NCBI GenBank assembly: GCA_002762785.1
Contig: PCXY01000003.1
Span: forward strand, 70,463 to 134,462
Length of the DNA: 64,000 nucleotides
Source of the DNA: Candidatus Woesearchaeota archaeon CG10_big_fil_rev_8_21_14_0_10_45_16
GTDB taxonomy: Archaea > Nanobdellota > Nanobdellia > Woesearchaeales > GW2011-AR9
Direction of reading: 5' to 3'
Shown here: one piece after another, positions 1 to 64,000 of the stretch
How the letters are laid out: each line of letters begins with the position of its first letter
How positions within the stretch are numbered: position 1 is the first letter of the stretch
The notes under the pieces: model-generated
Told to the model about the DNA's origin: nothing
Seen by the model: only the letters and a program-made list of their open reading frames with translations
Databases searched by the model: none
Position numbers and translations under genes: made by a program

Positions 1-262
1 TAAAGGTACTGACTCAACAATGAGTGTTAGAGTTTTATCATCTGAATCTAAAATTCTATGTGTGTTTATTCCAGCATCATACAATCGTGCTGTAACATCT
101 CTTTCTCGGGAATATCTTTGGTGTGCTCTCATAATTTTTTTTCTCTCTAAAAAAGCCCAAAGAACTGGAAGAGAAAAACCACCATAGGATTTGGTAAATG
201 TACCATTATCTACATTTGTTGAGTTACTACTTACATATTTTCCTAGCCAATCAAGATTCATT
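1..262 (-). CDS. hypothetical protein, 3' part cut by window edge (start codon at 262-260)
   Basis: Open frame on the minus strand from the ATG at 262 to the window start. Not in the ORF track because it is partial. Confidence 0.3.
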
Positions 263-318
263 ATTTAGTTGGGGGAGGCATTTTCATTATAAAGTTTACC
301 TCTATTATTTGCCCGTAG

Positions 319-383
319 TGATTGAGCATAACGATGTTATGCTTCCTTAGGTTTATCCTCAGGTCGAGGCGTAGCCGAGAAGT
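319..383 (+). repeat. composite repeat copy E1 (palindrome CATAACGATGTTATG at 326-340, then hairpin, then a CGTAG motif); candidate attC-like site
   Basis: Exact 15-bp palindrome shared with five other copies. The downstream 7-bp hairpin is degenerate (CCTTAGG tttat CCTCAGG). It is followed by cgtagccgagaag and a T-run. Confidence 0.6.
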
Positions 384-555
384 TTTCAAGTTACCGTGCA
401 TAGTGCGTTGCTGTCAGAAGTCTTTAACACATTTAGTTCAGGCAAAAACAATTAGTGGTTTCATAGTAGTTAGGGGGCTCTCTCGTTTTATCAAAATTAT
501 TAGCAAATTATTTAAATTAGTTCGGTTTTTAGTATGTAAGAGGTATTCAAAGAAA

Positions 556-756
556 ATGGAAACTGACATATTAACCAAGATTCATGAAGATTTAGAGATA
601 TTAAAGCATGATATGGCTGAGATTAAAGAAGTTATCAAACTAGAACCTGAACTACGTGAAGAAGTGATTGAACAAGTTAAAGAAGCCAGAGAACGTATTG
701 TTAAGGGACAATTTGTTAGCAATGAAGATATTCTTAAAGAGTTTGATGTAGAATGA
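556..756 (+). CDS. putative antitoxin, partner of the RelE-like toxin
   Basis: Small acidic ORF whose stop overlaps the toxin start (ATGA). The ORF-track start at 322 would translate through repeat E1, so the internal Met at 556 is the more plausible start. Confidence 0.5.
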   Translation: METDILTKIHEDLEILKHDMAEIKEVIKLEPELREEVIEQVKEARERIVKGQFVSNEDILKEFDVE

Positions 757-1037
757 GCTATGAAGTTATTTGGGATGACAAAGCCCGAAATTTCTTAAGG
801 AAAATTCACAAAGATGATGCTAAAAGAATTGTAAAGAAAGTAAATAGCATTGTTGATGATCCAAGGCATTATCTTGAAACATTAGTTGAGATTAAATCCT
901 ACAAATTAAGAATAGGAGATTTTAGAGCATTAATTGATTTGGATGAAAATAAGCAAACTATTTCTGTCGTGCTGGTTGGACATAGAAAAGATGTTTACAA
1001 ATATGTTCAGAGAAGTGGTTTTAGAAGAAAGAATTGA
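753..1037 (+). CDS. relE: RelE/ParE-family toxin
   Basis: Contains KLRIGDFRALIDLDENKQTISVVLVGHRKDVY, typical of RelE/StbE toxins. Small and translationally coupled to an upstream small ORF. Confidence 0.7.
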   Translation: MSYEVIWDDKARNFLRKIHKDDAKRIVKKVNSIVDDPRHYLETLVEIKSYKLRIGDFRALIDLDENKQTISVVLVGHRKDVYKYVQRSGFRRKN

Positions 1038-1053
1038 TAATTAAAAGAAAAAA

Positions 1054-1416
1054 TTAAAGACTTTGGCGTTGTGTCAATCCTCTTCCTAAATGGTTATAAA
1101 AATTGTGTGAAGCAGATTTTTCTTCTGTTGGATCTGCAACAAGTTCAATACCAAGAGGATTAAAGACTTTTTCTTTCATCTCCCCATCAATTCTTTTGGA
1201 TGAACCAATTGGAACTATCTGATATACTTGTGCAATAACATAAGCTCCAACAACTCCGTCTGTTCCAAAAAGATTGTTGCCATTTTCATCATTATCAGAT
1301 TCATGATATGCTCTGTGGATTGTTTGTAATGTAGCCAATCTTGTTGGATCTTTTCTAATATCATCTAAACAAAATTCAGCTGCTTCTCTTGGTTTTAATT
1401 GTCTAATTTCTGGCAT
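1054..1416 (-). CDS. hypothetical protein
   Basis: 120-aa ORF convergent with the TA pair. No recognisable motif. Confidence 0.4.
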   Translation of the reverse strand: MPEIRQLKPREAAEFCLDDIRKDPTRLATLQTIHRAYHESDNDENGNNLFGTDGVVGAYVIAQVYQIVPIGSSKRIDGEMKEKVFNPLGIELVADPTEEKSASHNFYNHLGRGLTQRQSL

Positions 1417-1620
1417 TTTTTATCCTCCCTATCACCAATTGTGTGAAGATAAGAGCTACTTTAAAAATATTTGTGTTTAAAATGAGAGAGAGCCCCCATT
1501 TCAGTATTTTACATTTACTTTGTTTTTGCCGTTATAGAGTTTTACATTGTTAAAGACAGCAACGCATTAGTTTAGAGAATTTCCTACAGGATTGTTCTCG
1601 TCTAGGTAACTTGAAAATTA

Positions 1621-1676
1621 AGCATAACGATGTTATGTTTCAGGGGGTTTATCCCCCTGCAAGCGTAGCGTAGAGT
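1621..1676 (+). repeat. composite repeat copy E2 (palindrome at 1623-1637; hairpin CAGGGGGtttatCCCCCTG at 1641-1659)
   Basis: Same architecture and orientation as E1 and E3-E6, followed by caagcgtagcgtagag and a T-run. Confidence 0.65.
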
Positions 1677-1775
1677 TTTTAGATTTGAGAACAAAGATTA
1701 ATCACGAACAGAGTGAGACAAGACTTTAGGAAAAAAGCCCTAAGTTATTTAAAGTAGTTAGAGAAATGATATGTT

Positions 1776-2486
1776 ATGGTTGATAAATTATTGGCGAGAG
1801 CAACAAGTCCCACACAGTATGATTTAGATGATATCTCATGGAGTACTGAAAATGGTCTCCAATCTCCTACAAGAAAATTCTTTTTTGATTATTTATTAGG
1901 ATTTAAGGAGGAGTGGAGAGATTCTGATATTTTAGATATTGGTTGTGGGACAGGTTGGTTAATGCATTTGTTAAAGGAGAATGGAGCAAAATCTGTTGAG
2001 GGAATAGAACCATCTCATAAAAATGTTGCATATGCAGGTGATAATGGATTTGAAATTTATCATTGCGATTTAGATTCTTTTTCAGAAGATAAGAGATATG
2101 ATTTATTAATTTCCGTTATGACTTTTGGACACATAAATAATATTGATTCTTCTTTTGAGAAGATGGCAAGATTAGTTAGAGATGGGGGTGGTGTCCAGTT
2201 AATTGTTCCTGCATATGATTATTTTAAAAGAGAAAGAGATGGTTGTAAGGTTGAATTTGAAGAATTAAATCCAGAGGAATATGTTGTTCAAGTAACTCGT
2301 GAGCAAGGAACAATTGCTGAAATTGTGAGAAAAGTGGAGTTTTATGAACGTGCCGCTGAACGAGTTGGTTTAACAGTTGAAGATTCTATTCCGATGGTTC
2401 CAACAGATTCATTGATGAGAGATTCTCCGAGACATGCAACATTTAAAGGTCAGCCAATAACATATCTAGTGAGACTGCGAAAATAG
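1776..2486 (+). CDS. class I SAM-dependent methyltransferase
   Basis: Motif I LDIGCGTGWL and the overall Rossmann methyltransferase pattern. Confidence 0.7.
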   Translation: MVDKLLARATSPTQYDLDDISWSTENGLQSPTRKFFFDYLLGFKEEWRDSDILDIGCGTGWLMHLLKENGAKSVEGIEPSHKNVAYAGDNGFEIYHCDLDSFSEDKRYDLLISVMTFGHINNIDSSFEKMARLVRDGGGVQLIVPAYDYFKRERDGCKVEFEELNPEEYVVQVTREQGTIAEIVRKVEFYERAAERVGLTVEDSIPMVPTDSLMRDSPRHATFKGQPITYLVRLRK

Positions 2487-2519
2487 GGCTTTTTTCTACT
2501 TTCTCAAATCTAAAAATTA

Positions 2520-2583
2520 AACATAACGATGTTATGCTTCGGGAGGTTCACCCTCCCGCAAGGAAACGGAGTTTGAGCGAGTG
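2520..2583 (+). repeat. composite repeat copy E3 (palindrome at 2522-2536; hairpin CGGGAGGttcacCCTCCCG at 2541-2559)
   Basis: Same 15-bp palindrome. The hairpin stem differs from E2/E5/E6 but stays fully complementary, which is a compensatory change. Confidence 0.65.
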
Positions 2584-2690
2584 TTGAAAACCAGCCGTTA
2601 GGCTGTAAATGGTTTTTCTCGCTCATTCCCGGTTTCCGCAGAGTCTGACCTTGAAATTTTGGACATATTGGCTTTTCCTTGAAATAATTC

Positions 2691-2782
2691 CCACCACTGA
2701 CGCTGGTGAGCCGGGGGATGCCCCCTCCGGGGTGGCGAACGAGGACTCACGAAGGGAGTCCGACAGCCGTCAGTAGTGGTGG
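2691..2782 (+). other. GC-rich structured element (candidate small ncRNA) in an ORF-less interval between repeats E3 and E4
   Basis: The outer inverted repeat CCACCACTGACG / CGTCAGTAGTGGTGG encloses two internal hairpins, GGGGGatgCCCCC and GGACTCacgaagggGAGTCC. The surroundings are AT-rich and no ORF of 60 aa or more is present. Confidence 0.35.
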
Positions 2783-2830
2783 ACGCATAATTATTTGATG
2801 GAAAATAACCAAAATTTAATGGTCATATTA

Positions 2831-2888
2831 AGCATAACGATGTTATGTCCCCCAGACTTTACGTCTGGGTGCGAACGTAGTGAGCAAG
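2831..2888 (+). repeat. composite repeat copy E4 (palindrome at 2833-2847; hairpin CCCAGACtttacGTCTGGG at 2851-2869; cgaacgtagtgagcaag)
   Basis: Same palindrome. Third independent stem sequence, same 7-bp-stem plus 5-nt TT-loop geometry. Confidence 0.65.
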
Positions 2889-2958
2889 TATTTTCCAACC
2901 GTGCAGAGAACTAGCGCCATATTTCCTAATCACTTGTAGTTAAAGGGGACAATTTTTT

Positions 2959-3963
2959 TTAGTGCTTGACTATTTCTAATTTTGCTTTTTTATTTTTGGC
3001 AAGAAGTTTGGCAGTTCCACCAATAGGAAATGTAATCATTGGATTAGTATGGCCAAAATCAACATTAGCAATAACAGGTAAGTGGTTTAATTCTTTTTTT
3101 GTTTTGATTATTTTTGTAAGTAATTCTTTAGTCATCTTTGTGGCTTTTTGAAATCTTCCTATTACTATTCCCTGCACTTTTTTAAATTCTGGTTGATGGA
3201 TGATTGATTGGATATCTCTGTCAATAGTGGCGACATGTGCTTCATAATCGTCTTCTAAGAAAAGAATACTACCCTTGATATTTGGTATGTATTCAGTTCC
3301 ATGAAGTAATTGAAGAGTGCATAAATTCCCTCCAATTATTTTTCCAGAAGCTTCGCCCTCATTAATTATCCAGAAACCATCGTTTTTCATAAATTCACGA
3401 TTTTCCTGATCATTTGCCCAGAGATCATCACTCCATTCTTTAGAAGGCAAGACTTCAAATGATTCATCAGAAAATAAGCATTTTTTGAAATAGTCTAATG
3501 AATAGTCAAATCCTCTCTTTTCCCCAAATGAGAAAAAGTGCAGACCAGAATATGTTACTAACCCTGTTTTTGCATAGATTGCATTTGCAAGAGCAGTAAT
3601 ATCTGAATAGCCACAAAGTATTTTAGGATTATTTTTGATTAAGTCATAATCTAAATATCGTAAAAGTTGATTAGAATTAAACCCGCCAATTACCGTTATG
3701 ATTAATTTTATTGATTTATCTTTAAACGCTTCATGGAGGTCATCTACTCGTTTTTTAATTGTTGAGGAATTGAATTCATCTATTTCGTTTACGTGTTCCG
3801 AAAAACTGACTTTAAGTCCTAATTCTTCTAAGCGTTTAATGGCTATTTTTTGTAATTCTTCATTAAGCCAGGGCATAGCCAAACTTCTTGCTGGTGTTAT
3901 TATACGAACGCCATCGCCAGATTTTAACTTTGCTGGAATCATACTTGTTAATGAACGTAGCAA
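2959..3963 (-). CDS. LD-carboxypeptidase (peptidase S66, LdcA/MccF-like)
   Basis: CGYSDITAL matches the GYSD serine motif of S66 peptidases, and the length of about 330 aa fits. Confidence 0.75.
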   Translation of the reverse strand: MLRSLTSMIPAKLKSGDGVRIITPARSLAMPWLNEELQKIAIKRLEELGLKVSFSEHVNEIDEFNSSTIKKRVDDLHEAFKDKSIKLIITVIGGFNSNQLLRYLDYDLIKNNPKILCGYSDITALANAIYAKTGLVTYSGLHFFSFGEKRGFDYSLDYFKKCLFSDESFEVLPSKEWSDDLWANDQENREFMKNDGFWIINEGEASGKIIGGNLCTLQLLHGTEYIPNIKGSILFLEDDYEAHVATIDRDIQSIIHQPEFKKVQGIVIGRFQKATKMTKELLTKIIKTKKELNHLPVIANVDFGHTNPMITFPIGGTAKLLAKNKKAKLEIVKH

Positions 3964-4097
3964 ATATATAAAATGTGCGGTAAAAATAGAGATTTAGAAA
4001 TTGTCCCCTACATTTGGTTTTACATTGTGATTAAGGCGCTAGTTTAGATTGTTAAAGTTAGCGTAAGCGTAGAATTGTTCTAGGTTGGAAAATATTG

Positions 4098-4158
4098 GAC
4101 ATAACGATGTTATGTTTCAGGGGGTTTATCCCCCTGCAAGACACGTAGTGTCGCAGAG
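4098..4158 (+). repeat. composite repeat copy E5 (palindrome at 4100-4114; hairpin at 4118-4136; acacgtagtgtcgcagag)
   Basis: Identical 19-nt hairpin to E2 and E6. The 3' mini-hairpin is GACACgtaGTGTC. An orphan GTAGTG-CATAAC half-site lies at 4187-4201. Confidence 0.65.
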
Positions 4159-4201
4159 GTTTTTGTTGTTGTATCAACCAGTTTAACGCTGTAGTGCATA
4201 A

Positions 4202-5077
4202 CTAATAATCTACGTGAACATGACCGTTTGATGCTATAATGTAACCAGCATATCTAATGAGAACTGCTTTAATATCTACATTTAATTCATGGAAGAGGTA
4301 ACTTCCGATTGTATTTTCATGGCTGAAATAAATGTTGATTGTTTTTTCTGATAAAGCACTCATTAGATTTCTTATTTCATTAGAAGTAGCTTCAGATAAG
4401 GGAGATTCTGTAATCCATTTTCTGAAATGTTCACGTAAAATTCTCAACTTTCTCCTATTTAGTGGGCTCCCATCTTCTAGTGTTTCTTTTAGTTCTGGAT
4501 ACCTCTCTTTCATATCTTTAATTTTTGAACCGCTTCCAGATAATGAACTGTTTTGTCTTGGTCGTGTTAAACGAGCATTAGAGTTTCTTGATAAATAAGA
4601 ATAAGAAAGATCAGCAAACAATCTTGTTCTTTTGCTGTCTGAATTATAGAAATTTACAGTTACATTATCATAAGCTTCCAAAAATTGTTTGAGAAATTTA
4701 TTAAATCTCCAAACTTGAATCATTCCTCTCATAGTTAAATTTTTTCCAGGAAGTTTCCGATAAGATGCCATTAATGGCTCAGGATGACGAACTAAAATAT
4801 TTACACCAGAAGAATTAAAAATTTTAATTTCATTTGTTAATTTTTGATAAGTTTCTTTCGTTGTTGATTCTTGACAATTTTTGATTATATTCAACAATGA
4901 GTTTTTCTGCTCCGATGAGAGATGTTTCTCAAATTTTTTGTAATAACCTAAAAGAAACTTCTCTAAACTTTTCATTCCAGCTTCAATAATTTTGATATCT
5001 TTCTCTTTATGAGAATTATTTAAGAGTTTTCTTCCTGAAGATTTCGTCAACGCAAGGAATGAACTAATATTCATCAT
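4202..5077 (-). CDS. hypothetical protein (weak sulfotransferase-like features)
   Basis: 291-aa ORF. The VRHPEP..SY stretch is faintly sulfotransferase-like and is not relied on. Confidence 0.35.
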   Translation of the reverse strand: MMNISSFLALTKSSGRKLLNNSHKEKDIKIIEAGMKSLEKFLLGYYKKFEKHLSSEQKNSLLNIIKNCQESTTKETYQKLTNEIKIFNSSGVNILVRHPEPLMASYRKLPGKNLTMRGMIQVWRFNKFLKQFLEAYDNVTVNFYNSDSKRTRLFADLSYSYLSRNSNARLTRPRQNSSLSGSGSKIKDMKERYPELKETLEDGSPLNRRKLRILREHFRKWITESPLSEATSNEIRNLMSALSEKTINIYFSHENTIGSYLFHELNVDIKAVLIRYAGYIIASNGHVHVDY

Positions 5078-5112
5078 AAGCTTTAAATAGATCTTATTTT
5101 CTTATAAAACTT

Positions 5113-5673
5113 ATGTTAATTGTTATAGCTGGATTAATTGGAGCAGGAAAATCAACAATTGCTAGAGAACTTTCTAAAAAACTTTCTAAAAAACTTTCTA
5201 AAAAACTTTCTATTCCATTATATAGTATAGATGATGACAAAAAGAGAGTTTACAAGACTCACCCTCAATATGAACATTTCTTGAAGAATCACATCCCATT
5301 TCCGGATGAGACTAGAAAAAAAACTTTTGATGCTTCATTGAAGGGTCTTAGAAAGTTAGCAGAAGAGCATAAACATGCAATTGTTGAAGAAACATTTCAT
5401 AAAAAAATTTTAAGAGATCCATTTTTTGAAGAGGCTAAGAAAATTTTCGGGGGAATGATTTTGATTCTTGCAAAAGTAGATGATAAATTAGTGAAAGAGA
5501 GGTTAGATAAGAGAGAGAAAGATGAAGACCATATGGTTGGATATGGGATGTATCTATCATTTAAGAAACAGTGGGAGCCATTTGAGAAAGTTGATTATGA
5601 ATTTGTTAATGAAGGAAATTTTGATGAAAATATGAATCAGTTGGTGAATTTCCTGAGAGATAAGTTAGATTAG
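5113..5673 (+). CDS. P-loop NTPase, putative nucleotide/nucleoside kinase (AAA_33-like)
   Basis: Walker A GLIGAGKST at the N-terminus. Contains a [12 protein letters not shown] repeat encoded by a 12-bp tandem repeat at 5176-5215. Confidence 0.55.
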   Translation: MLIVIAGLIGAGKSTIARELSKKLSKKLSKKLSIPLYSIDDDKKRVYKTHPQYEHFLKNHIPFPDETRKKTFDASLKGLRKLAEEHKHAIVEETFHKKILRDPFFEEAKKIFGGMILILAKVDDKLVKERLDKREKDEDHMVGYGMYLSFKKQWEPFEKVDYEFVNEGNFDENMNQLVNFLRDKLD

Positions 5674-5750
5674 TTATTTCTTTATGCACGGAAGCGTTAG
5701 GTTTGGGATTTAGCGTTAGCGTAGAATCCATTTACAACAACAAAAACTTA

Positions 5751-5809
5751 AACATAACGATGTTATGCCTCAGGGGGTTTATCCCCCTGCAAGCACGTAG
5801 TGCGCAGAG
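5751..5809 (+). repeat. composite repeat copy E6 (palindrome at 5753-5767; hairpin at 5771-5789; caagcacgtagtgcgcagag)
   Basis: Same architecture. The 3' mini-hairpin is GCACgtaGTGC. Confidence 0.65.
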
Positions 5810-5955
5810 TTGGATTCTCACGTTTTTAGAGGGGGGCGTCAGTTATGACATTAGTTAGTTTTTAGAAAGGGGTCGCCAAATAAAATTTTTGTTACTTGTA
5901 AGTAAATTACAGAAACATTTAAATATTTGCATAGATTTCTTTTATAATACAATGA

Positions 5956-7041
5956 TTGGCAAAGAACGTCAGGAAAGGGATTATATTCCTAATTGGTCAA
6001 GATTATTCTAGCTATAGCTTTAAAGATTTAAGATATGCATCTTCTAATGAAAATTTACAGGACATCTATAATAGAGTTGAAGGCATAAAAGGAAATGGCT
6101 TGTTTGTAATTGGTGGATTTGATCAAGTTGCTTCTTTGTTAGGACATTCCGAACTAGATTTAGCACATTTAGTTGATAACAATCTTACTGCTGTTGAATA
6201 TGCTAGATTCCGCTTAGCACTGACACAAATTTGTGATACTAGATTTGAATATGTTGGTCGACTGATATCACGGAGAGTAAAAGGAATTTTTAATAATATC
6301 TCTTCTTTGAGAAATTTTTATTCTTCTAGAGAGACAGCAAGTGTTAGATTGTTCAACTTTTATAGAACACTATATGATGAACGCCTTACAAGGCTAAGAA
6401 AATTACTTGATTTAAGTCTGTGTTCTGATACAATAGAAGAAAAAATGCTTTATTTTGGGCAATTTAGGATGGAATTTGAAAAAGAAGCAGGGAATATAAG
6501 GGGTATAGAATGGAGAAGAGAATCTCTGGAAGAAGATTTCTGTAGATATGAACAATTTTTAGAAGAAAGAGAAATCGCTTATGATTCTCTGTTTGCTGAA
6601 GAAACAGCTAAATTGCTTTGTGAAAATTTTGGAATTAGTAAAAATCTACTAGAAGAAACAATCTTGAGCGAATATTTTGAAAGTAAATTGAACTGGGGTG
6701 AAAATGATATGGTCGCTGGAAGGAGATTTTGGAGTTTTATTGAATCTAATAAGGACCATTGGCTTTCATCAGACGCCTATTTCGAGAGAGTAAAATCAAT
6801 GTACAGAGAAGAAAGAATTAAATTTTCTCAGCTAGACTTGACCAATGAAGATATCTCGCTTAATCTTTTTGGAGATTTGTCTTTAGTTTATTTATCTAAT
6901 ATTCATGAATGGGTAAAAGTTGAATTAGGAGAACTAATTAAATGTTTATGTTTAAATGAGTTAGGTGTTAATGAACACACAATTTTTCTTTACACAACAA
7001 CAAAAGGAAAGGGTAAATGTAAAATGGCGACCCCGTTATAG
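5956..7041 (+). CDS. hypothetical protein
   Basis: 361-aa ORF. A TATA-like element (cttttataata) sits about 10 bp upstream of the ATG, consistent with an archaeal leaderless transcript. Confidence 0.45.
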   Translation: MAKNVRKGIIFLIGQDYSSYSFKDLRYASSNENLQDIYNRVEGIKGNGLFVIGGFDQVASLLGHSELDLAHLVDNNLTAVEYARFRLALTQICDTRFEYVGRLISRRVKGIFNNISSLRNFYSSRETASVRLFNFYRTLYDERLTRLRKLLDLSLCSDTIEEKMLYFGQFRMEFEKEAGNIRGIEWRRESLEEDFCRYEQFLEEREIAYDSLFAEETAKLLCENFGISKNLLEETILSEYFESKLNWGENDMVAGRRFWSFIESNKDHWLSSDAYFERVKSMYREERIKFSQLDLTNEDISLNLFGDLSLVYLSNIHEWVKVELGELIKCLCLNELGVNEHTIFLYTTTKGKGKCKMATPL

Positions 7042-7123
7042 TTTTAGTTTTTATCTTCTCATAGAGAAGCGTTTTATACATAGCCCCACTCGTTTTTTTT
7101 AGTTTACGTGAGAATCCAATTAG

Positions 7124-7217
7124 GCATAACTCTTTATATGCTGAAATGGGCTGTAATGGGGGAATTTTGGGGATACAAGGGCTGTCCTGAAGCCCATAAA
7201 ACAATAAAGAGTTATGT
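7124..7217 (+). repeat. attC-like long imperfect hairpin E7 (gCATAAC-TCTTTAT ... ATAAAGA-GTTATGt)
   Basis: The 13-bp terminal inverted repeat CATAACTCTTTAT / ATAAAGAGTTATG starts with R''-like GCATAAC and ends with R'-like GTTATGT. An inner stem ATGGGCT/AGCCCAT is separated from it by unpaired bases, as in folded attC sites. Confidence 0.55.
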
Positions 7218-7417
7218 GCCACTATAACCATCATAGTAAGAAATGACTTAGAATGACCTAGAATGTCCTGAAAAAATCTAAATTCACTTTCTAAATTCAC
7301 CTAAAAAAACTTAACCACTTAACATCTTAACAACTTAAACTGACCTGAAATAACATCGATGGACGTATCAGCTTCAACATGGCTGATCTATGATCCCTCT
7401 GCACTGGTCAGCTTCTA
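7218..7417 (+). promoter_or_regulatory. attI-like / promoter region upstream of the recombinase gene, rich in short direct repeats
   Basis: TTAAC repeats with 8-bp period (four copies, 7311-7340). CTAAATTCAC occurs twice (7278-7300). TAGAATG occurs twice (7248-7266). The region sits between the last attC-like site and the recombinase start. Confidence 0.35.
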
Positions 7418-8446
7418 TTGTCCAGTGTGAGAGCGCTTCTACCTGCGAAATTTGGCAGGTTCAGCGGTTGGAGGATGAGCACTGGACACACTGGTCAGGT
7501 CCGGGTAAGATATATAAATCATAAAAGTCATGATAATGACATGGATATTAACATGGATGTTGCTGGCCTTATCACAAAAGAGGGATGGCGTCTGGGAAGA
7601 AGCCCCAGGACTATCAAGACCTACATCTACGTTGTAGAGAAATTCTTAAGGACGTATCATAAAGAGCCGCATCAGGTTACCAAACGGGACATTGAGAACC
7701 ATCTTCTTCGGCTGCAAGAAAGGAACAGCTCAGGCAATACGATGAATGTCCATCTCAACGCTCTTAAGTTCTTTTATGAAAGGGTCCTTAAGAAAAAGCT
7801 GACGGTCAATATCGAGTTTGCTAAAGTGCGGAAGAGTTTGCCCACGGTCTTGAGCAAAGAAGAGACTTCTGCCTTGTTTTCTGCCATCTCTAACCCTAAA
7901 CAGCAGTTGATGGTCAAGCTGCTCTATGCCAGCGGGATGCGGGTCAGTGAACTTGCTTCCTTGCGTGTGCGTGATCTTGAATTCAACAATAACTATGGAT
8001 GGGTCAGGAACGGCAAAGGTGGTAAGGATAGATTATTCATTATCGCCAAAAAGTTGAAGAACGAGATCCTGGCCAGGATATCTCAAAACAAACTGCATTC
8101 TGCTGACTGGCTATTTCCTGGGTATAACAGCAACCACATCAGCCCCAGTTCCATCCGCACTATCATCAAGACCGCTTCCCTGAAAGCTGGTATCAGCAAA
8201 AATGTTCATCCCCACACTTTGCGCCACTCTTTCGCCACCCATCTGATCGAAAATGGCTACGCGGTGACGGAAGTGCAGCCTCTCCTTGGCCATGGTTCGA
8301 TCAACACGACCATGATCTATCTTCATATCGCATCACCACAATTGTTAAAAGTAGAAAGTCCTCTTGATTCGTTAGGGACAGCAGCGAGAGAAGTAAGAAT
8401 AGTAAAGACGGTGGGGGTACGATCTGATCCTCTGGATGCTGCCTGA
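7418..8446 (+). CDS. tyrosine site-specific recombinase, integron-integrase-like (XerC/XerD/IntI family)
   Basis: Conserved blocks match IntI closely: LLYASGMRVSELASLRVRDL, GKGGKDR, HPHTLRHSFATHL, LLGHGSINTTMIYLHI and a C-terminal SPLDSL. The true start may be Met42 or Met46, at 7541 or 7553. Confidence 0.8.
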   Translation: MSSVRALLPAKFGRFSGWRMSTGHTGQVRVRYINHKSHDNDMDINMDVAGLITKEGWRLGRSPRTIKTYIYVVEKFLRTYHKEPHQVTKRDIENHLLRLQERNSSGNTMNVHLNALKFFYERVLKKKLTVNIEFAKVRKSLPTVLSKEETSALFSAISNPKQQLMVKLLYASGMRVSELASLRVRDLEFNNNYGWVRNGKGGKDRLFIIAKKLKNEILARISQNKLHSADWLFPGYNSNHISPSSIRTIIKTASLKAGISKNVHPHTLRHSFATHLIENGYAVTEVQPLLGHGSINTTMIYLHIASPQLLKVESPLDSLGTAAREVRIVKTVGVRSDPLDAA

Positions 8447-8463
8447 TCCCGGGGATAATTCTC

Positions 8464-9687
8464 ATGAACATCCGCCGCGTCAGATACAAAGACATTGAAC
8501 AGGTTCCTCAGCTTCGCATAAACAAACGTTTCAAGCAGGATTTCCAAGGCTCGGCGCCTGCTCCTTTTGTCGGCCGTTATGGTTATCCTAATGTAAACTT
8601 AGGTATTCTCAGCCCGCAATTTGTCGGTGACGTCTCTGAATATGATTCTCCCCGGTTATGGAGCAAGGAAAGCTTCCAGATCGGTCAGGTGGCCAGCATC
8701 CGTTACGGCCTGGTGAATTCCCGTACTAAATGGAGCATCAAAGATCTCTATAAAGATCAGCTGCAATCCGGAAAACGCTTCTTTGAAACCTGTCAGGAAG
8801 TTGGCATGGCCACTAAAGCCGCAGAGATCGAGGTGGCGCTCAAGAAACCGCCTAAGCTGGACTTCAAGCCAGAGAAAGAGATCATCCCCTACGGGCCTGC
8901 TTCTGAGATCCTCAAAGCCAGGATAGCCGGCAGTCCGCGAGTTGATACCAGGGTAGAGAAAGTGGTCTATGATACTGATCTGAAAGCTGCTTCTGGGGTT
9001 GTCAATCTTTATAAGAAAGGATTTGAAGAGAATTACCTGACTCGGCTGCTGTCAGTAGGAACTTTAGGATTGCAAGAAAGAAGAAAGCTGGTGCCGACCA
9101 GATGGAGTATCACCGCCGTCGATGACACCATCGGTAAAGAACTGATAAATGAGGTCAAACAGTTTCCTGTGGGGGAGTATCGCGCTTATTTCGGCGGCGG
9201 CTGGGGCAATTTCTATCTTCTGTTGTTCTTTCCGGAAGTATGGAGCTATGAACTGTTTGAGACGTATCTTCACCCTTCCGGAACCGCAGCTACCAATCCC
9301 TGGTCAAAACAAGGTTATATGTATTCGACCGATCATGAAAGCTATGTTGGTCGCAAGAATTACGCTGAAGAGACCGCCGGCGGCTATTATGCCTGCCGTA
9401 TCTCCGTAGCAGAGAAGATGAAAGAACTTAAGCGGCAAGGATCGTGCCTGGCCTTACGTTTCATCACCCCTGAATATAACATCCCTCTAGGGGTCTGGGT
9501 CTGCCGGCAGGCTACCCGCAAGGCTCTCGAGAAACAGCCTCTCGTGTTTGATTCAGAAGAACTGATGATGGCCTTTGCCAGATCGTTGATAGAACGGAAG
9601 TTTGGTTTCAAGCTTGATTTTCTGCTGAAAGAGTCGCAGCTGCTGAAACAGAAGAAAGAACAGACCAAGCTGGCGGAGTTTGTCTGA
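8464..9687 (+). CDS. conserved hypothetical protein, possibly Nre-family (DUF650/DUF651-like)
   Basis: 407-aa ORF. The Nre assignment is from memory of the family and is unverified. Confidence 0.3.
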   Translation: MNIRRVRYKDIEQVPQLRINKRFKQDFQGSAPAPFVGRYGYPNVNLGILSPQFVGDVSEYDSPRLWSKESFQIGQVASIRYGLVNSRTKWSIKDLYKDQLQSGKRFFETCQEVGMATKAAEIEVALKKPPKLDFKPEKEIIPYGPASEILKARIAGSPRVDTRVEKVVYDTDLKAASGVVNLYKKGFEENYLTRLLSVGTLGLQERRKLVPTRWSITAVDDTIGKELINEVKQFPVGEYRAYFGGGWGNFYLLLFFPEVWSYELFETYLHPSGTAATNPWSKQGYMYSTDHESYVGRKNYAEETAGGYYACRISVAEKMKELKRQGSCLALRFITPEYNIPLGVWVCRQATRKALEKQPLVFDSEELMMAFARSLIERKFGFKLDFLLKESQLLKQKKEQTKLAEFV

Positions 9688-10236
9688 ATTAGAGCCTGTC
9701 TAAATTGGAATTAGTCTGAATTGGAGTTTGAATTGGAATTAGTCTTGTCGGCTGGCTTCTTAATTTTTTTCTGTCAAAGCTTAGTATCTTTTGTCAAATC
9801 TTTGCAAATGTTGTAAGTTAATTATTACCCTCTGAATGGCAACTTGTTTTTACTCCAGGCAGTGATGAACAAGTTTTATAAACACCAAGACTTTCAAAAA
9901 AGTACAAGGTTTGCAAGGGAAACCCTGTGTGTTAACGTGGTCTTAAAGAGGTGATGTAGTGTGGATATCGACCGTGAGTTTGAAGAGTTCGTGCATAAAA
10001 ATTTTAAGAAGTTGACGGAGAATCAAAAGCAGATCTGTAAGAAATTGGGGGTTATCATCCCTCAATAACTTCTTCTTATCATTTTTTTAATATTTTCTTA
10101 GTATATCTTCAATCTCTTTTTATCAAACGATTATAAATTGAACGAATCATCATTATAAACAATCATCATTATAAACTAAGACTATCATAAGCAAAACTAA
10201 TTTAATTCAATTTTAAGTAGAAATTAATATCCAATT

Positions 10237-10779
10237 CTATCTGAAACTAGAACCGCAGCCGCAGGTGGCTTTTGCGTTAGGATTGGTGATCTTGAATCCG
10301 GCATCAGTCAATCCATCACTATAATCGATGACGGCGCCGTTAAGTTTCTCAGCCGCATTCTTACTGAGGAAAACTTTTGCATCTTCTTTCTCGATGACAA
10401 TATCGTCAGCCGTCTGTTCATCAGCCAGTTCAAAGCCATATTTCAATCCTGAACAGCCGCCGGCATGGACGCTTAGCCGAAGAGCTTTCTTCCCATGAGA
10501 TGCGCAGAAGAGCTTGATCTTGTCAGCTGCTGCGGGTGTGATGGTCAGTTCGGGGTTTCCAGACTGCGAAGGCGCGCACTGTTCATTCAGCTTCTTGACA
10601 GCCTCGTCGATCTCTTCTTCTGTGAATCCGTGGCCGCGGAAGCCATCTTCCAGCGATTCGTAGGGGCTGACGTGACAGCCGACGCAATGGACACCGAAAC
10701 TAAGAAGTGTCTCGATCAGTTCAGGATGCTGTTCAACGATGTCCCCGATCATGTCTTCCCGATTTATCATTTTAGTCAT
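10237..10779 (-). CDS. HesB/IscA-type Fe-S cluster insertion protein with an N-terminal DUF1858-like domain
   Basis: The C-terminal CGCGSSF motif is characteristic of IscA/HesB. The N-terminal part carries CVGCH. Confidence 0.6.
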   Translation of the reverse strand: MTKMINREDMIGDIVEQHPELIETLLSFGVHCVGCHVSPYESLEDGFRGHGFTEEEIDEAVKKLNEQCAPSQSGNPELTITPAAADKIKLFCASHGKKALRLSVHAGGCSGLKYGFELADEQTADDIVIEKEDAKVFLSKNAAEKLNGAVIDYSDGLTDAGFKITNPNAKATCGCGSSFR

Positions 10780-10883
10780 CTGTTCTTATTTTATCTTAAA
10801 GTGTATTTTTATTCATTATTATATAAGATTTACTGTATAATCCTTCTATCACAGCCATGTCGTTCGGCAACTTTTTTAAATGT

Positions 10884-11522
10884 TTAAAAATCACCTAAGT
10901 TAGTCTGTTTTCTTTTAACATTAATCACTGAAGCAATAGTCCGGAAATCGTCTTTCATCTGCTGCAGCATCTCTGGGTTTCGTCCTGAATAAAGGTAGCT
11001 GGCCGGATGGATGACCGGGACGACGCTGACTTCTTTCTGGTCTATGCTGGTCTTGAAGATCTTACCACGCAAAGACTTGATACCGGTCTTGCCGATGATC
11101 CTTTCTGTGGCGAAGTTGCCGATGGTGACGATAACCTTTGGTCGCATGATACCGATCAGCCGGTCCAGCCTTTCACGGCAGTTTTGCACTTCTTCTTTCT
11201 GAGGATTACGGTTGTCAGGCGGCCGGCAGAGGATGGTATTGGTGATAAAAATATCTTCCCGAGCCAGGTTGATGGAAGCTAATAACTCATCCAGGATCTT
11301 CCCGGACATACCGCAGAAAGGAACGCCATTTTTATCTTCATTAGCTCCAGGAGCTTCACCGATGAATAAGACTTCAGCCTGCTTGCTGCCGGAGCCGAAG
11401 ACGACTTGGGTCCTATTTTGACAGAGGATCGGGCATCTCTGGCAGGTGCGATATTCTTCTTTAAGCTGTTCGAAGGTCATGAAATGGGTAAGGGGATCTT
11501 TTGTGATTTTATGTCTTTTCAT
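10884..11522 (-). CDS. udg: uracil-DNA glycosylase, family 4
   Basis: CQRCPL motif and [23 protein letters not shown] (GEAPG...PF.G..G) are diagnostic of family 4 UDG. Confidence 0.75.
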
Positions 11523-11658
11523 TCCAGAGAACTACTTTAGAGATTTCCCTCTTCCCATCACCACTAAACCCACTTGGCACTAAACCCACTTGGCACTAAA
11601 CTACTTTGGAGTGATTAATTTGGAAATGTTTATAAACTGGAAATGTTGATCCTGAAAC

Positions 11659-12339
11659 ATGGAAACTGAAACCAGAGGGGCTATTGCTGATGCGCGTCAT
11701 ATCGTGGCTAATCCGCGAGTCAGTTCAGATGGAAGAAAGAACGATCCCGTCGATTTCCTGATCGGCTGTCAACATCTAGAACAGAGACACCGGCTTTATG
11801 TAGTTAGGGCTGATGGTCTTTACGCTCCTAGAAGTGAAACTCTCAAAAGTGAAGCTCCCAAAAGTATTCTCCTGGTAGGTCACATCGGCGCTGGAAAATC
11901 AACTTTAGCAGCTGCCCTAGTAGCTCAGGCTGCTCAGGGAAGCCTTTCTTACTTTTTAGGTTCAGGTGGAGCAGAGTCAGAATTCGGCCTGATGCACATC
12001 GGGTCTGAAGCCAGGGTTTTCCCTCTTGTTGAGACACCTGAAAATTGGAGATTTTACGGAGCAGGTGCAACTGTTGCTGATATTGTTCGCGTGAAGAGAG
12101 AAGGTTCCGGTCCTGTTCTGATGGAAGAAAAAGTAGACCCTCAAAGGTTGGTAGGTTACTTGGGAGCTGATCTATACGACAGAGATGAAAGTCCAGAAAA
12201 TCCGCAGCGGCTCGATGCCATCCAAAGCCTGTTAGTGGGGCCGTTGTTGGAAGGAAAGCTGCGTTATCATTCTCTCAGAAATGTCACCGGAAAGCTGGAT
12301 GAGGCGGTTTCTCTTCTCACCGGCTGTTTTTTCCAATAG
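11659..12339 (+). CDS. P-loop NTPase, function unknown
   Basis: Walker A LLVGHIGAGKST. No other recognisable motif. Confidence 0.35.
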   Translation: METETRGAIADARHIVANPRVSSDGRKNDPVDFLIGCQHLEQRHRLYVVRADGLYAPRSETLKSEAPKSILLVGHIGAGKSTLAAALVAQAAQGSLSYFLGSGGAESEFGLMHIGSEARVFPLVETPENWRFYGAGATVADIVRVKREGSGPVLMEEKVDPQRLVGYLGADLYDRDESPENPQRLDAIQSLLVGPLLEGKLRYHSLRNVTGKLDEAVSLLTGCFFQ

Positions 12340-12375
12340 GAAACTTTATAAATGATGCTCTAGTTTTAGGAGCAA

Positions 12376-12564
12376 ATGGAGCAACAGCAGGAAGTAAAGC
12401 CCAGCAAGACCAGGCGGTTTTTAAAGGAAACGAAAAGAGTGCTTCATATCACCAAGAAGCCAAACCGCACTGAATTCCTAAGCCTGAGTAAGATCACTGG
12501 CTTGGGTGTAGCGATCATCGGCGCCATCGGTTTTGTCATCTTCCTGATCAAACAATTTATCTAA
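12376..12564 (+). CDS. secE: preprotein translocase subunit SecE / Sec61-gamma
   Basis: 62-aa protein with a basic N-terminus and a single C-terminal TM helix, immediately upstream of spt5. Confidence 0.55.
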   Translation: MEQQQEVKPSKTRRFLKETKRVLHITKKPNRTEFLSLSKITGLGVAIIGAIGFVIFLIKQFI

Positions 12565-12565
12565 A

Positions 12566-13030
12566 ATGGCTGAAACACATATCTTTGGATTACGCACGGC
12601 AGCTAACCGGGAAGACCAGGTTGTTGACTATCTTATCTCTAAGCTGAAGAAAAGCCCGAAAGGTATCTTCTCTGTGATCAGGCCGCACGGTATGCGCGGC
12701 TATATCTTCGTGGAAGCCGTCTCCAAAGCTGATGCAGAATCTACTCTTCAAGGGGTTCCTTATGCCCGCGGTCTTTTGCCTTCTGAGATCCCTTACCCGG
12801 AGATTGAACACATGCTGGAGCAGGTCAAGGTTGAGATGAATGTCCATAAGAACGATATCGTGGAGATTATCTCTGGTCCGTTCAAACGGGAGAATGCCAA
12901 AGTCATGCGTATCAACAAGCAGAAGGAAGAGATTGTTGTCGAACTGCTTGAGTCTGCTGTTCCGATCCCGATCACTGTTAAGATGGATGCCGTCAAGGTT
13001 ATCCGTCGTGAAGGCGAAAGCGAAGATTGA
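12566..13030 (+). CDS. spt5: transcription elongation factor Spt5 (NusG homolog)
   Basis: NGN domain plus a KOW motif (GDIVEIISGPFKRENAKVMRI). Conserved secE-spt5 adjacency. Confidence 0.8.
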   Translation: MAETHIFGLRTAANREDQVVDYLISKLKKSPKGIFSVIRPHGMRGYIFVEAVSKADAESTLQGVPYARGLLPSEIPYPEIEHMLEQVKVEMNVHKNDIVEIISGPFKRENAKVMRINKQKEEIVVELLESAVPIPITVKMDAVKVIRREGESED

Positions 13031-13115
13031 GCTTTGCTTTAAGTGCAGACTTTTAGGAATAGATACCTTTTTAAACTTATATTTCTTCTCTTCTCTTTAA
13101 AGAGGTGATGTACTG

Positions 13116-13364
13116 ATGATGTGCAGTAGCAGTGGAATGTGTATAAAATGCAAGGGTGTCATGAAACTTATCACTGGCGCTCTTCTTCTGCTGAACGCTT
13201 TCGTATGGCCGTTATGGCTGGGCGTAGACGGCTGGGTATCGTTCGTTGCAGCACTCATGGTTCTAGGCGGATTAGTGAAGTTGTTCGTGCCGAACGGCTG
13301 TCCGCATTGCAGAGCTATGAGTTCCGGTTCGATGATGCCAGCTTCTGGTAAGAAGAAAAGGTAA
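13116..13364 (+). CDS. small membrane protein with CxxC and CPHC motifs
   Basis: 82 aa with a hydrophobic core, preceded by a strong SD-like AAAGAGGTGAT. Confidence 0.35.
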   Translation: MMCSSSGMCIKCKGVMKLITGALLLLNAFVWPLWLGVDGWVSFVAALMVLGGLVKLFVPNGCPHCRAMSSGSMMPASGKKKR

Positions 13365-13599
13365 ATTTTTCTTTTTTTTATTTAATATTATTTCTTGTTG
13401 TTTCTTTAGGATCGGTGCGGCGGTTTGTCCATTGCTCAGGGATTAGCTACATAGTCATCAATTTGGGCTATTATTACGATTATTATTACGATTATTTTGA
13501 GGAATAATATCAAAGATCAATATTAGCTAATTGACAAGATAATGACGCCTACGGCGTTTTATAGCAATCTTTTTATAATAGGGATGAAGAAGCCTTCCC

Positions 13600-13830
13600 G
13601 TGCCAGCGTCGCTTAATCCGGTGGCGTCCAAGCAGCAGCTTACGCCGGAGAATATAGCGTCGGTCTCGAACAAGTGTCACGCCACTTGAGAGGCGGGGCG
13701 ACATACGCTTCGCTTAGTCACCGTGAAACATTTTATCGAGTTAACCGATCCCTCTGGGATTCCCGGTTCAAAACAGATGTCGCATCAAGAAATTGTGGAT
13801 CGATGAAAGTCCGGGCGCTGGCGCTTTTTC
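13600..13830 (+). ncRNA. candidate structured ncRNA of about 230 nt. Type unresolved. Contains the RNase P CR-I-like 12-mer GAAAGTCCGGGC.
   Basis: A TATA box TTTTATAA at 13571-13578 puts the transcription start near 13600. The 5' GCCAGCG (13602-13608) pairs with the 3' CGCTGGC (13817-13823), followed by an oligo-T tract at 13824-13830. Several internal GC-rich hairpins. Confidence 0.4.
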
Positions 13831-13910
13831 TTTACTGTAAAAAGCCAGAAAGCTCAGCACACAAAGAAACGCAATGGCCTTTCTTGTACCCCCGAAATCA
13901 ACGTGATCTC

Positions 13911-14912
13911 TCAGGGCTTTTTTCTAACGATATGATCCGTAATTTCAGTTGAGAATGTGATCGGATAATCGACTTGGCATCTTTCTAATATACCATTTAA
14001 TTCGTCGATTCCAATGTCGCCGGTCACTTCCAAAGTTCGTTGCCTCTTATGATGTCCGTTTTTTCCATTAACTTTTACGCTTACACCAGAAGAGTCAGTT
14101 CTTCTTCCATGTCCGCGGACTCTTTTAGCCATTGCTTGTAACATCCCAACATCTACTCCTTTTTGAGATTCCACAGTAACGGTATACATACGTCTTTGTT
14201 GAAGAGCTTCTTCTAGGGCCTGAGCTGAATTTAAAACTTTTGAAGTTAAATATTGATGAAAGATAGCTTCGCACTGGTGGGGAGCATCAATTCTGCTTCC
14301 AAGATTTACCCTTGCTTCTAACGCTTTTCGAAGGAGAGAAGCGTATAATTCTCTTTCGTTTACTGGAATGATTGCGGGTGGATAGGCTGCTTGTTCTAAT
14401 GTAAAATTCTGTAGTAATCTAGCTGCTCTTCCATTACCGTCAGTATAAGGATGAATGTGGGCTAATCTAGCATGTGCCTCAATAGAACGTAGTACTGGAT
14501 GTATATCGGCGCGCTGTAGGGTATAAGCAAGACTATCCATCTCATAGATTATTCTTTCAGGCGCTGAGGGAGGAACGGTCCCGATCGTGACTTCGATATT
14601 TCTGTAATTGGCGGTAGGGTTATTTGCTGGTTCTATCAGATGTCCCAAAGATGCCAGAGAGGCTGTAGTGATTCCGCTTCGAGCTAGATGATCCCAAGCT
14701 CTTTCGATATTAGTTCCAAATTGCCTATCTCGTTTAGAATAAGATGATTGGCAACCAGTAGCTTCAGATTCGTCTTCTATAGCGATCGAATGACGGATTG
14801 CATCACGTCGGATGGCTCCTAATGTCTCTTTCCTGACATATAATGAATATTCTGGATGAGCGTTAATACGTCTAAGAGTAATATCTAGTCTCTCTAAAGT
14901 TTTTTGGGACAT
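13911..14912 (-). CDS. Fic/DOC family protein (putative AMPylase)
   Basis: HPYTDGNGRAARLL matches the Fic motif HPFx[DE]GNGR. Confidence 0.8.
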   Translation of the reverse strand: MSQKTLERLDITLRRINAHPEYSLYVRKETLGAIRRDAIRHSIAIEDESEATGCQSSYSKRDRQFGTNIERAWDHLARSGITTASLASLGHLIEPANNPTANYRNIEVTIGTVPPSAPERIIYEMDSLAYTLQRADIHPVLRSIEAHARLAHIHPYTDGNGRAARLLQNFTLEQAAYPPAIIPVNERELYASLLRKALEARVNLGSRIDAPHQCEAIFHQYLTSKVLNSAQALEEALQQRRMYTVTVESQKGVDVGMLQAMAKRVRGHGRRTDSSGVSVKVNGKNGHHKRQRTLEVTGDIGIDELNGILERCQVDYPITFSTEITDHIVRKKP

Positions 14913-15076
14913 TAAACCTCTCTTCTTGTCTCTATTTATAAATCTTTCTAAAGTTTAACTACTCGTTAGTGGCAGTTGTGGGTTTTGGGTTAGAATTATG
15001 GATCTTTGGCTCGGCGTGATACGACCCTCATTAAAAAAAAGCGTTAAAAACAATTTCAAAAAAATCAATTCAGAAA

Positions 15077-15412
15077 TCAAACATCGACCATCTCAATCTC
15101 GATGTTAAGACCTTCAGGGATAGGCACCCTCATCACCAGGCGGAGAGTTCGCTCCTCCGCGCCGATATCGATAAGCCGCTTATGGATACGCATCTCGTAG
15201 CGTTCCCAGGAAGCCTTTCCTTCACCGTCAGGAGACTTTCGCGTGGTTACTTTCAGCTTCTTGGTGGGAAGCGGAATAGGGCCGCGAAGATCGACTCCGG
15301 TCTTGCCGGCTATCTCCTTGATATCACCGCAGATCTTGTTGATCTTGTCGATGTCGGTACTTGCTAGTTTTATACGTGCGCGTTGTGCCATTCTTCCTCC
15401 ATGATGAACCAT
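15077..15412 (-). CDS. rps10: 30S ribosomal protein S10 (uS10)
   Basis: Typical S10 sequence, located immediately downstream of tuf as in archaeal str clusters. Confidence 0.85.
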
Positions 15413-15454
15413 GGTTCACCATGCTTGTTGTGTGAAAGGGTAAAAATAAAAAAT

Positions 15455-16747
15455 TTATAATACTTTTTTAACTAGATCCATACACATTCCAGCTGCTACG
15501 GTAACGCCGGAATCACGGATAGCGAACTTAGCCATCTGCGGGATCTCGCTGTTTTTCTCGATGACGACGGCCTGGGTAGGTCGCAGCCTGACGATAGCAG
15601 CGTCTCCGTTTCTCAGGATGTCTTTGTTTTCAGTGACTTCCTGACCGGTTGCCGGGTTGATCTTCTTGACGATCTCTACGAACTGGCAAGCAACTTGCGC
15701 AGTGTGGATGTGGAAGACTGGTGTGTAGCCGACAGTAACAACACTCGGATGGTTCATGATGACGATCTGAGCGGTAAACTCGGTTACGACAGTTGGAACG
15801 TTGTCAGAATGACCTAGAACGTCTCCTCTAGCGATGTCTTTCTTACCGATACCACGGACGTTGAATCCGACGTTGTCGCCAGGTTCAGCTTGCTGAGCTT
15901 GTTCGTGATGCATCTCGATAGACTTGACGTCACCGGATACTCCCTTACCTTCACGGCCAGGGACGACGGTAACCTTGTCGCCGATTTTCATGACCCCTGT
16001 TTCGATCCTTCCTACTGGGACAACACCGATACCGGTGATATTATAGACGTCCTGGATAGGCAGGCGTAGAGGTAAATTGGTCGGTTTTGAAGGAACTTCA
16101 AACTTGTTGATAGCTGACAATAATGTATCGCCAGTCCACCAAGCCATCTTTTCAGATTTCTTGGTGATGTTCTCGCCAGGTAATGAGGCGATAGGGATGA
16201 ATCTTAGCAAGTCAGTCTTCCATCCTGCCTGAGCAGCATGTTTCTTAACTTCTTCGATAACTTCTTTGAACCTTTTCTCTGAGAAATCGACTCCTGAAAT
16301 ATCCATCTTATTGATAGCGACGACAAGTTGTCCTACACCAAAGATCTTGGATAGTTTAAGATGCTCGATGGTCTGAGCGTTGACGCCGTCGTTAGCAGCG
16401 ACTACCAGAACTGCGCAGTCTGCCTGAGAAGCGCCGGTGATCATGTTTTTGATGAAGTCCTTGTGCCCTGGAGCGTCGATGATGGTGAAATAGTATTTGT
16501 CGGTGTCAAACCTTTTGTGAGCCAAGTCGATAGTTACTCCTCTTTCCTGCTCTTCTTTCAGGTTGTCCATGACGAAAGCGAACTCGAAGCCGCCTTTACC
16601 AAGCTGCTGCGCTTTTTCTTTAAGTTTTCTCATAGCTTGTTCGTCAACGTTTCCGGTGTCGAATAGCAGACGGCCAACAGTTGTGGATTTACCGTGATCT
16701 ACGTGACCGATGAATACTAGGTTGATATGTTCTTTTGTTTTTGCCAT
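15455..16747 (-). CDS. tuf: translation elongation factor aEF-1alpha
   Basis: [14 protein letters not shown] and NKMD GTPase motifs. Archaeal/eukaryotic EF-1alpha type, not EF-Tu. Confidence 0.95.
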
Positions 16748-16913
16748 TTTTTTTCAGGTAACCTCTCTTGTTTATTTTAAAGTAGGATTGTTCTCTCAGG
16801 TTTTGAGTTTATTTATAAAGATTTCGGAATTCCAGTGAGAATTCCGGAATCTCCTAGAGGTTTTACCTCTGTTAGACTTCGGTGAAGAAGTAGCTTTACT
16901 GAGGCTATAACCA

Positions 16914-17345
16914 TTATTCTTTTAACAAATTTACAGATCTTACCCACATCTCAACCAAAGCCATCAAAACATAGGCTTGCATAGAATTATCAACATTATG
17001 TGAACCATACACAATGGGTTTAGATTCTCGAAATGACTCTTCTACGCGATTACCCATGACATTTTCTATGGCTTTATCTATGACCCTATCTATAGATAAC
17101 CCAACGCCCTTTCCTGCAATGGAGAATTTGGTGACGAAAGGACTATCCTCCTGGAATGTGTACGGAAAAGGATGATCTTGTCTTAATGATCTTGTCAGTT
17201 CAGTTCCCATTCGATTTATCCTGTTTTGCCGTTCTCTTGGGATATTAGCCTCAATCATCTTTTGTGCAAACTCACCATCTAAAATAATGCCTACATTATA
17301 TGTAGGTTGATATAAGCCAGTAGGTTGCCAGATAATATTACTCAT
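16914..17345 (-). CDS. hypothetical protein
   Basis: 143-aa ORF. No motif recognised. Confidence 0.4.
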   Translation of the reverse strand: MSNIIWQPTGLYQPTYNVGIILDGEFAQKMIEANIPRERQNRINRMGTELTRSLRQDHPFPYTFQEDSPFVTKFSIAGKGVGLSIDRVIDKAIENVMGNRVEESFRESKPIVYGSHNVDNSMQAYVLMALVEMWVRSVNLLKE

Positions 17346-17379
17346 GATAAACTAGGAGAATCAGCAATTAATAAATCTA

Positions 17380-18519
17380 TTGAACTGGATTTTACCCACC
17401 CCAACCTTTAAATACGGTCCGGAAATCCTTAATATCATGCTTTCAGCGAAACAGATAGCCCAATTGCGGGAGGAGATCGAGACTGCCCAGAACCCTTTGT
17501 TCATCCATGACAGCGATGCTGATGGCCTTTGTTCGTTCTTATTATTATATAAGATACGCCGGGAAGGCAAGAATTTCATCTTTAAAGCCGCGCCAAAGCT
17601 GGATGCTACTTTCCTGCCGAAGATGGCCTCATATAATGCTGACAAAGTCTTTATCCTGGACGTCCCTAAAGTGGATCAAGAATTCATCGACGGGATAAAA
17701 GTTCCCGTGTTTTGGATCGACCATCACCAGCCGTTGAAACGTCATAACGTTAATTACTTCAATCCCCGGATAAAAGAGCCTGATGCCTATATTCCGACGA
17801 CCAGGATGTCTTACCAGGTATCTGAAAACCCCGATGATATTTGGATCGCCACGGCCGGTTGTTTAGGTGACTGGCATATGCCTGATTTCATCGATCAGTT
17901 TGTCGAAAAGTACCCGCATCTTCTGGCGAAAGGCAGTTCTCTCCCGGAAGCCGTTTTCAAGCAGCCGGTAGGCAGGCTGGTCAAGATGTTCTTCTTCCTG
18001 TTGAAAGGTCCGACGGCAGACGTGCGGCAGTCTGTCAAAGTATTGACGAGGATAACCTCACCGGATGAGATACTTAACCAAGAAACTCCACAAGGAAAGT
18101 TTCTCTATAAACGCTTCTTTAGTATCAACCAGAAATATGAGCTCCTGCTGAAAGAAGCCCGGAAGCATGCTACCAGCAGTCCCATTCTCTTTTTCCCATA
18201 TTTGGACGATCAATGGTCGTTTACAGCAAATCTGGCTAATGAACTTACTGTCTTATATCCCAAGAAAGTTATCATCGTCGGCCGCCGTAAGTCTGGTGAG
18301 ATGAAATGCAGCCTGCGGGCTCAGTTTGCGATCGACAAGGCTTTGGCCAAAGCCCTGGAAGGGGTGCAAGGCTATGGGGGCGGCCATCCTAACGCCTGCG
18401 GCGCTGTCATCAAAGAGCACGATTGGGATCGCTTCTTGGCAGGACTAAAACGAGAATTGAAACAAGAATTGAAACAGGAGTTTAAGCAGGAGTTGAAACA
18501 AGAGATAAAAAATGGTTGA
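17380..18519 (+). CDS. DHH-DHHA1 phosphoesterase (NrnA/RecJ-like)
   Basis: DHH motifs HDSDADGLCS and WIDHHQP. DHHA1 motif GGGHPNACGA. The C-terminus has ELKQE repeats encoded by a 15-bp tandem repeat. Confidence 0.65.
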   Translation: MNWILPTPTFKYGPEILNIMLSAKQIAQLREEIETAQNPLFIHDSDADGLCSFLLLYKIRREGKNFIFKAAPKLDATFLPKMASYNADKVFILDVPKVDQEFIDGIKVPVFWIDHHQPLKRHNVNYFNPRIKEPDAYIPTTRMSYQVSENPDDIWIATAGCLGDWHMPDFIDQFVEKYPHLLAKGSSLPEAVFKQPVGRLVKMFFFLLKGPTADVRQSVKVLTRITSPDEILNQETPQGKFLYKRFFSINQKYELLLKEARKHATSSPILFFPYLDDQWSFTANLANELTVLYPKKVIIVGRRKSGEMKCSLRAQFAIDKALAKALEGVQGYGGGHPNACGAVIKEHDWDRFLAGLKRELKQELKQEFKQELKQEIKNG

Positions 18520-18892
18520 ATTCCTCCCTTTACTGGCCCTAGCGGGGCTGGCTGCCGGCTATCTGCTGGGGGTTATCGCACCTGAAGAGATCTCTTCCGG
18601 GAGGAAGTATTTTCGTGCACTATTACGTGTTTTTGGTTCCATCACGGTCGGTCTTTTACTTTTCTTTCTTTGGAATATTAATGTCGCTCTTATAACCGTT
18701 TACTTCTTGATATCTTCATCGTTGATTTTCTGGAAGAAGAGAACCATGGTTCTTGAGATTGTCCTATATGCTCTTCTCCTATTGCCGTTATTCTTATTAC
18801 AGACATACTTACAGCCGACGCTGACATCAATTCTCTTCCTCTACGGCCTGCCTCTCGGCACTTTGATCTATGAAACACAAAAAAGATCTTGA
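18512..18892 (+). CDS. hypothetical membrane protein
   Basis: Multiple hydrophobic segments. Confidence 0.35.
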   Translation: MVEFLPLLALAGLAAGYLLGVIAPEEISSGRKYFRALLRVFGSITVGLLLFFLWNINVALITVYFLISSSLIFWKKRTMVLEIVLYALLLLPLFLLQTYLQPTLTSILFLYGLPLGTLIYETQKRS

Positions 18893-19511
18893 AGAGACCC
18901 TGAAAGAGAAAGTATCACCTCTTCTAGATGAGACCATGAAGAAAAGCTGGGGTGTGGCCATCCCTAAGATGGGGACTGACCTTACCGATCAGCTTTCCAC
19001 ACCATTGTTCGATATCTACGTGCCTTTACAGCTCGATTTTAAAGAAGCTAAGAAACAGTTCAAGAAACAGTTCCTGAAAAGAGAGCTTCACCTTCATGTC
19101 GGCAATGTCTCCCAGCTGGCCAAATTTCTAGGGATAGACCGGCGCAGTGTCCACCGCGTCATCAAAGACCTAGATATCAAGATGGCGGAGATGCGCGACG
19201 GTTCAGAAGAGCAGTATAAACAGGACGTTGTTGACCAGGCTCTTCGAGGGACGCTGCAGCAGTATAAAGAGATCATCCAGCCTCAGAAGATGGAGAACAT
19301 CTACCAAGAGATCCCTGCTTTGTCACGTAATATCGCCAAATTATTACCGCATCATCATCTGACCTGGAAAGAAGCTGAACGAGAGTTTGAACGGCAGTTC
19401 CTGAAACGTCTGCTGGAAGAACAGGAAGGCAGCATCTCCACCACCGCTAAGAAAGCTGCTTTACGTCCGGAGACACTGCACCGCAAGCTGAAGAAGCTGG
19501 GGTTGAGATAG
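18870..19511 (+). CDS. protein with two tandem Fis-type (HTH_8-like) DNA-binding domains
   Basis: The segments QFLKRELHLHVGNVSQLAKFLGIDRRSVHRVIKDL and QFLKRLLEEQEGSISTTAKKAALRPETLHRKLKKLGL both resemble the NtrC/Fis C-terminal HTH. Confidence 0.45.
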   Translation: MKHKKDLEETLKEKVSPLLDETMKKSWGVAIPKMGTDLTDQLSTPLFDIYVPLQLDFKEAKKQFKKQFLKRELHLHVGNVSQLAKFLGIDRRSVHRVIKDLDIKMAEMRDGSEEQYKQDVVDQALRGTLQQYKEIIQPQKMENIYQEIPALSRNIAKLLPHHHLTWKEAEREFERQFLKRLLEEQEGSISTTAKKAALRPETLHRKLKKLGLR

Positions 19512-19512
19512 G

Positions 19513-20247
19513 TTATCTCTTGATCTCGACTGCTCTGGCCATCCAGCGCTTTAGTTCCCGTGGATGCAGGGCGTCAGCTTGTATGTAACCTTCATAAAAT
19601 CTGCCCGTCTCAAGATCCAGCAAATTCTGATCAATTTCTCTACCTACCCTGCTACCTGCAACCCAATGTTTAGATAAAGTTTCTTCAAGTCGGACAGAGT
19701 GTCCATAAGAATCTTCGAAATTCATCTCACTCTTAACATTGTAAAGCACTACTGGAGTAAGATGTCTTCCATTTTGGCTCCGTATTCCAACTGCTGCGTA
19801 GGGGTTCTGTTGTTGTCCAACTGTTTTTCTTGCAACTGTCTCTTCAGGAAGTTGCTCAAGGGTTCCTGGTAAAGTGGTCCTCATAAGATACTGGCCAATA
19901 TTTGTGAAATCACGTCTACTTACCTCAACGGTCCTGCCATCTTCTAGGTTTTCTACTGTTGTAAAAAGAACTCCGTCAACTCTATAGTCTGTTCTGCTTT
20001 CTTGTCTTTCTACTTCGAGCCTTCTGGTGACTCTTACTGGAGTTAAAAAATCAAACTGGGCGCCTACATCTCTGATAAGGACTCTTCTGGAGGGTCTGCC
20101 ACCAACAAGTCTTCTTGAAGTATGTCCCTCGCCTTCTTTTCTGATAATGGTGGCTTCAGGAACAATTTCCAAAATTCTAAGAAGAGAATCGTATCCAGTA
20201 ACAACACCTTCAATCGTTCCTAAGTTGGTTTTTTCTGTAGTTGTCAT
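19513..20247 (-). CDS. hypothetical protein
   Basis: 244-aa ORF. Confidence 0.4.
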   Translation of the reverse strand: MTTTEKTNLGTIEGVVTGYDSLLRILEIVPEATIIRKEGEGHTSRRLVGGRPSRRVLIRDVGAQFDFLTPVRVTRRLEVERQESRTDYRVDGVLFTTVENLEDGRTVEVSRRDFTNIGQYLMRTTLPGTLEQLPEETVARKTVGQQQNPYAAVGIRSQNGRHLTPVVLYNVKSEMNFEDSYGHSVRLEETLSKHWVAGSRVGREIDQNLLDLETGRFYEGYIQADALHPRELKRWMARAVEIKR

Positions 20248-20359
20248 TTTGCTATCCCTGATTGGCGGTCTTATATAAAAATTTCCTATCTCTTTGGTTA
20301 ACTCTCGATCGACAATAACCCAAAAACTATATAAACCATAAAATAAGCATTCTGGTATT

Positions 20360-20836
20360 ATGAAAAAAAGAGGCAGTAAGAAGTCCGCTAGAAGAGGTTC
20401 TGCAAAAACTGAGGGCCAGGGTAAGACCGGCCGTAAGAATGGTCATAAGAAGAATGGCAAGGAACACCCGATCTTCCATCAGCATCTGACCCGTGGACAA
20501 AAAGCTGCCGATCTCATCGCTAGGTTCGGTGGCAGCTGGGTCTTCATCACTTTATTCTTCCTGTTCCTTGTGGCTTGGGTAGCTGTCAATAGTATCATGC
20601 TGGCCCAAAAGCCGTTCGATCCATATCCTTATATCTTGTTGAACTTGTTTTTATCCTGTCTGGCTGCCATCCAGGCACCGATCATCCTGATGGCTCAGAA
20701 CCGGCAGGCGGAACGTGATCGTATCGACGCCAAGTATGACCATCAAGTCAACCGGAAAGCAGAACGGGAGATCCAGGCCGTGCAGAAAGAATTGCGGTCG
20801 ATCCGGGATGCTGTGGTAAGACTGCGAAGGAAATGA
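20360..20836 (+). CDS. DUF1003-family membrane protein
   Basis: PFDPYPYILLNL with two TM helices, preceded by a basic N-terminus. Confidence 0.5.
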   Translation: MKKRGSKKSARRGSAKTEGQGKTGRKNGHKKNGKEHPIFHQHLTRGQKAADLIARFGGSWVFITLFFLFLVAWVAVNSIMLAQKPFDPYPYILLNLFLSCLAAIQAPIILMAQNRQAERDRIDAKYDHQVNRKAEREIQAVQKELRSIRDAVVRLRRK

Positions 20837-20839
20837 TGG

Positions 20840-21421
20840 TTATCGACGTGTCTGGCATCGTTCTGAAAGCAGTCTGAAATATACGCCATGTGAATCTTTG
20901 AGATCATGTTCTTTTCGTAGTAGGATCTCCAGAATTTCTTGTAAGTCTGGATCGGTAAGTTTTCTCTGAGTGTAAGGATAGAATTCAGAAACCTCAAAAC
21001 CTTGAGCTTCATAGACCAAAGCTTTCACCGCAGCATCTAACTTATCTAGCTGCTTGGCAATCTTTGCTTCTGGTGTCTGTCCTTGATCGTATTCCTGCCA
21101 TAGTTCCATGACCTCTTGACCATAAGAATAATCCTTTGTCAGATCATGCATGGCTTCTGTCTCTCTTCTTCTTTTCTCTTCAGGAGGAATATTATCATGG
21201 GGAGTTATGTCACCGACGATCAGCTCACTCAGGTCATGGACCAGAAGCATGTGGGGTATGTAGAATTTTCTTGTAAAATGATACCCAGCTAAAGAAGCGT
21301 GAACTGAGTGGTCGAAGACAGACTCGCATCGTTCTTCAGGAACACCTCGGTCCAGCCACCCTTGGCGTCTGACATCTCTTAATAGGTATATCGCTCCAGC
21401 TATCCCTTTTAGTTCCAGCAT
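20840..21421 (-). CDS. HD-domain phosphohydrolase (YfbR-like)
   Basis: H...HD...D metal-binding pattern (HSVHASLAGYH ... LVHDLSELIVGD). Confidence 0.6.
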   Translation of the reverse strand: MLELKGIAGAIYLLRDVRRQGWLDRGVPEERCESVFDHSVHASLAGYHFTRKFYIPHMLLVHDLSELIVGDITPHDNIPPEEKRRRETEAMHDLTKDYSYGQEVMELWQEYDQGQTPEAKIAKQLDKLDAAVKALVYEAQGFEVSEFYPYTQRKLTDPDLQEILEILLRKEHDLKDSHGVYFRLLSERCQTRR

Positions 21422-21513
21422 TGATCTCTGAAATGAGCGATTTTTTAAAAAATGACTGGAAGAAAAAGATCAATAAATAAAAATAATAAATTCAAAATAA
21501 TAAAATAAAAAAT

Positions 21514-23517
21514 CTACAACAAGCTGAAGCCGTAGGCGATGAACAGCGGCGCGAAGACGATGGCAAAGGTGTTGATGACCTTGATCAGCGCGTTCAATGC
21601 CGGGCCGGCGGTATCTTTGAAAGGATCGCCGACGGTATCGCCGACAACAGCTGCTTTATGAGCGTCCGAACCTTTACCGCCATGATGGCCGTTCTCGATG
21701 TATTTCTTAGCATTATCCCAGGCGGCGCCGGCATTAGACATAAAGAGAGCCATCAGCAAGCCGGAAAGGATGACACCGATCAACACTCCACCGAGAGCTT
21801 CCACGCCAAGCAGCATACCTACCAATCCCGGTGCGGCGACGGCGATGACAGCCGGCAGGATCATGTTCTTCAGAGCTGCTTTAGTGACGATGTCGACACA
21901 TTTGCCGTATTCTGGTTTTGCTTCGCCGGTCATCAGGCCCTTGATTTCTTTGAATTGTCTTCTAACTTCGATGACAATCTTGTGGGCAGACGTTCCGACA
22001 GCGTTCATCAGGATCGCTGAGAAGATGAACGGCAGCATCGCGCCGATAAACAAGCCGACTAGAACAGCCGGATTGGTCAGCAGGAAGCTGATCGGCTCGG
22101 TTACGAAATGGCCGATCTCTTCGGTAAAAGCCACGAACAAAGCCAGAGCAGCTAAAGCCGCTGAGCCGATAGCATATCCTTTCGTGACAGCTTTGGTGGT
22201 ATTGCCTACAGCATCCAGCTCGTCGGTGATCATACGGACATTCTTATCAAGGCCGGCCATCTCTGCGATGCCTCCGGCGTTGTCTGTAATAGGTCCATAA
22301 CTGTCCAAGGCGATGATCATGCCGGTAAGTGACAGTAATGCTACAGCAGCGATAGCTACACCATAGACACCTGCTAAAAAGTAAGCTGTAATAATTCCGG
22401 CGCAGATGGCCAATACTGGGATCAAAGCTGACTGCATGCCGATACCTAATCCTGCGATCAAGTTAGTTCCTGCACCAGTGACGGAGGCTTCTGCAATCTT
22501 CTGTACCGGCCGGTATTTGGTGCTGGTGTAATATTCAGTGACGATGTGGATCAATAAGGTTATGACCAGACCGACAACACCTGCCCAGAACAGGCTCAAT
22601 GGGTTTTTAGTGTAGACAGTTACTGCGTAAAAGCCGATGGCGGAGAAGACACCGGAAGCGATCAGTCCTTTGTGGAGGGCTCCCATGATGTTCTGTGATT
22701 TTCCCAAGCGGACAAACCAGGAACCGATGATCGAACCGAAGATGGCGACGACGCCTAACATCAAAGGATATTCGACGGCCATGTTGTAGGTAGCTGATAC
22801 GGATGGGATCAAAGCCAAGAGCATCGCTGCCAGCAAAGTGACGACATACGTCTCATAGAGGTCAGCGCCCATGCCTGCGCAGTCGCCGACGTTATCACCA
22901 ACATTATCGGCGATAGTAGCCGGATTTCGGGGATCGTCTTCAGGGATGCCTTTTTCGATTTTTCCGACGAGGTCTGCGCCGACGTCAGCAGCTTTGGTAT
23001 AGATACCGCCGCCGACCCTGGCGAACAAGGAGATAAGTGATGCACCGAAACCGAGGCCGACTAACATTGCCGGATCACGGTAGATGGCGTAGAAAGTGCT
23101 GACTGCTAATAGTGCTAGTCCGACGACAGCCATCCCGGTGACGGTTCCGCCGTTGAACGCGATACTTAAAGCTTCTTTGAGACCTTTCTTGGCCGTCTCT
23201 GCGGTGCGGACATTAGCCCGGACGGAGATGCTCATGCCGATAAAACCAGATAATCCTGAAAGGACTGCGCCGAACAGGAAACCGGCTGCGATCGGGAAGC
23301 TGAACAGCCATCCCAACAAGACAGTGATGAAGACCGCGAAGATGGCGATCGTCTTGTACTGCCGGGACATGTAAGCCATCGCTCCTTCCTTGATGGCGTT
23401 GGCGATCTCCTGCATCTTTTCAGAGCCGGGTTTCGCTTTAAGAATCCGTAATGATAGATATCCTGCGTATAACAACGCTACTATACTGGCGATGATTGCG
23501 ATTATTGCTGTATCCAT
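21514..23517 (-). CDS. hppA: membrane-bound H+/Na+-translocating pyrophosphatase
   Basis: Multi-TM protein of about 670 aa with GDNVGD and DxxGNTT-type motifs characteristic of V-PPases. Confidence 0.9.
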
Positions 23518-23622
23518 AGTCTGACCACCTTGTTCGTTTATAGGGACAGCTTTTGGAGAATCTTTTATATATTTTTTGATTGGGTTAGGGATTCTGTCTT
23601 AGAGATGAGCAAAAATTATTAA

Positions 23623-24588
23623 ATGATACGGCTTATCTCATCAGTCAATATGAAAGAAAAAACAGTGGTCTTGGTAACCCCTTATAAAAATCCTGATCTA
23701 GATGGGACTGCCTGCGCATTTGCCTATGCAGAGTATTTACAGAAAGCTGGTAGGAATGCTATGGCGGCAATATTTGGAACACCATCTCGAGAAGCTCAAT
23801 TTGTGCTTAAAATATTCAATATTCCTCCACTTAAAGATGCTGAAGAGATCGTCGATGATGTTAACAAAATTATTATTGTTGATGCAAGTGATATGCGTGG
23901 TCTTTCTGATAAAATCAATCCAGAGAAGGTGATAGAAATAATCGATCACAGAAAGGTTCATGAAGCCCACACCTTTCCGAAAGCAAAAGCTCAGATTGAA
24001 TTGGTCGGTTCTGCTGCTACTTTGATTGCTGAAAAATTTTTCAATGAAAAGACACAAATCTCAAAAGAATCAGCAGTTCTTCTTTTTTCAGCAATTGTAT
24101 CAAATACTGTCAATTTCCAAGCAAACGTAACTACAAAGAGAGATCATACGATGGCAGAGTGGCTAAAGACCAAATTTGTTGTCCCTCAAAATTACGTACA
24201 CGAAATGTTTGCTGATAAATCTAACCATGAGGAGCTACTTCACCAGGTATTTGATGATGATTTGGCGGCGTTTCAATTTAATGGTTTTTCTTTAGGGATC
24301 GCTCAATTAGAGATAATTGAGGTTGACAGATTTATAGATAATAATTTAGAAAAAATAAAAGAAAATCTTTCTAAAATTAAAAAAGAAAAATCATTTGACT
24401 TCGTTTTCTTAACCTGCATTGACTTGGAAAAAGCGTTCAACAAGTTAATAGTAATTGATGATAAAACAAAAAGGATGCTTGAGCAGGCGCTTGATGTGAG
24501 TTTTGAAAAGCGAGTCGCTAGGATGGCAGGGATTATGATGAGAAAAGAGATAGTTCCTTTGATCAAAGAGATTTTAGAGACCAGTTGA
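23623..24588 (+). CDS. DHH-family phosphoesterase, family II inorganic pyrophosphatase-like
   Basis: N-terminal YKNPDLDGTACAFAYAEY resembles the PpaC H-x-NPD-D motif. DHH motif 3 reads DHR. Confidence 0.5.
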   Translation: MIRLISSVNMKEKTVVLVTPYKNPDLDGTACAFAYAEYLQKAGRNAMAAIFGTPSREAQFVLKIFNIPPLKDAEEIVDDVNKIIIVDASDMRGLSDKINPEKVIEIIDHRKVHEAHTFPKAKAQIELVGSAATLIAEKFFNEKTQISKESAVLLFSAIVSNTVNFQANVTTKRDHTMAEWLKTKFVVPQNYVHEMFADKSNHEELLHQVFDDDLAAFQFNGFSLGIAQLEIIEVDRFIDNNLEKIKENLSKIKKEKSFDFVFLTCIDLEKAFNKLIVIDDKTKRMLEQALDVSFEKRVARMAGIMMRKEIVPLIKEILETS

Positions 24589-24622
24589 AGCCTGATTTTG
24601 TTAAAATTTTATTTTATCGAAT

Positions 24623-24994
24623 CTACCCCACCATCACCACTTTCTTCTTCTGGCGGATGGTCAGGTACGGTTTCTGCAGCCGCCGTTTCAAAGCCATATC
24701 CTGGGTCAGGATAAGATATCCCTTTCGAGAATACGCTGTCAGCAGGTCGTCAACGTTGCCCAGGCTTTTGATGACTTTTACATTCTTGCTCTTGATGATG
24801 CTTAACGCTAATTTCGCAGCAAGCTTATACTTCCCCCTCTGTTCTTGACTGATCTTCTCTAATTCGCTGATAGTTCCTTCAAGGATCGCAACTTTGTACG
24901 GAAAATCAGAGCATCGGTCCAGTTCTGAGAAGATGTCCACACCAAACTCGCCGATGGCCATCAAGGCATTAGTATCTACCAGTATCGTCTTCAT
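24623..24994 (-). CDS. PIN-domain protein (VapC-like)
   Basis: ILVDTNAL N-terminal acidic motif and conserved Asp positions. Confidence 0.6.
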   Translation of the reverse strand: MKTILVDTNALMAIGEFGVDIFSELDRCSDFPYKVAILEGTISELEKISQEQRGKYKLAAKLALSIIKSKNVKVIKSLGNVDDLLTAYSRKGYLILTQDMALKRRLQKPYLTIRQKKKVVMVG

Positions 24995-25003
24995 TCTATC
25001 TCA

Positions 25004-25855
25004 TCATTCTAGATGTCGTATGGCAGCGATCCAGTATAACCTTGTTACGACCACTGCCAGGATGAACAGCAACAGGGTGAACAACATGAATCCCGAATCC
25101 GCTTCAATCTCTTTATAGGTCAGATATAACGGCAGGAAAAGGACAGCGCCATTGATAGCCAGCAACACCGCCACTTTATGGATGTTCTTTACGCTGATGG
25201 TGAAGATCCTTTTCGGCAGCTTCTTCCAGGGACTGTTGATGCAGGCCGCTGCCGTCAGGAAGAAATAATACAAGACCAAAGCGGCGATGCCGATGATGTT
25301 GAACAATGTTTCCGGAGTCGCTGATTCGATCGACCATTGACGGTAAAAGTAATAGGTCGAAAAGATGATCCAGATCAATATCAAGATGCTTGTCGTTGCC
25401 AGATACCTGCTGAACTGTCTCAAAGCTGATCTCCAGGAAATCTTCTCAAAGATCTGCATGGTAGATGTCCAGATGAGGCCGTTGATCACCAGGAAGAAGA
25501 ACAAGGCCCATGACGAAGCTTTGAGCAGCAGCTGTTTCAGTCCCTGCGCGCTCTTATACAACGGCAGATAATCCTGGATGAACGGCTGGCCCTCCTGGAG
25601 CTGCGCCGTATCATAGTTTGCAGTCTGCACGGAAGCCACGATGTCCTGGCTGTACTGGATGGCCTGCAACTGGTAGCTTGGCACCAGCAAGGCCGGCCAG
25701 ACGATGATCGTTATCTGCAGGACAATCAGGATGAGCAGAAACTTCTTCTTGTTCCTGAACGCTTCAAGCACATCATCCAACCCTTTTTGCAGGTACTTCA
25801 TGGCAGGAAGGAAAGGATGATAGTTTAAAGACTTTTCTGAAAAAGATCTCTTCAA
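25004..25855 (-). CDS. hypothetical integral membrane protein
   Basis: 283 aa with several TM segments. Confidence 0.4.
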   Translation of the reverse strand: MKRSFSEKSLNYHPFLPAMKYLQKGLDDVLEAFRNKKKFLLILIVLQITIIVWPALLVPSYQLQAIQYSQDIVASVQTANYDTAQLQEGQPFIQDYLPLYKSAQGLKQLLLKASSWALFFFLVINGLIWTSTMQIFEKISWRSALRQFSRYLATTSILILIWIIFSTYYFYRQWSIESATPETLFNIIGIAALVLYYFFLTAAACINSPWKKLPKRIFTISVKNIHKVAVLLAINGAVLFLPLYLTYKEIEADSGFMLFTLLLFILAVVVTRLYWIAAIRHLE

Positions 25856-25911
25856 TGATAGTCGGTGTGAAATGCGTTAATTTTATATAGGATAGTAATA
25901 ATCAGTTATAC

Positions 25912-26064
25912 ATGGCAAAACCGATCAGGGCAACTCCTACATTACGTGGAGAGGACGCACGAAGGTTTATGAGGCAAGTGTTGGAAGAACAAAGAAACCC
26001 ATCCACGGCCAGAGTTAAGCTTTTGCGTGATGCCCATCAGGCTAGATTTAATTTTCCTCAATAA
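25912..26064 (+). CDS. small hypothetical protein (50 aa)
   Basis: ORF below the track threshold. A TATA-like TTTTATATA lies about 25 bp upstream of the ATG. Convergent with, and overlapping, the GNAT gene. Confidence 0.25.
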   Translation: MAKPIRATPTLRGEDARRFMRQVLEEQRNPSTARVKLLRDAHQARFNFPQ

Positions 26065-26602
26065 GTTTTAGGTCAAGATACATCGGTGTTGTTCCTTTCA
26101 TTCTTTCTTTTAATGTTCCAAATCCCATCTTTTTGTAAAAGTGTATAGAATCGCGTTTCTTATCAGAGTTTCTCTTTGCATCCAAAGTTATGAAACGACA
26201 GCCAGCTTTATTCTTGTTGATTCCATCAGCAACATTTATGACGGACAAGATCATCAGTCTTCCTAATCCTCTTCTTAAATACCTATCGTCGACACAAAGT
26301 CTTCCGATCTTTAAAGCAGGCAACGACTTATAATGGATCCCTTTTTCCCGGAAAAACTCTTTAAGATCACCTTCAAGATTAATCTTATCGTTAAGTACCG
26401 TAACATAAGAAACCAAGTGGTCTTTATAATACCATAGAAATGTGACCGAAAGTCTCTGCTCTTGATTTTCTAGTGCATCTTCCCTTAGAAAATCAACCAG
26501 CTCTTTTTCATAGGAATTAAAACCGCTAACATCGTAGTTCTGGTTCATTATCTCTATTCGTATATCTTCTGGATTAAATTTTTCTGGTTCTACATCCATC
26601 AC
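26048..26602 (-). CDS. GNAT-family N-acetyltransferase
   Basis: RRGLGRLM matches the R/Q-x-x-G-x-G/A acetyl-CoA motif. Confidence 0.65.
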   Translation of the reverse strand: MMDVEPEKFNPEDIRIEIMNQNYDVSGFNSYEKELVDFLREDALENQEQRLSVTFLWYYKDHLVSYVTVLNDKINLEGDLKEFFREKGIHYKSLPALKIGRLCVDDRYLRRGLGRLMILSVINVADGINKNKAGCRFITLDAKRNSDKKRDSIHFYKKMGFGTLKERMKGTTPMYLDLKLIEEN

Positions 26603-26667
26603 AACTTTTAAGAGAGCAACGATAGTTTAAAGACTTTTCTGAAAAAGAAAGAGGAGGAAAAACCTCC

Positions 26668-26850
26668 TCAACTAAGATTCTTGATAACCCGTTTCGGGTG
26701 CACTTTGTGTATCCTCACTGTCACTCTCTTCGTCCCGATGACAAACTCAACCTCATCCAGGCTCTGCCGCAGCCCTTCATCTATCTTTTTCATGATCTCC
26801 ACGTCGCTTAACGTGGACGCTTCCAGCCCCAGCAGCATTTTCAGGCTCAT
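26668..26850 (-). CDS. small protein c (60 aa), paralog of protein b
   Basis: Starts MSLKMLLGLEASTLSD. Its ATG overlaps the stop of protein b (ATGA). Confidence 0.35.
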   Translation of the reverse strand: MSLKMLLGLEASTLSDVEIMKKIDEGLRQSLDEVEFVIGTKRVTVRIHKVHPKRVIKNLS

Positions 26851-27026
26851 GATAACTTCGCTCTCTTTCTCCTCATGGTGCTGGTGTTGGTCGGAACCAG
26901 GCGGCCGGCTGCCAGATACTGAAAGTCTCTCTGCAGATGATTCTCGGCAGCCCGTTCCAACATATGGTATACTTCTTGTTCAGTCAATGACGTCGTGTCC
27001 AGTCCCAGCAGGTGTTTGAGGGTCAT
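26847..27026 (-). CDS. small protein b (59 aa), paralog of protein c
   Basis: Starts MTLKHLLGLDTTSLTE. Shares an ATGA overlap with protein a upstream and protein c downstream. Confidence 0.35.
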   Translation of the reverse strand: MTLKHLLGLDTTSLTEQEVYHMLERAAENHLQRDFQYLAAGRLVPTNTSTMRRKRAKLS

Positions 27027-27175
27027 CCTTCCACCCCCTGTTCGGCATCCATGTATCCTTGCATGAAGCCGTCTTCTTCCGGACTCATCACGTCGTCTTC
27101 TACAAGGAGGGACCGCAATTGCGGATCATAGACGTCTTCCTCATAGAGGTACCCATCGTATTGTCGTAATCTCAT
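27023..27175 (-). CDS. small acidic protein a (50 aa)
   Basis: First gene of the overlapping triplet. GC-rich. Confidence 0.3.
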   Translation of the reverse strand: MRLRQYDGYLYEEDVYDPQLRSLLVEDDVMSPEEDGFMQGYMDAEQGVEG

Positions 27176-27298
27176 GTACACCACCCCGTTTTGAGCAGAT
27201 GAAAGAGCACTTTCTGCTCATTTTACTATTAACATAACATTTAAATATAAATACATTTTCCTAATGCTATATATCACGTATATACGTACTAGTGATAA

Positions 27299-28252
27299 GT
27301 GACAATGGAATACCGCAAGCTAATATCGTTTGGGAAGAACAGTTTTGTCATCTCCCTGCCCAAGGCCTGGATCTCTCAGAACAAGCTGGAGAAAGGTGAT
27401 CTGATCTATCTTGAAGAAGAAGGACAGAGCCTGCGTCTGAGAATCAAAGAATCTGAAAAGCCGGTCGAAGAGAAGACGGCCTCTATCGTTATCGATGGCA
27501 AATCTCCACAGGCTATCCAGCGGGAAGTTATCGCTACCTATGTTCAGAACTATCCTAAGATCATCCTTAAAGGCAACGAGATCAAGAGCTCGGTGAAAGA
27601 ACTGCAAGGTATCATCCAGAACCTCATCGCGTTGGAGATCATGGAGCAGACTTCCGATTCTATCATCGCCCGCGATTTCCTTAACATGGATACCGTCTCC
27701 GTCGACGAATTGCTACGAAAGATGGACATCGTCACCCGGACCATGTTCAAAGAGATGTGTAATATCTTTACTGAGGATAACTATGAAAACCTCAACGATC
27801 GGGATACTGACGTCAACCGTCTTTATTTCTTGCTATATCGGGCAATCTTGTACAACCTGGAGAATCCTACTAAAGCCATGAAGAATCTCAAGATGACCGG
27901 CAAAGACTTATTGAAGATCAATTTCCTGGCGTTCTACGTTGAAGCGACAGCTGACGAAGTCCGCCGTGTCGCTCGTTTTTCTCATAAGCTGAAGATCACG
28001 CCGGCTAAGCAGAAACAACTGGAAAGCTATTTCAAAAAGATGCGCGATCTTTATATGGATACGATGAAAGCAGCTCTTGCGAAAGATATCAAAGGTGCTT
28101 TAGCTCTGGCTGATCACAAGCGTTCTTGCGATAGAGATCTGAAAGATATTGAAGATCCTAAGATCCCTGAGCTGAATTATGTTGTCTCTCGATTACAGCG
28201 GATGACCAGCTTGGTCCATAATATGGGACGAATTGTCTATACATTAGGATAG
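27299..28252 (+). CDS. PhoU-domain protein with an N-terminal AbrB/SpoVT-like domain
   Basis: N-terminal ISFGKNSFVISLPKAWI swapped-hairpin motif. The helical remainder is like archaeal PhoU homologs. Confidence 0.5.
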   Translation: MTMEYRKLISFGKNSFVISLPKAWISQNKLEKGDLIYLEEEGQSLRLRIKESEKPVEEKTASIVIDGKSPQAIQREVIATYVQNYPKIILKGNEIKSSVKELQGIIQNLIALEIMEQTSDSIIARDFLNMDTVSVDELLRKMDIVTRTMFKEMCNIFTEDNYENLNDRDTDVNRLYFLLYRAILYNLENPTKAMKNLKMTGKDLLKINFLAFYVEATADEVRRVARFSHKLKITPAKQKQLESYFKKMRDLYMDTMKAALAKDIKGALALADHKRSCDRDLKDIEDPKIPELNYVVSRLQRMTSLVHNMGRIVYTLG

Positions 28253-28320
28253 TCATGTCCTGATGATGTTTTTTTAAGAAACGTTTAAAAAAGAAAGTTC
28301 GATTTTTAGAGAGAAGGGGT

Positions 28321-29268
28321 GTGGTGCGGGTACAGATGACAGAGCAAGACACAGTACAGCGGACGATCCAGGATCTGCGGAGAAGATGGAGGACTGGAGA
28401 AAAAGAATCACTTTCTGATTCCGATCTACGTACTCTTGAAGTGATCATGAAAGATGAGACTGGGTTCACTTTTGATACGCTTCATGATGCTTTTCTTTTT
28501 CGCTTTTCTGGAGCGATAGTAAAAGAAGCCCTCAATAGAGACAACCATGTTATTACCCTGCCGACGGGGACAAGACATCTTTACGCCCTGCCGGGGGGCA
28601 GGATCCGTCCTGAAGCGATGCCTTTCAGCGCTCTTTTGTTTGCACAGTTCTGGCATGATAACAGATCTTTTTATGAACAAGCTTTTGGAGGAGATAGAAG
28701 CCAGATAGGATATCTTAAAGATCGAACATTCCTCAATCCACTTAAAGAGCTGGCGAAGCAGATGGATATGCCATTTAGAGACGGAAGGTCAAACATCCGT
28801 CAGGAAGGCTATCGGGAATTGAGAGAAGAGCTTGGTCTTGTGACAAGGAGAAGGGGTGAAAGAGATGGTCTTCCTGTCCACATCAAGAGAGCGGTTCCCA
28901 TCGATATGTACCTCCATCGTTATCGAAGAGCCATTCCGGGCAGTGATGAAGGTAGGATCGGATGGTTTGTGTCTTTTAACTATCTGGTTGATGTGACTGG
29001 AAATTTTGAAGCGGTAAAAGAGCACGTCAAACCAAGAGAAGCAGAAGGCATCCGCTGGGTTTCCTTGGCTGAAGCTGCTAGGCCGGGGCATGCTGAATTG
29101 TATCATGATACCGTACACTATGTTGCCGTGCGCCTTGGTGATCTAGGTCTGGTCAACACCCAACCGAGACATGGTCGTTACGAAAGAAGTCTTTCCAATG
29201 ATCAATCAGTCATGCCGGTCGAGACGGTAAGGGTTCCCTGCTTTGGCATGGCTCATGCTGATAGATAG
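28321..29268 (+). CDS. NUDIX-domain protein
   Basis: Nudix box GYRELREELGL (RE..EE.G). Confidence 0.5.
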   Translation: MVRVQMTEQDTVQRTIQDLRRRWRTGEKESLSDSDLRTLEVIMKDETGFTFDTLHDAFLFRFSGAIVKEALNRDNHVITLPTGTRHLYALPGGRIRPEAMPFSALLFAQFWHDNRSFYEQAFGGDRSQIGYLKDRTFLNPLKELAKQMDMPFRDGRSNIRQEGYRELREELGLVTRRRGERDGLPVHIKRAVPIDMYLHRYRRAIPGSDEGRIGWFVSFNYLVDVTGNFEAVKEHVKPREAEGIRWVSLAEAARPGHAELYHDTVHYVAVRLGDLGLVNTQPRHGRYERSLSNDQSVMPVETVRVPCFGMAHADR

Positions 29269-29340
29269 TAATAACTTTTATAAACAGGGTCTTTTTCTTA
29301 ATTCTCACCTATTAGACATGGGCACCTGCGCTCAGGTAAT

Positions 29341-29441
29341 GTGGGGGTAGCAAAGCCTGGTCAAATGCGCAGGACTTAAGACAACTTTGAAAGATATCCT
29401 GTCCTTTAGTAGGTTCGAGGGTTCAAATCCCTTCCCCCACA
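29341..29441 (+). tRNA. tRNA-Leu (anticodon UAA) with a 15-nt intron after position 37
   Basis: Acceptor stem GTGGGGG/CCCCCAC. Anticodon stem CAGGA/TCCTG. Loop is CTTAAG, then the intron, then A. Long variable arm. T-arm GAGGG-TTCAAAT-CCCTT. A TATA box lies upstream. Confidence 0.8.
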
Positions 29442-29493
29442 CTCTTTTGTTATAGCAATCTTTAAATAACAATTCTTAATTTTGCCTACTGAT

Positions 29494-29579
29494 GCCCCTG
29501 TGGCCTAGCGGTATGGCGTTACCTTGGTATACATCATACAAAGAGGTAAAGGTCCCGAGTTCAAGTCTCGGCAGGGGCT
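29494..29579 (+). tRNA. tRNA-Thr (anticodon GGU) with a 14-nt intron after position 37
   Basis: Acceptor stem GCCCCTG/CAGGGGC. Anticodon stem TTACC/GGTAA. Loop is TTGGTA, then the intron, then A. T-arm CCGAG-TTCAAGT-CTCGG. Confidence 0.8.
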
Positions 29580-29690
29580 TCACAGGCGCCTGCCGGCTTA
29601 AAGGTCTTGACCTTTTTTGTCGGCAGGGGCTTCTTTTTTCTATTCTCCAACACAGTAAAACATTAATAGTTGCCCTCTTAGTCATCATCG

Positions 29691-30635
29691 ATGCTTGACA
29701 CGATCTCAGCCGACGTTCGAAATACACTCGCTTCTTTCTCTGAGGATGATGCCATAATCTTCAACAACAAGTTATACCGGCTGGACAGAGAGCGATATGA
29801 AGCGATCCCATTGGCTGATGCCAGAAAAGAAGCGCCAAGGATCGCCTTCATCGACGGCGGGCAGGCCGAGATACTTTCTGCGGGAAATCTTTCTGTCTCT
29901 TTCATCCGCGTGGCAGCGGCGGTCTTCAAGAGGGGTATCAAGCTGGAAAACCTTCAGGAGGAGTTCTACCTGTTTACCAAAGCCGTCTGGCATGGTGATG
30001 ATCTTTATTATCATTCCACCATCTATGGTTCTGCTCTCATCCAGAAAGAAGATCTTTACATAAGTTCCAACGATGCTTCGATCAAGATCGGTTCAGAACG
30101 GGCGCCGATATCTAAAGTGGCAAACATGGCCAGAAGGTTTGCCGAGCTGGCTCTGGCTGCTAAAGTAGATGCAGATCATGTCGTCCTTGACGGCACCTTG
30201 GAAAAGACGTTCAGGAATGAAGAGAAATATCTGGAGAAACTGTCTTCCACCATTTCGGCTGTCGCTAAATCTTCTTCTCTGTTTACAACGTCAGGCAACA
30301 GTCCCGTGGTCTTGCTCAATAAGATCGGTCCTGAAGGCTGCTGGCGCTATTCTCTTGATGAGGCTGCTCATTTCGTCAAACTCCATCCAGCTTCAAGACA
30401 CGTCTTTCGTTTTGAAGGAGATACGACCGTGCTGTCTTCACTGCTGTCTCTTTGCTCCGACGCTTTATTTTTAGGCTACCCTTATGGTCTCCTCATGGCC
30501 GATCAGCTGGCTCGGGTCAGCAATGCTGAGAAGAAGAGCCTGCGGCTGCGATTATTGTTAAACAAAGACAATTCCGAGATCGTCAATTACCTGCAGACGA
30601 TGAACGCCCATGATATCTTGGATACGTTAGGATAG
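29691..30635 (+). CDS. hypothetical protein, possibly NurA-like nuclease
   Basis: The N-terminal IAFIDGG resembles the first Asp motif of NurA. Weak. Confidence 0.3.
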   Translation: MLDTISADVRNTLASFSEDDAIIFNNKLYRLDRERYEAIPLADARKEAPRIAFIDGGQAEILSAGNLSVSFIRVAAAVFKRGIKLENLQEEFYLFTKAVWHGDDLYYHSTIYGSALIQKEDLYISSNDASIKIGSERAPISKVANMARRFAELALAAKVDADHVVLDGTLEKTFRNEEKYLEKLSSTISAVAKSSSLFTTSGNSPVVLLNKIGPEGCWRYSLDEAAHFVKLHPASRHVFRFEGDTTVLSSLLSLCSDALFLGYPYGLLMADQLARVSNAEKKSLRLRLLLNKDNSEIVNYLQTMNAHDILDTLG

Positions 30636-30950
30636 CTTGTCGATCTTGGCCGCCATGATAAAGTCATTCTCAGAGAGGCCGTTGACAGCATGCGTCCATA
30701 AAGTTACTTTTACTTTTCCCCAAGCCAGGAAGATATCTGGATGGTGGCCTTCTTTCTCCGCCAGGGAGCCGATCTTGTCGACAAACTTTAAGGCAGTCTT
30801 GAAATCTTTGAACTTATATCCTTTTTCGATCTGATGGCTTCGTACTGTCTTCCAGCCTTTCACCATCTTCTGATACTTCTTCAGCCGTTCTCCTTTTAAC
30901 GGAGGGATGCCGCCCTCACAGGCTACACACTTCTTTTTTGTAAGATCCAT
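30627..30950 (-). CDS. pterin-4a-carbinolamine dehydratase (PCD/DCoH)
   Basis: EKEGHHPD motif plus an N-terminal CxxC. Confidence 0.8.
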   Translation of the reverse strand: MDLTKKKCVACEGGIPPLKGERLKKYQKMVKGWKTVRSHQIEKGYKFKDFKTALKFVDKIGSLAEKEGHHPDIFLAWGKVKVTLWTHAVNGLSENDFIMAAKIDKLS

Positions 30951-31005
30951 CTATCATAGGATATTAGAGGTGGATTTAAATATTATCTTTTTTTAATGTC
31001 TTCTT

Positions 31006-31557
31006 ATGAAAAAAGTGGAAGAAGAACAGTTGTGGAACGATTTTGAGGTAGAGGAAGAAAGACCATCTCGATGGAAGAAACCGTTGTTGTTCATGTTGGG
31101 AATGTTTATGATATTCCTAACTGTCTCCTACATCATCGTCGGCTATCCGATCTCCTCCATCATCGAAGGACAGCTGGAATCGGATGCCTTGCAGAATAAT
31201 GTCCTCAATCTGGATTCGTTTTCCCTCATCTTCATCAATGACACAGAGAAAACTCTCCAGTCATTGTACTTCTCAGAGCAGAAGGTCGAGTTCAGTGTCT
31301 GTCTTTCCGGCTATCTGCAGGATGACGATTATTACATCACCTCTTTATACCAGCCGGCGATGTTCGAGCAGGCTTTCGATCATGTTTCTTTTGAGCCCTG
31401 TTCGACAGAATCGTTGATATTCCTGCATACCCATCCGTACAAAAGCTGCATCGCTTCCGACACCGACATCAACACCCTGAAGAAGATGAAAGCCAGAAAT
31501 AATGATGTGCTGATGGTAGTGATGTGCGAGCCTGATCGGTTCAGCGTCTATGGTTGA
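31006..31557 (+). CDS. JAB/MPN (JAMM) metalloprotease-domain protein with an N-terminal TM helix
   Basis: HTHPYKSCIASDTD fits the JAMM pattern HxHx7Sx2D. Confidence 0.5.
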   Translation: MKKVEEEQLWNDFEVEEERPSRWKKPLLFMLGMFMIFLTVSYIIVGYPISSIIEGQLESDALQNNVLNLDSFSLIFINDTEKTLQSLYFSEQKVEFSVCLSGYLQDDDYYITSLYQPAMFEQAFDHVSFEPCSTESLIFLHTHPYKSCIASDTDINTLKKMKARNNDVLMVVMCEPDRFSVYG

Positions 31558-32644
31558 TGCTCCATCTTTGGTAATCTCTCAATTGCTGGATGATGTACTC
31601 CGGCATGTTTAGATGATTCTTGTTGATGATCTCATCAAGAGGGACTAATCTAACCTCACCGATCTCGCCGCGGACCAACGGCTGGAATGAATCGGAGGTT
31701 AACTCTCCGACGGGTCTGGCTGCATAAACTTCTTTGTAGACGATATCTCCGCGGTCACCATCCCTGACATATTTTTCTACAAAATGTATCTCGTCGATCT
31801 CTAATCCTGTCTCTTCCCTTCCTTCTCTGGCGGCAGCTTGGTTGAAACTTTCCAAAGGTCTTTTCCTGCCGCTGGGGATAGTCCAGATCTCTCTTTTATT
31901 ATCATAGACCACAACAACTCTCTGTTCATATTCGATGACCACGCCAACTGCCCGTACAATGTCATCACTTCTTTCACGGAAATTATTTGTGTTGACAGAT
32001 TCTATCCAATGATGAAGAGTAGTAAAGTCATCAACCGTGATATGAGCTATCTCTTCCAGTTCCGGGCATCTATATGGCCTGAAAGCCGCAGTATAACCTC
32101 CTTGATCACAGAGATATTTGATGACCGGCTGATCATTGTCATTATCGCCGACGTATAGGGCTGAAGAGAGACTGATATCCCGTTCATCACACAACTTCTT
32201 AAAAGCGTCTAGTTTCTGTCCCATCGGCACTCTCGCAGTATATCTGCCGGTGATGATGCCTCTTTTAGTCGGTAATTCATTAGCCATGGCAAAATCAAGT
32301 CCTAGCTCTTTACGAACATGCTCAGCAACCAGATCGATGCTGCTGGTAAGGATGCCGGCGTGTTGCACGCCGTGTGGCAGATGCCTGAAAAATTCTTCAA
32401 CTCCTTCGGTGTAAGGTATCTCTCCCATCGCTTTCAGAACTCGTTCAACATTTCTTTGCCGTAGAAGCAGGGCATTTAAAGGTCCCCAACGATGGATAGA
32501 TTCAGGATCACGCCGAAACCTCGCTTTCAGCAGATCTAACTGCTTTTGCTTTATGCCTGCCGCTAACGAGAAAAGGTCAAAAGTAGACCCATCTATGATG
32601 GTATGGTCCAGGTCCGTAATGATGGTCTCTATCGTTTCAGCCAT
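31541..32644 (-). CDS. HAD-superfamily phosphatase fused to a NUDIX hydrolase
   Basis: N-terminal DLDHTII (HAD motif I). C-terminal GRKRPLESFNQAAAREGREETGL (Nudix box). Confidence 0.55.
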   Translation of the reverse strand: MAETIETIITDLDHTIIDGSTFDLFSLAAGIKQKQLDLLKARFRRDPESIHRWGPLNALLLRQRNVERVLKAMGEIPYTEGVEEFFRHLPHGVQHAGILTSSIDLVAEHVRKELGLDFAMANELPTKRGIITGRYTARVPMGQKLDAFKKLCDERDISLSSALYVGDNDNDQPVIKYLCDQGGYTAAFRPYRCPELEEIAHITVDDFTTLHHWIESVNTNNFRERSDDIVRAVGVVIEYEQRVVVVYDNKREIWTIPSGRKRPLESFNQAAAREGREETGLEIDEIHFVEKYVRDGDRGDIVYKEVYAARPVGELTSDSFQPLVRGEIGEVRLVPLDEIINKNHLNMPEYIIQQLRDYQRWSINHRR

Positions 32645-33540
32645 GATGTAAAGTGTTCTTCGATCATTTCTGTCTTCTTTTTCAGCAGAGCAGTCTGTTT
32701 TTTGGATTCGGTCTCGTCGTCAAGCGATTCAGAGATCTTATTAAGCGTCCAGACAGCTCTCAGGGTCTCATCCCGCAGCTTGAACAGAGGAAGACTCTCA
32801 ACTTTCTTCCCAGATGCCTTCTCGTATTCTTTGAGGAACGCATCCTCATCAACATCAGTATGGTTCAGGAAATTCGCTAGGTCCAGTATTACCGGTCCGT
32901 TCTTGCTGAATTCCCAGTCGATAAACATGATCTTTTCTCCATCGTAGATGATATTGGACGGTTTGTTGTCGCCTTTTAGGATGCTGAGAGACGAAGACTT
33001 TTCTTCCTTCAGCTGTTCCCTTACTTTCTGCAATAACAGTTCAAATCTCTCTATTGTCTGTCCATGTAGGGGATGATCCCGCAGCGGCTGCAGGTCGTAT
33101 CTCTGATAATGATCATCTAACTCTTTGACCAGAGAATACCTCTTTTCTCCGATAGTGATAGAATGAAGATGGACATAGGTCTCGGCTATCTTGCTGACAG
33201 CCTCTTCTGGGATACCCTCACTGAGATCTTTTCCTTCTATATATTCGAGGATGATGATACTGGTGTCAAAGAAACTTCTGCTGTCGTCGAGAAAGTATGC
33301 TTTAGGGGCTATCTTGATATTCTCGATGGTTTTCAGTACTTCAAACTCTTTCCGGGTCTTTCCTGTGTTCTCATGCGGGAGATAGCGGTTGATCCTGAAA
33401 ACATATCTCTTTTGGCCTGATCGTATCAGATAGAGTTCATTGAACTTTCCCCGGCCAAGATGTTCAACCTGAGGCTGATCTATCTGAAAGCTCTTCTTTA
33501 TCTTGTCCTGCTGGAGGTATTCTCTGATCTTACTTATCAT
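32629..33540 (-). CDS. aminoglycoside/choline kinase-like phosphotransferase (APH family)
   Basis: FIDWEFS and DLANFL motifs. Confidence 0.5.
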   Translation of the reverse strand: MISKIREYLQQDKIKKSFQIDQPQVEHLGRGKFNELYLIRSGQKRYVFRINRYLPHENTGKTRKEFEVLKTIENIKIAPKAYFLDDSRSFFDTSIIILEYIEGKDLSEGIPEEAVSKIAETYVHLHSITIGEKRYSLVKELDDHYQRYDLQPLRDHPLHGQTIERFELLLQKVREQLKEEKSSSLSILKGDNKPSNIIYDGEKIMFIDWEFSKNGPVILDLANFLNHTDVDEDAFLKEYEKASGKKVESLPLFKLRDETLRAVWTLNKISESLDDETESKKQTALLKKKTEMIEEHFTSWLKR

Positions 33541-33576
33541 CAGGCTCTCAGAATGGCTCTTATTTTAAAAATTTGT

Positions 33577-34494
33577 TCAGGGATAATTCTTGGTAGGCGA
33601 ATGGTATCCTAACTTGCCTTTGCTATGGTCCTGGAACGTTTTCTGATGATATTGGCGATATTTCTCTTTCGTGCCATATTTCTCAGCGATCATCTCATAC
33701 TCTTGCAGCGCCGCGAGATGGTCCTTTTTTATCAAGGGAGTATTTCCGGTCTTTAGATATTGTCTTATCTCTTCAAAAACCCAGGGATTGATGACAGCCT
33801 GTCGGGCGATCATGACGCCGCTGCAGCCGAGATCAAACATCTTTTTGGCGCTCGGTCCGTCGGTGATGAAACCATTGCCGATGATCGGTATCTTTGCTAT
33901 CGAGATTATTTCTTTCAACGCTTGGAAATCGATCGGACTCATCGAATCCTGGTCAGCAGTCTTAGGATGGACGGTGACCCAATCTAATCTAAGTTCATTG
34001 ACTAATTCGATGATCCCCAGGTAGAGCTTGTTTTTTTTCTCCATGGCGTTCAAGCCTAACCTGATCTTGATGCCGCACGGGACCGGTGAGTATTGCTTCA
34101 GGACCGTCAACAGTTCCCGCATCCTGGCTCTTCTCTTCAGTAAAGCCGGACCGCTGCCTTTGGAGATGACGTCCTGTGAAGGACAGCCGAAATTGAGGTC
34201 GATGCATCTGATGTTCTGATATCTTAGTTCTCCTTCTTCTCTTTTCTTTGTGATAAGTTCTAAAGTCTGTTTGAGAACGTCTGGTTTTGAGACCAATAAT
34301 TGCAGACCAGTGGGAACATCCTCCAGATAGCAGTCGATAAGATCAGTAGTGGCTTTATTGTTCCGAAGTATCGCTTCCGCCCGGATCATCTCAGTAAAGG
34401 TAAGGTCAGCCCCTCTTTTGACGCAGACGCTTCGGAAACCTAAGTCAGAGACACCTTCCATCGGCGAGAGCCACAGCGCGTTTTGTATGTTCAT
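33577..34494 (-). CDS. dus: tRNA-dihydrouridine synthase
   Basis: NFGCP active-site motif and TIM-barrel FMN-binding pattern. Confidence 0.7.
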   Translation of the reverse strand: MNIQNALWLSPMEGVSDLGFRSVCVKRGADLTFTEMIRAEAILRNNKATTDLIDCYLEDVPTGLQLLVSKPDVLKQTLELITKKREEGELRYQNIRCIDLNFGCPSQDVISKGSGPALLKRRARMRELLTVLKQYSPVPCGIKIRLGLNAMEKKNKLYLGIIELVNELRLDWVTVHPKTADQDSMSPIDFQALKEIISIAKIPIIGNGFITDGPSAKKMFDLGCSGVMIARQAVINPWVFEEIRQYLKTGNTPLIKKDHLAALQEYEMIAEKYGTKEKYRQYHQKTFQDHSKGKLGYHSPTKNYP

Positions 34495-36663
34495 GATATC
34501 TATCTTGGGAAGGAGGCTTTTTATAAACGTATTGTCTGTTGTTTAATTATCTTTATAAATGGATTTTATTATTTTTTACATATGGGGGATTCTTTAGATG
34601 ATCTTGTCAGTTATGCTGAGAAAGTACGTCGTTTTGTCGAGACACCGACAGAAGTAAGATTAGATCGGGAAGGGGATGTTTATACGGCCACTATACTGGT
34701 GGCTGATCTCTACGGAAATCTAAGAGATTGCCAGCTTGAGGTTAAGGTAGCCGATGGTTATGGTCATGTTGCTTTCAATAAAATTCCAGCTAAAAGACTT
34801 GAAGCCCCCGATATTGGAGATCCCGACCACCTTTTTCTAGGATTTCATCAGGATGTATTGGTCCATGTTGACGAGATCTATAGGAAGAGTAAACTGCGTC
34901 CAGAATCAGAAGCGATAGTTGCTCCTATTCCTGAGTCTTGTCAACCAGCAGAAGAGCTAGTTCCTGAAGTGGTTGCTGTTGCACCACCTGTTGCACCACC
35001 TGTCAATCCAGTAAGTGTTGATCCTGCTGCGGTTGCCCCTGGATCGATCATTAGGCCACCATCAACTGCTCTTGAACCCTCTGGAAGTTTAGATGATGTT
35101 GTTGGTCGTTTACCATCACCGGCTATGGAAAGATCTCTAGCAGGTCAACCTGATTATTACCATCCCTTAGCAGTCTCATTACGAAGACGTCTGGAGGATG
35201 AAGGATATTTGAGAGACGGAAAGATAGTTCTGAGAGGTCAGACCAATGATAGGGAACATTTCTGGACTTACAGCAATACTGCGTATTTTACAGAAAGAAG
35301 CGTTTCTACTTTAAGAAATCTGGCAGAGCGTCTCTCTCTCAATGTTTTTAACAGGTCTATTTTTGCTTATGGTCTCACAGTTGCAAATGCCCTCAAATTA
35401 AAATTGCTTCCCACTAAAAAAGGTCCAGCCCACTTGAATTATTCAGAATTGGAAACAGTTTTTGGGATGGAAAGGGGTGAATTCAGAAAGGTTGCGGGAG
35501 CCCATTTTGTTACTGGGGCTGATACTGCGGAGATAAAGAGAAATCAGCAGATAATCTATTCTCAGATCTTTGACCTTGCTCTCTCTCTTGATGCTGAAGA
35601 CACCAGAATTGATACTATCACTACTCCACCTGTTTCTCTTCTTGAAGGGATAGTGGCTGTTTCAGAGGAACTGGATATAGAGATCACGGAAAAACAGTTG
35701 ACTTCTTTGGAGGATTCGTTACGAAGCCGTCTTGTCAATGAGGGATATATTAAAGATGGACGGATTCACTTAGGAAAAAAGTCATGGGCTCGGGATGATT
35801 TTCTGGATTTTGGTCTAGCAGCTAATCTTATTGGTAAAACCAGAAATGCTATTTCACAATACGCGAAGAGCCATAATCTTCGAGTGTTTAGTGGGATTGA
35901 TATTGGCATCACGGTCGAGAAAACACTTTTGTATTGTTTCACACCAAAGTACCGATCAGGGCACCATGCTTTTGGAGGTCACGAATTATCAGAGCTTTAT
36001 GGTGTTGATGCCTCTCAGTTACCTTTAGGATTAATTAAAAAAACTGAAGAAGAAGCCCATTATGACCTCCAGAAACGACAGAGAGATACTTTCTTTAGAG
36101 TTTTCAACAGGGTCATGGATGGTTTGGATGCAGCAGTTTCTGAGGAGATTCCCAATACTGCCGTCGAAGAACAGGTTGACCTTGCTCAGTATCAAGATGA
36201 TTTCAATCGGATCTACTTCAATCTCGCTTTGGGAACGAGCATACAAGGTAATGCGATAACGATCGGCGATTATTCCGTCAAATATGACCATGGAATACCC
36301 CGAGGAAAGGCTAGAGATTTACTCGATGGTAAACTGTCGGTAAAAGACGCTGAAACCATAGACCCTTTTACTGTTTTAGTCCTTGTCTCTGAGCCGTATC
36401 CAGAGATCGCTGACAATCTTTCCGGCAATGGAACATATGATACGCTGGCCAGAAACTGGGCGAGCATGATGGCCGATAAGGAACAGAGGACAGCTTTCAT
36501 GGAAGGTTTAGGATACCTGTCGATCCCTGATTTTAGGACAGCTCTTTCCGAAAGAGGTTTTAGTCCGATGAAAGTCCAAAAAGATTTTGGAGGATGGGTA
36601 AAAGAGTATGCTGTCCTTGGAATGATGCCAAGAGGTGCTATTGATAAGATTGCATCAAGTTAG
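34483..36663 (+). CDS. large hypothetical protein with an internally repeated domain
   Basis: Two copies of L-R-x-R-L-x-x-EGY-[LI]-[RK]-DG-[KR]-I-x-L modules, and a Pro-rich linker PPVAPPVNP. The true start is probably at MGDSLDD. Confidence 0.4.
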   Translation: MYVHDIYLGKEAFYKRIVCCLIIFINGFYYFLHMGDSLDDLVSYAEKVRRFVETPTEVRLDREGDVYTATILVADLYGNLRDCQLEVKVADGYGHVAFNKIPAKRLEAPDIGDPDHLFLGFHQDVLVHVDEIYRKSKLRPESEAIVAPIPESCQPAEELVPEVVAVAPPVAPPVNPVSVDPAAVAPGSIIRPPSTALEPSGSLDDVVGRLPSPAMERSLAGQPDYYHPLAVSLRRRLEDEGYLRDGKIVLRGQTNDREHFWTYSNTAYFTERSVSTLRNLAERLSLNVFNRSIFAYGLTVANALKLKLLPTKKGPAHLNYSELETVFGMERGEFRKVAGAHFVTGADTAEIKRNQQIIYSQIFDLALSLDAEDTRIDTITTPPVSLLEGIVAVSEELDIEITEKQLTSLEDSLRSRLVNEGYIKDGRIHLGKKSWARDDFLDFGLAANLIGKTRNAISQYAKSHNLRVFSGIDIGITVEKTLLYCFTPKYRSGHHAFGGHELSELYGVDASQLPLGLIKKTEEEAHYDLQKRQRDTFFRVFNRVMDGLDAAVSEEIPNTAVEEQVDLAQYQDDFNRIYFNLALGTSIQGNAITIGDYSVKYDHGIPRGKARDLLDGKLSVKDAETIDPFTVLVLVSEPYPEIADNLSGNGTYDTLARNWASMMADKEQRTAFMEGLGYLSIPDFRTALSERGFSPMKVQKDFGGWVKEYAVLGMMPRGAIDKIASS

Positions 36664-36737
36664 AGATGCAGGCGAGGATTCCATATTAGCTGAAATGTCA
36701 CTTACATTTAAATATCCCAAATCATTCCTCTCTCCTA

Positions 36738-38738
36738 ATGCCTGAGACTAAATTGGACGCAGCCTCACCATCTCTTCTTTCTCTAGCTGTGCTTAAAGAG
36801 TATGAACTTCTTGATCCTATCCCCGGGTCGCGTCTGGAGGAGTTGGGTCTTTCCGCCTATGCAGAAAAAGCCTTTCCTTTATCAGGAGATGAAAACAGTT
36901 TCTATGCGGCTTCGATATTAGCTGCGATCATCAGAGAACATGATCAGATAGAAGTTCCCACTTACGTATCGAGAGATAGTATCGCTGCCATCGAATCTCT
37001 CGGAGAATATTCTCCGTTGGAACAGAATTTAGCAGGAGAGCGGCTATCATATCTTTTATCAAAAGGCATTGTACCGGAGCGCAACGGTCAGATCCCTATC
37101 GCCGATCTTGACCTGATCCTGGAAGACTTTCTCTATGCCAGCTGCGGACAGCCGAAAGTGTATGAGCAGAAGGTGGTTCTGCTACGGGAACCGGAGCCAC
37201 CAGTAGAGCCGAAAGTCCAGCTGCCTGCCAATGATAATTCTCGAAGGCCGCCGGTTATCGAAAGAAGACCACGTCAACCAGCCAGATCAGAAGAACCAAA
37301 GAAACGCAGAGGAAGATCACCTTTAGTGCTGGTTTCAGCGCCTGAAGAGACCCAGCCGCAATCGTATAGGCCTAGAAGAGTTGAAGATGTTGTTGATCAT
37401 ATTAGAGATAACACCACTATTGTTAGGAGAAGAGAACCTGCTGCAGAAGATAAAGAGATAAGTCAACAAGACCATGAAGCCAGCAGAGATTCTGTCCGGG
37501 CCTATCTCCGCGATATCGGTCGTAGACCTTTACTGACCCGGGAAGAAGAAGTAGAATGGGGGAAGCAGGCTGAGGTAGTGCATTCTGATATGGCTGATCT
37601 CATCCTATCAGCTCGTTTTGGCGCGTTTCCCTCTGGAAGTGGAGATATTTCTGATAATACCGGCCTGTATCTGGTCCTGCATCAGATAGCTACTGCTAAT
37701 TATTCGAGAAGTAGGGATTATGCTCTCACCAATGAACAAAAAGAATTGATCTACCAGCAAAGATACTCAGAACTTCCAGAAGGTTCATTGTATCGTCGCC
37801 TTGTGGAAGTTCTTACAGGTCAGAGAGATGTTGAAGAACTTTCAACCGATGTTATCAGAATTCCACGAGATCTTATTCTAGACTCAGCGAGAGATCTAAT
37901 GTCAATCGTTAAATATCAGATCAATGATGATCCTCATCAAAGCGCAGGTTCTGAAGTGAAGAGAGAGCTTGTGAGAGATCTTGGAAGAAAGCTTAGGGAA
38001 TACGGCAGACTCAAAGACAAGATGGTCGAAAGCAATCTTCGTCTGGCGGCTTCCATCGCAAGAAAATATTTTGGTCGCGGTCTCGATTTTCTGGATCTCG
38101 TTCAAGAAGGTAACATCGGCCTGATGAAAGCTGCTGATAAGTGGGATTATCGACTAGGATTTAAATTTTCAACCTACGCTATCTGCTGGATCAGGCAGAG
38201 TATTGCCCGGGCTATCGCAGACAAAGGTAAGAATATCAGGGTTCCGGTCCATATGACCGAATTGATACATAAAGCGCGTAGAGCTGAGATGACATTGGCT
38301 GATAAATTAGGAAGAGATGCTTTGCCAGAGGAAGTAGCAAGATATATGGGGATAAGTGTTGATCAATACCATAAGATGAAAAAAGCAAGGCGTTCTACGA
38401 TCTCATTGAATTCTAAAATCGGAGAAGGCGAAGATGCAGAGTTGGGCGATTTTATCGCTGATGGATCTTCTCCTTCAGGATTTGATACTGCTCAACGAAA
38501 TGAGTTAGAAAAGATTCTCAACTCCCTGTTGGGAACGCTTTCACCAAGAGAAGAGAAGATTTTACGGATGAGATTTGGCATGGGTCTGCCAGCAGATCAC
38601 ACCCTTGAGCAGATTGGTCAAGATTTTGAAGTTAGTCGGGAGCGAATAAGACAGATTGAAGCCAAGGCTTTAAGAAGATTAAGACATCCAAGTAGGACTA
38701 AGGAACTAAAACCTTTTATGGACGATCTTGAACAGTGA
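36738..38738 (+). CDS. rpoD: bacterial-type group-1 sigma-70 family RNA polymerase sigma factor with a long N-terminal extension
   Basis: Region 1.2 reads YLRDIGRRPLLTREEE. Regions 2.1-2.4 (NLRLAASIARKYFGRGLDFLDLVQEGNIGLMKAADKWDYRLGFKFSTYAICWIRQSIARAIADKGKNIRVPVHM) and region 4.2 (LSPREEKILRMRFGMG...ERIRQIEAKALRRLRHPSR) are nearly identical to bacterial RpoD. Confidence 0.85.
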   Translation: MPETKLDAASPSLLSLAVLKEYELLDPIPGSRLEELGLSAYAEKAFPLSGDENSFYAASILAAIIREHDQIEVPTYVSRDSIAAIESLGEYSPLEQNLAGERLSYLLSKGIVPERNGQIPIADLDLILEDFLYASCGQPKVYEQKVVLLREPEPPVEPKVQLPANDNSRRPPVIERRPRQPARSEEPKKRRGRSPLVLVSAPEETQPQSYRPRRVEDVVDHIRDNTTIVRRREPAAEDKEISQQDHEASRDSVRAYLRDIGRRPLLTREEEVEWGKQAEVVHSDMADLILSARFGAFPSGSGDISDNTGLYLVLHQIATANYSRSRDYALTNEQKELIYQQRYSELPEGSLYRRLVEVLTGQRDVEELSTDVIRIPRDLILDSARDLMSIVKYQINDDPHQSAGSEVKRELVRDLGRKLREYGRLKDKMVESNLRLAASIARKYFGRGLDFLDLVQEGNIGLMKAADKWDYRLGFKFSTYAICWIRQSIARAIADKGKNIRVPVHMTELIHKARRAEMTLADKLGRDALPEEVARYMGISVDQYHKMKKARRSTISLNSKIGEGEDAELGDFIADGSSPSGFDTAQRNELEKILNSLLGTLSPREEKILRMRFGMGLPADHTLEQIGQDFEVSRERIRQIEAKALRRLRHPSRTKELKPFMDDLEQ

Positions 38739-39061
38739 CCATCGCTGGATCGACTGGATCGGTATGATACGCTTGATTCATGTCTCCATTTTTTGAAAGT
38801 CCTGATTTAAGTGTTTTGCAGAAAAAGGCTATGTAGAAATCTCTTCGAGAGGTCACGGCCAACTCGCTCTTTTACTGAAGCGATTGGAATGCGACCTCCC
38901 CGGATGGGGCTTCCCCCTGTCGCAAACTGTCATCACAAATTACTGGCACCGCTCGTGCAGAGGCGGTGACCCTTCATTTTCTACAGAGCACCAGAAAAAC
39001 AAGAACTCCATTAAACTTATAAACCAGGGTTAAGGAAAGAATGGCATAGGAGGAATAAAAT

Positions 39062-39661
39062 ATGATAAAGATACATGGTAACAGGATGTCTGGAAACAGC
39101 CTTAAAGTTGAATGGGTAGCTAAATTGGTCAAAGCTGAGTATACCTTTGACGAGAAAGATTTCAAGACAGACCTGAAGACAGCCGATTTTCTGAAGTTAA
39201 ACCCGGTAGGTAAGATTCCGGTCGTAGAAGATGGAGATTTCGTCTTATTTGAAAGCGGAGCTATCTGTAAATATCTCTGTGATACGCAAAGCAGTGATCT
39301 TTATCCAAAGGATCTGAAACAGCGAGCTTTAGTAGACCAATGGATCGATTTCTCGACCATCCATGTCGGCGGGGCTATGTCTAAGGTCGCTTTCAACAAG
39401 GTGTTTGCACCAAAGATGGGGGTGCCGGTCGATGAGCAATCGATGGCTGATGGGATCAAGTTCTTGGCTCGTTATCTTCCAGTCGTAGAAGAACAGTTGG
39501 GAAAAGGTCAGTTTCTTATGGGAGATTCCCTAACCTTAGCAGATATCACCCTTTTGGCATCTCTCCACTATGCTGAACCGGCCGAGGTTGACCTAAGTCC
39601 GTATCAGAAGATCACTGCCTGGCGCAATAGATTGCGGGAGATGGATTTTTTCAAGAATTAA
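39062..39661 (+). CDS. glutathione S-transferase
   Basis: N-terminal thioredoxin-like GST domain (LNPVGKIPVVEDGDFVLFESGAICKYL). An AGGAGG sequence lies 7 nt upstream of the ATG. Confidence 0.7.
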   Translation: MIKIHGNRMSGNSLKVEWVAKLVKAEYTFDEKDFKTDLKTADFLKLNPVGKIPVVEDGDFVLFESGAICKYLCDTQSSDLYPKDLKQRALVDQWIDFSTIHVGGAMSKVAFNKVFAPKMGVPVDEQSMADGIKFLARYLPVVEEQLGKGQFLMGDSLTLADITLLASLHYAEPAEVDLSPYQKITAWRNRLREMDFFKN

Positions 39662-39670
39662 TTTTTTTCT

Positions 39671-40681
39671 TTAATTTTGCTTTCCTTCCGCTTCCTTATA
39701 CACATACTCAAATTCCTGCAAGAATCGCTGAGCTATCTTCTCGTCATGGATGATCAGGATGTTCTCATCGTTCCTTTCGTCCCCGGAACCGGTCGGGTTC
39801 ATGCTTCCGGTGATGACTGTCTTGCCGTCGATGATAAATACTTTATGATGCATGTTGTTGGGATTGCCGTCTTTCAGCACGTCCATATCCTGGTAGATGA
39901 TCCGGTCGTACTCAGAATCATCCGTCACCTGTCGGGCTTCCATCACTCCTCTTATCAAGATGCCGTCTCTATGTTTCAGCAGGATCATGTCACCGATGCC
40001 GTCGTTGGTGAACGAGAAGGTCAGGAGATGGATGGAGGTTTCTGCTTTCTGTAACTCTTCTTTGATATGTGCGGCGCAATGGTCTTCCGGACAGAAGTAA
40101 TTCTCGATCTTGACCCCGTCAAGTTTCACCGAAGGGTTTTGGACTGGTTCTCCTTTCTTGAAATCACCGTCCCACATCTCCTGGAATTCCGCATCATAGT
40201 TTTGGGCTAAGGTCTTGGAATCTATCAGCAGCAGATTATTGTTATTCTTATCTACTCCATTATTGGTGGGATTCATGCTGCCGGTGGAGATCTTCTTGCC
40301 GTCGATGATACAGAACTTGTCGTGCATCAGGCCCCAGGAATCTTCCCGGACAAAATCATAGGTAAACTTATGGATATAATCATTATCAGTCACTACTTTT
40401 ACATCTAAGCCCTGCCGTTCTTTTGATAACAAGACTTCTTGTACGGATGGCAGTCCGATGTCGAAGAGAGCGCAGTGGACAGATTCTTCGGCTGTTGAAA
40501 TGAAATTGGTGAAAGCTGTCTCACAGCCTTCACGTGGACAGAAATAGACCTGGATACTGCCCTGATCCTGGACATAGCTCTCTGAAGCGACGATACTGCC
40601 GGTCATCCCGGAAAAGTCAAGGTCTTGGTAATAGCTGAATCCCAGAAGGATGATAACTATCAACAACACGTACCGCCTCAT
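39671..40681 (-). CDS. phospholipase D-family protein (two HKD motifs) with an N-terminal signal/TM
   Basis: HDKFCIIDGKKISTGSMN and HHKVFIIDGKTVITGSMN. The start is taken at MRRYVLLIV rather than the 40795 track start, which would overlap the upstream gene. Confidence 0.75.
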   Translation of the reverse strand: MRRYVLLIVIILLGFSYYQDLDFSGMTGSIVASESYVQDQGSIQVYFCPREGCETAFTNFISTAEESVHCALFDIGLPSVQEVLLSKERQGLDVKVVTDNDYIHKFTYDFVREDSWGLMHDKFCIIDGKKISTGSMNPTNNGVDKNNNNLLLIDSKTLAQNYDAEFQEMWDGDFKKGEPVQNPSVKLDGVKIENYFCPEDHCAAHIKEELQKAETSIHLLTFSFTNDGIGDMILLKHRDGILIRGVMEARQVTDDSEYDRIIYQDMDVLKDGNPNNMHHKVFIIDGKTVITGSMNPTGSGDERNDENILIIHDEKIAQRFLQEFEYVYKEAEGKQN

Positions 40682-40712
40682 GAGAGGGAGAAAACAGGCT
40701 TGATTAATTAAG

Positions 40713-41087
40713 TTAATGGAAGTAGGGAGAAAGCCTTGCTGCCAGATCATCGAAATCCTGACTAAGATCTTTTTTGGTAAGATAGATCTCCCCATGTTTG
40801 AAATTAAAACAGTTGTCGGCAGGCCGATAGCTTTCTTGTCCGACTAGACAAAATACGATATAACTTCTTCTTTGATTGCCTACTTCTCTTAATCTTCTAA
40901 GAACATTCAACCCATCAAACTGAATATCATCGCACATGACCACAGAAAAATAATCCTTTCGCACTCTTTCCTCTAATTCTCTTTCTGAAGCAGCTTCTTC
41001 TATGTCTATTCCTGGAAATGCTGTTTTCAGTACTCCAGCATAAACAAGTCTCCAACATCCTTCAGAATCGGCGACGATAGCTTTCAT
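40713..41087 (-). CDS. CheY-like receiver (REC) domain protein, possibly degenerate
   Basis: Candidate acidic pocket (IVADSE) and VVMCDD phospho-acceptor. Confidence 0.35.
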   Translation of the reverse strand: MKAIVADSEGCWRLVYAGVLKTAFPGIDIEEAASERELEERVRKDYFSVVMCDDIQFDGLNVLRRLREVGNQRRSYIVFCLVGQESYRPADNCFNFKHGEIYLTKKDLSQDFDDLAARLSPYFH

Positions 41088-41135
41088 AAAGTCCCTAAAA
41101 ATATAAATATAATAAAAAAGTAATGGTAAAAATGC

Positions 41136-41651
41136 TTACCTTATCCCTCGACCTTTCCTGCCGGCAGAAGTCTTGCCCTGGAAGACACGGGTCTGGTTCT
41201 TCTTGGTCTGCAGCCACTGCAGGTTCTTGTCGGCTTTGATCACTGGGTGATGCGGATCGACCATGATCACTTCATACCAGTAGAACTTGCCGTCTTCAGC
41301 TGCCCAGTAGGAATTAAGCACAGTCAGGTTCAGGAACTTCTTTTGCGCCCTTTCTTCAGCGATCTGCTGATAGTTCTTGCTAAGGTTCAGCCTTGTTCCG
41401 TATCGCTTGGGTCTTCTACCTGCGCCTGGTTTAGGCCGGCGATGACCTCCTCTTGGAACTCTTTGCCGTATGATGACAAATCCTTGCTTGGCTTTATAGC
41501 CAAGAGAACGAGCTCGGTCCAGACGGGTTGGTCTTTCCGCTTTGACGGTAGTCGGTTCCTGACGCCATTGCAATAGGCGCTCCCGCCAGACTTCTGGCAT
41601 GTTTTCTTTCGGTTTTTTCCACAATTCACGTAGATTCTTATATAGACTCAT
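41136..41651 (-). CDS. rpl15e: 50S ribosomal protein L15e
   Basis: Matches the eukaryotic/archaeal L15e pattern (LGYKAKQGFVI..R.RRGG, LNSYW..ED..YEVI..DP). Confidence 0.85.
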   Translation of the reverse strand: MSLYKNLRELWKKPKENMPEVWRERLLQWRQEPTTVKAERPTRLDRARSLGYKAKQGFVIIRQRVPRGGHRRPKPGAGRRPKRYGTRLNLSKNYQQIAEERAQKKFLNLTVLNSYWAAEDGKFYWYEVIMVDPHHPVIKADKNLQWLQTKKNQTRVFQGKTSAGRKGRGIR

Positions 41652-41922
41652 TTTGGCCTCCGTTGTTTCACTTGTTATTAGGCATCTGCTGCCTGCTCTG
41701 CAATGACTTAATCATTGCTTAGGATTCAGGTAAGCCATTACCCACATCTCCCTGACCTGGATTTGACCGGCCTTTTAAAAAGGTTTTGGCATTGCAGGCT
41801 CTTCTCCCTACATCTCAATTTGTATTTGTAGGGGAAAAAATCTCTCAGTTCTTGCTAAAGACTAAAACTAAGAACTAAAAATAAATTAAGAAAATGGTAA
41901 AAAGGTTGTTTCCAGCGAAGGA

Positions 41923-42087
41923 TCAGTAACTTCTCTTCTTTGAGTAGCATTCCCTACAGAAAACGTCTCTGCCTTCTTTCGGTTTGAATGGTACTTCACA
42001 CTGCTTGCCGCATTCGCCGCAAGTCGCTTTGTGCATTTCTTTTGGTCCAAAATCTCTTTTGAATCCGCCTTGACTATCGTTTCTCAT
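41923..42087 (-). CDS. small zinc-ribbon protein (54 aa)
   Basis: Below the track threshold. Has CGECGKQCEVPF...RDVFCRECY, i.e. two CxxC pairs. Confidence 0.4.
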   Translation of the reverse strand: MRNDSQGGFKRDFGPKEMHKATCGECGKQCEVPFKPKEGRDVFCRECYSKKRSY

Positions 42088-42226
42088 TGTTTCCTCCAGT
42101 ATTAGTTCAATGAACTATAAAACCTATATATTACAGGTTTACTTATAAATCTTCTTAGGAAATTTCTGTCAGCGAGTCGGTATTGCCGGTAGGGCTTAGC
42201 TAACTATCTCCAAAAATCTACGTGCC

Positions 42227-43462
42227 ATGCTGCGCTCACACGGAATGCAACCAAATACGTACCAAGAACAGAAGCCTTTAAATATTCTGGTCATATCTAT
42301 ACTAACACGATATGGAGGTGTGGTTTATATGGATATAAGTCCGATAATCAAAGACGATTTCTTGGCGGTGGAAGATACGGCGATGCTTTCAGAAGCATTG
42401 GGCCAATTACGACAGTATGACAAGAGGGCCGCGCTGATCTTTAGGAATAAGAAGTACCAGGGCCTCATCGAGCGGAAAAGGCTCCTGACGACCAACATTG
42501 ATGCTACTAACACCAAGATCGGCAAGTATGTCCATATGACTCCGATCGTCAGCGACCATGCCGACATCCTGGAGACAGCAGTCTACCTGGCTGATACGGA
42601 ATCAGATTACCTTCCGGTCCAGAATAACAGGACTATCGTCGGTGTTGTCCATGCTTTAGACCTGGCTAAGCTGGCCATGACCCTGCCGGAGACCAGCAAG
42701 CTGAAAGTATCTGACATCAAGCTGCTGAAACCTCGTAAAGTCAACAGCACCGATTCTCTGTCGGTCGTCTTAGAGATCATGAAGAAAGAGCATGTTGATC
42801 ATGTTCCTGTCTTTAAAGATAATGCCTTGTTTGGTATCGTCAGCTTCCGCGACCTGCTGCGAAAATACATTAACTGGTCGCCGAAGAGAGATTTCTCTGC
42901 TAAGTTTAACAAAGAAGCAAGCTCCAGGGCGGCAAGGGTAGACATCAGTCCTTTAGCCTCATTGCCGGTGCAGAACTTCAGCACCAACGATAATCTGGTG
43001 AAGATCAAAAGTTCAGCCACCTTGCTGGAAGCGGTGACCCTGCTGTTCAAGAACAACATCCGCAACCTGATCGTCACGGAAGACAACCAATATCTGGGCT
43101 TGTTGTCGTTACGTAACATTCTCACTGCTGTCAGCAAGCTGAAAGTCCAGAAGAACTACAATATCAAGTTTGTCGGGCTTAACAAGCTGGATTGGCATCC
43201 GTCTGAGAAAGAAGCTCTGAAGAAGATCGCTTCCAACGAATCGTTCAAGCTGCAGCGGATATTGAAGAACGAGTTCAGCCTGATCATCCATCTTAAAGAG
43301 TATGAGAAAGAAGGTCAGAAACACAAGTATTCCGTGACCATGCGGGTCGATTTCCCGGGCAGGAACATCAGTATCTCCCAGGACGATTGGGATTGGCGTA
43401 CAGCAGTCAGGAAAACTTTTGCCAACGCCAAGAACAAGCTGGGGAAACAGTTTAAAGTTTGA
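42227..43462 (+). CDS. CBS-domain protein (tandem CBS pairs)
   Basis: Repeated CBS-like modules. The true start is probably at MDISPII. Confidence 0.55.
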   Translation: MLRSHGMQPNTYQEQKPLNILVISILTRYGGVVYMDISPIIKDDFLAVEDTAMLSEALGQLRQYDKRAALIFRNKKYQGLIERKRLLTTNIDATNTKIGKYVHMTPIVSDHADILETAVYLADTESDYLPVQNNRTIVGVVHALDLAKLAMTLPETSKLKVSDIKLLKPRKVNSTDSLSVVLEIMKKEHVDHVPVFKDNALFGIVSFRDLLRKYINWSPKRDFSAKFNKEASSRAARVDISPLASLPVQNFSTNDNLVKIKSSATLLEAVTLLFKNNIRNLIVTEDNQYLGLLSLRNILTAVSKLKVQKNYNIKFVGLNKLDWHPSEKEALKKIASNESFKLQRILKNEFSLIIHLKEYEKEGQKHKYSVTMRVDFPGRNISISQDDWDWRTAVRKTFANAKNKLGKQFKV

Positions 43463-43590
43463 TTTTTTAATATATTACATTTTTTTAAATTCTTTTTATT
43501 CTCATGACTTTATCCTGATTATCTTAGACTCCAAACATCTTAACAGAAATTATTCTTAAAAGAAATTATTAAAGAAAATCTAATCCTAAC

Positions 43591-43983
43591 TCACTTCTTT
43601 TCCATCTTCTGACGGAACTTGCGAGCGTTCTCTTCATTGACGAAACGGTAGGTCTTGCCGTTGATCTTGGCTTCCACGACATCTTCCACGTCCATCAACG
43701 GTTCGCCGGTCAAAGCGTCTTTGCCCAGCTGGCCGGCCTGTGAGGCGCCTTCCATGAAACCTTCTTCCCAGGTGTCGATCTCGTCATCCTCTTCCAGCTT
43801 CTCACGACCTTCGTCAGAATAGATATCTTCGTCCTCATCACCGTGTTCCATGGCATCCTGTTTCTCTTCGCTAGTCTCTTCATCAAGGATACCTTGTTCT
43901 TCGGCAGCATGGACTTCATCTTCATGAGCTGCTTCTTTCTTTGGATCGCGTTTAGCCTCTTTTCTCATGTCATTTGGAAACAT
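43591..43983 (-). CDS. acidic hypothetical protein
   Basis: Very D/E-rich, with a basic C-terminus. Confidence 0.35.
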   Translation of the reverse strand: MFPNDMRKEAKRDPKKEAAHEDEVHAAEEQGILDEETSEEKQDAMEHGDEDEDIYSDEGREKLEEDDEIDTWEEGFMEGASQAGQLGKDALTGEPLMDVEDVVEAKINGKTYRFVNEENARKFRQKMEKK

Positions 43984-44287
43984 TCTTCAGTTTAAAAGGA
44001 TTGTGGTTTGACAGAGTAAAGATCTGCCACGATACCTTTAAAAAGAGCCCCCGGTGTTGCTGCAATCATGACCATAGATTTGCATCTTGCTGGTATCCGG
44101 CTGGTTGAAAGGCCAAGAAGTCTCCGGCATCCTTTCGGTCCGAGGACTGAGGTGCTCTTTACGGGAAGACTCAGAGGGGACATAACTCCTGTTGAAAGAC
44201 TCGTCGCGCTCACGGACGGCCATAGAGTGACTGTCTATACGGATAGCATTGCGCAGTTTGCTTCACACTATCAACCTTTGATAAAAG

Positions 44288-45862
44288 ATGCTCTGGCTGA
44301 TCTTCAAGGTTATAAAATGGAATGATGGTTGGCTGAAGCCTTATCAAGCAAAAATTTATATAGGAACTGCTGTAGATCAACTTATGCATAACAAACATCC
44401 CGCAGGACCGCCTTCTGATCTCAAACAGATAGATGAGACCACCTGGGAACTGCCCATTTCTCATAAAGAAGGGATGCGGGTTCCGGCCAGGATCATTGCC
44501 AGTAAAGAGCTCATCGATGCGATGGACGGCGGTGTCTTTGAACAGGTTTCTAACGTAGCCACGCTTCCAGGGATCCAACGCTATGCTTTCTGCATGCCTG
44601 ACGGACACTGGGGTTACGGTTTTCCCATCGGCGGCGTCGCAGCATTCGATCCAGAGGAAGGGGGAGTCATCTCGCCCGGTGGAATTGGCTTTGACATAAA
44701 TTGCGGCATGCGTCTGATAACGACTAATCTTACCATAGACGAAGTCAAGCCCAAGATCAAAGAATTGGTCGATGCTCTTTATTTGAAAGTTCCAGCCGGT
44801 GTCGGCTGTAAAGGATTCGTTAAGCTGGATAAAGAAGAATTCAAGAAAGTGTGTATGGAGGGCGTGGAATGGTGCGAGAAGAACGGCTACGCCTGGAAAT
44901 CTGACGTTGAAAACACTGAAAGTTATGGCAGGATTCCGCATGCTGACATCACTAAAGTTTCTGACAAGGCCATCAAGCGAGGTATGGACCAGCTCGGCAC
45001 TCTTGGTTCCGGCAATCATTACCTGGAGATCCAGGAAGTGCGTGAAGGCAACATCTTCGATAAAGAAGCTGCCAAAGCCATGGGCGTCACCAAAGTTGGT
45101 CAGATCGTTATCATGGTGCACTGTGGCAGCAGAGGTTTCGGCCACCAGATCGGCACCGATTATCTCCGGGTGTTCCTAGATGTCATGCCTAAATATGGCA
45201 TCAAGATCCTTGATCAGGAACTGGCTTGCGCGCCGTTCAAGTCACCGGAAGGACAGGATTATTACAAAGCGATGGCCTGCGCTGCTAACATGGCTTTCGC
45301 CAATAGGCAGGTCATCACCCATCGTATCAGGGAAGTGTTCAGCCGTATCTTCAACAAGACTGCGGAAGAGCTGGAGATGAACCTGGTCTATGATGTCGCT
45401 CACAATATCGCTAAGCTTGAAAAACATGTTGTCGATGGTAAAGAGAAGACGTTGATCGTCCATCGGAAAGGATCGACGAGAGCTTTCGGACCTTCTAGGT
45501 CTGAAGAATTACCAGAAAAATATCGGCAATGTGGACAGCCAGTCATCTTAGGTGGTTCCATGGAAACTGGTTCATATCTTTTGGCTGGAACTGACGCTGC
45601 CGATGAGTTCTTTGCGTCTACTGCACACGGCGCCGGCAGGACCATGAGCCGGACCAAAGCTAAAGAACTGGTGCGAGGCGACAAGCTTCAGAAAGACATG
45701 GAAACTCGCGGCATCTATGTCCATGCCGTGACCATGCAAGGTCTGGCTGAAGAAGCTGGACAGGCTTACAAAGACATAAATCTCGTCGTCGATACGTTGG
45801 ATAAAGCTGGGATAACGAAACCTGTCGTGGCTTTGAAACCGATCGGCAACGTTAAAGGATAG
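44288..45862 (+). CDS. rtcB: RtcB RNA-splicing ligase
   Basis: GNHYLEIQ and TAHGAGR motifs. Consistent with the intron-containing tRNAs. The true start may lie downstream of 44288. Confidence 0.9.
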   Translation: MLWLIFKVIKWNDGWLKPYQAKIYIGTAVDQLMHNKHPAGPPSDLKQIDETTWELPISHKEGMRVPARIIASKELIDAMDGGVFEQVSNVATLPGIQRYAFCMPDGHWGYGFPIGGVAAFDPEEGGVISPGGIGFDINCGMRLITTNLTIDEVKPKIKELVDALYLKVPAGVGCKGFVKLDKEEFKKVCMEGVEWCEKNGYAWKSDVENTESYGRIPHADITKVSDKAIKRGMDQLGTLGSGNHYLEIQEVREGNIFDKEAAKAMGVTKVGQIVIMVHCGSRGFGHQIGTDYLRVFLDVMPKYGIKILDQELACAPFKSPEGQDYYKAMACAANMAFANRQVITHRIREVFSRIFNKTAEELEMNLVYDVAHNIAKLEKHVVDGKEKTLIVHRKGSTRAFGPSRSEELPEKYRQCGQPVILGGSMETGSYLLAGTDAADEFFASTAHGAGRTMSRTKAKELVRGDKLQKDMETRGIYVHAVTMQGLAEEAGQAYKDINLVVDTLDKAGITKPVVALKPIGNVKG

Positions 45863-45924
45863 ATTAGCTGGATAGAGTGGATGAGACAATTTAGAAAAAG
45901 AGATGATGAGGAAAGAGGGGGAGA

Positions 45925-46407
45925 TTGATGCAGTTGCGTTATGCTCTATTGGTACTGCTATTTACCACTTCTGTGTGCGCTGTTCCTTTTCCTTTTTCTT
46001 CTCCATACCAACTACCGGCAGTAGTAGAGTCTTTTGATCCTGTGGCTGTCCCATCTTTGTTTTTTGAAAATCCGTTCATTTTTTTTACTGAGATACATTC
46101 GGAAGAAAAGATAAAACTCTCTGAACTATTGTCTGAACCTGCTTTCTACATAATCCGGATTGACCAAAAAGGTTTCAAGCCGGCCTTTCTTGAAGTTAAA
46201 GTTGGTGACACTGTTGAATGGCAGAATATCCGTTCTACCTACCGTCTTAATAAAGCGTTGATCGTAGGTTCCTGGTTGTGCGGTCATTTTCAGAGTCCCT
46301 TGCTGCAAATAAATGATACTTTTTCCTGGACTTTCACGCAGGAAGGAAAATGTCAAATCGTCGATGCCGTCACTAAACAAGTAGGGCGGATAATCATCAA
46401 GTCGTAA
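45925..46407 (+). CDS. secreted cupredoxin-like domain protein (paralog 1)
   Basis: Signal peptide. KVGDTVEWQN strand motif typical of cupredoxins. Shares IVG..C...FSWTFT..C.IVD with 48184..48702. Confidence 0.45.
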   Translation: MMQLRYALLVLLFTTSVCAVPFPFSSPYQLPAVVESFDPVAVPSLFFENPFIFFTEIHSEEKIKLSELLSEPAFYIIRIDQKGFKPAFLEVKVGDTVEWQNIRSTYRLNKALIVGSWLCGHFQSPLLQINDTFSWTFTQEGKCQIVDAVTKQVGRIIIKS

Positions 46408-46443
46408 GAAAGATATATAAATCAATTCTTCTTTTTTTACGAT

Positions 46444-48057
46444 ATGAGATGGATAGCTATTCTGATCTGCTTATTAATCTTGACCACACCTGCACTAGCA
46501 GCTAACTCCTTAGCTGATGCTCAGGAACAATTACAAACGCTGAAAGGATTGGAATTTCCTGCCCCTTTGAGTTCTGTCTTCAAGAATGAACGTATGAATA
46601 TTGAGGTTACCATGCAGGATGGCAAGGTGGAAACTGTCGGTATTACTATCACTGATGGAACTATTAAAACGGTTTCCATGGAATCTTTAGAAAATCCGAC
46701 GATCATTGTCACTATGAAAGAGATGGTCTTTTTCAAAGTGATACACAGCGCTGAGCCTTTGCAGGCTTTAAAAGAAGCCATCGATAAAGGAGAGATAAGA
46801 TATTCTGCTGTGGGGTTTATCAAGAAGATCAAAATGGGGACTTTTTCATTTATTGGTACTATCATGAAGTTTTTTAGCGATGCTAACGAACAAAAAGAGG
46901 ACCTGATAGAACCAGAGATTATCGAAGAAGAGTTGGCAGAGATCCCATTAGATGTCCCAGACCCAGTCTTTGCTGCTTCAGTTGTCACCCTTGAATCTTG
47001 CGGTGATCCTGAGGGAGGCTGGCAGGAGAACCATCGCTATGAGTTATCTGCTGATATCAACGTGGAAGGAGTCTATTCTTGTTTCCAGCCCACTGCTTCA
47101 AACATAGTTTTTGATGGAAATGGCTACTCATTGAGAGGTCAGGGAGAGACTGCCATCAGAATCGAAGATCTGAACAATGTACGTCTCCACAGCTTAGATC
47201 TAGTCGGATTTGAGACTGGTATATATTTGGCCGATTCTGTTAATGTGAGCGTCCAGCAGATTCACCTTCGCAATATCCAATATGGCCTCCGTTCTGACAG
47301 AAGTGATGAAGTCAAGGTCATCAACGTCGATGCTCTCTCTGATGGAAACCGGGCAGGGATCGGCCTCTTTTTCACTTTCGGCAGCAATAATCAGATCAAT
47401 CAGAACACTTTCAGCAACCTGGCCAGCGCCATCCAGCTCCAGGGAGAAGAAGAAAGCTCTGTGACTGGGAATAGGATCAGTGGCTCTTATAGAGGCATCG
47501 TGAATACTGATGGGATACAGAACACAATAAGCCAGAATACTATCCAGGATCCTTCTATTGCCGGAATTATTCTGCGGCGTGGCGAAAGTAATACTATCTT
47601 TAGAAACATCATCCAAGGCAGTTCGGGACAGGTCAACGCCGAACCTTTGGCTGCAATCAGTCTTGATGAAAGCAATGCTAACACTATCCAGGAAAATACG
47701 ATTCAAGAAACTTTTCTGGATGGTATCCATCTTTTGGGATCTTCACAGAACATCATCCGCGCTAACACTCTCCTTGGAAATGAAGGCAAGACTGCTATCT
47801 TTCTGATAGCAAGCGCCGGCAACAACATCCTGGAGAATGAGATCACTCGCAATGGTGTCGGTATTGCTGCTCTCTCTTCTAGTCCCACTTTCAATGTCAG
47901 GATCAGCGACAATACTATCTGCAATAATAGGATTAAAGACCTGGTCTGTTCAGGTTTCCAGCAGATAGATGGGGCTGGCAACACTTTCCGCAGTCAGGAA
48001 GGTTGTCCAGTGTCATCTTGGCCGGTGCTCGGAACTCATTATCAACCCTGTAATTAG
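46444..48057 (+). CDS. secreted right-handed parallel beta-helix repeat protein (NosD/pectin-lyase-like)
   Basis: Signal peptide and multiple PbH1-like repeats (..N.I..N.I....GI.L...). Confidence 0.5.
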   Translation: MRWIAILICLLILTTPALAANSLADAQEQLQTLKGLEFPAPLSSVFKNERMNIEVTMQDGKVETVGITITDGTIKTVSMESLENPTIIVTMKEMVFFKVIHSAEPLQALKEAIDKGEIRYSAVGFIKKIKMGTFSFIGTIMKFFSDANEQKEDLIEPEIIEEELAEIPLDVPDPVFAASVVTLESCGDPEGGWQENHRYELSADINVEGVYSCFQPTASNIVFDGNGYSLRGQGETAIRIEDLNNVRLHSLDLVGFETGIYLADSVNVSVQQIHLRNIQYGLRSDRSDEVKVINVDALSDGNRAGIGLFFTFGSNNQINQNTFSNLASAIQLQGEEESSVTGNRISGSYRGIVNTDGIQNTISQNTIQDPSIAGIILRRGESNTIFRNIIQGSSGQVNAEPLAAISLDESNANTIQENTIQETFLDGIHLLGSSQNIIRANTLLGNEGKTAIFLIASAGNNILENEITRNGVGIAALSSSPTFNVRISDNTICNNRIKDLVCSGFQQIDGAGNTFRSQEGCPVSSWPVLGTHYQPCN

Positions 48058-48183
48058 GAGATTATACGATCAGAAGAGTTACAATCTGAAGAAGGGTTAC
48101 AATCAGAAAACTAAGTGATTATCAGAAAATAATTATAAATTTCAGAAAATGCTTGTAAATTAAGTGATTAGGAGGTAATTAAA

Positions 48184-48702
48184 ATGACAAAGATGATCCT
48201 GATGATACTAACCTTATCCCTGGCATCTCTTTTGATGCTGACGGCATGCAACGTCCAGCCAGCCGATTCCGCGGATGATTCAGTCGTCGAAAGCCAGCCG
48301 GCTGAGAACGTTCAGGATGATGTTCAGGAAAAAATCGAAGAAGAGAGCGAGACCGAAGAAGTTCAGGATGCAGAAGATACATTGGAAATTGGGGATATAG
48401 CAGATCGAGACGATACCGAAACTATGGAAAAAGTTGATTCCGTCCATAAAGTGGAAATTACGGAAAGTGGTTTCGCCCCAAGTTCACTGACTATAAACAT
48501 AGGCGATACGGTGGAATGGAGAGTGGCCAGAACCGGTTCTTACAAAAAAGCGATGATTGTTGGAGCGAGAAATTGTCTTGATGTTCGAAGCCAGCCGTTT
48601 ACTGCCGGTGAATTCTTTAGCTGGACTTTCACTGAACCAGAGACCTGCACTATCGTTGATGGGGTCATGACCACGCTTTCCAGCAAGATCGTTATAAAAT
48701 AA
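48184..48702 (+). CDS. secreted cupredoxin-like domain protein (paralog 2), lipoprotein-like signal
   Basis: LTAC lipobox-like. IGDTVEW ... FSWTFTEPETCTIVD shared with 45925..46407. Confidence 0.45.
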   Translation: MTKMILMILTLSLASLLMLTACNVQPADSADDSVVESQPAENVQDDVQEKIEEESETEEVQDAEDTLEIGDIADRDDTETMEKVDSVHKVEITESGFAPSSLTINIGDTVEWRVARTGSYKKAMIVGARNCLDVRSQPFTAGEFFSWTFTEPETCTIVDGVMTTLSSKIVIK

Positions 48703-48754
48703 GATCCATTCTTCTTTTTCTTTGTATCTTGTCTTTTTTATTTTTGTTATAAAT

Positions 48755-49318
48755 TTATCTCTTGCTTATCCTTTTTTTATTCTTCTTTTTCTTCTGATGA
48801 TCTCTTTTGTTCGGGTTCTTTATCTTTAGTCCTGTTTTTCTTTTCTCTATGTTCTTACCTTTAGAAACAAACCGTAATGATCTGGCAGCTATCCTCAGAA
48901 CTCGTGCCAGCCTGCCGCTCTTTGCTATTTCTTTTGCGCCTTTGCTTGCTTCAAGACTTTCATGAAGGATAGCCTGGCCGACGGCGATCTCTCCTGCTCT
49001 AAAGATGAATGAATATAACCGGGAAAGGATGGTGAATAAAAGCACGAATGGGAATACCGCAACTATATCCAGCCAGTATCGCTTGAAAAATTCTTTGATA
49101 GTCTTGGCATCTATCGCCAGAAAGATCAGGTCAATGATAAAGATGCTGATGATGAACCCATCGAGGACTGTAATCGCTGTTTCTAAAGTATGGTTCTCAT
49201 AGTGTGTCCACTTAAAAATATGGGCCAGCTCATAGAAGATGATGCCTAACAGCAGGAGGAGCGCATAGGGAATAAGCTTACTGTTGATTTTTTCTACTTT
49301 TTTCCAGAACGGATGCAT
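48755..49318 (-). CDS. voltage-sensor-domain-like membrane protein (S1-S4 only) with a K/R-rich tail
   Basis: Three TM helices followed by an S4-like RLARVLRIAARSLRF (Arg every third residue). No pore domain. Confidence 0.4.
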   Translation of the reverse strand: MHPFWKKVEKINSKLIPYALLLLLGIIFYELAHIFKWTHYENHTLETAITVLDGFIISIFIIDLIFLAIDAKTIKEFFKRYWLDIVAVFPFVLLFTILSRLYSFIFRAGEIAVGQAILHESLEASKGAKEIAKSGRLARVLRIAARSLRFVSKGKNIEKRKTGLKIKNPNKRDHQKKKKNKKRISKR

Positions 49319-49610
49319 CGTACGGCCTCTTTCTTTACTGCTTCTTTCTTTGTAGAAGTTCTTTTTGCTTTTTAAAATTATCTTTTACCATTCTCTTTTA
49401 GTAAGTTAAAATCTTCTTTTTCCACCAGTGTATTCACTGGTGGTTGACTTCTGGTAATGTCTGGAGTGGAAAAAGAAGGGTCAGAATTCGACCCGAGCCG
49501 AGGGCGAGCATGCCGCCGGTCTATTGACCGGTGGTGGTCGAATTCTTTGACGCCAGTGAAGACAAAAAATTTAAATACATTCAAGATTTACAACTATCAA
49601 TTAAAATGAG

Positions 49611-50585
49611 GTGTTATACATGAATAAAATTTCAAAAAAGATTATGTTGGCTGGTATGATGATTCCGTTATTATTTCTTATCGGCTGCGCTGGGCAACTG
49701 ACTGATGATGAATTAAATTCCGAGCTTGACGGCTTATCTGATGAAGAGTTATCAGCCCTCGGCCAGGAGCCTGGCGCCCTTGCTGGACAAGCCATCCAGC
49801 TGAAGTCTTCTACGGCCGCAGCTGTCAAAAAAGTTCAGAAATCTGTCCAAAGTTATTCCTGTTCGCCAAGCGGCGACAGTGTCCGTGTCTCTCTCATGAA
49901 AGATGGGAAAGAAGCTTATTCCAGGATTATCTCTCCTCTTTGTAAAGAAAACATCGCTGCCCAGCCGGTCTGTTTTGGCAGTTGGTACAGATTTGAACAG
50001 ACTCAGTGCCAGTTCGGCTGTTCTGCCGGCAGCTGTATCCAGCCGGTTATTCCTGAGGATCAGCCGGTTCAAGACTTTGAAGCCTGTGACTTGAACTTTG
50101 AAAGTTATCCTTGCTACTTTGTTGATAGAAACAACAATTTCAACGGCAAGCTGGTCGTGGGCCAGGCTGCTCCGGCTACCGATAATCTGGCCATGACCGA
50201 CATCGCTACCGGTATGCGTTATCAGAATCAGCTGGTAGGATTTGTTAATGTTACTGTGCTTGATTCTGAGGTTGCTAGCGTCTACTCTCAGAACTTGGTC
50301 TCAGTCGGTCACGCTTGTAATAATAGGGTAACGGCTCAACTGTTGGGAATTCCTCAACCGCAGCTAGTCAATGGTAGTTGTCCAAATAAAGCGTTAAACG
50401 ATGGAGAAGTGTTAATCCTGCTCTCACGGCCGGGTAATTCAGTTGCTTTGGTGGTAGCCGGCAGTGATGATGAGATGACTCGGCTAGGAGCAAAAATTCT
50501 TGCTACATCGCCCCAGTTGTTAAGTGGGACGCTGAATGTTTGTTCTGGTACAAACATCACCACTGTTCGATGTGAAGAACGCTGA
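49611..50585 (+). CDS. secreted Cys-rich lipoprotein, hypothetical
   Basis: LFLIGCAG lipobox and many Cys. Confidence 0.4.
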   Translation: MLYMNKISKKIMLAGMMIPLLFLIGCAGQLTDDELNSELDGLSDEELSALGQEPGALAGQAIQLKSSTAAAVKKVQKSVQSYSCSPSGDSVRVSLMKDGKEAYSRIISPLCKENIAAQPVCFGSWYRFEQTQCQFGCSAGSCIQPVIPEDQPVQDFEACDLNFESYPCYFVDRNNNFNGKLVVGQAAPATDNLAMTDIATGMRYQNQLVGFVNVTVLDSEVASVYSQNLVSVGHACNNRVTAQLLGIPQPQLVNGSCPNKALNDGEVLILLSRPGNSVALVVAGSDDEMTRLGAKILATSPQLLSGTLNVCSGTNITTVRCEER

Positions 50586-50935
50586 TTTTGTTCTTTTTCT
50601 CTTTTTTCTTTTTTTCTTAGACCATTATAATCCTCTCAAAATCTAGTCCTGCAAATTTCTAATCCTATAACTCTCTAATCCTGGACAGTTCTGTCGCTAT
50701 CTGCACAATTCAAATTCTCAGTTTTTCACAAGCCCACTCTCTTTTTGTTTTCTTTAAAGTTCATTTAGCATAAGGTTCACCGGATGAAGAAAAGGTACAA
50801 CTACCATCTGAAATCTTCTTCAAATATTTTTGAAAACATGGGGACCGCTCTCCTTTTGATTTGCGCCGCGCTTTCAAAAGTTATTTATATCTCAATATTT
50901 TAATCTTTGCAGGAAAAGTAAATAGAGGTGTCTGA

Positions 50936-51502
50936 ATGATAAAAAAAATGTTTATTAAACTGCTTATGCTCAATATTTTGCTCTTAGCACTGTTCTTGGT
51001 CAGCTGTGCTCCTGAAACCTCTGAACAAGAGCTTCCTGAACAAGAGATGGCTGTTCAGCCGGATGTCGGTGAAGGGCAGAACAAGTACGAAGATACGCTT
51101 TTTTCAGCCGTATATCCTGATACCTGGACTTATAGCGAAGTAACATACGGCCTGCAGACCGATATCTCTTTCTTTCCGATAGGCGGGGAAAGTCTCGTCG
51201 GTTTGTTCGTGAGTCCGCTTGACATGAGCATGGCAGGACTAGAACAAGCCCGGCTTAGCGAGATAGAGAAATCAGGCGGAATACTGGCTCTCGTCTCGAG
51301 GGAAGAAGTTATCTTTGCTGGTAAGAAAGCGGTAAAGCTGACTACTATAAATGATGCTGTGGCTGTCAAGGGCGATCAGGTTGAATATATAGTCGATGCT
51401 GGTTCAAAGAGTGTATCTGTAGCATTGATCATGCCTCTCGATTCAACTGAAGATGAAAAGCAGGACTTGCAGGCCATTGCTGAAAGTATCCGTTTTGCAT
51501 AA
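50936..51502 (+). CDS. secreted hypothetical protein
   Basis: Signal peptide with a LVSCAP lipobox-like motif. Confidence 0.4.
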   Translation: MIKKMFIKLLMLNILLLALFLVSCAPETSEQELPEQEMAVQPDVGEGQNKYEDTLFSAVYPDTWTYSEVTYGLQTDISFFPIGGESLVGLFVSPLDMSMAGLEQARLSEIEKSGGILALVSREEVIFAGKKAVKLTTINDAVAVKGDQVEYIVDAGSKSVSVALIMPLDSTEDEKQDLQAIAESIRFA

Positions 51503-51604
51503 GCCCTCGTTTTGAATAAGTTTTCTTTTTCTTTTTTCTCCAGTATTTTTTTCATTATTGAATGAATACAAATCATTTTAAAGCTTCTTGGCCACTTTCC
51601 ATTC

Positions 51605-52702
51605 ATGCGTCAGGGAATGAAGATCGGCAGAGTTTTCGGCATCGATATATTTATCCATCCCTCATGGTGGATAATCTTTGTTTTTCTAGCCTGGGTTCTT
51701 TCAACACAATATTTTCCGCAGGTTGATATCCTGCCAGGACAGACCGGACAGATCTATTGGTTTATGGGTATCGTCTCTGCTCTCCTGTTGTTCATTTCAG
51801 TCTTGTTACACGAGCTGAGCCATTCGCTGGTCGCCCGGCTGCGGAAGATAAAAGTGAGCAGTATCACCCTCTTCTTTTTCGGCGGTGTTGCCGGTATAGA
51901 ACAAGAAGATCTTAAACCATCCTCGGAGTTCCTGATGGCGATTGCCGGTCCTTTGTTCTCATTGTTGCTGGCGGGCATTTTTTATCTTATCACCCTGCAG
52001 AACGGAAACGGTATCGTCGATGCTATGTTTTTCTATTTGGCCCAGCTTAATCTGATCCTTGGCATCTTCAATCTTATTCCCGGCTATCCATTGGACGGTG
52101 GCAGAGCTTTCCGGGCAGTATTGTATGCTGCTCTTAAAGATATCAGAAAAGCTACAAAGATAGCTGTCATCGGCGGTAAGATCTTTGCCGGAGCATTGAT
52201 CCTCTTGGGTATAATTACCCTTTCTCAAGGCGGTTGGTGGCCTCTTCTCTTGGGAGCTTTCCTTTACTTTATTGCTGGAAACAGCTATCAGCAGGTGTTG
52301 TTAAAAGATGTGCTTTCTAAGATCTCGATCAAGAGTTTTATCCTCACCAAATATGATAAAGTCAGCCCTTCACTGCCATTTGCGGCTTTTGTAAAGAAAT
52401 ATGCTGATTCAGGACGAGATACGTTTGTCGTTGGCACGACTGCAATCCAGGGTTTGCTTGATCTTAAGAAATTGAAAGTTATACCTCGACGCCCGATAAA
52501 AGTCAGCGATGTGACTATCCCTCTCTCTGCATTAGCATCCGTCTCCTCTAAGGATTCTGCGTACACGGCTTTGGAACGCTGTCTTAGTCAGGATCTTGAT
52601 CTGCTGCCGGTTGTTGACAAAGGGAGGGTGGTCGGTATTGTCAAGCGGGATCGTCTTCTTACCAGATTCCAATGGGAACTGCGGTTTGGCGGAAAAAAAT
52701 GA
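51605..52702 (+). CDS. site-2 protease (peptidase M50) with a C-terminal CBS domain
   Basis: HELSH zinc motif and NLIPGYPLDGGR (LDG motif). Multi-TM. Confidence 0.8.
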   Translation: MRQGMKIGRVFGIDIFIHPSWWIIFVFLAWVLSTQYFPQVDILPGQTGQIYWFMGIVSALLLFISVLLHELSHSLVARLRKIKVSSITLFFFGGVAGIEQEDLKPSSEFLMAIAGPLFSLLLAGIFYLITLQNGNGIVDAMFFYLAQLNLILGIFNLIPGYPLDGGRAFRAVLYAALKDIRKATKIAVIGGKIFAGALILLGIITLSQGGWWPLLLGAFLYFIAGNSYQQVLLKDVLSKISIKSFILTKYDKVSPSLPFAAFVKKYADSGRDTFVVGTTAIQGLLDLKKLKVIPRRPIKVSDVTIPLSALASVSSKDSAYTALERCLSQDLDLLPVVDKGRVVGIVKRDRLLTRFQWELRFGGKK

Positions 52703-52936
52703 TGGTTCTGCCAGTGGATTGCGCGAGAGTTATGACATAAACCAATATATCGTCTCTCGACTCTATCTATTCTCCCAATCGCGCTCTCCTCTTCTCTCCT
52801 ATCTTTGATTTTATGATTGTCTTCTCAGGTTTTATATCATAGAGTTGTAAACTACACACCGAGAGAGAGATTAAAAATAGCAGAATGAGCTAAAACCACA
52901 AAAAGCATTAAAAAGCGGCTTCTTAATTTTAACTGT

Positions 52937-53728
52937 ATGTTCAAAGATCAGATTATCAGCCGGCTCAAAGAACTTACTGGACATAACTCTATCATCATCA
53001 CCACCAGAGGAAATGCTGCCATTAAAGCTGTTCTTTCGGCAGTTAAAGAAAAACTGCTGATCCCGGAAGAAGGCGGCTGGCTGACTTATAAGAAAGCTGA
53101 CAATTATTCTGAAGTAAAATGCGATGATGCGGTCATCAATCTACGTGATCTGGAACAGAAATTACAGACAAAAGAATATGGCGCTTTCCTTTATCAGAAT
53201 CCCGGCGGCTATTTTGCTGAACAGCCGATGGTTGAGATATATGCTCTCTGCCGGAGATTTGGGTGTTTAGTCATCTTGGACGTCTCAGGTTCTCTTGGTA
53301 CGGAGTTATGCGACGGCAGGTACGCTGATGTCAGCGTCGGCAGCTTCGGTGAATGGAAACTGGTGGAAGCTCATGTCGGCGGTTTCATCTCCTGCAAAGA
53401 TTCAAAATTATCTGAACAATTGCGCCCTGCACTTCTTGCCGATGAAGATTCATTAAAAATTATCTTAGAAAAATTAGAATGGCTGGATAAAAGGATCTTA
53501 TTCTTATCAGAAAAAAGAAAAAAAATCCTAAAAGATCTCCAAGATTTTAAGATAGTCCATCCAGATGATCTTGGTTTCGTGGTGGTAATAAAATATGGCG
53601 CGGAAAAAGAGAAAGAGCAGATTCTAACGTATTGTCAGAAGGAACAGCTTCCTTGGACAGAATGTCCTCGATATATCCGGCTTAATAAGAAAGCGGTCAG
53701 TATTGAAGTCAAACGGCTGGTGGGATGA
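52937..53728 (+). CDS. hypothetical protein (weak PLP-dependent aminotransferase-fold features)
   Basis: SFGEWK could be a PLP-lysine motif. Weak. Confidence 0.3.
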   Translation: MFKDQIISRLKELTGHNSIIITTRGNAAIKAVLSAVKEKLLIPEEGGWLTYKKADNYSEVKCDDAVINLRDLEQKLQTKEYGAFLYQNPGGYFAEQPMVEIYALCRRFGCLVILDVSGSLGTELCDGRYADVSVGSFGEWKLVEAHVGGFISCKDSKLSEQLRPALLADEDSLKIILEKLEWLDKRILFLSEKRKKILKDLQDFKIVHPDDLGFVVVIKYGAEKEKEQILTYCQKEQLPWTECPRYIRLNKKAVSIEVKRLVG

Positions 53729-54208
53729 GTGGCAGATTATCGTTTAAAATTAGGTTCCTCCGGCTCTCCCGGCCATTTTAAAGATTCTAACATATCTGGC
53801 CTGGCGCTGATGCGGCGCGGACCTTTACGGTACTGCGCTCTTACGCTAGGTTTTGTCGCGGCGGCTATGACTTCAGCGATCATCGCTGTAGCGCCTGATG
53901 ATCTTCCTCTGTATTCTGGACGGATCGATTTCCCTGGGGTCGAAAAGGTTGAGGTGCGCCGTTCTGCTCATCAGGAAGGAAAAAATATTTCTGAAAATAT
54001 TTCTGATGTCTCAAATATTTCAAATATTTCCCAAGACCGCTTGACTATCTCCGTCTTTTATGAAAATGGCGGCAAAATTATAATCTATGATCATAACGCT
54101 AACTATCAAATAGATGATGGTGATACGGCCCTAATCAGCCGGAGAACTGTTTATTCTCATCATGATCTTGAGCGTATCCTTGCTAAAGTACAGATGAAGA
54201 TGGACTAA
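53729..54208 (+). CDS. hypothetical protein with an ISENISDVSNISNIS repeat
   Basis: ORF only. Confidence 0.3.
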   Translation: MADYRLKLGSSGSPGHFKDSNISGLALMRRGPLRYCALTLGFVAAAMTSAIIAVAPDDLPLYSGRIDFPGVEKVEVRRSAHQEGKNISENISDVSNISNISQDRLTISVFYENGGKIIIYDHNANYQIDDGDTALISRRTVYSHHDLERILAKVQMKMD

Positions 54209-54390
54209 AAATGGTTCTAATTGATTCTAATTGATTTTATCTGGCTCTAATTGATTTTATCTTCTATCTGAAGTAGAAATCATTTGTTTGCGATGGTGGT
54301 GGTCTGTGGGGTAAGACTGTGGAGTAAGACCTTTTCTACAGAGCCTGCCGGTGGCAAAGATATTTAAACCCTTTCGTTCTTCTTTTCTTC

Positions 54391-54777
54391 ATGGCATTAA
54401 AAATTCCTGATTCCATGGACGAATGTCTTTATTTCAGCAACCGCTCTATCGCTGATTGTCAAGTTTTGGCGTGGGTCTATCGCAAGACCTGTCCCAAATG
54501 CAAGAAAGCCAAGATGGGCAAGCCGGTAGTAAAAGGTAAAGTCAAGACCAGGGCTAAGGAATATACTTGTCCAGAGTGCGGTTATACTGAAGAAAAAAAA
54601 GAGCATGAAGAAAGTCTTGACTTAGAAGCGAGCTATACCTGCCCCCATTGCGGGAAAAAAGGCGAATCGACAGCTAAATACGTCAGAAAGACCTACAAAG
54701 GGGTTCCTTCGTTCATCGTCGAATGCCAGCATTGCCATGAAAAGATTCCTCTTACTAAGAAGCTGAAAGGAATTTAG
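54391..54777 (+). CDS. multi-CxxC zinc-ribbon protein
   Basis: CPKC, CPECG, CPHCG and CQHCH pairs. Confidence 0.4.
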   Translation: MALKIPDSMDECLYFSNRSIADCQVLAWVYRKTCPKCKKAKMGKPVVKGKVKTRAKEYTCPECGYTEEKKEHEESLDLEASYTCPHCGKKGESTAKYVRKTYKGVPSFIVECQHCHEKIPLTKKLKGI

Positions 54778-54849
54778 TTTTTTATTAAGTTTTTTATTAT
54801 CTTCTTTTTGACGTAATCTTTATATATTGTTTTATTTCTAATATACGTT

Positions 54850-56940
54850 ATGGACCCGCAGAAAATAGTTGTCACGGCAGCTCTCCCTTATGCTAATGGC
54901 AGTATCCACATCGGCCACCTGTTAGAATATATCCAAGGGGACATCTTTGCCCGCTTCCTTAAGCTGATCGGTAAAGATGCGTTATACATCTGCGCTTCTG
55001 ACATGCATGGTACGCCGATCCAGGTCAATGCTAAGAAAGCTGGTATCGATCCGGAGGAGTTTGTTGAGATGTACTGGCAGGAACATCAGAAAGACATCGC
55101 TTCGTTCCTGGTCCATTTTGATAATTTCTATAAGACTCATTCGCCTGAAAACAAAGAGTTGGCAGAACTGTTCTTTAGTACGCTGAAACAGAAAGGCTTG
55201 ATCTCTCTTAAAGAGATAGAGCAGATGTACGATGAAGAGGCGAAACAATTCCTGCCTGATAGGTTTGTCAAAGGGAAATGTCCCAAATGCAAGGCTGAAG
55301 ATCAATATGGTGATGTCTGCGAGTCCTGCGGCGCGGCATATAACACTTCTGATCTGATCAATCCGTATTCTGTCCTGACTAAATCTAAACCTGTCTTAAA
55401 AAAATCAAATCATTATTTCTTCAAGCTGAGCAAGATGAGCCGGCAATTGCAGAGATGGATCAAGTCTCACCCGCTTCTGCAGCCAGAGATGGTCAATTTC
55501 GTCCAGCAGTGGCTCGATGAAGGTCTGCAGGATTGGTGCATCTCTCGTGATGCGCCGTATTTCGGGTTTGAGATACCAAACTCAAAAGAAGAAGCAGGAG
55601 CCCCTAAATATTTCTACGTCTGGTTGGATGCGCCTATCGGCTATATCTCTTCAACCAAAAATTATTGTGATGCTAATGGCAAGAGCTGGGATGATTACTG
55701 GAAAAAAGGCGATGTGTATCATGTTCTTGGTAAAGATATCACCTATTTCCATTTCTTATTCTGGCCGGCGATGCTGATGGCCATGGATATTCCCATCCCT
55801 CGGTTGACCGTCCATGGCTTTATCACTGTGAATGGTCAGAAGATGAGCAAATCGCGGGGTACTTTCTTTACTGCGCAAGAATTTTTAGAAAAGTTCGATC
55901 CAGAGGCGCTGCGATTTTATTATGCTTCCCATTTAGACCGTAAAGTTATCGATGTCGATCTAAACTTCACTGAGTTTCAGGCCGTCGTCAACAATGTACT
56001 TATGGGCAACCTCGGTAATTTCTGTTACCGCACCTTAACTTTTGCTCAAAAGAATTATGGTGAGATCACCAAAACGGCAGCGGAACCACAGCTGGTATCG
56101 GAACTAGAAAAACTATTTGTCGAAATAAAACAAAATTATCAAGATATGGATTTCAAGACGGCTGTCAAGAACATCATGAAAGCCGCCGATATCGGCAATG
56201 CTTATTTCCAGAAAGCAGAACCGTGGAAAAAGAAAGAAAATGAGGCGGAGAAAGAAGAAGCCCGGGCGGCGGTAGGGTTCTGTGTCAATATTGCCCGTAA
56301 TTTGGCTATCATCTGCAGTCCGATCCTGCCAGAGTTCAGCCGTAAGATATTTTCCTCTCTCAATCAGACCGGTCGATCTGAGACATCTTTCCGATGGGTT
56401 GATCTTTCCTTCCACTGGAAAGGCAGGATAGAAGAAGTCCAGAAGCTGGTGGAGAAGATTGAAGAATTGCCCCAGCGCGAAAATTTTTCCTTGTCGATAA
56501 AAGCTGGTCAGATCGTTGAAGTGAAAAATCATCCTAACGCTGACAGCCTCTACCTGATGCAGGTTGATTTTGGTTCCCAAAAGAAGCAGGTGGTAGCCGG
56601 ACTTAAAAAATATTTCACGTCTGAACAGCTCCAAGGAAAGAAAGCCTTATTCTTAATGAACCTGAAACCAGTTAAGATCCGCGGTGAGAAATCGGAAGCG
56701 ATGACGTTGGTGGCAGATGATGGCCAGATTCTTGCTCTTCTTGAAGTAGATGCTCCGCTTGGTTCTCAGGTTTCTGTTGACGGGTTGGCGGTTTCTGAAG
56801 CAGAGATCGGTTTTGACGAGTTCCAGAAAGTGAATTTAGTTGTTGAAAAAGGCCGAGTCGTCTATAAAAGCAAGGTTCTGAAAGCGGCGGGCAAAGAAAT
56901 AGCTGTCACCAGCGTGAAAGATGGGGCTAAAATCGGTTGA
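54850..56940 (+). CDS. metG: methionyl-tRNA synthetase with a C-terminal tRNA-binding domain
   Basis: HIGH motif (SIHIGHLLEY) and KMSKS (KMSKSRGT). Zinc knuckle CPKC...CESCG. C-terminal EMAP/Trbp111-like domain. Confidence 0.9.
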   Translation: MDPQKIVVTAALPYANGSIHIGHLLEYIQGDIFARFLKLIGKDALYICASDMHGTPIQVNAKKAGIDPEEFVEMYWQEHQKDIASFLVHFDNFYKTHSPENKELAELFFSTLKQKGLISLKEIEQMYDEEAKQFLPDRFVKGKCPKCKAEDQYGDVCESCGAAYNTSDLINPYSVLTKSKPVLKKSNHYFFKLSKMSRQLQRWIKSHPLLQPEMVNFVQQWLDEGLQDWCISRDAPYFGFEIPNSKEEAGAPKYFYVWLDAPIGYISSTKNYCDANGKSWDDYWKKGDVYHVLGKDITYFHFLFWPAMLMAMDIPIPRLTVHGFITVNGQKMSKSRGTFFTAQEFLEKFDPEALRFYYASHLDRKVIDVDLNFTEFQAVVNNVLMGNLGNFCYRTLTFAQKNYGEITKTAAEPQLVSELEKLFVEIKQNYQDMDFKTAVKNIMKAADIGNAYFQKAEPWKKKENEAEKEEARAAVGFCVNIARNLAIICSPILPEFSRKIFSSLNQTGRSETSFRWVDLSFHWKGRIEEVQKLVEKIEELPQRENFSLSIKAGQIVEVKNHPNADSLYLMQVDFGSQKKQVVAGLKKYFTSEQLQGKKALFLMNLKPVKIRGEKSEAMTLVADDGQILALLEVDAPLGSQVSVDGLAVSEAEIGFDEFQKVNLVVEKGRVVYKSKVLKAAGKEIAVTSVKDGAKIG

Positions 56941-56949
56941 TTAGGCGAA

Positions 56950-57058
56950 GGTATTTAGTTAGCCTGCACGGCACGATTACGGGAGCGGATTTACATAATC
57001 AATTTAGGCTCCCGTGTGCCTCAATGGGCAAGGTAACTAAATACGTACGATTAGGCAA
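56950..57058. repeat. MITE-like imperfect palindrome of about 105 bp
   Basis: Terminal inverted repeats GTATTTAGTTA / TAACTAAATAC with an inner CGGGAGC/GCTCCCG. Flanked by GATTAGGC direct repeats at 56938 and 57047. Followed by (GTGTAC)x3. Confidence 0.3.
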
Positions 57059-57090
57059 AATTTAAATATACGTGTACGTGTACGTGTACC

Positions 57091-57324
57091 ATGGCCACCA
57101 AAACATTAACTATCATGGATGACGTGTATGATCTTCTGCTGAGAAATAAGCTAGAAGATGAAAGCTTTTCTGAAGAAATCAGACGCATCTTATCTAAGAA
57201 AAAATCTAAAAAATTAATAGATTATTATGGTATTATCTCTCACAAAGATGGAGATGAGATAAAGCTGGTTCTTGAAAAGAAACGTGAAGAGAATATAAAA
57301 TTGAAAAAAACGAGGTATCTATGA
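57091..57324 (+). CDS. putative VapB-like antitoxin
   Basis: 77-aa ORF overlapping the start of the PIN gene (ATGA). Confidence 0.5.
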   Translation: MATKTLTIMDDVYDLLLRNKLEDESFSEEIRRILSKKKSKKLIDYYGIISHKDGDEIKLVLEKKREENIKLKKTRYL

Positions 57325-57707
57325 AAGTTTTAGATACTTCTTTTCTTATTGATCTTATGCATGGTGATCCAAAAACCAAGCCCATAGCAGAATTGAACGA
57401 AATCTTACTGACAACTCAGATTAATATGTATGAGATCATGGTTGGTTTATTCTATAAAAACATGAAACCATCAAAATTATTACAAATTCAAGAAATGTTT
57501 GAGAATATCAGGGTTCTGCCTCTAGATGAAAATGGCATTATGCGATCAGCCGAGATTAGTGCTAACCTTATCAAGAGGGGAGAGATTATAGAAGATTGTG
57601 ATTGTCTTACTGCAGGCATAGCCCTTAGTAGGGGAATATCTACTATTGTTACTGCTAACAAAAAGCATTTCCAAAGGATTAAAGGAATCACGGTAGAATC
57701 GTATTAA
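57321..57707 (+). CDS. vapC: PIN-domain toxin (VapC)
   Basis: MKVLDTSFLIDL N-terminus and conserved acidic residues. Confidence 0.7.
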   Translation: MKVLDTSFLIDLMHGDPKTKPIAELNEILLTTQINMYEIMVGLFYKNMKPSKLLQIQEMFENIRVLPLDENGIMRSAEISANLIKRGEIIEDCDCLTAGIALSRGISTIVTANKKHFQRIKGITVESY

Positions 57708-57767
57708 TATAGTCGGTGACTAACACAAACCTTTATATACCTTCTTTCTTTCCTTTTCCCATAAACT

Positions 57768-60083
57768 ATGAGTAAAAAAAAAGGGATGGGTCTAGCAGAT
57801 GGTGTTTTCTCCAGCAGAGGTCAGGTTACAGTCTTTATCATAATAGGTATCATTCTCGTCTTTGCTTTTGCCGGCATTCTTTATGTGACACAAAACGTCA
57901 GCGAGAGTCAGTTAGAGACCCAGGAGACAATACTCACCTCCAGCGTGCCCCAGGCTTTCGCTCCGGTGCAGTTTTATACTGAAAACTGCCTGGAACAGAT
58001 CGCTAAAAGGGGGCTGCTTATCTTAGGAGAACAAGGTGGTTATATCAATCCTGATCTGATCGGCGATTTCTCATTATCTGATCCTACCGAGCATGATGGG
58101 ATTTACCTGGAACCGCTGAAAGTTCCTTATTGGCATTACAACCAGAATCCAAATCAAGCTAATGAAATGGCTTTCGCTTCATTACGTCCTGGAATGACTA
58201 TCAAGGATAATCCTGAACTGAGCATTGAGGCCCAGCTCAGCAGGTATGTCCGTGAGGAGATTAATGGCTGCTTAGAAAATTATGATCCTTTCAGGACCCA
58301 GGGATTCACTTTTTCTGATGTTGCAGTGAATGACGTCGATGTTCGTATTCTTCCACAGGAAGTATTATTCTCGATGGACCTGCCGTTAGAAGCTGCTATC
58401 GGCGATTCCGAGGGTCGTTTTGACCATTTCGTGGTCCGTGTGCCGCTGCAATTACAGCGGTATTATACCTTAGCGCAGAACATCACTTTAACAGAACAGG
58501 AATTTGGTTATTTGGAGAATATTGGCCTTAATCTAGTGCAAATCTATTCCGGCGTTGATCGTGATCGGTTGCCTCCGACAACAGCTACTACTTTCGATGA
58601 AACCAGTTTCATCTTCTGGCAGACCAACAATGTTGAAGAAAAGTTTAAACAGATGCTGGTCTCTAATGTGCCGTTGATTAGGTATTTCTCTGCTGATAAT
58701 TATTTCCGGTATGAATATCCGGTGTCTGACTTGAGCGGCCTCTATCAAAGAACATCTGACGACATGATCATCCCTTTGGGCGGAGCTGAAGGCCTGGAAG
58801 TGCGGTTTGATTATTTTAATTGGGATATTTTCTTAGATATCAATGAAGGTGAGAAGTCTATCGAACCAGCCGAGTACAAGTTCAAGAGTCCTTTGCCAGT
58901 TATCCCTTTTTCGTTCAGTATCCAGAACTATTATAATACCTATGACTTCAGTTATCCGGTTCTGGTTTCGATCACTGATCCTGAAGCTCTTAACGGTGAG
59001 GGATATACTTTTAATTTTGCCATGGAAGCTAATGTCGTCAATAATCGTGTGGCTAAAGCAGATAAAGTGGAACCGGCTGCCGTTTCTTTAGCTTCTAGTT
59101 TAGTCTGTAATGATAACCAGCGCGATACTGAGATAATCAGGACGCTGGTGGTGGACAGCGAAAACGGCGATCCTTTGGAGCTGGTAAGATTAGGATTCCA
59201 AGTGCCGCAGCAGGATTTCTGCGCTATCGGACAGACCGACAGTTCAGGAGTGCTGGAAGCGAGTTATCCGGCGGTATTCGGCGGAGTTATTGATTTTGAG
59301 CGTGAAGGATATTTGACCAATTTTTATCCGATCAATACTTACGAATATAAAGAGCAACCAGGTATTATTGGTTATGCAGCATTAACTGGGCAGAGTCCGG
59401 TGATAGAGATGCATCGCATCAAGACGATTAATGCTACCATCAAACAGAAATCATTGGAGAAGTGCGTTGATAGGAACTGTCCGACCCGCGGCTTCTTTGA
59501 TGGCGCCGATGCTTTGATTTCCTACAAGCCTGATTTAGTTAATGAGCGGCATTCTTGGTCTTTTTCCAATGCTGCCCGCGACCTTGATCCCGAAGAGACG
59601 GGGGTATTAACCTTGCGTCGGATAAGAGATACTAATCCTAGTGTTATTCAAGATGATTTCGCTTCAGCAGTTTCCGTCACCGGTAATCAGGAAGTAGAAA
59701 TACAATTGGTTCCGGGGGTCTATGAAGTGACTGGTCTGGTCTCTCGCGATGAATCTTTATTTGTACCTGAGGATGAACGCTGCACAGGCGGTATCCTGGA
59801 AGCAATTTCTTGTGGGGATAGCGACGGCTGTTGTTATCCGATTGATCCAGTTGAAATTCCGCAGTTTGTAACCGGTCAGGTATCCTGGGATACCGAGAAG
59901 AGTTACTTGGTGATAACACCGGAACAATTATATGGCTCAAAGGAAATTACTTTTTACATTTTAACCTATAACATCTATGACGTGCCCGAAAATTTACGGA
60001 TTATAGAGGATCTGCAGGTTATGGGTAATCTGACCAGCGTATCAAAAGAGCTTAGAAGTTTATTAGAACCGAGGTATAGTTAG
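57768..60083 (+). CDS. large surface protein with a class-III (type IV pilin-like) signal-peptide-like N-terminus
   Basis: KKKG...SSRG|QVTVFIIIGIILVFAFAG: a basic N-terminus, an RG-Q junction, then a hydrophobic helix. 771 aa. Confidence 0.45.
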   Translation: MSKKKGMGLADGVFSSRGQVTVFIIIGIILVFAFAGILYVTQNVSESQLETQETILTSSVPQAFAPVQFYTENCLEQIAKRGLLILGEQGGYINPDLIGDFSLSDPTEHDGIYLEPLKVPYWHYNQNPNQANEMAFASLRPGMTIKDNPELSIEAQLSRYVREEINGCLENYDPFRTQGFTFSDVAVNDVDVRILPQEVLFSMDLPLEAAIGDSEGRFDHFVVRVPLQLQRYYTLAQNITLTEQEFGYLENIGLNLVQIYSGVDRDRLPPTTATTFDETSFIFWQTNNVEEKFKQMLVSNVPLIRYFSADNYFRYEYPVSDLSGLYQRTSDDMIIPLGGAEGLEVRFDYFNWDIFLDINEGEKSIEPAEYKFKSPLPVIPFSFSIQNYYNTYDFSYPVLVSITDPEALNGEGYTFNFAMEANVVNNRVAKADKVEPAAVSLASSLVCNDNQRDTEIIRTLVVDSENGDPLELVRLGFQVPQQDFCAIGQTDSSGVLEASYPAVFGGVIDFEREGYLTNFYPINTYEYKEQPGIIGYAALTGQSPVIEMHRIKTINATIKQKSLEKCVDRNCPTRGFFDGADALISYKPDLVNERHSWSFSNAARDLDPEETGVLTLRRIRDTNPSVIQDDFASAVSVTGNQEVEIQLVPGVYEVTGLVSRDESLFVPEDERCTGGILEAISCGDSDGCCYPIDPVEIPQFVTGQVSWDTEKSYLVITPEQLYGSKEITFYILTYNIYDVPENLRIIEDLQVMGNLTSVSKELRSLLEPRYS

Positions 60084-63000
60084 ATGAATATGCAAAAGAG
60101 CTGGATGAGTATCTTCATGGCGATGCTAGTGTTAACATTGCCCTTCTATTCTGCTTCAGCTCTGGCTGCCAGCGTTTCCGTCACCAGCAACAGCGGTGAG
60201 GACGGTTTTCAGGATGGTTCTTTAAACGGCTGGATCAATGGTGAAGGGGATACCTGGAATTTAGAAGTGGTGGTTGATGATCCTCTTCTTGAAACCATCG
60301 ATCCAAATCAGGTTGTCTTGGTTCTTGGCACAGCCGAAAGACCGTTCCAATCCTGCGCTGATTCCGCTTTAGGCGCTACCTGTACTTTTGCGGAACCGTT
60401 CCCTCGCGGTCTTAATGATGGGGAATACCCATTCTATGTCGAATATCGTTTTATCAATGAGAACGGCGTGCCCGATACTGTCAGAAGCATCCAGCATGTT
60501 CTCCGTTCTGATGCCAGCGCGCCCAAAGTAGAGGGTTTCTCTATCCGTCAGCAGGGACAGGATGTTCTGATGGATTTCAGAGTGACTGATCAACCTGCAA
60601 CCGTCCCTGCCGTGGGCATACGATCCATCGAAGTTTATGATAGTGATACCGGCGCGGTGTTGCAGTCAATCTCTTTGGAACAAGGCGATATCACGTTTAA
60701 TTATATCAATGACGGCGGTTTCGGCGGCCGTTTGCAGTCGTCTTTAGAAGGGCAAGGAAGGATGTCAGTGAAGGTACGGGCGACTGATTATTTTGATCAT
60801 AATGCCGTCAGCTCTGGTGATAATAGATTAACTTTTGATTACGTTCCTCCTCAACCTCTCAATGTTTCGTTTACTCGTCTGGGTCAATTTATGGGCACCC
60901 ATCCGGTAATCAGCGATATGGTCGTTTATATCGATGAGCTCAGCGCCCTTAATGAAGTGCAGGCTTTCAGTTCAGAGGTAGAATTAGCTGGACAGCGGGG
61001 AAATTGTGTTCGTGTTGCTGGTTCCGATACGTTATGGAAATGCACCTGGGCTAACGCAGAAGTCAATCCGAATGCGCAAGTTTCGGTGCGTATCGCTACT
61101 TCAGACCAGTTTCAGAATCCCGTCGACACTACTTTAACCCAAACCTTCACGGTGGACAGCGATCCGCCAGTTCTGCAGTTCTTCGGTTCTGAAAGAACGT
61201 ATCAAGGCGCGAGTTACATTCCTCGTAATAAGGATACTAAACTGATCTTACAAGCTGCAGAACAAGGAGCGGGTGTCGATCTGATAAATGGTATTCGAGC
61301 CAACTTGGTCGATTTTACGGGAGGTTCAGCCAGCGCTCAGGCTACGGAATGCGTCGAACAGGAAGACCAGATCTTCTGCTTCTGGAACGTCAGGTTCAGC
61401 CGCGACAATGATGCTGTCCGTGTCGCCTTGTCAACATTTGAAGACAGAGTAGGAAATGCTGGTGTCGGTGCGGAAGGAACCTTGCAGGAACTTGATCTGC
61501 ATATTGATGATGTTGCTCCGGTAGTTGAGAGATTAGATATTTTTGGCATCTCTGAATCCGGTGTCCATGATTATTTTCAGAGCCGGGATGCGGTCCAGTT
61601 AAATATGGTTGTTGATGAAGCGCATGGCTTATTGATATTGGTCGATCTGCGTGATCTGTTAACTGATGCTTTAGATAAGTTCCCAGAAGGACCTTTCAAT
61701 GAAGCAGGTTGGTTTGCTGTTTCTGAAGAAGATGCCTGTGAACGGGTCGATGCCAAATGGGATTGTAAGATCGAACTTCCTGAACAGATCCGTTCCGGTC
61801 CTGACAGTTCCGTGCCATTACAAGTACGGGTTTTAGATACTGCCGGTAATGCTGCAACTAATTATCCTGATACTGATAATGCTCGATTAACTTCAGCTCG
61901 TGATGGTAAATATTCAATTGATCTGTTAGGTTTAGATGAAAATGAGGTTGATCCTGATTTCTGGGGTATCCAAAGAATCACTAGCCCGGTACCGTTTGTC
62001 GATCTTGAATCGGCTGCTTTGGTGCCGATGCGGGTGCCATATACAATTAATCTTGAAACTAAGAATGACGCTGAGATGCTGAACGTTAAGTTATTAGGCT
62101 GTCAGCTTGGTGAGGGCAGTGATAATGCCACCGGGAAAGGTCCTGATATCGGTAAGGCTTTATTGATGGGCGGTGTCAGTGAATCTCCGCAGATTGTCTT
62201 AGAATTTGATCAGTTTGAGGGGAAAGAATTCTTCGACGTCGAGAAAGATTTTGAAGATTTTGAATCCGCAAAAGTTGAATATGTCTGCAATTTACAATTA
62301 TTCTCTAAGATCGGCCGGGCGGCGGTGCGAGCGGCTGAGAATCAGGAAGTCAAGTTAGAAGTGCGGTTTGGATTGACTGAGCTGGGCAGTAAAGATGAGA
62401 ATATTGATGCGAAATTGGATGAGATCAGGGATGAGGTTGGTTTTAGCATCTTAAACAAGATTCGGTTCTTGGCTGATATTATTAAGTGGGGTAGATACCT
62501 GGCTCAAATTGTTACTATCATTAATAATTTCATGCTGTTGGTTGATGGCTTTATTCATGCTAGTGAAGGATTGAGGATAGTCCCAATTTATGGTTTTTCA
62601 ATTGCAAGCGCTTCTTGTCAGACTAATCTTGGTGTAAAAGCGACTGGATATAGTTTTATGTCCTATCTTCAATGGCCGGCGCAAGTTTTAAGTTGTAATC
62701 CGGCACCTTTTGCTGGCAGTGCGTATGGAACATACCAAAGTGGGGTACTTAGTTATTATAACGGTTGGAAATCTCAAGCTCTTATCGGAGGAAGGGAATC
62801 AACGATAGTTCAATCAGGCAGTTTATATGATAATATCTGGACTTCAGGTTTAGGTCTTTGCCTTCCTGGTGTTATTTATAATTTAGAAAAATACCGCCAG
62901 ATACGATGTGTGGAGATGCAATGCTTGGCTGAAGCTGTTCCTGCTGGAACTTCTACATTTGAAGGATGTAAAAGGATGGGCGAAAGGCTTGAATGTAAAT

Positions 63001-63290
63001 ACTTCTGGGGAGAAGCTGTGGGGATACTTATTCCTTTCACTGGTCTCTTTGAAGCTATCAAGAATTTCATAACAGGAATATTACGAAGTCCGATCAGTCT
63101 TGTTTCAGGTACATCAACTTTGCTTTGTTCATCGTTTTGTCCTACGAATGGTTTCTGGGCAACAGCCTGTGATTGGACTGGTAACGGTTTATTGCTGATT
63201 GAAATTTTTGATAATATCATCGGTCTGGTCGACAGTTATCCTACTGTCACGTACGATGTCTGTTCAGAATATGAGGGCGATATCTTTTAA
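60084..63290 (+). CDS. giant secreted/cell-surface protein (1068 aa)
   Basis: Sec signal peptide (ASALAAS). Translationally coupled to the upstream gene. Confidence 0.45.
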   Translation: MNMQKSWMSIFMAMLVLTLPFYSASALAASVSVTSNSGEDGFQDGSLNGWINGEGDTWNLEVVVDDPLLETIDPNQVVLVLGTAERPFQSCADSALGATCTFAEPFPRGLNDGEYPFYVEYRFINENGVPDTVRSIQHVLRSDASAPKVEGFSIRQQGQDVLMDFRVTDQPATVPAVGIRSIEVYDSDTGAVLQSISLEQGDITFNYINDGGFGGRLQSSLEGQGRMSVKVRATDYFDHNAVSSGDNRLTFDYVPPQPLNVSFTRLGQFMGTHPVISDMVVYIDELSALNEVQAFSSEVELAGQRGNCVRVAGSDTLWKCTWANAEVNPNAQVSVRIATSDQFQNPVDTTLTQTFTVDSDPPVLQFFGSERTYQGASYIPRNKDTKLILQAAEQGAGVDLINGIRANLVDFTGGSASAQATECVEQEDQIFCFWNVRFSRDNDAVRVALSTFEDRVGNAGVGAEGTLQELDLHIDDVAPVVERLDIFGISESGVHDYFQSRDAVQLNMVVDEAHGLLILVDLRDLLTDALDKFPEGPFNEAGWFAVSEEDACERVDAKWDCKIELPEQIRSGPDSSVPLQVRVLDTAGNAATNYPDTDNARLTSARDGKYSIDLLGLDENEVDPDFWGIQRITSPVPFVDLESAALVPMRVPYTINLETKNDAEMLNVKLLGCQLGEGSDNATGKGPDIGKALLMGGVSESPQIVLEFDQFEGKEFFDVEKDFEDFESAKVEYVCNLQLFSKIGRAAVRAAENQEVKLEVRFGLTELGSKDENIDAKLDEIRDEVGFSILNKIRFLADIIKWGRYLAQIVTIINNFMLLVDGFIHASEGLRIVPIYGFSIASASCQTNLGVKATGYSFMSYLQWPAQVLSCNPAPFAGSAYGTYQSGVLSYYNGWKSQALIGGRESTIVQSGSLYDNIWTSGLGLCLPGVIYNLEKYRQIRCVEMQCLAEAVPAGTSTFEGCKRMGERLECKYFWGEAVGILIPFTGLFEAIKNFITGILRSPISLVSGTSTLLCSSFCPTNGFWATACDWTGNGLLLIEIFDNIIGLVDSYPTVTYDVCSEYEGDIF

Positions 63291-63363
63291 GATGGTGTCG
63301 CTGTCTACTTTTTCTGACCAGTTGTCTAAAAAAAAAGGACAAGTCACTATCAATCTTAGACAT

Positions 63364-63924
63364 ATGTCTAAAAAAATAGACGCTCTGGCCATTTTCTTGA
63401 GAGATTATTCTAATTCATATAATGGAAGAGAAATTTCACGCAGAATAAAAGTTAGTCCACAAACAGCATTGACGGTTTTAAACAGTTTAGTAGCAGAAAA
63501 GGTTCTTAGTGTTCAGAGAGATGGAAGAAATAAGGTTTATTCTTTGAACAAGAGTAATCTGCTCACAAAACAGATGCTTCAGGTAGCTGAAATCTCTAAA
63601 GCATCTATGATATTGAATGATTCAGAGTTTCGGTTAATTATTGAGACTTTAATCCCTTTCGCAGAAACTATTGTCGTCTTTGGTAGTTTCGCAAAAGGGA
63701 AGCAAAAAGAGAGTTCTGATTTGGATTTGATAATTATCAATGGTCAGAAAGAAAAAATTAGATCAGCTGTTAAAATATTTCCCCGCGAGATCAACTTTGA
63801 ACTTAGCACTTGGAAAAGTTATGCTGACAGTTTTCGTAAGAAGAATACTTTAGCTATGGAAGTCATAAAAGATCATTTGATCTATGGAAACGTTTTTAAG
63901 GTTGTCGAGGTTTATTGTCAATGA
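63364..63924 (+). CDS. winged-HTH plus minimal nucleotidyltransferase domain protein
   Basis: GSFAKGK...DLDLII matches the GS-x(n)-DxD nucleotidyltransferase motif. The start is taken at MSKKID, because the 63199 track start would overlap the upstream gene. Confidence 0.5.
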   Translation: MSKKIDALAIFLRDYSNSYNGREISRRIKVSPQTALTVLNSLVAEKVLSVQRDGRNKVYSLNKSNLLTKQMLQVAEISKASMILNDSEFRLIIETLIPFAETIVVFGSFAKGKQKESSDLDLIIINGQKEKIRSAVKIFPREINFELSTWKSYADSFRKKNTLAMEVIKDHLIYGNVFKVVEVYCQ

Positions 63925-64000
63925 TGAACAAAGCGGTGACGATGTTTGTATTGTTTATGCTGCTAGGCAGTATGATAGTTGCTGCTCAGGAAGAAGTTGT
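63921..64000 (+). CDS. N-terminal fragment of a secreted protein, continuing beyond the window
   Basis: MMNKAVTMFVLFMLLGSMIVAAQEEV looks like a signal peptide. Confidence 0.25.
   Translation, partial: MMNKAVTMFVLFMLLGSMIVAAQEEV

Follow-up and report, generated by a model that had tools for sequence, protein, structure and literature searches.

A XerA-type recombinase gene beside an integron-like cassette array in a probable DPANN archaeon, with a 94-bp palindrome as the candidate terminal site

Integrons with IntI-type integrases and canonical attC sites have been reported in Archaea (PMC9668308, Ghaly et al. 2022). The capacity of IntI to recombine single-stranded attC is credited to an acquired I2 helix (PMC7790495, PMC4792948). 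The dif site of P. abyssi has been defined experimentally as ATTGGATATAA-TCGGCC-TTATATCTAAA; this reference is a 28-bp site in which 11-bp inverted arms enclose a 6-bp spacer, and the dif sites of the Thermococcales do not adjoin xerA (PMC2958812).

Small gene modules bounded by Xer-type sites occur as the pdif modules of Acinetobacter plasmids, which are shuffled between replicons and in which inverted sites alternate under XerC/XerD. In shufflons and invertons (Rci, Fim) a tyrosine recombinase gene lies by multiple short cognate sites, the inverted orientation of which serves to flip segments. Xer/dif systems are also used by IMEX (the CTX, VGJ and TLC phages and the gonococcal island), stacked units that have no recombinase of their own and are bounded by direct dif-like sites beside the host site. 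The partner sites of IMEX have non-identical spacers, which implies the exchange of one strand, and the attP(+) of the CTX phage is folded.

The locus described here lies in a window of 64,000 nt, by which is meant the whole stretch of DNA analysed; related loci in other genomes and contigs are designated by L numbers. Its 94-bp imperfect palindrome, at 7124-7217, is taken, with a probability of roughly 0.6, to be the terminal, recombinase-proximal site of an integron-like cassette platform run by the XerA-family recombinase encoded at 7541-8446. The layout is that of an integron, with a primary site (T) by the 5′ end of a tyrosine recombinase gene and a one-orientation array of small cassettes on the far side. 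T resembles attI in its position and in having a single conserved arm in common with the cassette sites. The cargo is also integron-like (a toxin-like pair, as read from the translation, a methyltransferase and many proteins of unknown function), and the cassette sites are structured imperfect palindromes with cassette-specific complementary parts. Unlike an integron integrase, however, the recombinase is without the I2 helix insert and classifies as XerA, and each site carries two extra conserved hairpins and no extrahelical-base signature. In contrast to attC, the conserved boxes are central and the variable complementary arms lie outside them, so that an integrated cassette has one part of the site at either end, which makes the site an 'inside-out' attC.

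With Xer/dif and its IMEX the locus has in common a XerA-family enzyme, a dif-like core (ATTRRNYATAA ... TTATR), and stacked units that have no recombinase of their own and are bounded by direct dif-like sites beside the putative host site. The spacers of T and of the compact cassette sites are likewise non-identical, and the inverted half-site hairpin recalls attP(+). The units are nevertheless cassettes of one to three genes and neither phages nor plasmids; the distance between the arms is 4-5 nt instead of 6; the sites come with conserved accessory hairpins and with inverted repeats specific to the cassette; and, unlike in the Thermococcales, the site adjoins xerA. In contrast to pdif modules, all sites are direct and a single recombinase is present, and in contrast to shufflons and invertons the direct sites bound whole genes.

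The recombinase gene (7541..8446, + strand) encodes 301 aa, has a host-like G+C content and was identified with profile models, structure alignments and homologues. Its start at 7541 was set by the homologues and by gene calls, and the TATA-like TATATAAAT at 7511-7519 suggests that xerA has a leaderless start. The protein passes the NCBIfam model for archaeal XerA (NF040815; score 235.5, cut-off 220) and fails the integron-integrase model (TIGR02249; score 216, cut-off 265), its match to which is split in two stretches. It aligns contiguously to the XerA structures 4a8e and 5hxy (P. abyssi and T. acidophilum), the best solved relatives, whereas the alignment with VchIntIA (IntI4) breaks where recombinase residues 183-198 stand opposite IntI4 residues 184-240, with 14 residues where VchIntIA has 55. 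This break indicates that the IntI-specific insert (the I2 helix) is absent. By these comparisons the recombinase is classified as a XerA-type enzyme, not an IntI.

The nearest homologues of the recombinase are 60-71% identical and, where named, come from Nanoarchaeota or Woesearchaeota; from this naming the host is probably a DPANN-type archaeon. No second tyrosine recombinase was found in the window, xerA being the only one. Downstream of xerA lie nre, a UDG gene, secE, an Spt5/NusG gene and the genes for ribosomal protein S10 and EF-1alpha. In L121, L206 and L208, too, xerA is followed by nre. Judged by its genes, this neighbourhood is archaeal chromosome. The sequence-only reading had placed the palindrome beside a recombinase, and the gene does adjoin it.

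The cassette array occupies positions 1..7120 (no strand assigned), as seen from G+C content and cargo, and is open at the left end of the window. The G+C content is 28-36% from base 1 to approximately 7350, as against approximately 45% in the rest of the window; set side by side, the array has 32-36% and the host 45%, and that of the relatives overall is approximately 33%. The cargo, encoded on both strands and separated by the compact elements, includes a methyltransferase, an LD-carboxypeptidase, an AAA-type kinase and a DUF7790 protein. One gene pair, which has no family match, is in our reading of its translation a RelE/ParE-like toxin pair.

Exact copies of CATAACGATGTTATG occur six times in the window, all on the + strand, at 327, 1623, 2522, 2833, 4100 and 5753, where 0.08 would be expected. 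They form the cores of six compact sites, also on the + strand: S1 (321..382, core 327-341, followed by hairpin 2 and hairpin 3), S2 (1617..1675, core 1623-1637), S3 (2516..2585, core 2522-2536), S4 (2827..2888, core 2833-2847), S5 (4094..4158, core 4100-4114) and S6 (5747..5809, core 5753-5767). The 311-bp unit that follows S3 has no ORF and weak arms. S4 is 98% identical over 63 nt to L009, and the S6 module (5752-5811) is 100% identical over 60 nt to L072 2509-2568. It had been noted from the sequence that the palindrome carries the same CATAAC/GTTATG boxes as the compact elements, and the six exact copies between 327 and 5767 bear this out.

Alignment of the compact sites gives ATTRAG-CWTAAC-GAT-GTTAWG-Y, followed by hairpin 2, a short linker, hairpin 3 and RAG|TT. 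Hairpin 2 has a 7-bp stem and a TTYAY loop; hairpin 3 has the loop GTA and often tandem G.A mismatches. Over 24 sites hairpin 2 is 98.8% paired, and six of its seven pairs have changed on both sides, a covariation that indicates selection to pair. In the palindromic core of the same 24 sites no compensatory change was seen, only one-sided variants such as CATAAC..GTTAAG and CTTAAC..GTTATG; the core thus behaves like two protein-binding half-sites that have apparently been re-assorted.

Arrays of the same sites were found in L072 (a Nanoarchaeota MAG, 7 copies in 8 kb), in L076 (a contig binned as Methanosarcinales, 6 copies) and in L119 (4 copies, upstream of its xerA), and single copies in several Woese- and Pacearchaeota contigs. 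The cores all lie on one strand in the window, in L072 and in L076. A scan of genome contigs for exact 16-mers returned 114 matches, most of them chance matches in bacteria; approximately 16 archaeal loci were genuine. The corresponding scan of viral contigs gave at least 120 chance matches and no genuine element, so that no episomal or circular form was found among them.

The cassettes also carry terminal inverted repeats. The 12-16 nt that follow the RAG of one site are the reverse complement of the 12-16 nt that precede the ATTRAG of the next. In the last cassette the right arm TTGGATTCTCACGT (5810..5823, + strand) pairs with the left arm ACGTGAGAATCCAA (7106..7119, + strand), which abuts T. 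Four other cassette-specific pairs, within 383..5747, lie at 383-395/1605-1617, 1676-1691/2501-2516, 2889-2900/4083-4094 and 4159-4173/5733-5747. Over 21 cassettes from five loci, the median complementary run between cognate arms was 13 nt, as compared with 6 nt (95th percentile, 8) for 629 non-cognate pairs, and 18 of the 21 cognate pairs exceeded that percentile. Arms that flank the same site, mutual complementarity of which would indicate a circular form, showed none.

When circular cassette junctions were built in silico, they folded into a four-way structure composed of a 13-17 bp arm stem, the core hairpin, hairpin 2 and hairpin 3. These virtual junctions had folding energies of -24 to -34 kcal/mol (z -6 to -8.5), as against -12 to -21 kcal/mol for the real array junctions. 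The variable position of the core agrees across the cassette in three of the four testable variant cases, the T of L207 included: GTTAAG is followed by CTTAAC in L072 (103->1502), L076 (3241->7071) and L207 (498->T), the exception being L119 (5164->5922). This agreement points to an exchange point between the two half-sites. Hairpin 2 and the arms covary strongly, which argues for the importance of some single-stranded or cruciform form; neither covariation would be explained by an Xer model confined to double-stranded DNA.

The 94-bp palindrome (7124..7217, no strand assigned) lies just past the stop codon of the DUF7790 gene; a run of eight T residues, at approximately 7092-7099, lies just before the left arm of the last cassette. 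The ends of the element are gCATAACTCTTTAT (7124-7137) and ATAAAGAGTTATGt (7204-7217). A repeat search found its outer arms, 7125-7137 and 7204-7216, to be 13 nt long, 100% complementary and 66 nt apart. An internal loop of 8 by 6 nt, ATGCTGAA (7138-7145) opposite AAAACA (7198-7203), separates them from an inner stem of 7 bp, ATGGGCT (7146-7152) with AGCCCAT (7191-7197). The architecture described from the letters alone, a 13-bp terminal stem, an internal loop and an inner 7-bp stem over 94 bp, is thus confirmed by the sequence and the repeat search.

Folded as single-stranded DNA, the + strand has an energy of -14.5 kcal/mol (z -3.9) and the - strand one of -14.0 kcal/mol (z -4.7), and in neither case was any of 200 shuffles as good. 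The two folds are about equal, and there is thus no strand asymmetry. The 13-bp stem is uninterrupted: it contains no unpaired R/L spacer and no extrahelical base within the boxes. The sequence-only reading had proposed extrahelical bases and a check of which strand gives the stable fold; no such bases are present, and no bias towards either strand was seen. Its designation of the element as a canonical-looking attC-type hairpin is not upheld, because the enzyme is XerA-type and without the IntI insert, the element is single-copy and terminal, and the hairpin is not conserved.

In simulated sequence, perfect 13-bp inverted repeats within 200 nt arose 0.28 times per 64 kb and 0.10 times per 7.6-kb AT-rich segment, and 22 of 300 such segments contained at least one. 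The perfect repeat alone is therefore only modestly unlikely in AT-rich DNA. That the element is non-random follows from the boxes it has in common with the six compact sites, its position at the end of the array by the recombinase gene, and homologous elements in relatives.

It is apparent that the palindrome consists of T together with an inverted copy of the left half of T. CATAACTCTTTAT occurs in the window at 7125 and, inverted, at 7204, and nowhere else. The right arm (7204..7217, - strand, from the repeat search) is this second, inverted copy and, like the right halves of compact sites, has TGCC after it. Because it thereby resembles such a right half, the element may also be read as a compact site in which 79 nt have replaced the GAT centre. 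The inner part (7146..7197, no strand assigned), which includes the ATGGGCT/AGCCCAT stem, is conserved with L129 in sequence (AAATGGGCTGTA, ATTTTGGGG, AGCCCATA). No conserved fold of the inner 66 nt was common to the window and either L129 or L121. Rfam searches of the entire window at the gathering threshold, and of positions 1-8000 at E values up to 10, returned no family at the sites.

The conserved core of T is the left 23 bp of the element (7119..7141, + strand), ATTAGG-CATAAC-TCTTTATATGC, in which two short inverted arms surround an A/T-rich spacer; it was identified by alignment by eye, by a motif scan and by comparison with the dif of P. abyssi. T could be aligned by eye upstream of xerA homologues in approximately 20 loci, mostly metagenome contigs, with the consensus ATTGAR-YWTAAC-TSTYYATATRC. 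A loose motif scan recovered 17 of these sites 140-416 nt upstream of xerA on the same strand, and four more at 539-1643 nt; inside the arrays of L072 and L076 the same scan gave no match on the + strand. The left arm of T, ATTAGGCATAA, matches the left arm of the P. abyssi dif at 8 of 11 positions, and that of L082 does so at 10 of 11. As a dif arm the right arm of T is weak, and the ATAA-TTAT spacing is 4 nt in T and 5 nt in the compact sites, versus 6 nt in known dif.

T has the ATTRAG-CATAAC left half in common with the compact sites and, within the window, GTTATG as well. This agrees with the proposal, made from the sequence alone, that the two element types belong to one recombination system. 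By the alignment and the motif scan, T is a single site at the proximal end of the array, beside the recombinase gene, with one arm in common with the cassette sites, as is an attI; seven related sites occur within 7 kb of window sequence. The part of the palindrome that is conserved, 7119-7141, thus has the position of an attI and a dif-like sequence, and it is presumably functional.

In the window, L121, L207 and L112, T is immediately preceded by the left arm of the last cassette, and in L207 the left half of T matches the right half of the preceding site. L112 joins a compact site, a cassette and T to the very sequence with which the xerA contig L205 begins, and in L037 T stands directly behind a compact site with almost nothing in between. 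To the right of GTTATG lies lineage-conserved chromosomal DNA and no cassette. The stretch from T to the xerA promoter contains 3.9 tandem copies of AACTTAAC (7308..7338, + strand), which repeat the half-site variant CTTAAC; they were not seen in relatives, and are possible accessory binding sites.

The right arm of the palindrome is far less widespread than T. Among 19 homologous terminal sites, the window included, a scan for an inverted copy of the left arm of T found a significant one in the window alone, and 17 other loci were at chance level. In L124 visual inspection revealed a gapped counterpart, TAGGGGAGTTATGTGC, which folding bore out: TAACTCCCTATATCCAAA and TTTGGATGTAGGGGAGTTA form 18 pairs with one bulged G (-14.5 kcal/mol, z -5.2). 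The recombinase of L124 is 59% identical to that of the window. Between the two hairpins the right end, GTTATGTGC, is identical, and two pairs are altered on both sides (TT/AA to CC/GG). These compensatory changes fit a selected hairpin, and equally well two partner sites that need identical spacers. The terminal sites of L121, L119 and L206 folded no better than shuffles, and L129 has kept the inner sequence motifs with a different fold. On this comparison the 94-bp hairpin is a feature of a sub-lineage, with a counterpart only in L124, and its absence from most relatives indicates that it is not a general requirement.

Further observations bear on mobility. From one genome to another, site modules are 100% identical but their flanking arms, left and right, are not the same, and an identical module is present in organisms whose recombinases are 67% identical. 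L009 and L072 have a cassette start in common, comprising the second hairpin of the site and approximately 25 nt of right arm, while their left neighbours and their first hairpins differ. Identical modules with differing arms are not what a single crossover in the core would predict; they may point to gene conversion or to another exchange point near AG|TT. AG|TT was rejected as the main crossover, since T-type sites are always terminal. The unit with a Fic gene in L123, L124 and L133 was considered as a crossover marker and set aside, having borders of its own that are unrelated to the sites.

Three independent assemblies of the window organism break at cassette borders, and in most metagenome contigs with xerA the sequence extends only a few hundred bp upstream of it. 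Such breaks would be expected of strain-variable arrays or of repeats, but are not proof of either. Contig ends in SRR6240789 (5802, 7101 and 7106) were rejected as strain variants, being too ambiguous. A search for direct signs of recombination yielded no circular junction, no empty T and no pair of strains with different cassettes at T.

T might instead be the dif of the chromosome, serving dimer resolution and lying beside xerA as difSL lies by xerS, with the cassettes as parasitic stacked IMEX and the hairpin as an incidental scar. This alternative is considered unlikely, although it overlaps the preferred reading rather than excluding it. The XerA equivalog model is passed, xerA is the sole tyrosine recombinase of the window and stands in conserved chromosomal neighbourhoods, T resembles the dif of P. 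abyssi, and most relatives lack the hairpin, all as it would have it. Yet Thermococcales dif sites do not adjoin xerA (PMC2958812), the cargo consists of short cassettes of one to three genes with covarying sites and specific arms instead of phages or plasmids, and arrays lie upstream of xerA in many genomes. The reading as a genuine integron attC, in which an integron integrase would recombine the folded bottom strand of the hairpin at the G|TT of GTTATG, is very improbable. The layout is indeed R''-L''...L'-R': GCATAAC departs from RYYYAAC at one position, as does GTTATGT from GTTRRRY, the two boxes pair, and the pair TCTTTAT/ATAAAGA comes next inside; a dif-like arm would show the same boxes. 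The 94-nt length with its significant fold, the sub-threshold match to TIGR02249 and the occurrence of integrons in Archaea (PMC9668308) also speak for an attC. Against it stand the missing IntI insert, the single terminal copy beside six internal sites of the compact type, and the lack of an unpaired spacer, extrahelical bases or strand bias; moreover, the right arm is absent in 17 of the 19 scanned sites, and the DNA to the right of GTTATG is conserved chromosome, not a cassette.

Two other explanations concern the palindrome itself. XerA might flip the 66-bp segment between the inverted half-sites as a switch, or the second half-site might be an operator by which XerA regulates itself or the array. 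Partner sites require identical spacers, and the 7-nt spacers next to the two inverted left-arm copies are identical; co-evolution of partner sites could equally account for the compensatory changes seen in L124, and CTTAAC tandem repeats are nearby; 66 bp is, however, very short for synapsis on the same DNA, the inverted orientation occurs in no assembly, and the feature is absent in most relatives, which together make this reading quite improbable. Slighter still is the chance that the palindrome is fortuitous, serves to terminate transcription of the gene upstream, or encodes a small RNA. Its position just after the DUF7790 stop codon and the 7% of simulated AT-rich segments with a perfect 13-bp inverted repeat would suit such readings, but the boxes are common to six sites and homologous T sites occur in approximately 20 loci, and the T run upstream already provides a terminator of the archaeal type. 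These readings are also disfavoured by the lack of any Rfam match even at E values up to 10 and of a common fold with L129 or L121. MITEs, CRISPR-like arrays, shufflons, terminal-repeat transposons and RNA processing signals were dismissed, the sites being direct, dif-like and xerA-linked, with cassette-specific arms.

What the comparisons establish is how the locus is built, that T is conserved, to which family the recombinase belongs, that hairpin 2 covaries and that the arms of a cassette are complementary. The preferred reading, a cassette platform run by XerA with T as its terminal site, goes further: recombination as such, the place of the crossover, the direction in which cassettes insert and a part played by folding are inferred. 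XerA would excise a cassette as a circle via two neighbouring compact cores and would insert circles at T, with strand exchange at or beside the common left arm CWTAAC. Insertion there would leave the right part of T by xerA and make the internal junctions compact hybrid sites, and the left half of T would be whatever the last cassette brought. Since neither the spacer nor the right arm of T is the same as in the compact sites, probably only one pair of strands is exchanged, the junction being resolved by replication. Such single-strand exchange resolved by replication is the course taken in integrons and IMEX. To judge by the arms and hairpins, it matters in some way that the excised cassette can fold or form a cruciform. 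The inverted repeat of the left half of T, 66 bp downstream, might enable T to fold, or might be bound by another dimer of the recombinase.

A broader proposal, held tentatively and at somewhat less than even odds, is that DPANN-type archaea possess an undescribed cassette-capture platform built on a housekeeping-type XerA and dif-like sites, with structured cassette sites of its own. These sites would combine a palindromic core, two hairpins and terminal inverted repeats, and the four-way fold would form only in the excised circle. The platform might have arisen independently of integrons on the same principle, or might be a living case of the intermediate between Xer and integron for which models of IntI evolution call, and the 94-bp hairpin might be an attI-like variant that is acquiring a folded, attC-like form. 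The core sequence matched nothing in papers or in the supplementary tables of PMC9668308, and no description of Xer-based cassette arrays in archaea was found in the searchable literature, which is incomplete, so that a prior description is possible. A Xer-based cassette platform is thus apparently undescribed.

The question of the origin of integrons from Xer-like double-strand recombinases has so far been approached by engineering IntI (PMC4792948, PMC7790495). A natural array served by an enzyme without the insert would make this question testable, and the sites in the window, half dif-like and half like a folded attC, would give experiments real substrates to work with. Such arrays would probably escape integron-finding software, and metagenome assemblies break at them. 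The identical site modules, together with low-G+C cassettes in a host of 45% G+C, point to a common cassette pool. If the proposal is true, these arrays would constitute a route of gene exchange among DPANN archaea, the mobile elements of which are poorly known.

Terminal inverted repeats of 12-16 nt, different for each cassette, adjoin the conserved sites of the window. These arms are situated at 383-395/1605-1617, 1676-1691/2501-2516, 2889-2900/4083-4094, 4159-4173/5733-5747 and 5810-5823/7106-7119, and cassette-specific repeats of this type are also present in the related loci L072, L076, L119 and L121. When the cassettes are joined as circles in silico, their junctions fold into a four-way structure. 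The site module (core, hairpin 2 and hairpin 3) is 98-100% identical across organisms whose recombinases are approximately 67% identical, as was observed for window 5752-5811 and L072 2509-2568, and for window 2827-2889 and L009. The arms on either side of these modules differ. Such near-identical modules between differing arms suggest either that strands are also exchanged at a second position or that gene conversion has taken place.

Within hairpin 3 (e.g. GCGAAC-GTA-GTGAGC and CGAGGC-GTA-GCCGAG), the site alignment reveals that tandem G.A mismatches around the GTA loop are kept, for example at window 2869-2886 and 364-380. These mismatches would be expected to be stable on the + strand only.

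In other, independent assemblies of the same organism, contigs break at or beside cassette borders, the ends (L115, L116, L330 and L117) corresponding to window 2276, 5777, 5802 and 7101/7106. The majority of metagenome contigs containing xerA, the XerA-type recombinase gene, terminate 100-600 bp 5′ of it. A tandem repeat with a 12-nt unit, coding for 13 residues, was observed in the kinase ORF (window 5168-5208).

Two tandem repeats are situated between the terminal site T and the xerA promoter: AATGACCTAG (2.8 copies, window 7242-7269) and AACTTAAC (3.9 copies, 7308-7338), the latter containing CTTAAC, a variant half-site. They may be accessory binding sites; neither was seen in relatives. 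The motif CCACTGG(T/A)CA is found immediately 5′ of the xerA TATA box (window 7402-7410 and 7480-7497), is conserved across many relatives (L121, L123, L124, L127, L129 and L204-L207), frequently in two copies, and may represent an operator. Apart from that of T, the sole perfect 13-bp inverted repeat in the whole window with arms within 200 nt is CTTCTTTTTCCAC/GTGGAAAAAGAAG, at 49413-49425/49466-49478.

A Fic-domain gene unit with inverted repeats of its own, TTGTCCACA/TGTGGACAA, was found in three arrays (L123 7010-8013, L124 1865-2879 and L133 939-1953), where its borders bear no relation to cassette sites. In the window, a Fic gene lies outside the array, at 13911-14912. Two tRNA genes were identified using Rfam, at window 29341-29441 and 29494-29579; their lengths (101 and 86 nt) indicate that they probably contain introns. 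ARAGORN, unlike Rfam, reported no tRNA gene.

A module of approximately 100 nt, AGAGGAAAACCCTGT...CATCAAGGCACCAACTTTAAAGTT..TAGAGTTTAGCG.AAGCGT, is common to L119 (9690-9800) and L207 (1780-1870), where it lies at the 3′ end of the last cassette, immediately before the left arm; the last cassettes of the two loci are different. Motifs similar to TTAGCGTWAGCGT are found upstream of window sites S5 (4094-4158) and S6 (5747-5809). In L119, a 385-kb contig, inverted repeats of approximately 150 bp (2960-3125 and 10840-11080) flank the entire array together with xerA, and have at their inner ends a different dif-like palindrome, GTAT-CATAAAAATTCTTATG-TAAGC. This arrangement suggests that the L119 array and its xerA gene constitute an invertible or mobile unit.

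Follow-up and report, generated by a model that had tools for sequence, protein, structure and literature searches.

The recombinase gene at this locus raises the question of whether a tyrosine recombinase built like the Xer enzymes that unlink chromosomes, rather than like a true integron integrase (IntI), might nevertheless serve an array of gene cassettes. The window analysed, the whole 64,000-nucleotide (64-kb) stretch from Candidatus Woesearchaeota archaeon CG10_big_fil_rev_8_21_14_0_10_45_16, contains an ORF at 7418..8446 (+). A first-pass annotation had described its product as an IntI-like recombinase that appears to lack the IntI-specific additional domain, and had proposed that a Xer-length enzyme paired with very compact attC-like sites would be a distinct integron-like solution.

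The recombinase and its gene

The ORF is real and carries Phage_int_SAM_4 and Phage_integrase domains (PF00589, E = 7e-41), but its first 41 codons are an artefact, as the annotation had suspected. All 27 homologues start at MDV/MNV, aligned with M42/M46 of the ORF, and the 301-aa product from ATG 7541 is an exact gene call in public data. In addition, a conserved TATA box lies downstream of the TTG at 7418. The features of this part of the locus are as follows.

7541..8446 (+): recombinase gene, true CDS of 301 aa (alternative start ATG 7553), encoding a XerA-family, IntI-like tyrosine recombinase without the IntI additional domain
7418..7540 (+): spurious 41-codon N-terminal extension of the mechanical ORF, upstream of the promoter and not part of the protein
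7511..7518 (+): TATA-box-like TATATAAA about 27 nt before ATG 7541, conserved in relatives and implying a leaderless or short-leader mRNA; its reading as a promoter is an inference
7480..7498 (+): direct repeat CACTGGAC-A-CACTGGTC just upstream of the TATA box, conserved in all aligned relatives, possibly an operator or accessory binding site, a function that was not tested

The catalytic residues R134, K159, H225, R228, H251 and Y260 are invariant in 28 sequences of the clade, a large DPANN clade (Woesearchaeota/Nanoarchaeota). It had been stated beforehand that a proper profile alignment recovering the additional domain would overturn the first reading, and the alignments showed the opposite. 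HMMER alignment against VchIntIA (2a3v) splits into two stretches, in which query residues 224 to 239 (15 aa) span IntI4 residues 184 to 240 (56 aa), so that about 41 aa are missing, and the IntI model TIGR02249 also matches in two stretches. Measured directly, the spacer from GKGGKDR to H-x-L-R-H is 60 aa, not the roughly 52 aa first estimated, and it is also 60 aa in P. abyssi XerA, as counted by hand from the alignment. Across 107 relatives the length is bimodal, with 57-67 aa (and one at 74) or 100-105 aa in 22 true IntIs, for example 101 in Vibrio atypicus, indicating that the earlier value of roughly 90 for IntI is an underestimate. A structure prediction had likewise been named as a way to look for a helix like alpha-I2; the AF2 model (pLDDT 82) shows only a short beta-hairpin at residues 183-201, where IntI carries its insert. 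The observation of a recombinase with IntI-like boxes but no IntI domain is therefore confirmed.

By curated profile the protein is an archaeal XerA-family member that just passes the cutoff, not an IntI. NF040815 (XerA_Arch) scores 235.5 against a cutoff of 220, in one stretch covering model positions 11-259 of 263, whereas TIGR02249 scores 216.2 against 265 and PRK15417 (IntI1) 138.3 against 435. Relatives score 224-233 on the XerA model and studied XerAs 296-316, while a true IntI scores 468 on the IntI model. Compared with the studied XerAs, the XerA score of the protein is 60-80 bits lower and its IntI score 40-50 bits higher, and its second-best family is IntI, not XerD. It also shares the C-terminal SPxD tail of IntI: the 2a3v alignment runs to the tail (VESPLD against VLSPLS), and S273, P274, D276 and L278 are invariant in 28 relatives. 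Foldseek places VchIntIA and XerA on top with near-equal scores. A crude NJ tree on 195 columns groups the clade with IntI-like proteins rather than with classical XerAs, but its bootstraps of 23-47 leave XerA against IntI affinity unresolved.

Recombination-type sites and cargo upstream of the gene

About 400 bp upstream of the gene lies a 28-bp dif-like site, P. Beyond it are at least 11 directly repeated compact sites (E), six of them in the window, each with a dif-like core (ATTnnnnnTAAC-GAT-GTTAWG) and a hairpin kept by compensatory changes. They separate low-GC cargo genes. In order of distance from the gene, the sites are:

7204..7220 (-): inverted partial copy of P (left arm plus centre), ATAAAGAGTTATGTGCC being the reverse complement of GGCACATAACTCTTTAT; it lies 65 nt from P and is specific to this window
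7119..7146 (+): gene-proximal primary site P, dif/attI-like, ATTAGGCATAA-CTCTTT-ATATGCTGAAA (11-6-11)
5747..5812 (+): site E6, core CTTAAACATAAC-GAT-GTTATGC, GC hairpin h2 (CAGGGGG TTTAT CCCCCTG) and small hairpin h3 (GCAC GTA GTGC)
4094..4160 (+): site E5, core ATTGGACATAAC-GAT-GTTATGT with h2 and h3; its left arm matches the P. abyssi dif left arm at 10 of 11 positions
2827..2890 (+): site E4, whose h2 (CCCAGAC TTTAC GTCTGGG) is a compensated variant
2516..2582 (+): site E3, with h2 CGGGAGG TTCAC CCTCCCG
1617..1680 (+): site E2
321..386 (+): site E1; the array continues at least 5.2 kb beyond the left end of the window, with five more sites

The cargo comprises:

5956..7041 (+): 361-aa protein with DUF7790, in the cassette next to P
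4202..5673: cassette with two genes, a 291-aa unknown protein (4202-5077, minus strand) and a P-loop kinase-like AAA_18/AAA_33 protein (5113-5673, plus strand)
2959..3963 (-): LD-carboxypeptidase (Peptidase_S66)
2690..2790 (+): structured element of about 90 nt in an ORF-less cassette (2529-2839), also found in arrays of two other genomes
1776..2486 (+): SAM-dependent methyltransferase; a 93%-identical second copy of this cassette lies further out in the same array
1054..1416 (-): 120-aa protein with no family match, sharing a cassette with the following pair
556..1037 (+): toxin-antitoxin pair, in which a DUF2683-like 66-aa protein (556-756) overlaps a ParE-family toxin (753-1037)

P is the only match to the P pattern in the window and resembles P. 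abyssi dif (PMC2958812), with 8 of 11 left-arm positions identical; its binding by the enzyme was not assayed. It is conserved in 11 of 12 aligned relatives, where it is found 108-489 nt upstream of the recombinase gene. Its spacing is TAAC-N6-TAWG in all 16 P sites tabulated, against N5 in the E sites. The left arms of the E sites match the P. abyssi dif left arm at 10-11 of 11 positions. CATAACGATGTTATG occurs six times exactly, and TAAYGATGTTA occurs six times against 0.02 expected. A PWM search gave 32 hits in 25 loci, and a regular expression added 5 more sites in one locus (L293; loci are designated L with a number). All 37 sites lie on the strand of the recombinase and upstream of it, and none was found in the 55 kb downstream in the window. 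The same layout recurs in all 14 relatives with enough flanking sequence. No tRNA or Rfam identity was found for the repeats.

In hairpin h2, 6 of 6 stem pairs show changes on both sides and 94% of cells are paired, whereas slid controls for the whole structure give 33-48% and 0 of 500 shuffles reach the observed value. However, the arms of the core palindrome do not covary, and the outer arm positions are unpaired in 10-11 of 27 sites. The E sites are thus dif-like double-strand cores with an added hairpin and not miniature attC hairpins. Single-strand folding of five of the six window sites had suggested an enclosing outer stem, but matched flanks pair no better than mismatched flanks (mean longest complement 6.37 against 6.18) and a second copy of one cassette lacks the partner, so this stem was rejected.

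Cassettes shared between genomes

Comparison of close relatives revealed loss of synteny exactly at P. L093 and L097 are 87% identical over 2377 nt starting right after P, with nothing shared to the left, and L100 against L149 behaves the same way. An RHH/PIN cassette is 90% identical over 878 nt between L090 and the array of this organism, although in L090 it lacks a canonical core on one side. The cassette end to the left of E2 is 92.7% identical over 110 nt to the cassette end that abuts the P site of another genome, and the homology stops at ...CATAAC (1628); it is joined to an E centre here and to a P centre there, in two independent assemblies. The recombinase genes of those genomes are only 61-63% identical at the nucleotide level. 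An apparent cassette 99% identical in two genomes, on contig L296, was discounted, because independent contigs L297 and L298 differ from it to the left of a 39-nt stretch shared with the window organism, suggesting that L296 is probably a k-mer chimera; only the 110-nt homology was kept.

Duplicated cassettes are bounded by the cores, and the arrays share only the site elements. The array has 32-36% GC, against 41-49% in the rest of the window apart from its last 2 kb. Contigs from other samples end inside sites, and metagenome assemblies repeatedly break there. No excised circles, whose junction would join the left arm of a cassette to its own right arm (for example window ...GAAAATTAAGCATAAC | GATGTTATGCTTCCTTAGG), and no empty sites were seen. 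A scan of genome contigs, which was not exhaustive, returned mostly distant bacterial IntI/Xer relatives at no more than 42% identity; these showed no P-like site, and no E-type arrays were seen in the six examined. In viral contigs, a 14-mer gave only chance hits without the hairpin and a 29-nt core-plus-hairpin pattern gave none.

A proposed cassette platform

Based on these results, we propose with fairly good confidence that the locus is a Xer-type, integron-like gene-cassette platform of a DPANN archaeon (Woesearchaeota/Nanoarchaeota-like). The first interpretation is supported in both halves, the Xer-length enzyme and its pairing with compact sites in an integron-like array, subject to the corrections given above on family, nature of the sites and spacer length. 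In this view, the E site has a dif-type left arm (ATTnnnnnTAA), a central region one base shorter than in P (C-GATG, against C-TCTTT in the P of this window), a weak right arm (TTAWGY), and a GC-rich hairpin selected for structure, usually followed by a second small hairpin. The anatomy of P and E, the strict position and orientation of the sites, the recurrence of the layout in 14 related genomes, the loss of synteny at P, the cassette ends falling inside the cores and the greater similarity of cassettes than of recombinase genes between genomes come directly from the data. The mechanism, in contrast, is inferred. The recombinase would catalyse cassette excision by E x E recombination, where the centres are identical, and insertion by E x P recombination, with the crossover at the shared left-arm/centre boundary (...TAA(C)|). 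Because the centres of E and P differ in sequence and length, E x P probably exchanges only one strand pair and is completed by replication, which would resemble integron attC x attI and CTX-phage/dif1 recombination. Nothing here is experimental and all of the DNA comes from metagenome assemblies; catalysis by this enzyme is inferred from adjacency and the dif-like arms, and a recombinase encoded elsewhere in the genome is not excluded, although no other tyrosine recombinase lies in the window. A 5-bp central region would be unusual for a Xer site, and the hairpins, whose role is unknown, could act in RNA, for example as terminators. The enzyme is more likely the host's own XerA, with P its dif, than a dedicated paralogue, but the 64 kb studied does not decide between them.

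The alternative of a dedicated cassette integrase, a functional analogue of IntI and paralogue of XerA with P as an attI and the housekeeping XerA and true dif elsewhere, is possible but less likely. The marginal XerA score, the IntI as second-best family, the IntI-type tail, the weakly supported tree, the variation of the P centre between close relatives, and the presence of two such genes in one distant DPANN relative (L010) favour it. However, the gene sits in conserved synteny with core DNA-repair genes (NreA or Hef) in several relatives, P has a canonical 11-6-11 dif architecture, and xerA/dif modules are known in some archaea (PMC2958812, PMC5357621). The synteny is only suggestive, and the 64 kb available does not show whether the enzyme is the sole housekeeping Xer that resolves dimers. 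It is unlikely that an ordinary xerA/dif module merely adjoins a variable island whose repeats are terminators, small RNAs or MITE-like repeats and whose cassettes are shuffled by homologous recombination. The repeats, at 60-75 nt, are similar enough to support homologous exchange, h2 is selected as a single-strand structure, and a T-rich run follows h3, as a terminator would show. Against this, the sites carry dif-type arms and occur only upstream of the recombinase and in one orientation in every locus. Moreover, junctions with P share only the roughly 12-nt left arm, yet the breakpoints fall exactly there, and the arms do not covary, as expected for arms that come from different cassettes.

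A canonical integron with a divergent IntI and unusually short attC sites is refuted as to membership and is very unlikely, although the layout, the IntI-like boxes and tail, and the CATAAC...GTTATG of the core, which resembles R''/R' (RYYYAAC/GTTRRRY), recall one. The additional domain is absent, both IntI profiles score below their cutoffs, and cassettes lie in both orientations with their own promoter-like sequences. The R''-like and R'-like boxes are 3 nt apart, each misses its consensus at one position, and there is no L''/L' pair and no extrahelical base; the attC model of IntegronFinder was not applied. Archaeal IntIs described so far keep the domain (PMC9668308). A single integrated provirus or plasmid, with the recombinase as its integrase and the repeats as att-site remnants, is also very unlikely. 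The low-GC block next to a tyrosine recombinase and its toxin-antitoxin and Fic-type cargo would fit, but the recombinase and its downstream neighbours are conserved across the clade while the content of the block differs in every genome. In addition, there are at least 11 sites rather than two, no replication, capsid or conjugation genes are present, and no match was found in viral contigs.

About as likely as not, this is a functional and previously undescribed cassette-capture platform of DPANN archaea, run by a Xer-length recombinase intermediate between XerA and IntI, with composite sites that combine a double-strand Xer core and a structure-selected hairpin. It could be an independent invention of the integron principle, or could reflect the state from which integrons arose, before IntI gained its additional domain and single-stranded attC recognition. 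Integrons are defined by the extra domain of IntI and folded attC sites. If a Xer-type enzyme runs a cassette array, such platforms are not tied to that innovation, and the origin of integrons from Xer-like ancestors becomes directly testable with a clade that shares the tail of IntI but not its insert. The layout gives reduced-genome DPANN archaea a plausible route to a flexible accessory gene pool of toxin-antitoxin pairs, Fic proteins, methyltransferases and a cell-wall peptidase, and it would explain why cassettes are far more similar between lineages than the core genes are. Searches of the IntegronFinder type need the IntI C-terminal signature and the attC model, so we infer, without having run that program, that they should miss these arrays.

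Comparison with known systems

Literature searches on XerA or Xer with cassette arrays, IMEX in archaea, and DPANN integron-like systems found no description of such a platform. The protein type as such is not new, given the 'integron-like' and 'Cand' subgroups of simple tyrosine recombinases (Smyshlyaev et al. 2021, PMC8138268), where, in the parts consulted, no function, sites or cassette arrays were assigned to the insert-less members. In archaeal XerA/dif chromosome-dimer resolution (Cortez et al. 2010, PMC2958812; structures 4A8E, 5HXY), the recombinase has the same length and the same 60-aa spacer, and xerA next to dif is known in Sulfolobus. The present protein differs in its profile scores and IntI-type tail, and no array of extra sites with cargo is described for XerA in the papers found.

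Integrons, including the archaeal integrons of Ghaly et al. 2022 (PMC9668308), likewise have a tyrosine recombinase next to a primary site and an array of directly repeated sites that separate unrelated cargo genes. As here, the sites are conserved while the cargo turns over, part of each site is conserved in structure rather than in sequence, and toxin-antitoxin cargo is present. However, the present sites are two-arm cores of about 25 bp plus a flanking hairpin rather than R''-L''...L'-R' hairpins, and, although the recombinase is transcribed away from the array, the cargo is not read from a common promoter.

The integrative elements exploiting Xer (IMEX; CTX-phi, TLC-phi, VGJ-phi, GGI; reviewed in PMC5357621) have no recombinase of their own and are inserted at a dif-type site, leaving directly repeated dif-like sites. 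Their site and dif have non-identical central regions, which suggests single strand-pair exchange, and serial insertion builds arrays. The present cassettes also encode no recombinase and are flanked by dif-like sites, but that P is the dif of the chromosome and that a Xer enzyme moves the cassettes are inferences, so their assignment to this group stays undecided. Here the units are one- or two-gene cassettes rather than phages or islands, at least 11 lie in a row, all share one stereotyped site with a structured module, and the host is an archaeon with a single-recombinase Xer system. In the Acinetobacter dif modules (pdif sites; e.g. PMC6449649, PMC11705084), small modules carrying accessory genes, often toxin-antitoxin genes, are also bounded by Xer-type sites and shuffled between replicons. 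The pdif sites alternate in orientation (XerC-XerD/XerD-XerC) and lie on plasmids of bacteria with XerC/D, whereas all sites described here are direct repeats, chromosomal, next to the recombinase gene, and carry an extra hairpin.

Overall architecture of the recombinase

The ORF at 7418..8446 (+) is real and carries an N-terminal SAM-like domain and the Phage_integrase catalytic domain. The first-pass annotation had described it as an IntI-like recombinase lacking the IntI-specific additional domain, and this observation holds, as the IntI insert is absent. A profile alignment showing the insert had been named beforehand as the result that would overturn this view, and the alignments show the opposite. 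HMMER aligned the protein with VchIntIA (PDB 2a3v) only in two stretches, with query residues 224-239 bridging IntI residues 184-240, so that about 41 residues are missing. For the same reason, the TIGR02249 profile matches in two stretches. The spacer between GKGGKDR and HTLRH was measured as 60 aa, equal to that of P. abyssi XerA counted by hand from the alignment. In 107 relatives the spacer length is bimodal, being either 57-67 aa (with one at 74) or 100-105 aa in 22 true IntIs, such as that of Vibrio atypicus at 101. The lengths first estimated, about 52 aa for this protein and roughly 90 aa for IntI, are both about 10 too low, but the contrast between them is right. A structure prediction had likewise been called for to look for an alpha-I2-like helix, and the AlphaFold2 model built on 28 homologues (pLDDT 82) shows only a short beta-hairpin at residues 183-201, where IntI carries helix alpha-I2.

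The N-terminal extension, suspected in the first-pass annotation to be a mis-called start, is an artefact. The homologues start at MDV..., aligned with M42/M46 of the ORF, and the 301-aa product from ATG 7541 is an exact public gene call. In addition, a conserved TATATAAA lies about 27 nt before that ATG.

Family assignment

The protein was compared with NCBIfam models. It passes the XerA equivalog model and fails the IntI model. It is a marginal XerA that leans towards IntI.

Table. NCBIfam scores in bits. The window protein was scored in a separate search from the other three. Order of values: XerA_Arch NF040815 (cutoff 220); IntI TIGR02249 (cutoff 265); XerD.
Window protein: 235.5; 216; 184
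P. abyssi XerA: 316; 166; 225
T. acidophilum XerA: 296; 175; 197
True IntI: 186; 468; 159

The protein carries the C-terminal V-x-S-P-[LY]-D-x-L tail of IntI, which is invariant in the clade and is aligned by the IntI1 model up to position 331 of 337 in relatives. Foldseek ranked VchIntIA (4e-17) and XerA 5hxy (3e-16) together, whereas an NJ tree did not resolve whether the clade sits with IntI-like proteins or with classical XerAs. Homologues number in the thousands, and the nearest ones, at 55-71% identity and mostly 260-300 aa, are Nanoarchaeota or Woesearchaeota where named. The window also encodes the archaeal markers NreA, Spt5-NGN, EF-1alpha and S10.

Repeated sites upstream of the recombinase gene

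The 7.4 kb upstream of the gene has a GC content of 32-36%, compared with 41-49% in the rest of the window apart from its last 2 kb. This region holds six direct copies of one element, termed here the E site, and the core TAAYGATGTTA occurs six times against 0.02 expected. Each element reads ATTnn-nnnTAAC-GAT-GTTAWGY, followed by a 7-bp GC-rich hairpin with a TTYAY loop (h2), and then usually by a small hairpin around a CGTAG/GTA motif (h3) and a T-rich run. The left arm is an archaeal dif arm. The dif of P. abyssi is ATTGGATATAA-TCGGCC-TTATATCTAAA (PMC2958812), the site at window position 4094 reads ATTGGACATAA, and one site in a relative is identical at 11 of 11 positions. The inner arm halves (GCATAA...TTATGTT) also match E. 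coli dif, a comparison that was not tested here.

About 420 nt before the start codon lies a different, symmetric site, termed P. It aligns in 11 of 12 relatives and is the only match to its pattern in the 64 kb. In all 16 tabulated P sites six bases separate TAAC from TAWG, whereas in E sites the spacing is always five. Site P and further sequence features of the region are as follows.

7119-7146: site P, ATTAGGCATAA-CTCTTT-ATATGCTGAAA.
7204-7220: inverted partial copy of P (left arm plus centre, GGCA(C)ATAACTCTTTAT; compare 7125-7139), 65 nt from the site itself. Relatives keep only a YCATAA motif at that place. It may be a remnant of an inverted site or an accessory half-site.
7480-7498: direct repeat CACTGGnC-CACTGGTC immediately upstream of the TATA box of the recombinase gene, conserved across the clade at the aligned positions in 11 relatives. 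It may be an operator or accessory binding site. The window has an extra 250 nt (7222-7470) with a further copy.
4036-4093, 5694-5746 and 1541-1616: left flanks of E sites. Several cassette ends, for example here and at 3710-3746 and 1520-1571 of loci L090 and L293, respectively, carry semi-conserved modules of 20-120 nt just before the left arm (TTAGCGTWAGCGT..., GCGTTAGCGTCATCAAAATAGG...). The modules recur between genomes and echo the CGTAG motif of h3; no role was assigned to them.
2690-2790: conserved structured element of about 90 nt (CTGACGCnGGTGAG-CGGGGGnTGCCCCC-CGGGGTG-CGAACGAGGA...GTCAG) in an ORF-less cassette (2529-2839), present in arrays of three genomes (also at 5790-5880 of locus L084 and at about 175-270 of locus L105). 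Its consensus fold has 25 pairs, five of them with compensatory changes, although only three sequences are available. Rfam gave no match at E<=1.
5154-5213: tandem 12-nt repeat (AAAACTTTCTAA, about four copies) in the P-loop kinase cargo gene, encoding a KKLS repeat near its N-terminus.

The secondary structure of the sites was examined on 27 copies. All six pairs of the h2 stem show changes on both sides, for example GC:14 and CG:11 at one pair, and 94% of h2 cells are paired. Slid controls for the whole structure give 33-48% paired, and none of 500 shuffles reaches the observed covariation. Therefore, h2 is selected as a single-strand structure, in DNA or RNA. However, the outer positions of the core palindrome are unpaired in 10-11 of the 27 sites, which fits two protein-binding arms contributed by different cassettes rather than a hairpin. 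An apparent outer stem around each site was rejected, as it did not survive a control comparing matched with mismatched flanks.

Recurrence in related genomes

A 25-nt PWM built from 26 sites was scanned over 25 loci of close relatives and gave 32 hits, and a regex scan of locus L293 added five more sites. All 37 lie upstream of the recombinase gene and on its strand, and none was found downstream or on the other strand, including in the other 55 kb of the window. Every relative examined with at least 0.5 kb of upstream flank has at least one such site, although the copies in loci L086 and L170 are degenerate. In the present organism the array extends at least 5.2 kb beyond the window, with five more sites.

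Between genomes the arrays share only the site elements and not the cargo. The cargo here includes a ParE toxin pair, a methyltransferase, an LD-carboxypeptidase, a P-loop kinase, a DUF7790 protein, unknown proteins and the ORF-less cassette, whereas cargo elsewhere includes Fic, PIN/RHH, HNH, glyoxalase and flavodoxin. Downstream of the recombinase lie conserved repair genes, NreA or Hef. A further recombinase-linked repeat was seen in a bacterium. In the Oceanirhabdus sp. W0125-5 chromosome (locus L007, 1-10300), an insert-less IntI-like recombinase (39% identity) has four direct copies of a repeat of about 400-600 nt in the 8 kb upstream of its gene, which may be another kind of recombinase-linked array.

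Cassette boundaries and evidence that cassettes move

Two pairs of closely related genomes are 85-90% identical from P onwards and share nothing to its left. The identity between loci L093 and L097 starts right after the right arm of P, and that between L100 and L149 starts at P. An RHH/PIN cassette is 90% identical over 878 nt between L090 and the array of the present organism, and the homology ends in an E core. In addition, the last 110 nt of the cassette with the ParE pair and a 120-aa protein are 92.7% identical to the cassette end that abuts P in another genome, and the homology stops exactly at ...CATAAC, as seen in two independent assemblies. The recombinase genes of those genomes are only 61-63% identical at the nucleotide level. 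Duplicated cassettes begin in one core and end after the next left arm, with one pair in L084 being 99% identical and the methyltransferase cassette pair here 93% identical. Therefore, a unit consists of centre, right arm, h2/h3, body and left arm.

All the sequences are metagenomic, and the assemblies themselves break at the sites. Contigs from other samples start inside h2 of the E site at 5747, 18 nt before P, inside the centre of P or at its left arm. Independent assemblies (contigs L082, L083, L088, L098, L297 and L298) repeatedly end inside or within about 100 nt of the E and P sites, and many contigs of relatives start 100-700 nt upstream of the recombinase gene, which is consistent with population heterogeneity at the array. 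One contig, L296 (Logan SRR6240789_318302), appeared to place a 99%-identical cassette next to the P site of another species. However, at nt 801-840 it switches from the sequence of the window organism to that of the organism encoding homologue P0055 across an identical stretch of 39 nt. It is probably an assembly chimera and was not relied upon, and it is a caution for using short k-mer contigs as evidence of cassette transfer. No excised circles or empty sites were observed.

Proposed mechanism

The anatomy of the sites, their linkage to the recombinase and the positions of the breakpoints come directly from the data, whereas the steps proposed below, including catalysis by this enzyme, are inferred. 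We propose that the adjacent recombinase binds the dif-type arms, that E x E recombination, with identical centres, excises or reshuffles cassettes, and that E x P recombination inserts them next to the gene. The E and P sites share the left arm and the first centre base, but differ in the rest of the centre and in its length. Therefore, we expect an exchange of one strand pair at the left-arm boundary with completion by replication, which is how integron attC x attI and CTX-phage/dif1 recombination work. This step is the least certain. The hairpins may mark cassette sites as accessory elements or may act as terminators, and the present data did not separate the two; likewise, a housekeeping and a dedicated function of the enzyme were not told apart. 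The reading proposed in the first-pass annotation, a Xer-length enzyme paired with compact sites as a distinct integron-like solution, is supported, although the sites do not have the attC architecture.

Comparison with known systems

The protein is a member of the XerA family by profile and has a dif-like site. Insert-less 'integron-like' recombinases have been noted as a sequence class (PMC8138268), but no paper linking them, or XerA, to cassette arrays was found in the literature searched, whose coverage was incomplete, so that a prior description may have been missed. Archaeal integrons described so far have canonical IntIs with the domain and canonical attCs (PMC9668308). The present system works like an integron but falls outside IntI on the insert, the profile cutoff and the attC architecture. 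The array resembles serial IMEX insertion and, more loosely, the Acinetobacter dif modules, whose sites alternate in orientation.

What the first reader, a model, noticed from the sequence alone, without database searches (positions are those of the whole stretch)
36738..38738. Bacterial group-1 sigma-70 (RpoD-like) encoded in an archaeal genomic context
Regions 1.2, 2.1-2.4, 3 and 4.2 are near-identical to bacterial primary sigma factors. The contig is otherwise archaeal. A GST with an AGGAGG RBS follows at 39062, and a Fis-type HTH protein sits at 18870. Either bacterial transcription components were horizontally acquired, and the interesting question is what a sigma factor does without a bacterial RNAP core, or the contig is chimeric or mis-binned.
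Basis: partly seen in the sequence, partly recalled or inferred. Interest (0 to 1): 0.7.

Follow-up and report, generated by a model that had tools for sequence, protein, structure and literature searches.

The report
Archaeal sigma-70 gene with novel N-domain
A real bacterial-type sigma-70 gene sits inside a genuine Woesearchaeota (DPANN archaeon) chromosome, a phenomenon already published, but its N-terminus is an undescribed domain that the same archaeal group also attaches to four other kinds of bacterial transcription proteins, which gives a concrete way to ask what sigma factors do in archaea.

Summary
The ORF at 36738-38738 (+, 666 aa) is real and carries sigma-70 regions 1.2, 2, 3 and 4. 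It is not "near-identical" to RpoD. It is about 53% identical over regions 2-4, 52 of 176 bacterially conserved positions are changed (including W433C), region 1.1 is absent, and NCBIfam RpoD cut-offs are missed.

The contig is archaeal (Ca. Woesearchaeota) and not chimeric. Composition is continuous, a separately assembled contig is 100% identical across 22 kb, and both flanks are syntenic with related Woesearchaeota. The gene lies in a roughly 9-kb lineage-specific segment. It has an archaeal TATA box at -31 and no Shine-Dalgarno sequence.

Sigma-70 genes in Woesearchaeota were already reported (Castelle et al. 2021), with function unknown.

What appears to be new: residues ~7-152 form an acidic domain ("X") that folds confidently and has no Pfam or PDB relative. 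In other Woesearchaeota, X is fused to RpoD-, RpoH-, FliA- and ECF-type sigmas and to a sigma-54-type activator, often in tandem arrays.

Best reading: a domesticated sigma module acting as a DNA-binding regulator, with X as the shared adaptor or regulatory handle. That mechanism is inferred, not shown.

The parts
36707..36714 (+). TATA-box-like element TTTAAATA, starting 31 nt upstream of the ATG. No Shine-Dalgarno sequence lies between it and the start codon, which is the geometry of an archaeal promoter driving a leaderless mRNA.
   Evidence: Sequence read. One search shows TTTAWATA-like elements clustering at -28 to -37 upstream of at least 12 of 43 genes in the window, including MetRS (-31), Dus (-33) and the upstream ORF (-30). 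Function is inferred from position only.
36738..38738 (+). Whole gene: 666-aa X-domain plus sigma-70 fusion protein. In NCBI it is 'hypothetical protein COV20_01150', Candidatus Woesearchaeota archaeon CG10_big_fil_rev.
36738..37193 (+). X domain (aa ~7-152): acidic (pI 4.3) alpha/beta module with no Pfam or solved-structure relative. It is shared with other Woesearchaeota transcription proteins.
37173..37487 (+). Basic, proline/arginine-rich linker (aa 146-250; pI 9.8, 15 Pro), predicted disordered.
   Evidence: pLDDT <50, coil.
37488..37574 (+). Sigma-70 region 1.2 (aa 251-279).
   Evidence: Pfam PF00140, E 6.8e-11. pLDDT 74-84.
37575..38021 (+). Helical insert between regions 1.2 and 2 (aa 280-428). 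It occupies the position of the bacterial non-conserved region and has no detectable relative.
   Evidence: aa 1-428 match only the protein itself. (helical, low confidence).
38022..38228 (+). Sigma-70 region 2 (aa 429-497). Region 2.2 (QEGNIGLMKA) is kept. Regions 2.3/2.4 carry Y425F, T432I, W433C and T440A (E. coli numbering).
38259..38474 (+). Sigma-70 region 3 (aa 508-579). The H455/E458 equivalents, which lie just upstream of this Pfam match, are kept. The sigma-3.2 finger is heavily substituted (E503S, P504T, E508N, T509S, P510K).
38526..38687 (+). Sigma-70 region 4 (aa 597-650). The HTH recognition residues R584, E585, R588 and Q589 are all kept and only conservative changes occur.
34582..36663 (+). 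Upstream 693-aa orphan ORF with its own TATA-like box at -30. It is tentatively one of a family of fast-evolving large proteins found next to X-domain genes in other Woesearchaeota.
   Evidence: It matches only itself among 5.8e9 proteins. Its reciprocal best non-self BLAST hits are L086_1369 and L085_736, but E-values are marginal (1e-4 to 0.06) and jackhmmer does not link them.
30636..39670 (.). Lineage-specific variable segment of about 9 kb between NurA and PLD. It carries Pterin-4a, orf183, HAD-NUDIX, APH, Dus, the upstream ORF, the sigma gene and GST. In relatives NurA and PLD are 0.2-2.2 kb apart.
   Evidence: Synteny across 80 Woesearchaeota/Nanoarchaeota L15e loci. The sigma gene, upstream ORF and GST have no hit in any of these loci.
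39062..39661 (+). Glutathione S-transferase gene downstream of the sigma gene, with an AGGAGG ribosome-binding site. It is also absent from the syntenic loci of relatives.
39671..41651 (-). Conserved archaeal flank: PLD-like protein, orf124 and ribosomal protein L15e.
29341..30635 (+). Conserved archaeal flank on the other side: two intron-containing tRNAs and NurA.

Best explanation
The gene is a genuine chromosomal gene of a Woesearchaeota (DPANN) archaeon. Its C-terminal two thirds (regions 1.2-4.2) descend from a bacterial RpoD-type sigma factor obtained by horizontal transfer. Its N-terminus is a Woesearchaeota-specific domain (X) joined by a basic disordered linker. These points are shown: the gene lies in a ~9-kb lineage-specific segment of an otherwise syntenic archaeal chromosome; its composition matches the host; it has an archaeal TATA box and leaderless arrangement; and the same X domain is fused, in other Woesearchaeota, to RpoD-, RpoH-, FliA- and ECF-type sigma modules and to a sigma-54-type AAA+ activator. 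The mechanism is inferred: the protein no longer acts as a housekeeping initiation factor for a bacterial polymerase. It is instead used as a sequence-specific DNA-binding transcription regulator. Its sigma-4.2 helix-turn-helix is intact and sigma-2 probably still contributes to DNA contact. The usual auto-inhibitory region 1.1 is missing, so it could bind DNA without a core enzyme. The X domain would be the common handle that lets this whole set of borrowed bacterial modules work in an archaeal cell, either by docking them to an archaeal partner (basal transcription machinery or a dedicated neighbour protein) or by controlling them in place of the missing anti-sigma factors.
For: Real gene, archaeal host, not a chimera: archaeal markers on both sides; no compositional break; 100% identity to a separately assembled contig over 22 kb; both flanks syntenic with related Woesearchaeota.

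Lineage-specific acquisition: no sigma, upstream ORF or GST in 80 related loci; no close relative among 5.8e9 proteins.

Expressed the archaeal way: TTTAAATA at -31 and no SD, like native genes; the same holds for X-genes in L083, L085 and L086.

Not a canonical primary sigma: 53% identity against 79% among bacterial RpoDs; 52 of 176 conserved positions changed, including W433C, Y425F, T432I, T440A and the sigma-3.2 finger; no region 1.1; below RpoD cut-offs. No excess of sigma-70-type promoters (19 found against 27.3 +/- 5.3 expected) or of TTGACA (37 against 40.4 +/- 7.1) nearby.

Still under constraint: intact 666-aa ORF; 124 of 176 conserved positions kept; region 2.2 and the region 4.2 DNA-contact residues R584/E585/R588/Q589 unchanged.

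X as a shared module. All three named members are Woesearchaeota, the contexts are archaeal (L1/L10/P1, aS21, aEF-1beta, TrmB), and tandem arrays occur in L083 and L086.

Literature: sigma-70 genes are prevalent in Woesearchaeota, no anti-sigma factors were found, and archaeal TBP/TFB/TFE are present (PMC8204110).

From my own knowledge of the sigma-70 literature, not checked here: sigma-70 lacking region 1.1 binds promoter DNA without core enzyme, and most archaeal gene-specific regulators are bacterial-type HTH proteins.
Confidence: 0.5

Rival explanations
1. Assembly chimera or mis-binning: a bacterial fragment was joined into an archaeal contig.
For: The sigma module is clearly of bacterial ancestry. 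GC3 of the sigma gene (0.37) and of the upstream ORF (0.33) is at the low end for the contig.
Against: Two joins would be needed, and both would have to return to the same conserved Woesearchaeota neighbourhood (NurA on one side, PLD-L15e-CBS-RtcB on the other). Tetranucleotide and codon-usage distances are within the contig's range. A 54.8-kb JGI contig is 100% identical over 22,001 bp across both junctions. The gene has an archaeal promoter layout. Its N-domain is shared with proteins in other archaeal contexts. No bacterial protein is closer than ~59% identity. Castelle et al. ruled out mis-binning for this class of genes.
Confidence: 0.02
2. It is still a working sigma factor for a bacterial-type RNA polymerase, either one encoded elsewhere in the genome or that of a bacterial partner or host cell into which the protein is delivered.
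For: Region 2.2 (beta-prime clamp-helix contact), region 4 (beta-flap and -35 contact) and H455/E458 are well conserved. Woesearchaeota are thought to be symbionts (general knowledge; PMC8204110).
Against: The invariant melting residue W433 is Cys. Y425, T432, T440 and five invariant sigma-3.2 finger positions are changed. Region 1.1 is missing. There is no excess of -35/-10 promoters nearby. DPANN genomes are reported to have the archaeal machinery (TBP, TFB, TFE) and no bacterial polymerase has been reported. No secretion signal or delivery system is evident next to the gene. The same X domain is attached to ECF, FliA and RpoH types and to a sigma-54 activator, which would imply an entire bacterial regulatory set without its polymerase.
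Confidence: 0.07
3. A non-functional passenger: a transferred gene drifting towards loss.
For: It is a singleton with no orthologue in 5.8e9 proteins. It sits in a variable segment absent from relatives. Divergence is far beyond that among bacterial RpoDs, and invariant catalytic-cycle residues are lost.
Against: The reading frame is uninterrupted over 2 kb. 70% of the strictly conserved positions are kept, in a patterned way: regions 2.2 and 4.2 are nearly intact while 3.2 is changed. Host-like composition implies long residence. It has its own archaeal promoter. It is fused to a domain that recurs, and folds confidently, in about a dozen related proteins.
Confidence: 0.1
4. Part of a mobile element, provirus or conflict (defence/counter-defence) system, for example an MzaA-like defence sigma or a virus-derived transcription take-over factor.
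For: The best single-stretch NCBIfam match from region 1.2 to the C-terminus is MzaA (328.8 bits). The location is a variable island next to a fast-evolving orphan. X-genes occur in tandem arrays with huge orphan proteins, and in L086 within 10 kb of ParA, Bro-N and HNH genes. rpoS-like genes have been reported in DPANN viruses, one of them on a prophage (PMC12647753).
Against: The MzaA cut-off (800 bits) is far from met, and the PADLOC MzaA match covers only the generic sigma-2 to sigma-4 part. No MzaB-E or other defence partner was found among the neighbours. There is no integrase, capsid, terminase or att-like long-range repeat in the 9-kb segment. IMG/VR has no relative of the protein or of X.
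Confidence: 0.12

Closest known systems
Bacterial primary sigma factor RpoD / sigma-70 (group 1)
   Same: Regions 1.2, 2.1-2.4, 3.0-3.2 and 4.1-4.2 occur in the same order. The protein aligns end to end with solved RpoD over ~255 aa (E 1.8e-83). Region 2.2 and the -35-recognition residues are conserved.
   Different: There is no region 1.1. The N-terminus is an unrelated alpha/beta domain plus a basic linker. Identity is 53% where bacterial RpoDs share 79%. W433C and 51 other changes occur at conserved positions. The protein falls below NCBIfam RpoD cut-offs. It is encoded in an archaeon and transcribed from an archaeal-type promoter.
Sigma-70 genes of DPANN archaea (protein family fam00359 of Castelle et al. 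2021, PMC8204110)
   Same: The host group is the same (Woesearchaeota). So is the observation: a bacterial-type sigma-70 in a verified archaeal context, with no anti-sigma factor and no known function. This gene is an instance of that phenomenon.
   Different: The passage read from that paper does not mention an N-terminal domain shared between different sigma classes and a sigma-54 activator, tandem arrays, or residue-level divergence. Whether this exact protein is in fam00359 was not checked.
MzaA, the sigma-70-family protein of the MZA anti-phage system (NCBIfam NF041931 / PADLOC)
   Same: It is a long sigma-70-family protein (~700 aa) with a large non-sigma N-terminal part, and it gives a single-stretch match from region 1.2 to the end.
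   Different: The score of 328.8 is far below the cut-off of 800. The N-terminal parts do not match. No MzaB-E neighbours are present.
Nuclear-encoded plastid sigma factors of plants (SIG1-6) (from my own knowledge)
   Same: These are sigma-70-family genes resident in a non-bacterial genome, with lineage-specific N-terminal extensions, expressed by the host's own non-bacterial machinery.
   Different: In plants the proteins are imported into plastids, which contain a bacterial-type polymerase. No such compartment or polymerase is known in Woesearchaeota.
rpoS-like genes of DPANN viruses and prophages (PMC12647753)
   Same: They are sigma-70-family genes associated with DPANN archaea and highly divergent from known sigmas.
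   Different: Those are on viral genomes. This locus has no viral genes, and neither the protein nor X has a relative in IMG/VR.

Membership tests
Sigma-70 superfamily | Regions 2 and 4 (and region 3 in groups 1-3) detected above curated thresholds | tested here: met
   Pfam r2 73.4 bits (cut-off 24), r3 67.6 (25.3), r4 63.3 (24.1), r1.2 42.4 (22). NCBIfam TIGR02937 119.1 bits (42.9).
Group-1 primary sigma (RpoD) | Score above the curated RpoD equivalog thresholds | tested here: not met
   NF004208 380.6 < 555; NF006666 324.8 < 572; TIGR02393 RpoD_Cterm 303.7 < 354.
Group-1 primary sigma (RpoD) | N-terminal region 1.1 | tested here: not met
   No PF03979 hit, whereas nearly all the listed bacterial homologues have one. 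hhalign of the X alignment against 108 RpoD N-termini gives probability 1.4%. X is alpha/beta rather than the all-helical region 1.1 fold (the region 1.1 fold is from my own knowledge).
Group-1 primary sigma (RpoD) | Invariant promoter-melting and -10-recognition residues of regions 2.3/2.4 (Y425, Y430, W433, W434, Q437, T440) | tested here: not met
   Y425F, W433C and T440A. Y430, W434 and Q437 are kept. W433 is 100% conserved in the 118 bacterial RpoDs compared.
Group-1 primary sigma (RpoD) | -35 recognition residues of region 4.2 (R584, E585, R588, Q589) | tested here: met
   All four are identical to E. coli.
Group-1 primary sigma (RpoD) | A bacterial core RNA polymerase (alpha, beta, beta-prime) in the same genome | not testable with these tools
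   Only 64 kb of a 638-kb contig is available. The literature reports archaeal TBP/TFB/TFE in DPANN and does not report a bacterial polymerase.
MZA anti-phage system (MzaA) | MzaA equivalog score and presence of MzaB-E neighbours | tested here: not met
   328.8 bits < 800. The PADLOC MzaA match is restricted to aa 419-665, and no other Mza protein was found among the 9 neighbouring or other window proteins scanned.
DPANN/Woesearchaeota sigma-70 genes (Castelle et al. 2021) | A sigma-70-family gene on a contig whose co-encoded informative proteins are archaeal (DPANN) | tested here: met
   NCBI names the source as Ca. Woesearchaeota. The L15e relatives are all Woesearchaeota/Nanoarchaeota-type MAGs, and synteny is conserved.
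X-domain transcription proteins of Woesearchaeota (defined here) | An ~145-aa module matching the X HMM, joined to a bacterial-type transcription module, in an archaeal context | tested here: met
   The window protein scores E 3.5e-51 to the HMM, but it was one of the 11 sequences used to build it. Independent support comes from phmmer with the window sequence alone, which finds P0122-P0131 at E 3e-16 to 2e-5, and from L083_1342, L086_432 and L086_450, which were not in the HMM and score E 1e-47 to 1e-50.

The most novel reading that the evidence does not exclude
The X domain is an adaptor that plugs borrowed bacterial promoter-recognition and activator modules (RpoD-, RpoH-, FliA- and ECF-type sigmas, and a sigma-54-type AAA+ activator) into the archaeal TBP/TFB/RNA-polymerase machinery. 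Woesearchaeota would then run a hybrid, cross-domain layer of transcription initiation control, with the conserved sigma region 2.2 possibly contacting the homologous clamp coiled-coil of the archaeal polymerase.
Probability: 0.15. Interest if true: 0.9.

Novelty: new variant of a known kind. Interest (0 to 1): 0.62.

Why it matters
It is already published that Woesearchaeota carry sigma-70 genes. What those genes do without a bacterial polymerase and without anti-sigma factors has been left open. This locus shows the sigma module has been rebuilt: region 1.1 is replaced by a lineage-specific domain, key melting residues are lost, and the DNA-reading helix is kept. The same domain has been attached to at least four sigma classes and to a sigma-54-type activator in these archaea. 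Attachment of one module to such different partners argues for selection for a common function. It also turns a vague question into a testable one: find what X binds. If X docks to the archaeal transcription machinery, this would be a case of initiation-factor modules crossing between domains of life. If X is a regulatory handle, it would explain the missing anti-sigma factors. If neither holds, the finding remains a well-documented example of the published phenomenon.

Tried and rejected
1. Chimera or mis-binning: rejected on composition, an independent assembly and two-sided synteny.

2. Close relatives P0002 and P0003: rejected as artefacts. They are bacterial RpoD fragments with region 2 assembled twice, which inflated their scores.

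3. MZA defence system: the MzaA match covers only the generic sigma part and no partner genes are present.

4. X as a divergent region 1.1: rejected (hhalign probability 1.4%).

6. Similarity of the sigma N-terminus to the upstream ORF, suspected from shared 'RL..EGY' motifs: BLASTP is not significant and the X HMM does not hit the upstream ORF.

7. Local sigma-70 regulon: neither -35/-10 composites nor TTGACA are enriched.

8. Viral origin: no relatives in IMG/VR.

9. att-like repeats bracketing the sigma block: none found, only short chance-level repeats.

10. Word-indexed homology search with aa 1-428 found nothing. Only the exhaustive HMMER search revealed the X family.

11. Metagenome scan with the full X alignment failed because the alignment is too divergent. 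A tighter alignment found only two further loci.

12. A conserved large-orphan partner family: reciprocal best hits, but marginal E-values and jackhmmer is negative. Left as tentative.

13. Full-length AlphaFold2 with bacterial homologues left the N-terminal 250 aa unresolved.
Full report
OBSERVATION

The ORF at 36738-38738 (+) is exactly as reported and encodes 666 aa. Pfam finds Sigma70_r1_2 (aa 251-279), r2 (429-497), r3 (508-579) and r4 (597-650), all well above gathering thresholds. The last ~255 residues align end to end with solved RpoD chains (E 1.8e-83). The GST at 39062 with AGGAGG at -12 to -7, and the Fis-type HTH_8 protein at 18870-19511, are also real.

The wording 'near-identical' and 'group-1' does not hold:
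- Over the C-terminal 270 aa the protein averages 52.9% identity (maximum 55.6%) to 118 bacterial RpoDs. Those RpoDs share 79% with one another (minimum 66.5%).
- 52 of 176 columns that are >=95% conserved in those bacteria are changed.
- Region 1.1 is absent.
- All NCBIfam RpoD equivalog cut-offs are missed. Only the sigma-70 superfamily model passes.

IS THE CONTIG ARCHAEAL, AND IS IT CHIMERIC?

The window encodes archaeal markers on both sides of the gene: Nre, Spt5-NGN/KOW, aEF-1alpha, NurA, ribosomal L15e (2.4 kb from the sigma gene), RtcB and an S-layer-like protein. It also carries two tRNAs with 18- and 14-nt introns. NCBI holds the protein as 'hypothetical protein COV20_01150 [Candidatus Woesearchaeota archaeon CG10_big_fil_rev...]' on a 638-kb contig.

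Three lines exclude a chimera:
1. GC (0.45), codon usage (RSCU distance 0.94, rank 8 of 11 among long genes) and tetranucleotide distance (0.0155-0.0198, against a range of 0.0137-0.0239 for 8-64 kb) show no break at 34-40 kb.
2. A 54.8-kb contig from a JGI assembly is 100% identical over 22,001 bp (window 26738-48738), spanning both junctions.
3. I used the neighbouring L15e as a probe and fetched 80 loci from Woesearchaeota/Nanoarchaeota-type MAGs. Their conserved order is RtcB-CBS-L15e-PLD-(0.2-2.2 kb)-NurA-...-MazE-like. The window has exactly these flanks, but with ~9 kb between PLD and NurA carrying Pterin-4a, orf183, HAD-NUDIX, APH, Dus, the upstream ORF, the sigma gene and GST.

None of the 80 loci contains a sigma-like sequence, the upstream ORF or the GST. 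The gene is therefore a lineage-specific insertion into a genuine archaeal chromosome.

EXPRESSION SIGNALS

There is no Shine-Dalgarno sequence before the ATG. A perfect TTTAAATA starts 31 nt upstream (36707-36714). TTTAWATA-like elements cluster at -28 to -37 in at least 12 of 43 genes of the window, including MetRS, Dus and the upstream ORF. This is the expected layout for archaeal TATA-driven leaderless mRNAs, which I infer from general knowledge of archaeal promoters. Sigma-70-type -35/-10 composites (19 found against 27.3 +/- 5.3 expected) and TTGACA alone (37 against 40.4 +/- 7.1) are not enriched.

WHAT IS ALREADY KNOWN

Castelle et al. 2021 (PMC8204110) report sigma-70 genes (fam00359) in DPANN, 'particularly prevalent in Woesearchaeota'. 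They ruled out mis-binning, found no anti-sigma factors, and state that the mechanism is unclear. A 2025 study reports divergent rpoS-like genes in DPANN viruses (PMC12647753). I found no paper on the function of these proteins or on their domain fusions.

ANATOMY OF THE SIGMA PART

The residue roles below come from my knowledge of the sigma-70 structural literature and were not checked here.

Kept:
- region 2.2 (QEGNIGLMKA, the beta-prime clamp-helix contact)
- Y430, W434, Q437, R441
- H455 and E458 (extended -10)
- the whole region 4.2 recognition surface (R584, E585, R588, Q589, R596, R599, H600), with only conservative changes elsewhere in region 4

Changed:
- Y425F, T432I, W433C (invariant in all 118 RpoDs compared) and T440A
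- Q446K, R448K, T449N, N461H and R468M
- a cluster in the sigma-3.2 finger (E503S, P504T, E508N, T509S, P510K)

The pattern is an intact DNA-reading helix-turn-helix and sigma-2 core, with altered melting and polymerase-channel elements. It does not look like random decay, and it does not look like a housekeeping sigma.

THE N-TERMINAL PART

A word-indexed search with aa 1-428 found only the protein itself. The exhaustive HMMER search with aa 1-250 found 11 remote relatives of aa ~7-152 (30-37% identity, E 3e-16 to 1e-4), one of which (P0132, a repeat protein) looks spurious. Their architectures are:
- X + RpoH-like sigma: P0122, P0123
- X + ECF sigma: P0124, P0126, P0129
- X + FliA/WhiG-like sigma: P0125, P0130
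- sigma-54-interaction AAA+ + Fis HTH_8 + C-terminal X: P0128
- X + an unknown ~400-aa part: P0127, P0131

All three members that carry a source name are from Candidatus Woesearchaeota. Genomic contexts are archaeal:
- L085 has ribosomal L1, L10/P0, the P1 stalk protein and TrmB.
- L086 has aS21 and aEF-1beta.
- L083 has TrmB.

These loci hold more members. L083 has a 1,342-aa X + ~900 aa + RpoD-like sigma (40% identical to the window's sigma-2 to sigma-4), immediately followed by P0122. L086 has three X-genes in a row: P0127, a 432-aa X-FliA-like protein and a 450-aa X-RpoH-like protein. Several of them have TATA-like boxes at -27 to -32.

INTERPRETATION

Shown:
- horizontal origin of the sigma module
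- residence in an archaeal chromosome
- archaeal-type promoter geometry
- loss of group-1 hallmarks
- fusion to a recurrent Woesearchaeota domain that is also joined to four other classes of bacterial transcription modules

Inferred: because one domain has been combined with such different partners, at either end of the protein, it most likely supplies a function they all need in an archaeal cell. That function could be docking to a common partner or common control. The sigma part, with region 4.2 intact and the auto-inhibitory region 1.1 gone, most likely serves as a DNA-binding regulator rather than an initiation factor.

I put about 0.5 on this overall reading. Within it, direct coupling to the archaeal basal machinery is the most novel variant (about 0.15).

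Rival readings:
- mobile-element or conflict system: 0.12
- decaying passenger: 0.10
- canonical sigma for a bacterial polymerase: 0.07
- chimera: 0.02

LIMITS

No partner, binding site or target was identified. The rest of the genome could not be searched for bacterial polymerase subunits. No orthologue exists for selection analysis. The link between X-genes and large fast-evolving neighbour proteins (window upstream ORF, L085_736, L086_1369) rests on reciprocal best hits with marginal E-values and is tentative.

VERDICT

The X-domain fusion family appears to be undescribed and gives the open question a concrete experimental handle.

Noticed in passing
window 1-7400: The first ~7 kb is compositionally distinct (GC 0.32-0.36, GC3 ~0.2, tetranucleotide distance about twice the rest) and ends at a tyrosine integrase gene (7418-8446). 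It encodes a methyltransferase, an LD-carboxypeptidase (a bacterial murein-recycling type), a KTI12-like kinase and a DUF7790 protein. It may be an integrated element or DNA from a low-GC relative. A 32%-GC Woesearchaeote co-occurs in the same sample (L004).
   Followed up: partly
window 29341-29441, 29494-29579 and 29599-29633: Two tRNA genes with 18- and 14-nt introns were missed by default ARAGORN and found by Rfam and by intron-aware ARAGORN. The 3' end of the second tRNA is partly duplicated 52 nt downstream (CGGCAGGGGCTTC is exact), which may be the scar of an old integration.
   Followed up: partly
window 18870-19511: A 213-aa protein with two Fis-type HTH_8-like segments (aa 54-102 and 171-210) but no AAA+ or receiver domain. 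Another Woesearchaeote encodes a full sigma-54-type activator + HTH_8 + X domain (P0128). Fis-type HTH modules therefore seem to belong to the same borrowed bacterial toolkit.
   Followed up: partly
window 38739-39061: A 323-nt intergenic region between the sigma gene and GST contains a GC-rich hairpin-like stretch (cctccccggatggggcttccccc). It has no Rfam match.
   Followed up: no
window 34582-36663; L085 11662-13872; L086 5858-9967: Large orphan proteins (693, 736 and 1,369 aa) lie directly next to X-domain genes in three different Woesearchaeota. They are each other's best non-self BLAST hits among ~3,100 ORFs and share N-terminal, internal-repeat ('LR..L..EGY') and C-terminal motifs. E-values are marginal.
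   Followed up: partly
L083 5684-11455; L086 10001-14553: X-domain sigma genes occur in tandem arrays: two in L083, including a 1,342-aa giant, and three X-genes in L086. In L086, ParA, Bro-N and HNH genes lie within 10 kb, hinting at a mobile or viral neighbourhood.
   Followed up: partly
window 57768-63290: Two adjacent very large ORFs (771 and 1,068 aa) have no Pfam or PADLOC match.
   Followed up: no
proteins P0002 and P0003 (public database entries): Both are bacterial RpoD fragments in which region 2 is present twice, probably through mis-assembly of short contigs. This inflates their scores and makes them look like close relatives of the query.
   Followed up: yes
loci L003, L009, L010, L012 and others: Many TPA MAGs titled 'uncultured Methanosarcinales archaeon' have L15e genes and gene order typical of Woesearchaeota (73-75% L15e identity, same RtcB-CBS-L15e-PLD-NurA synteny). 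Their taxonomic labels look wrong.
   Followed up: no
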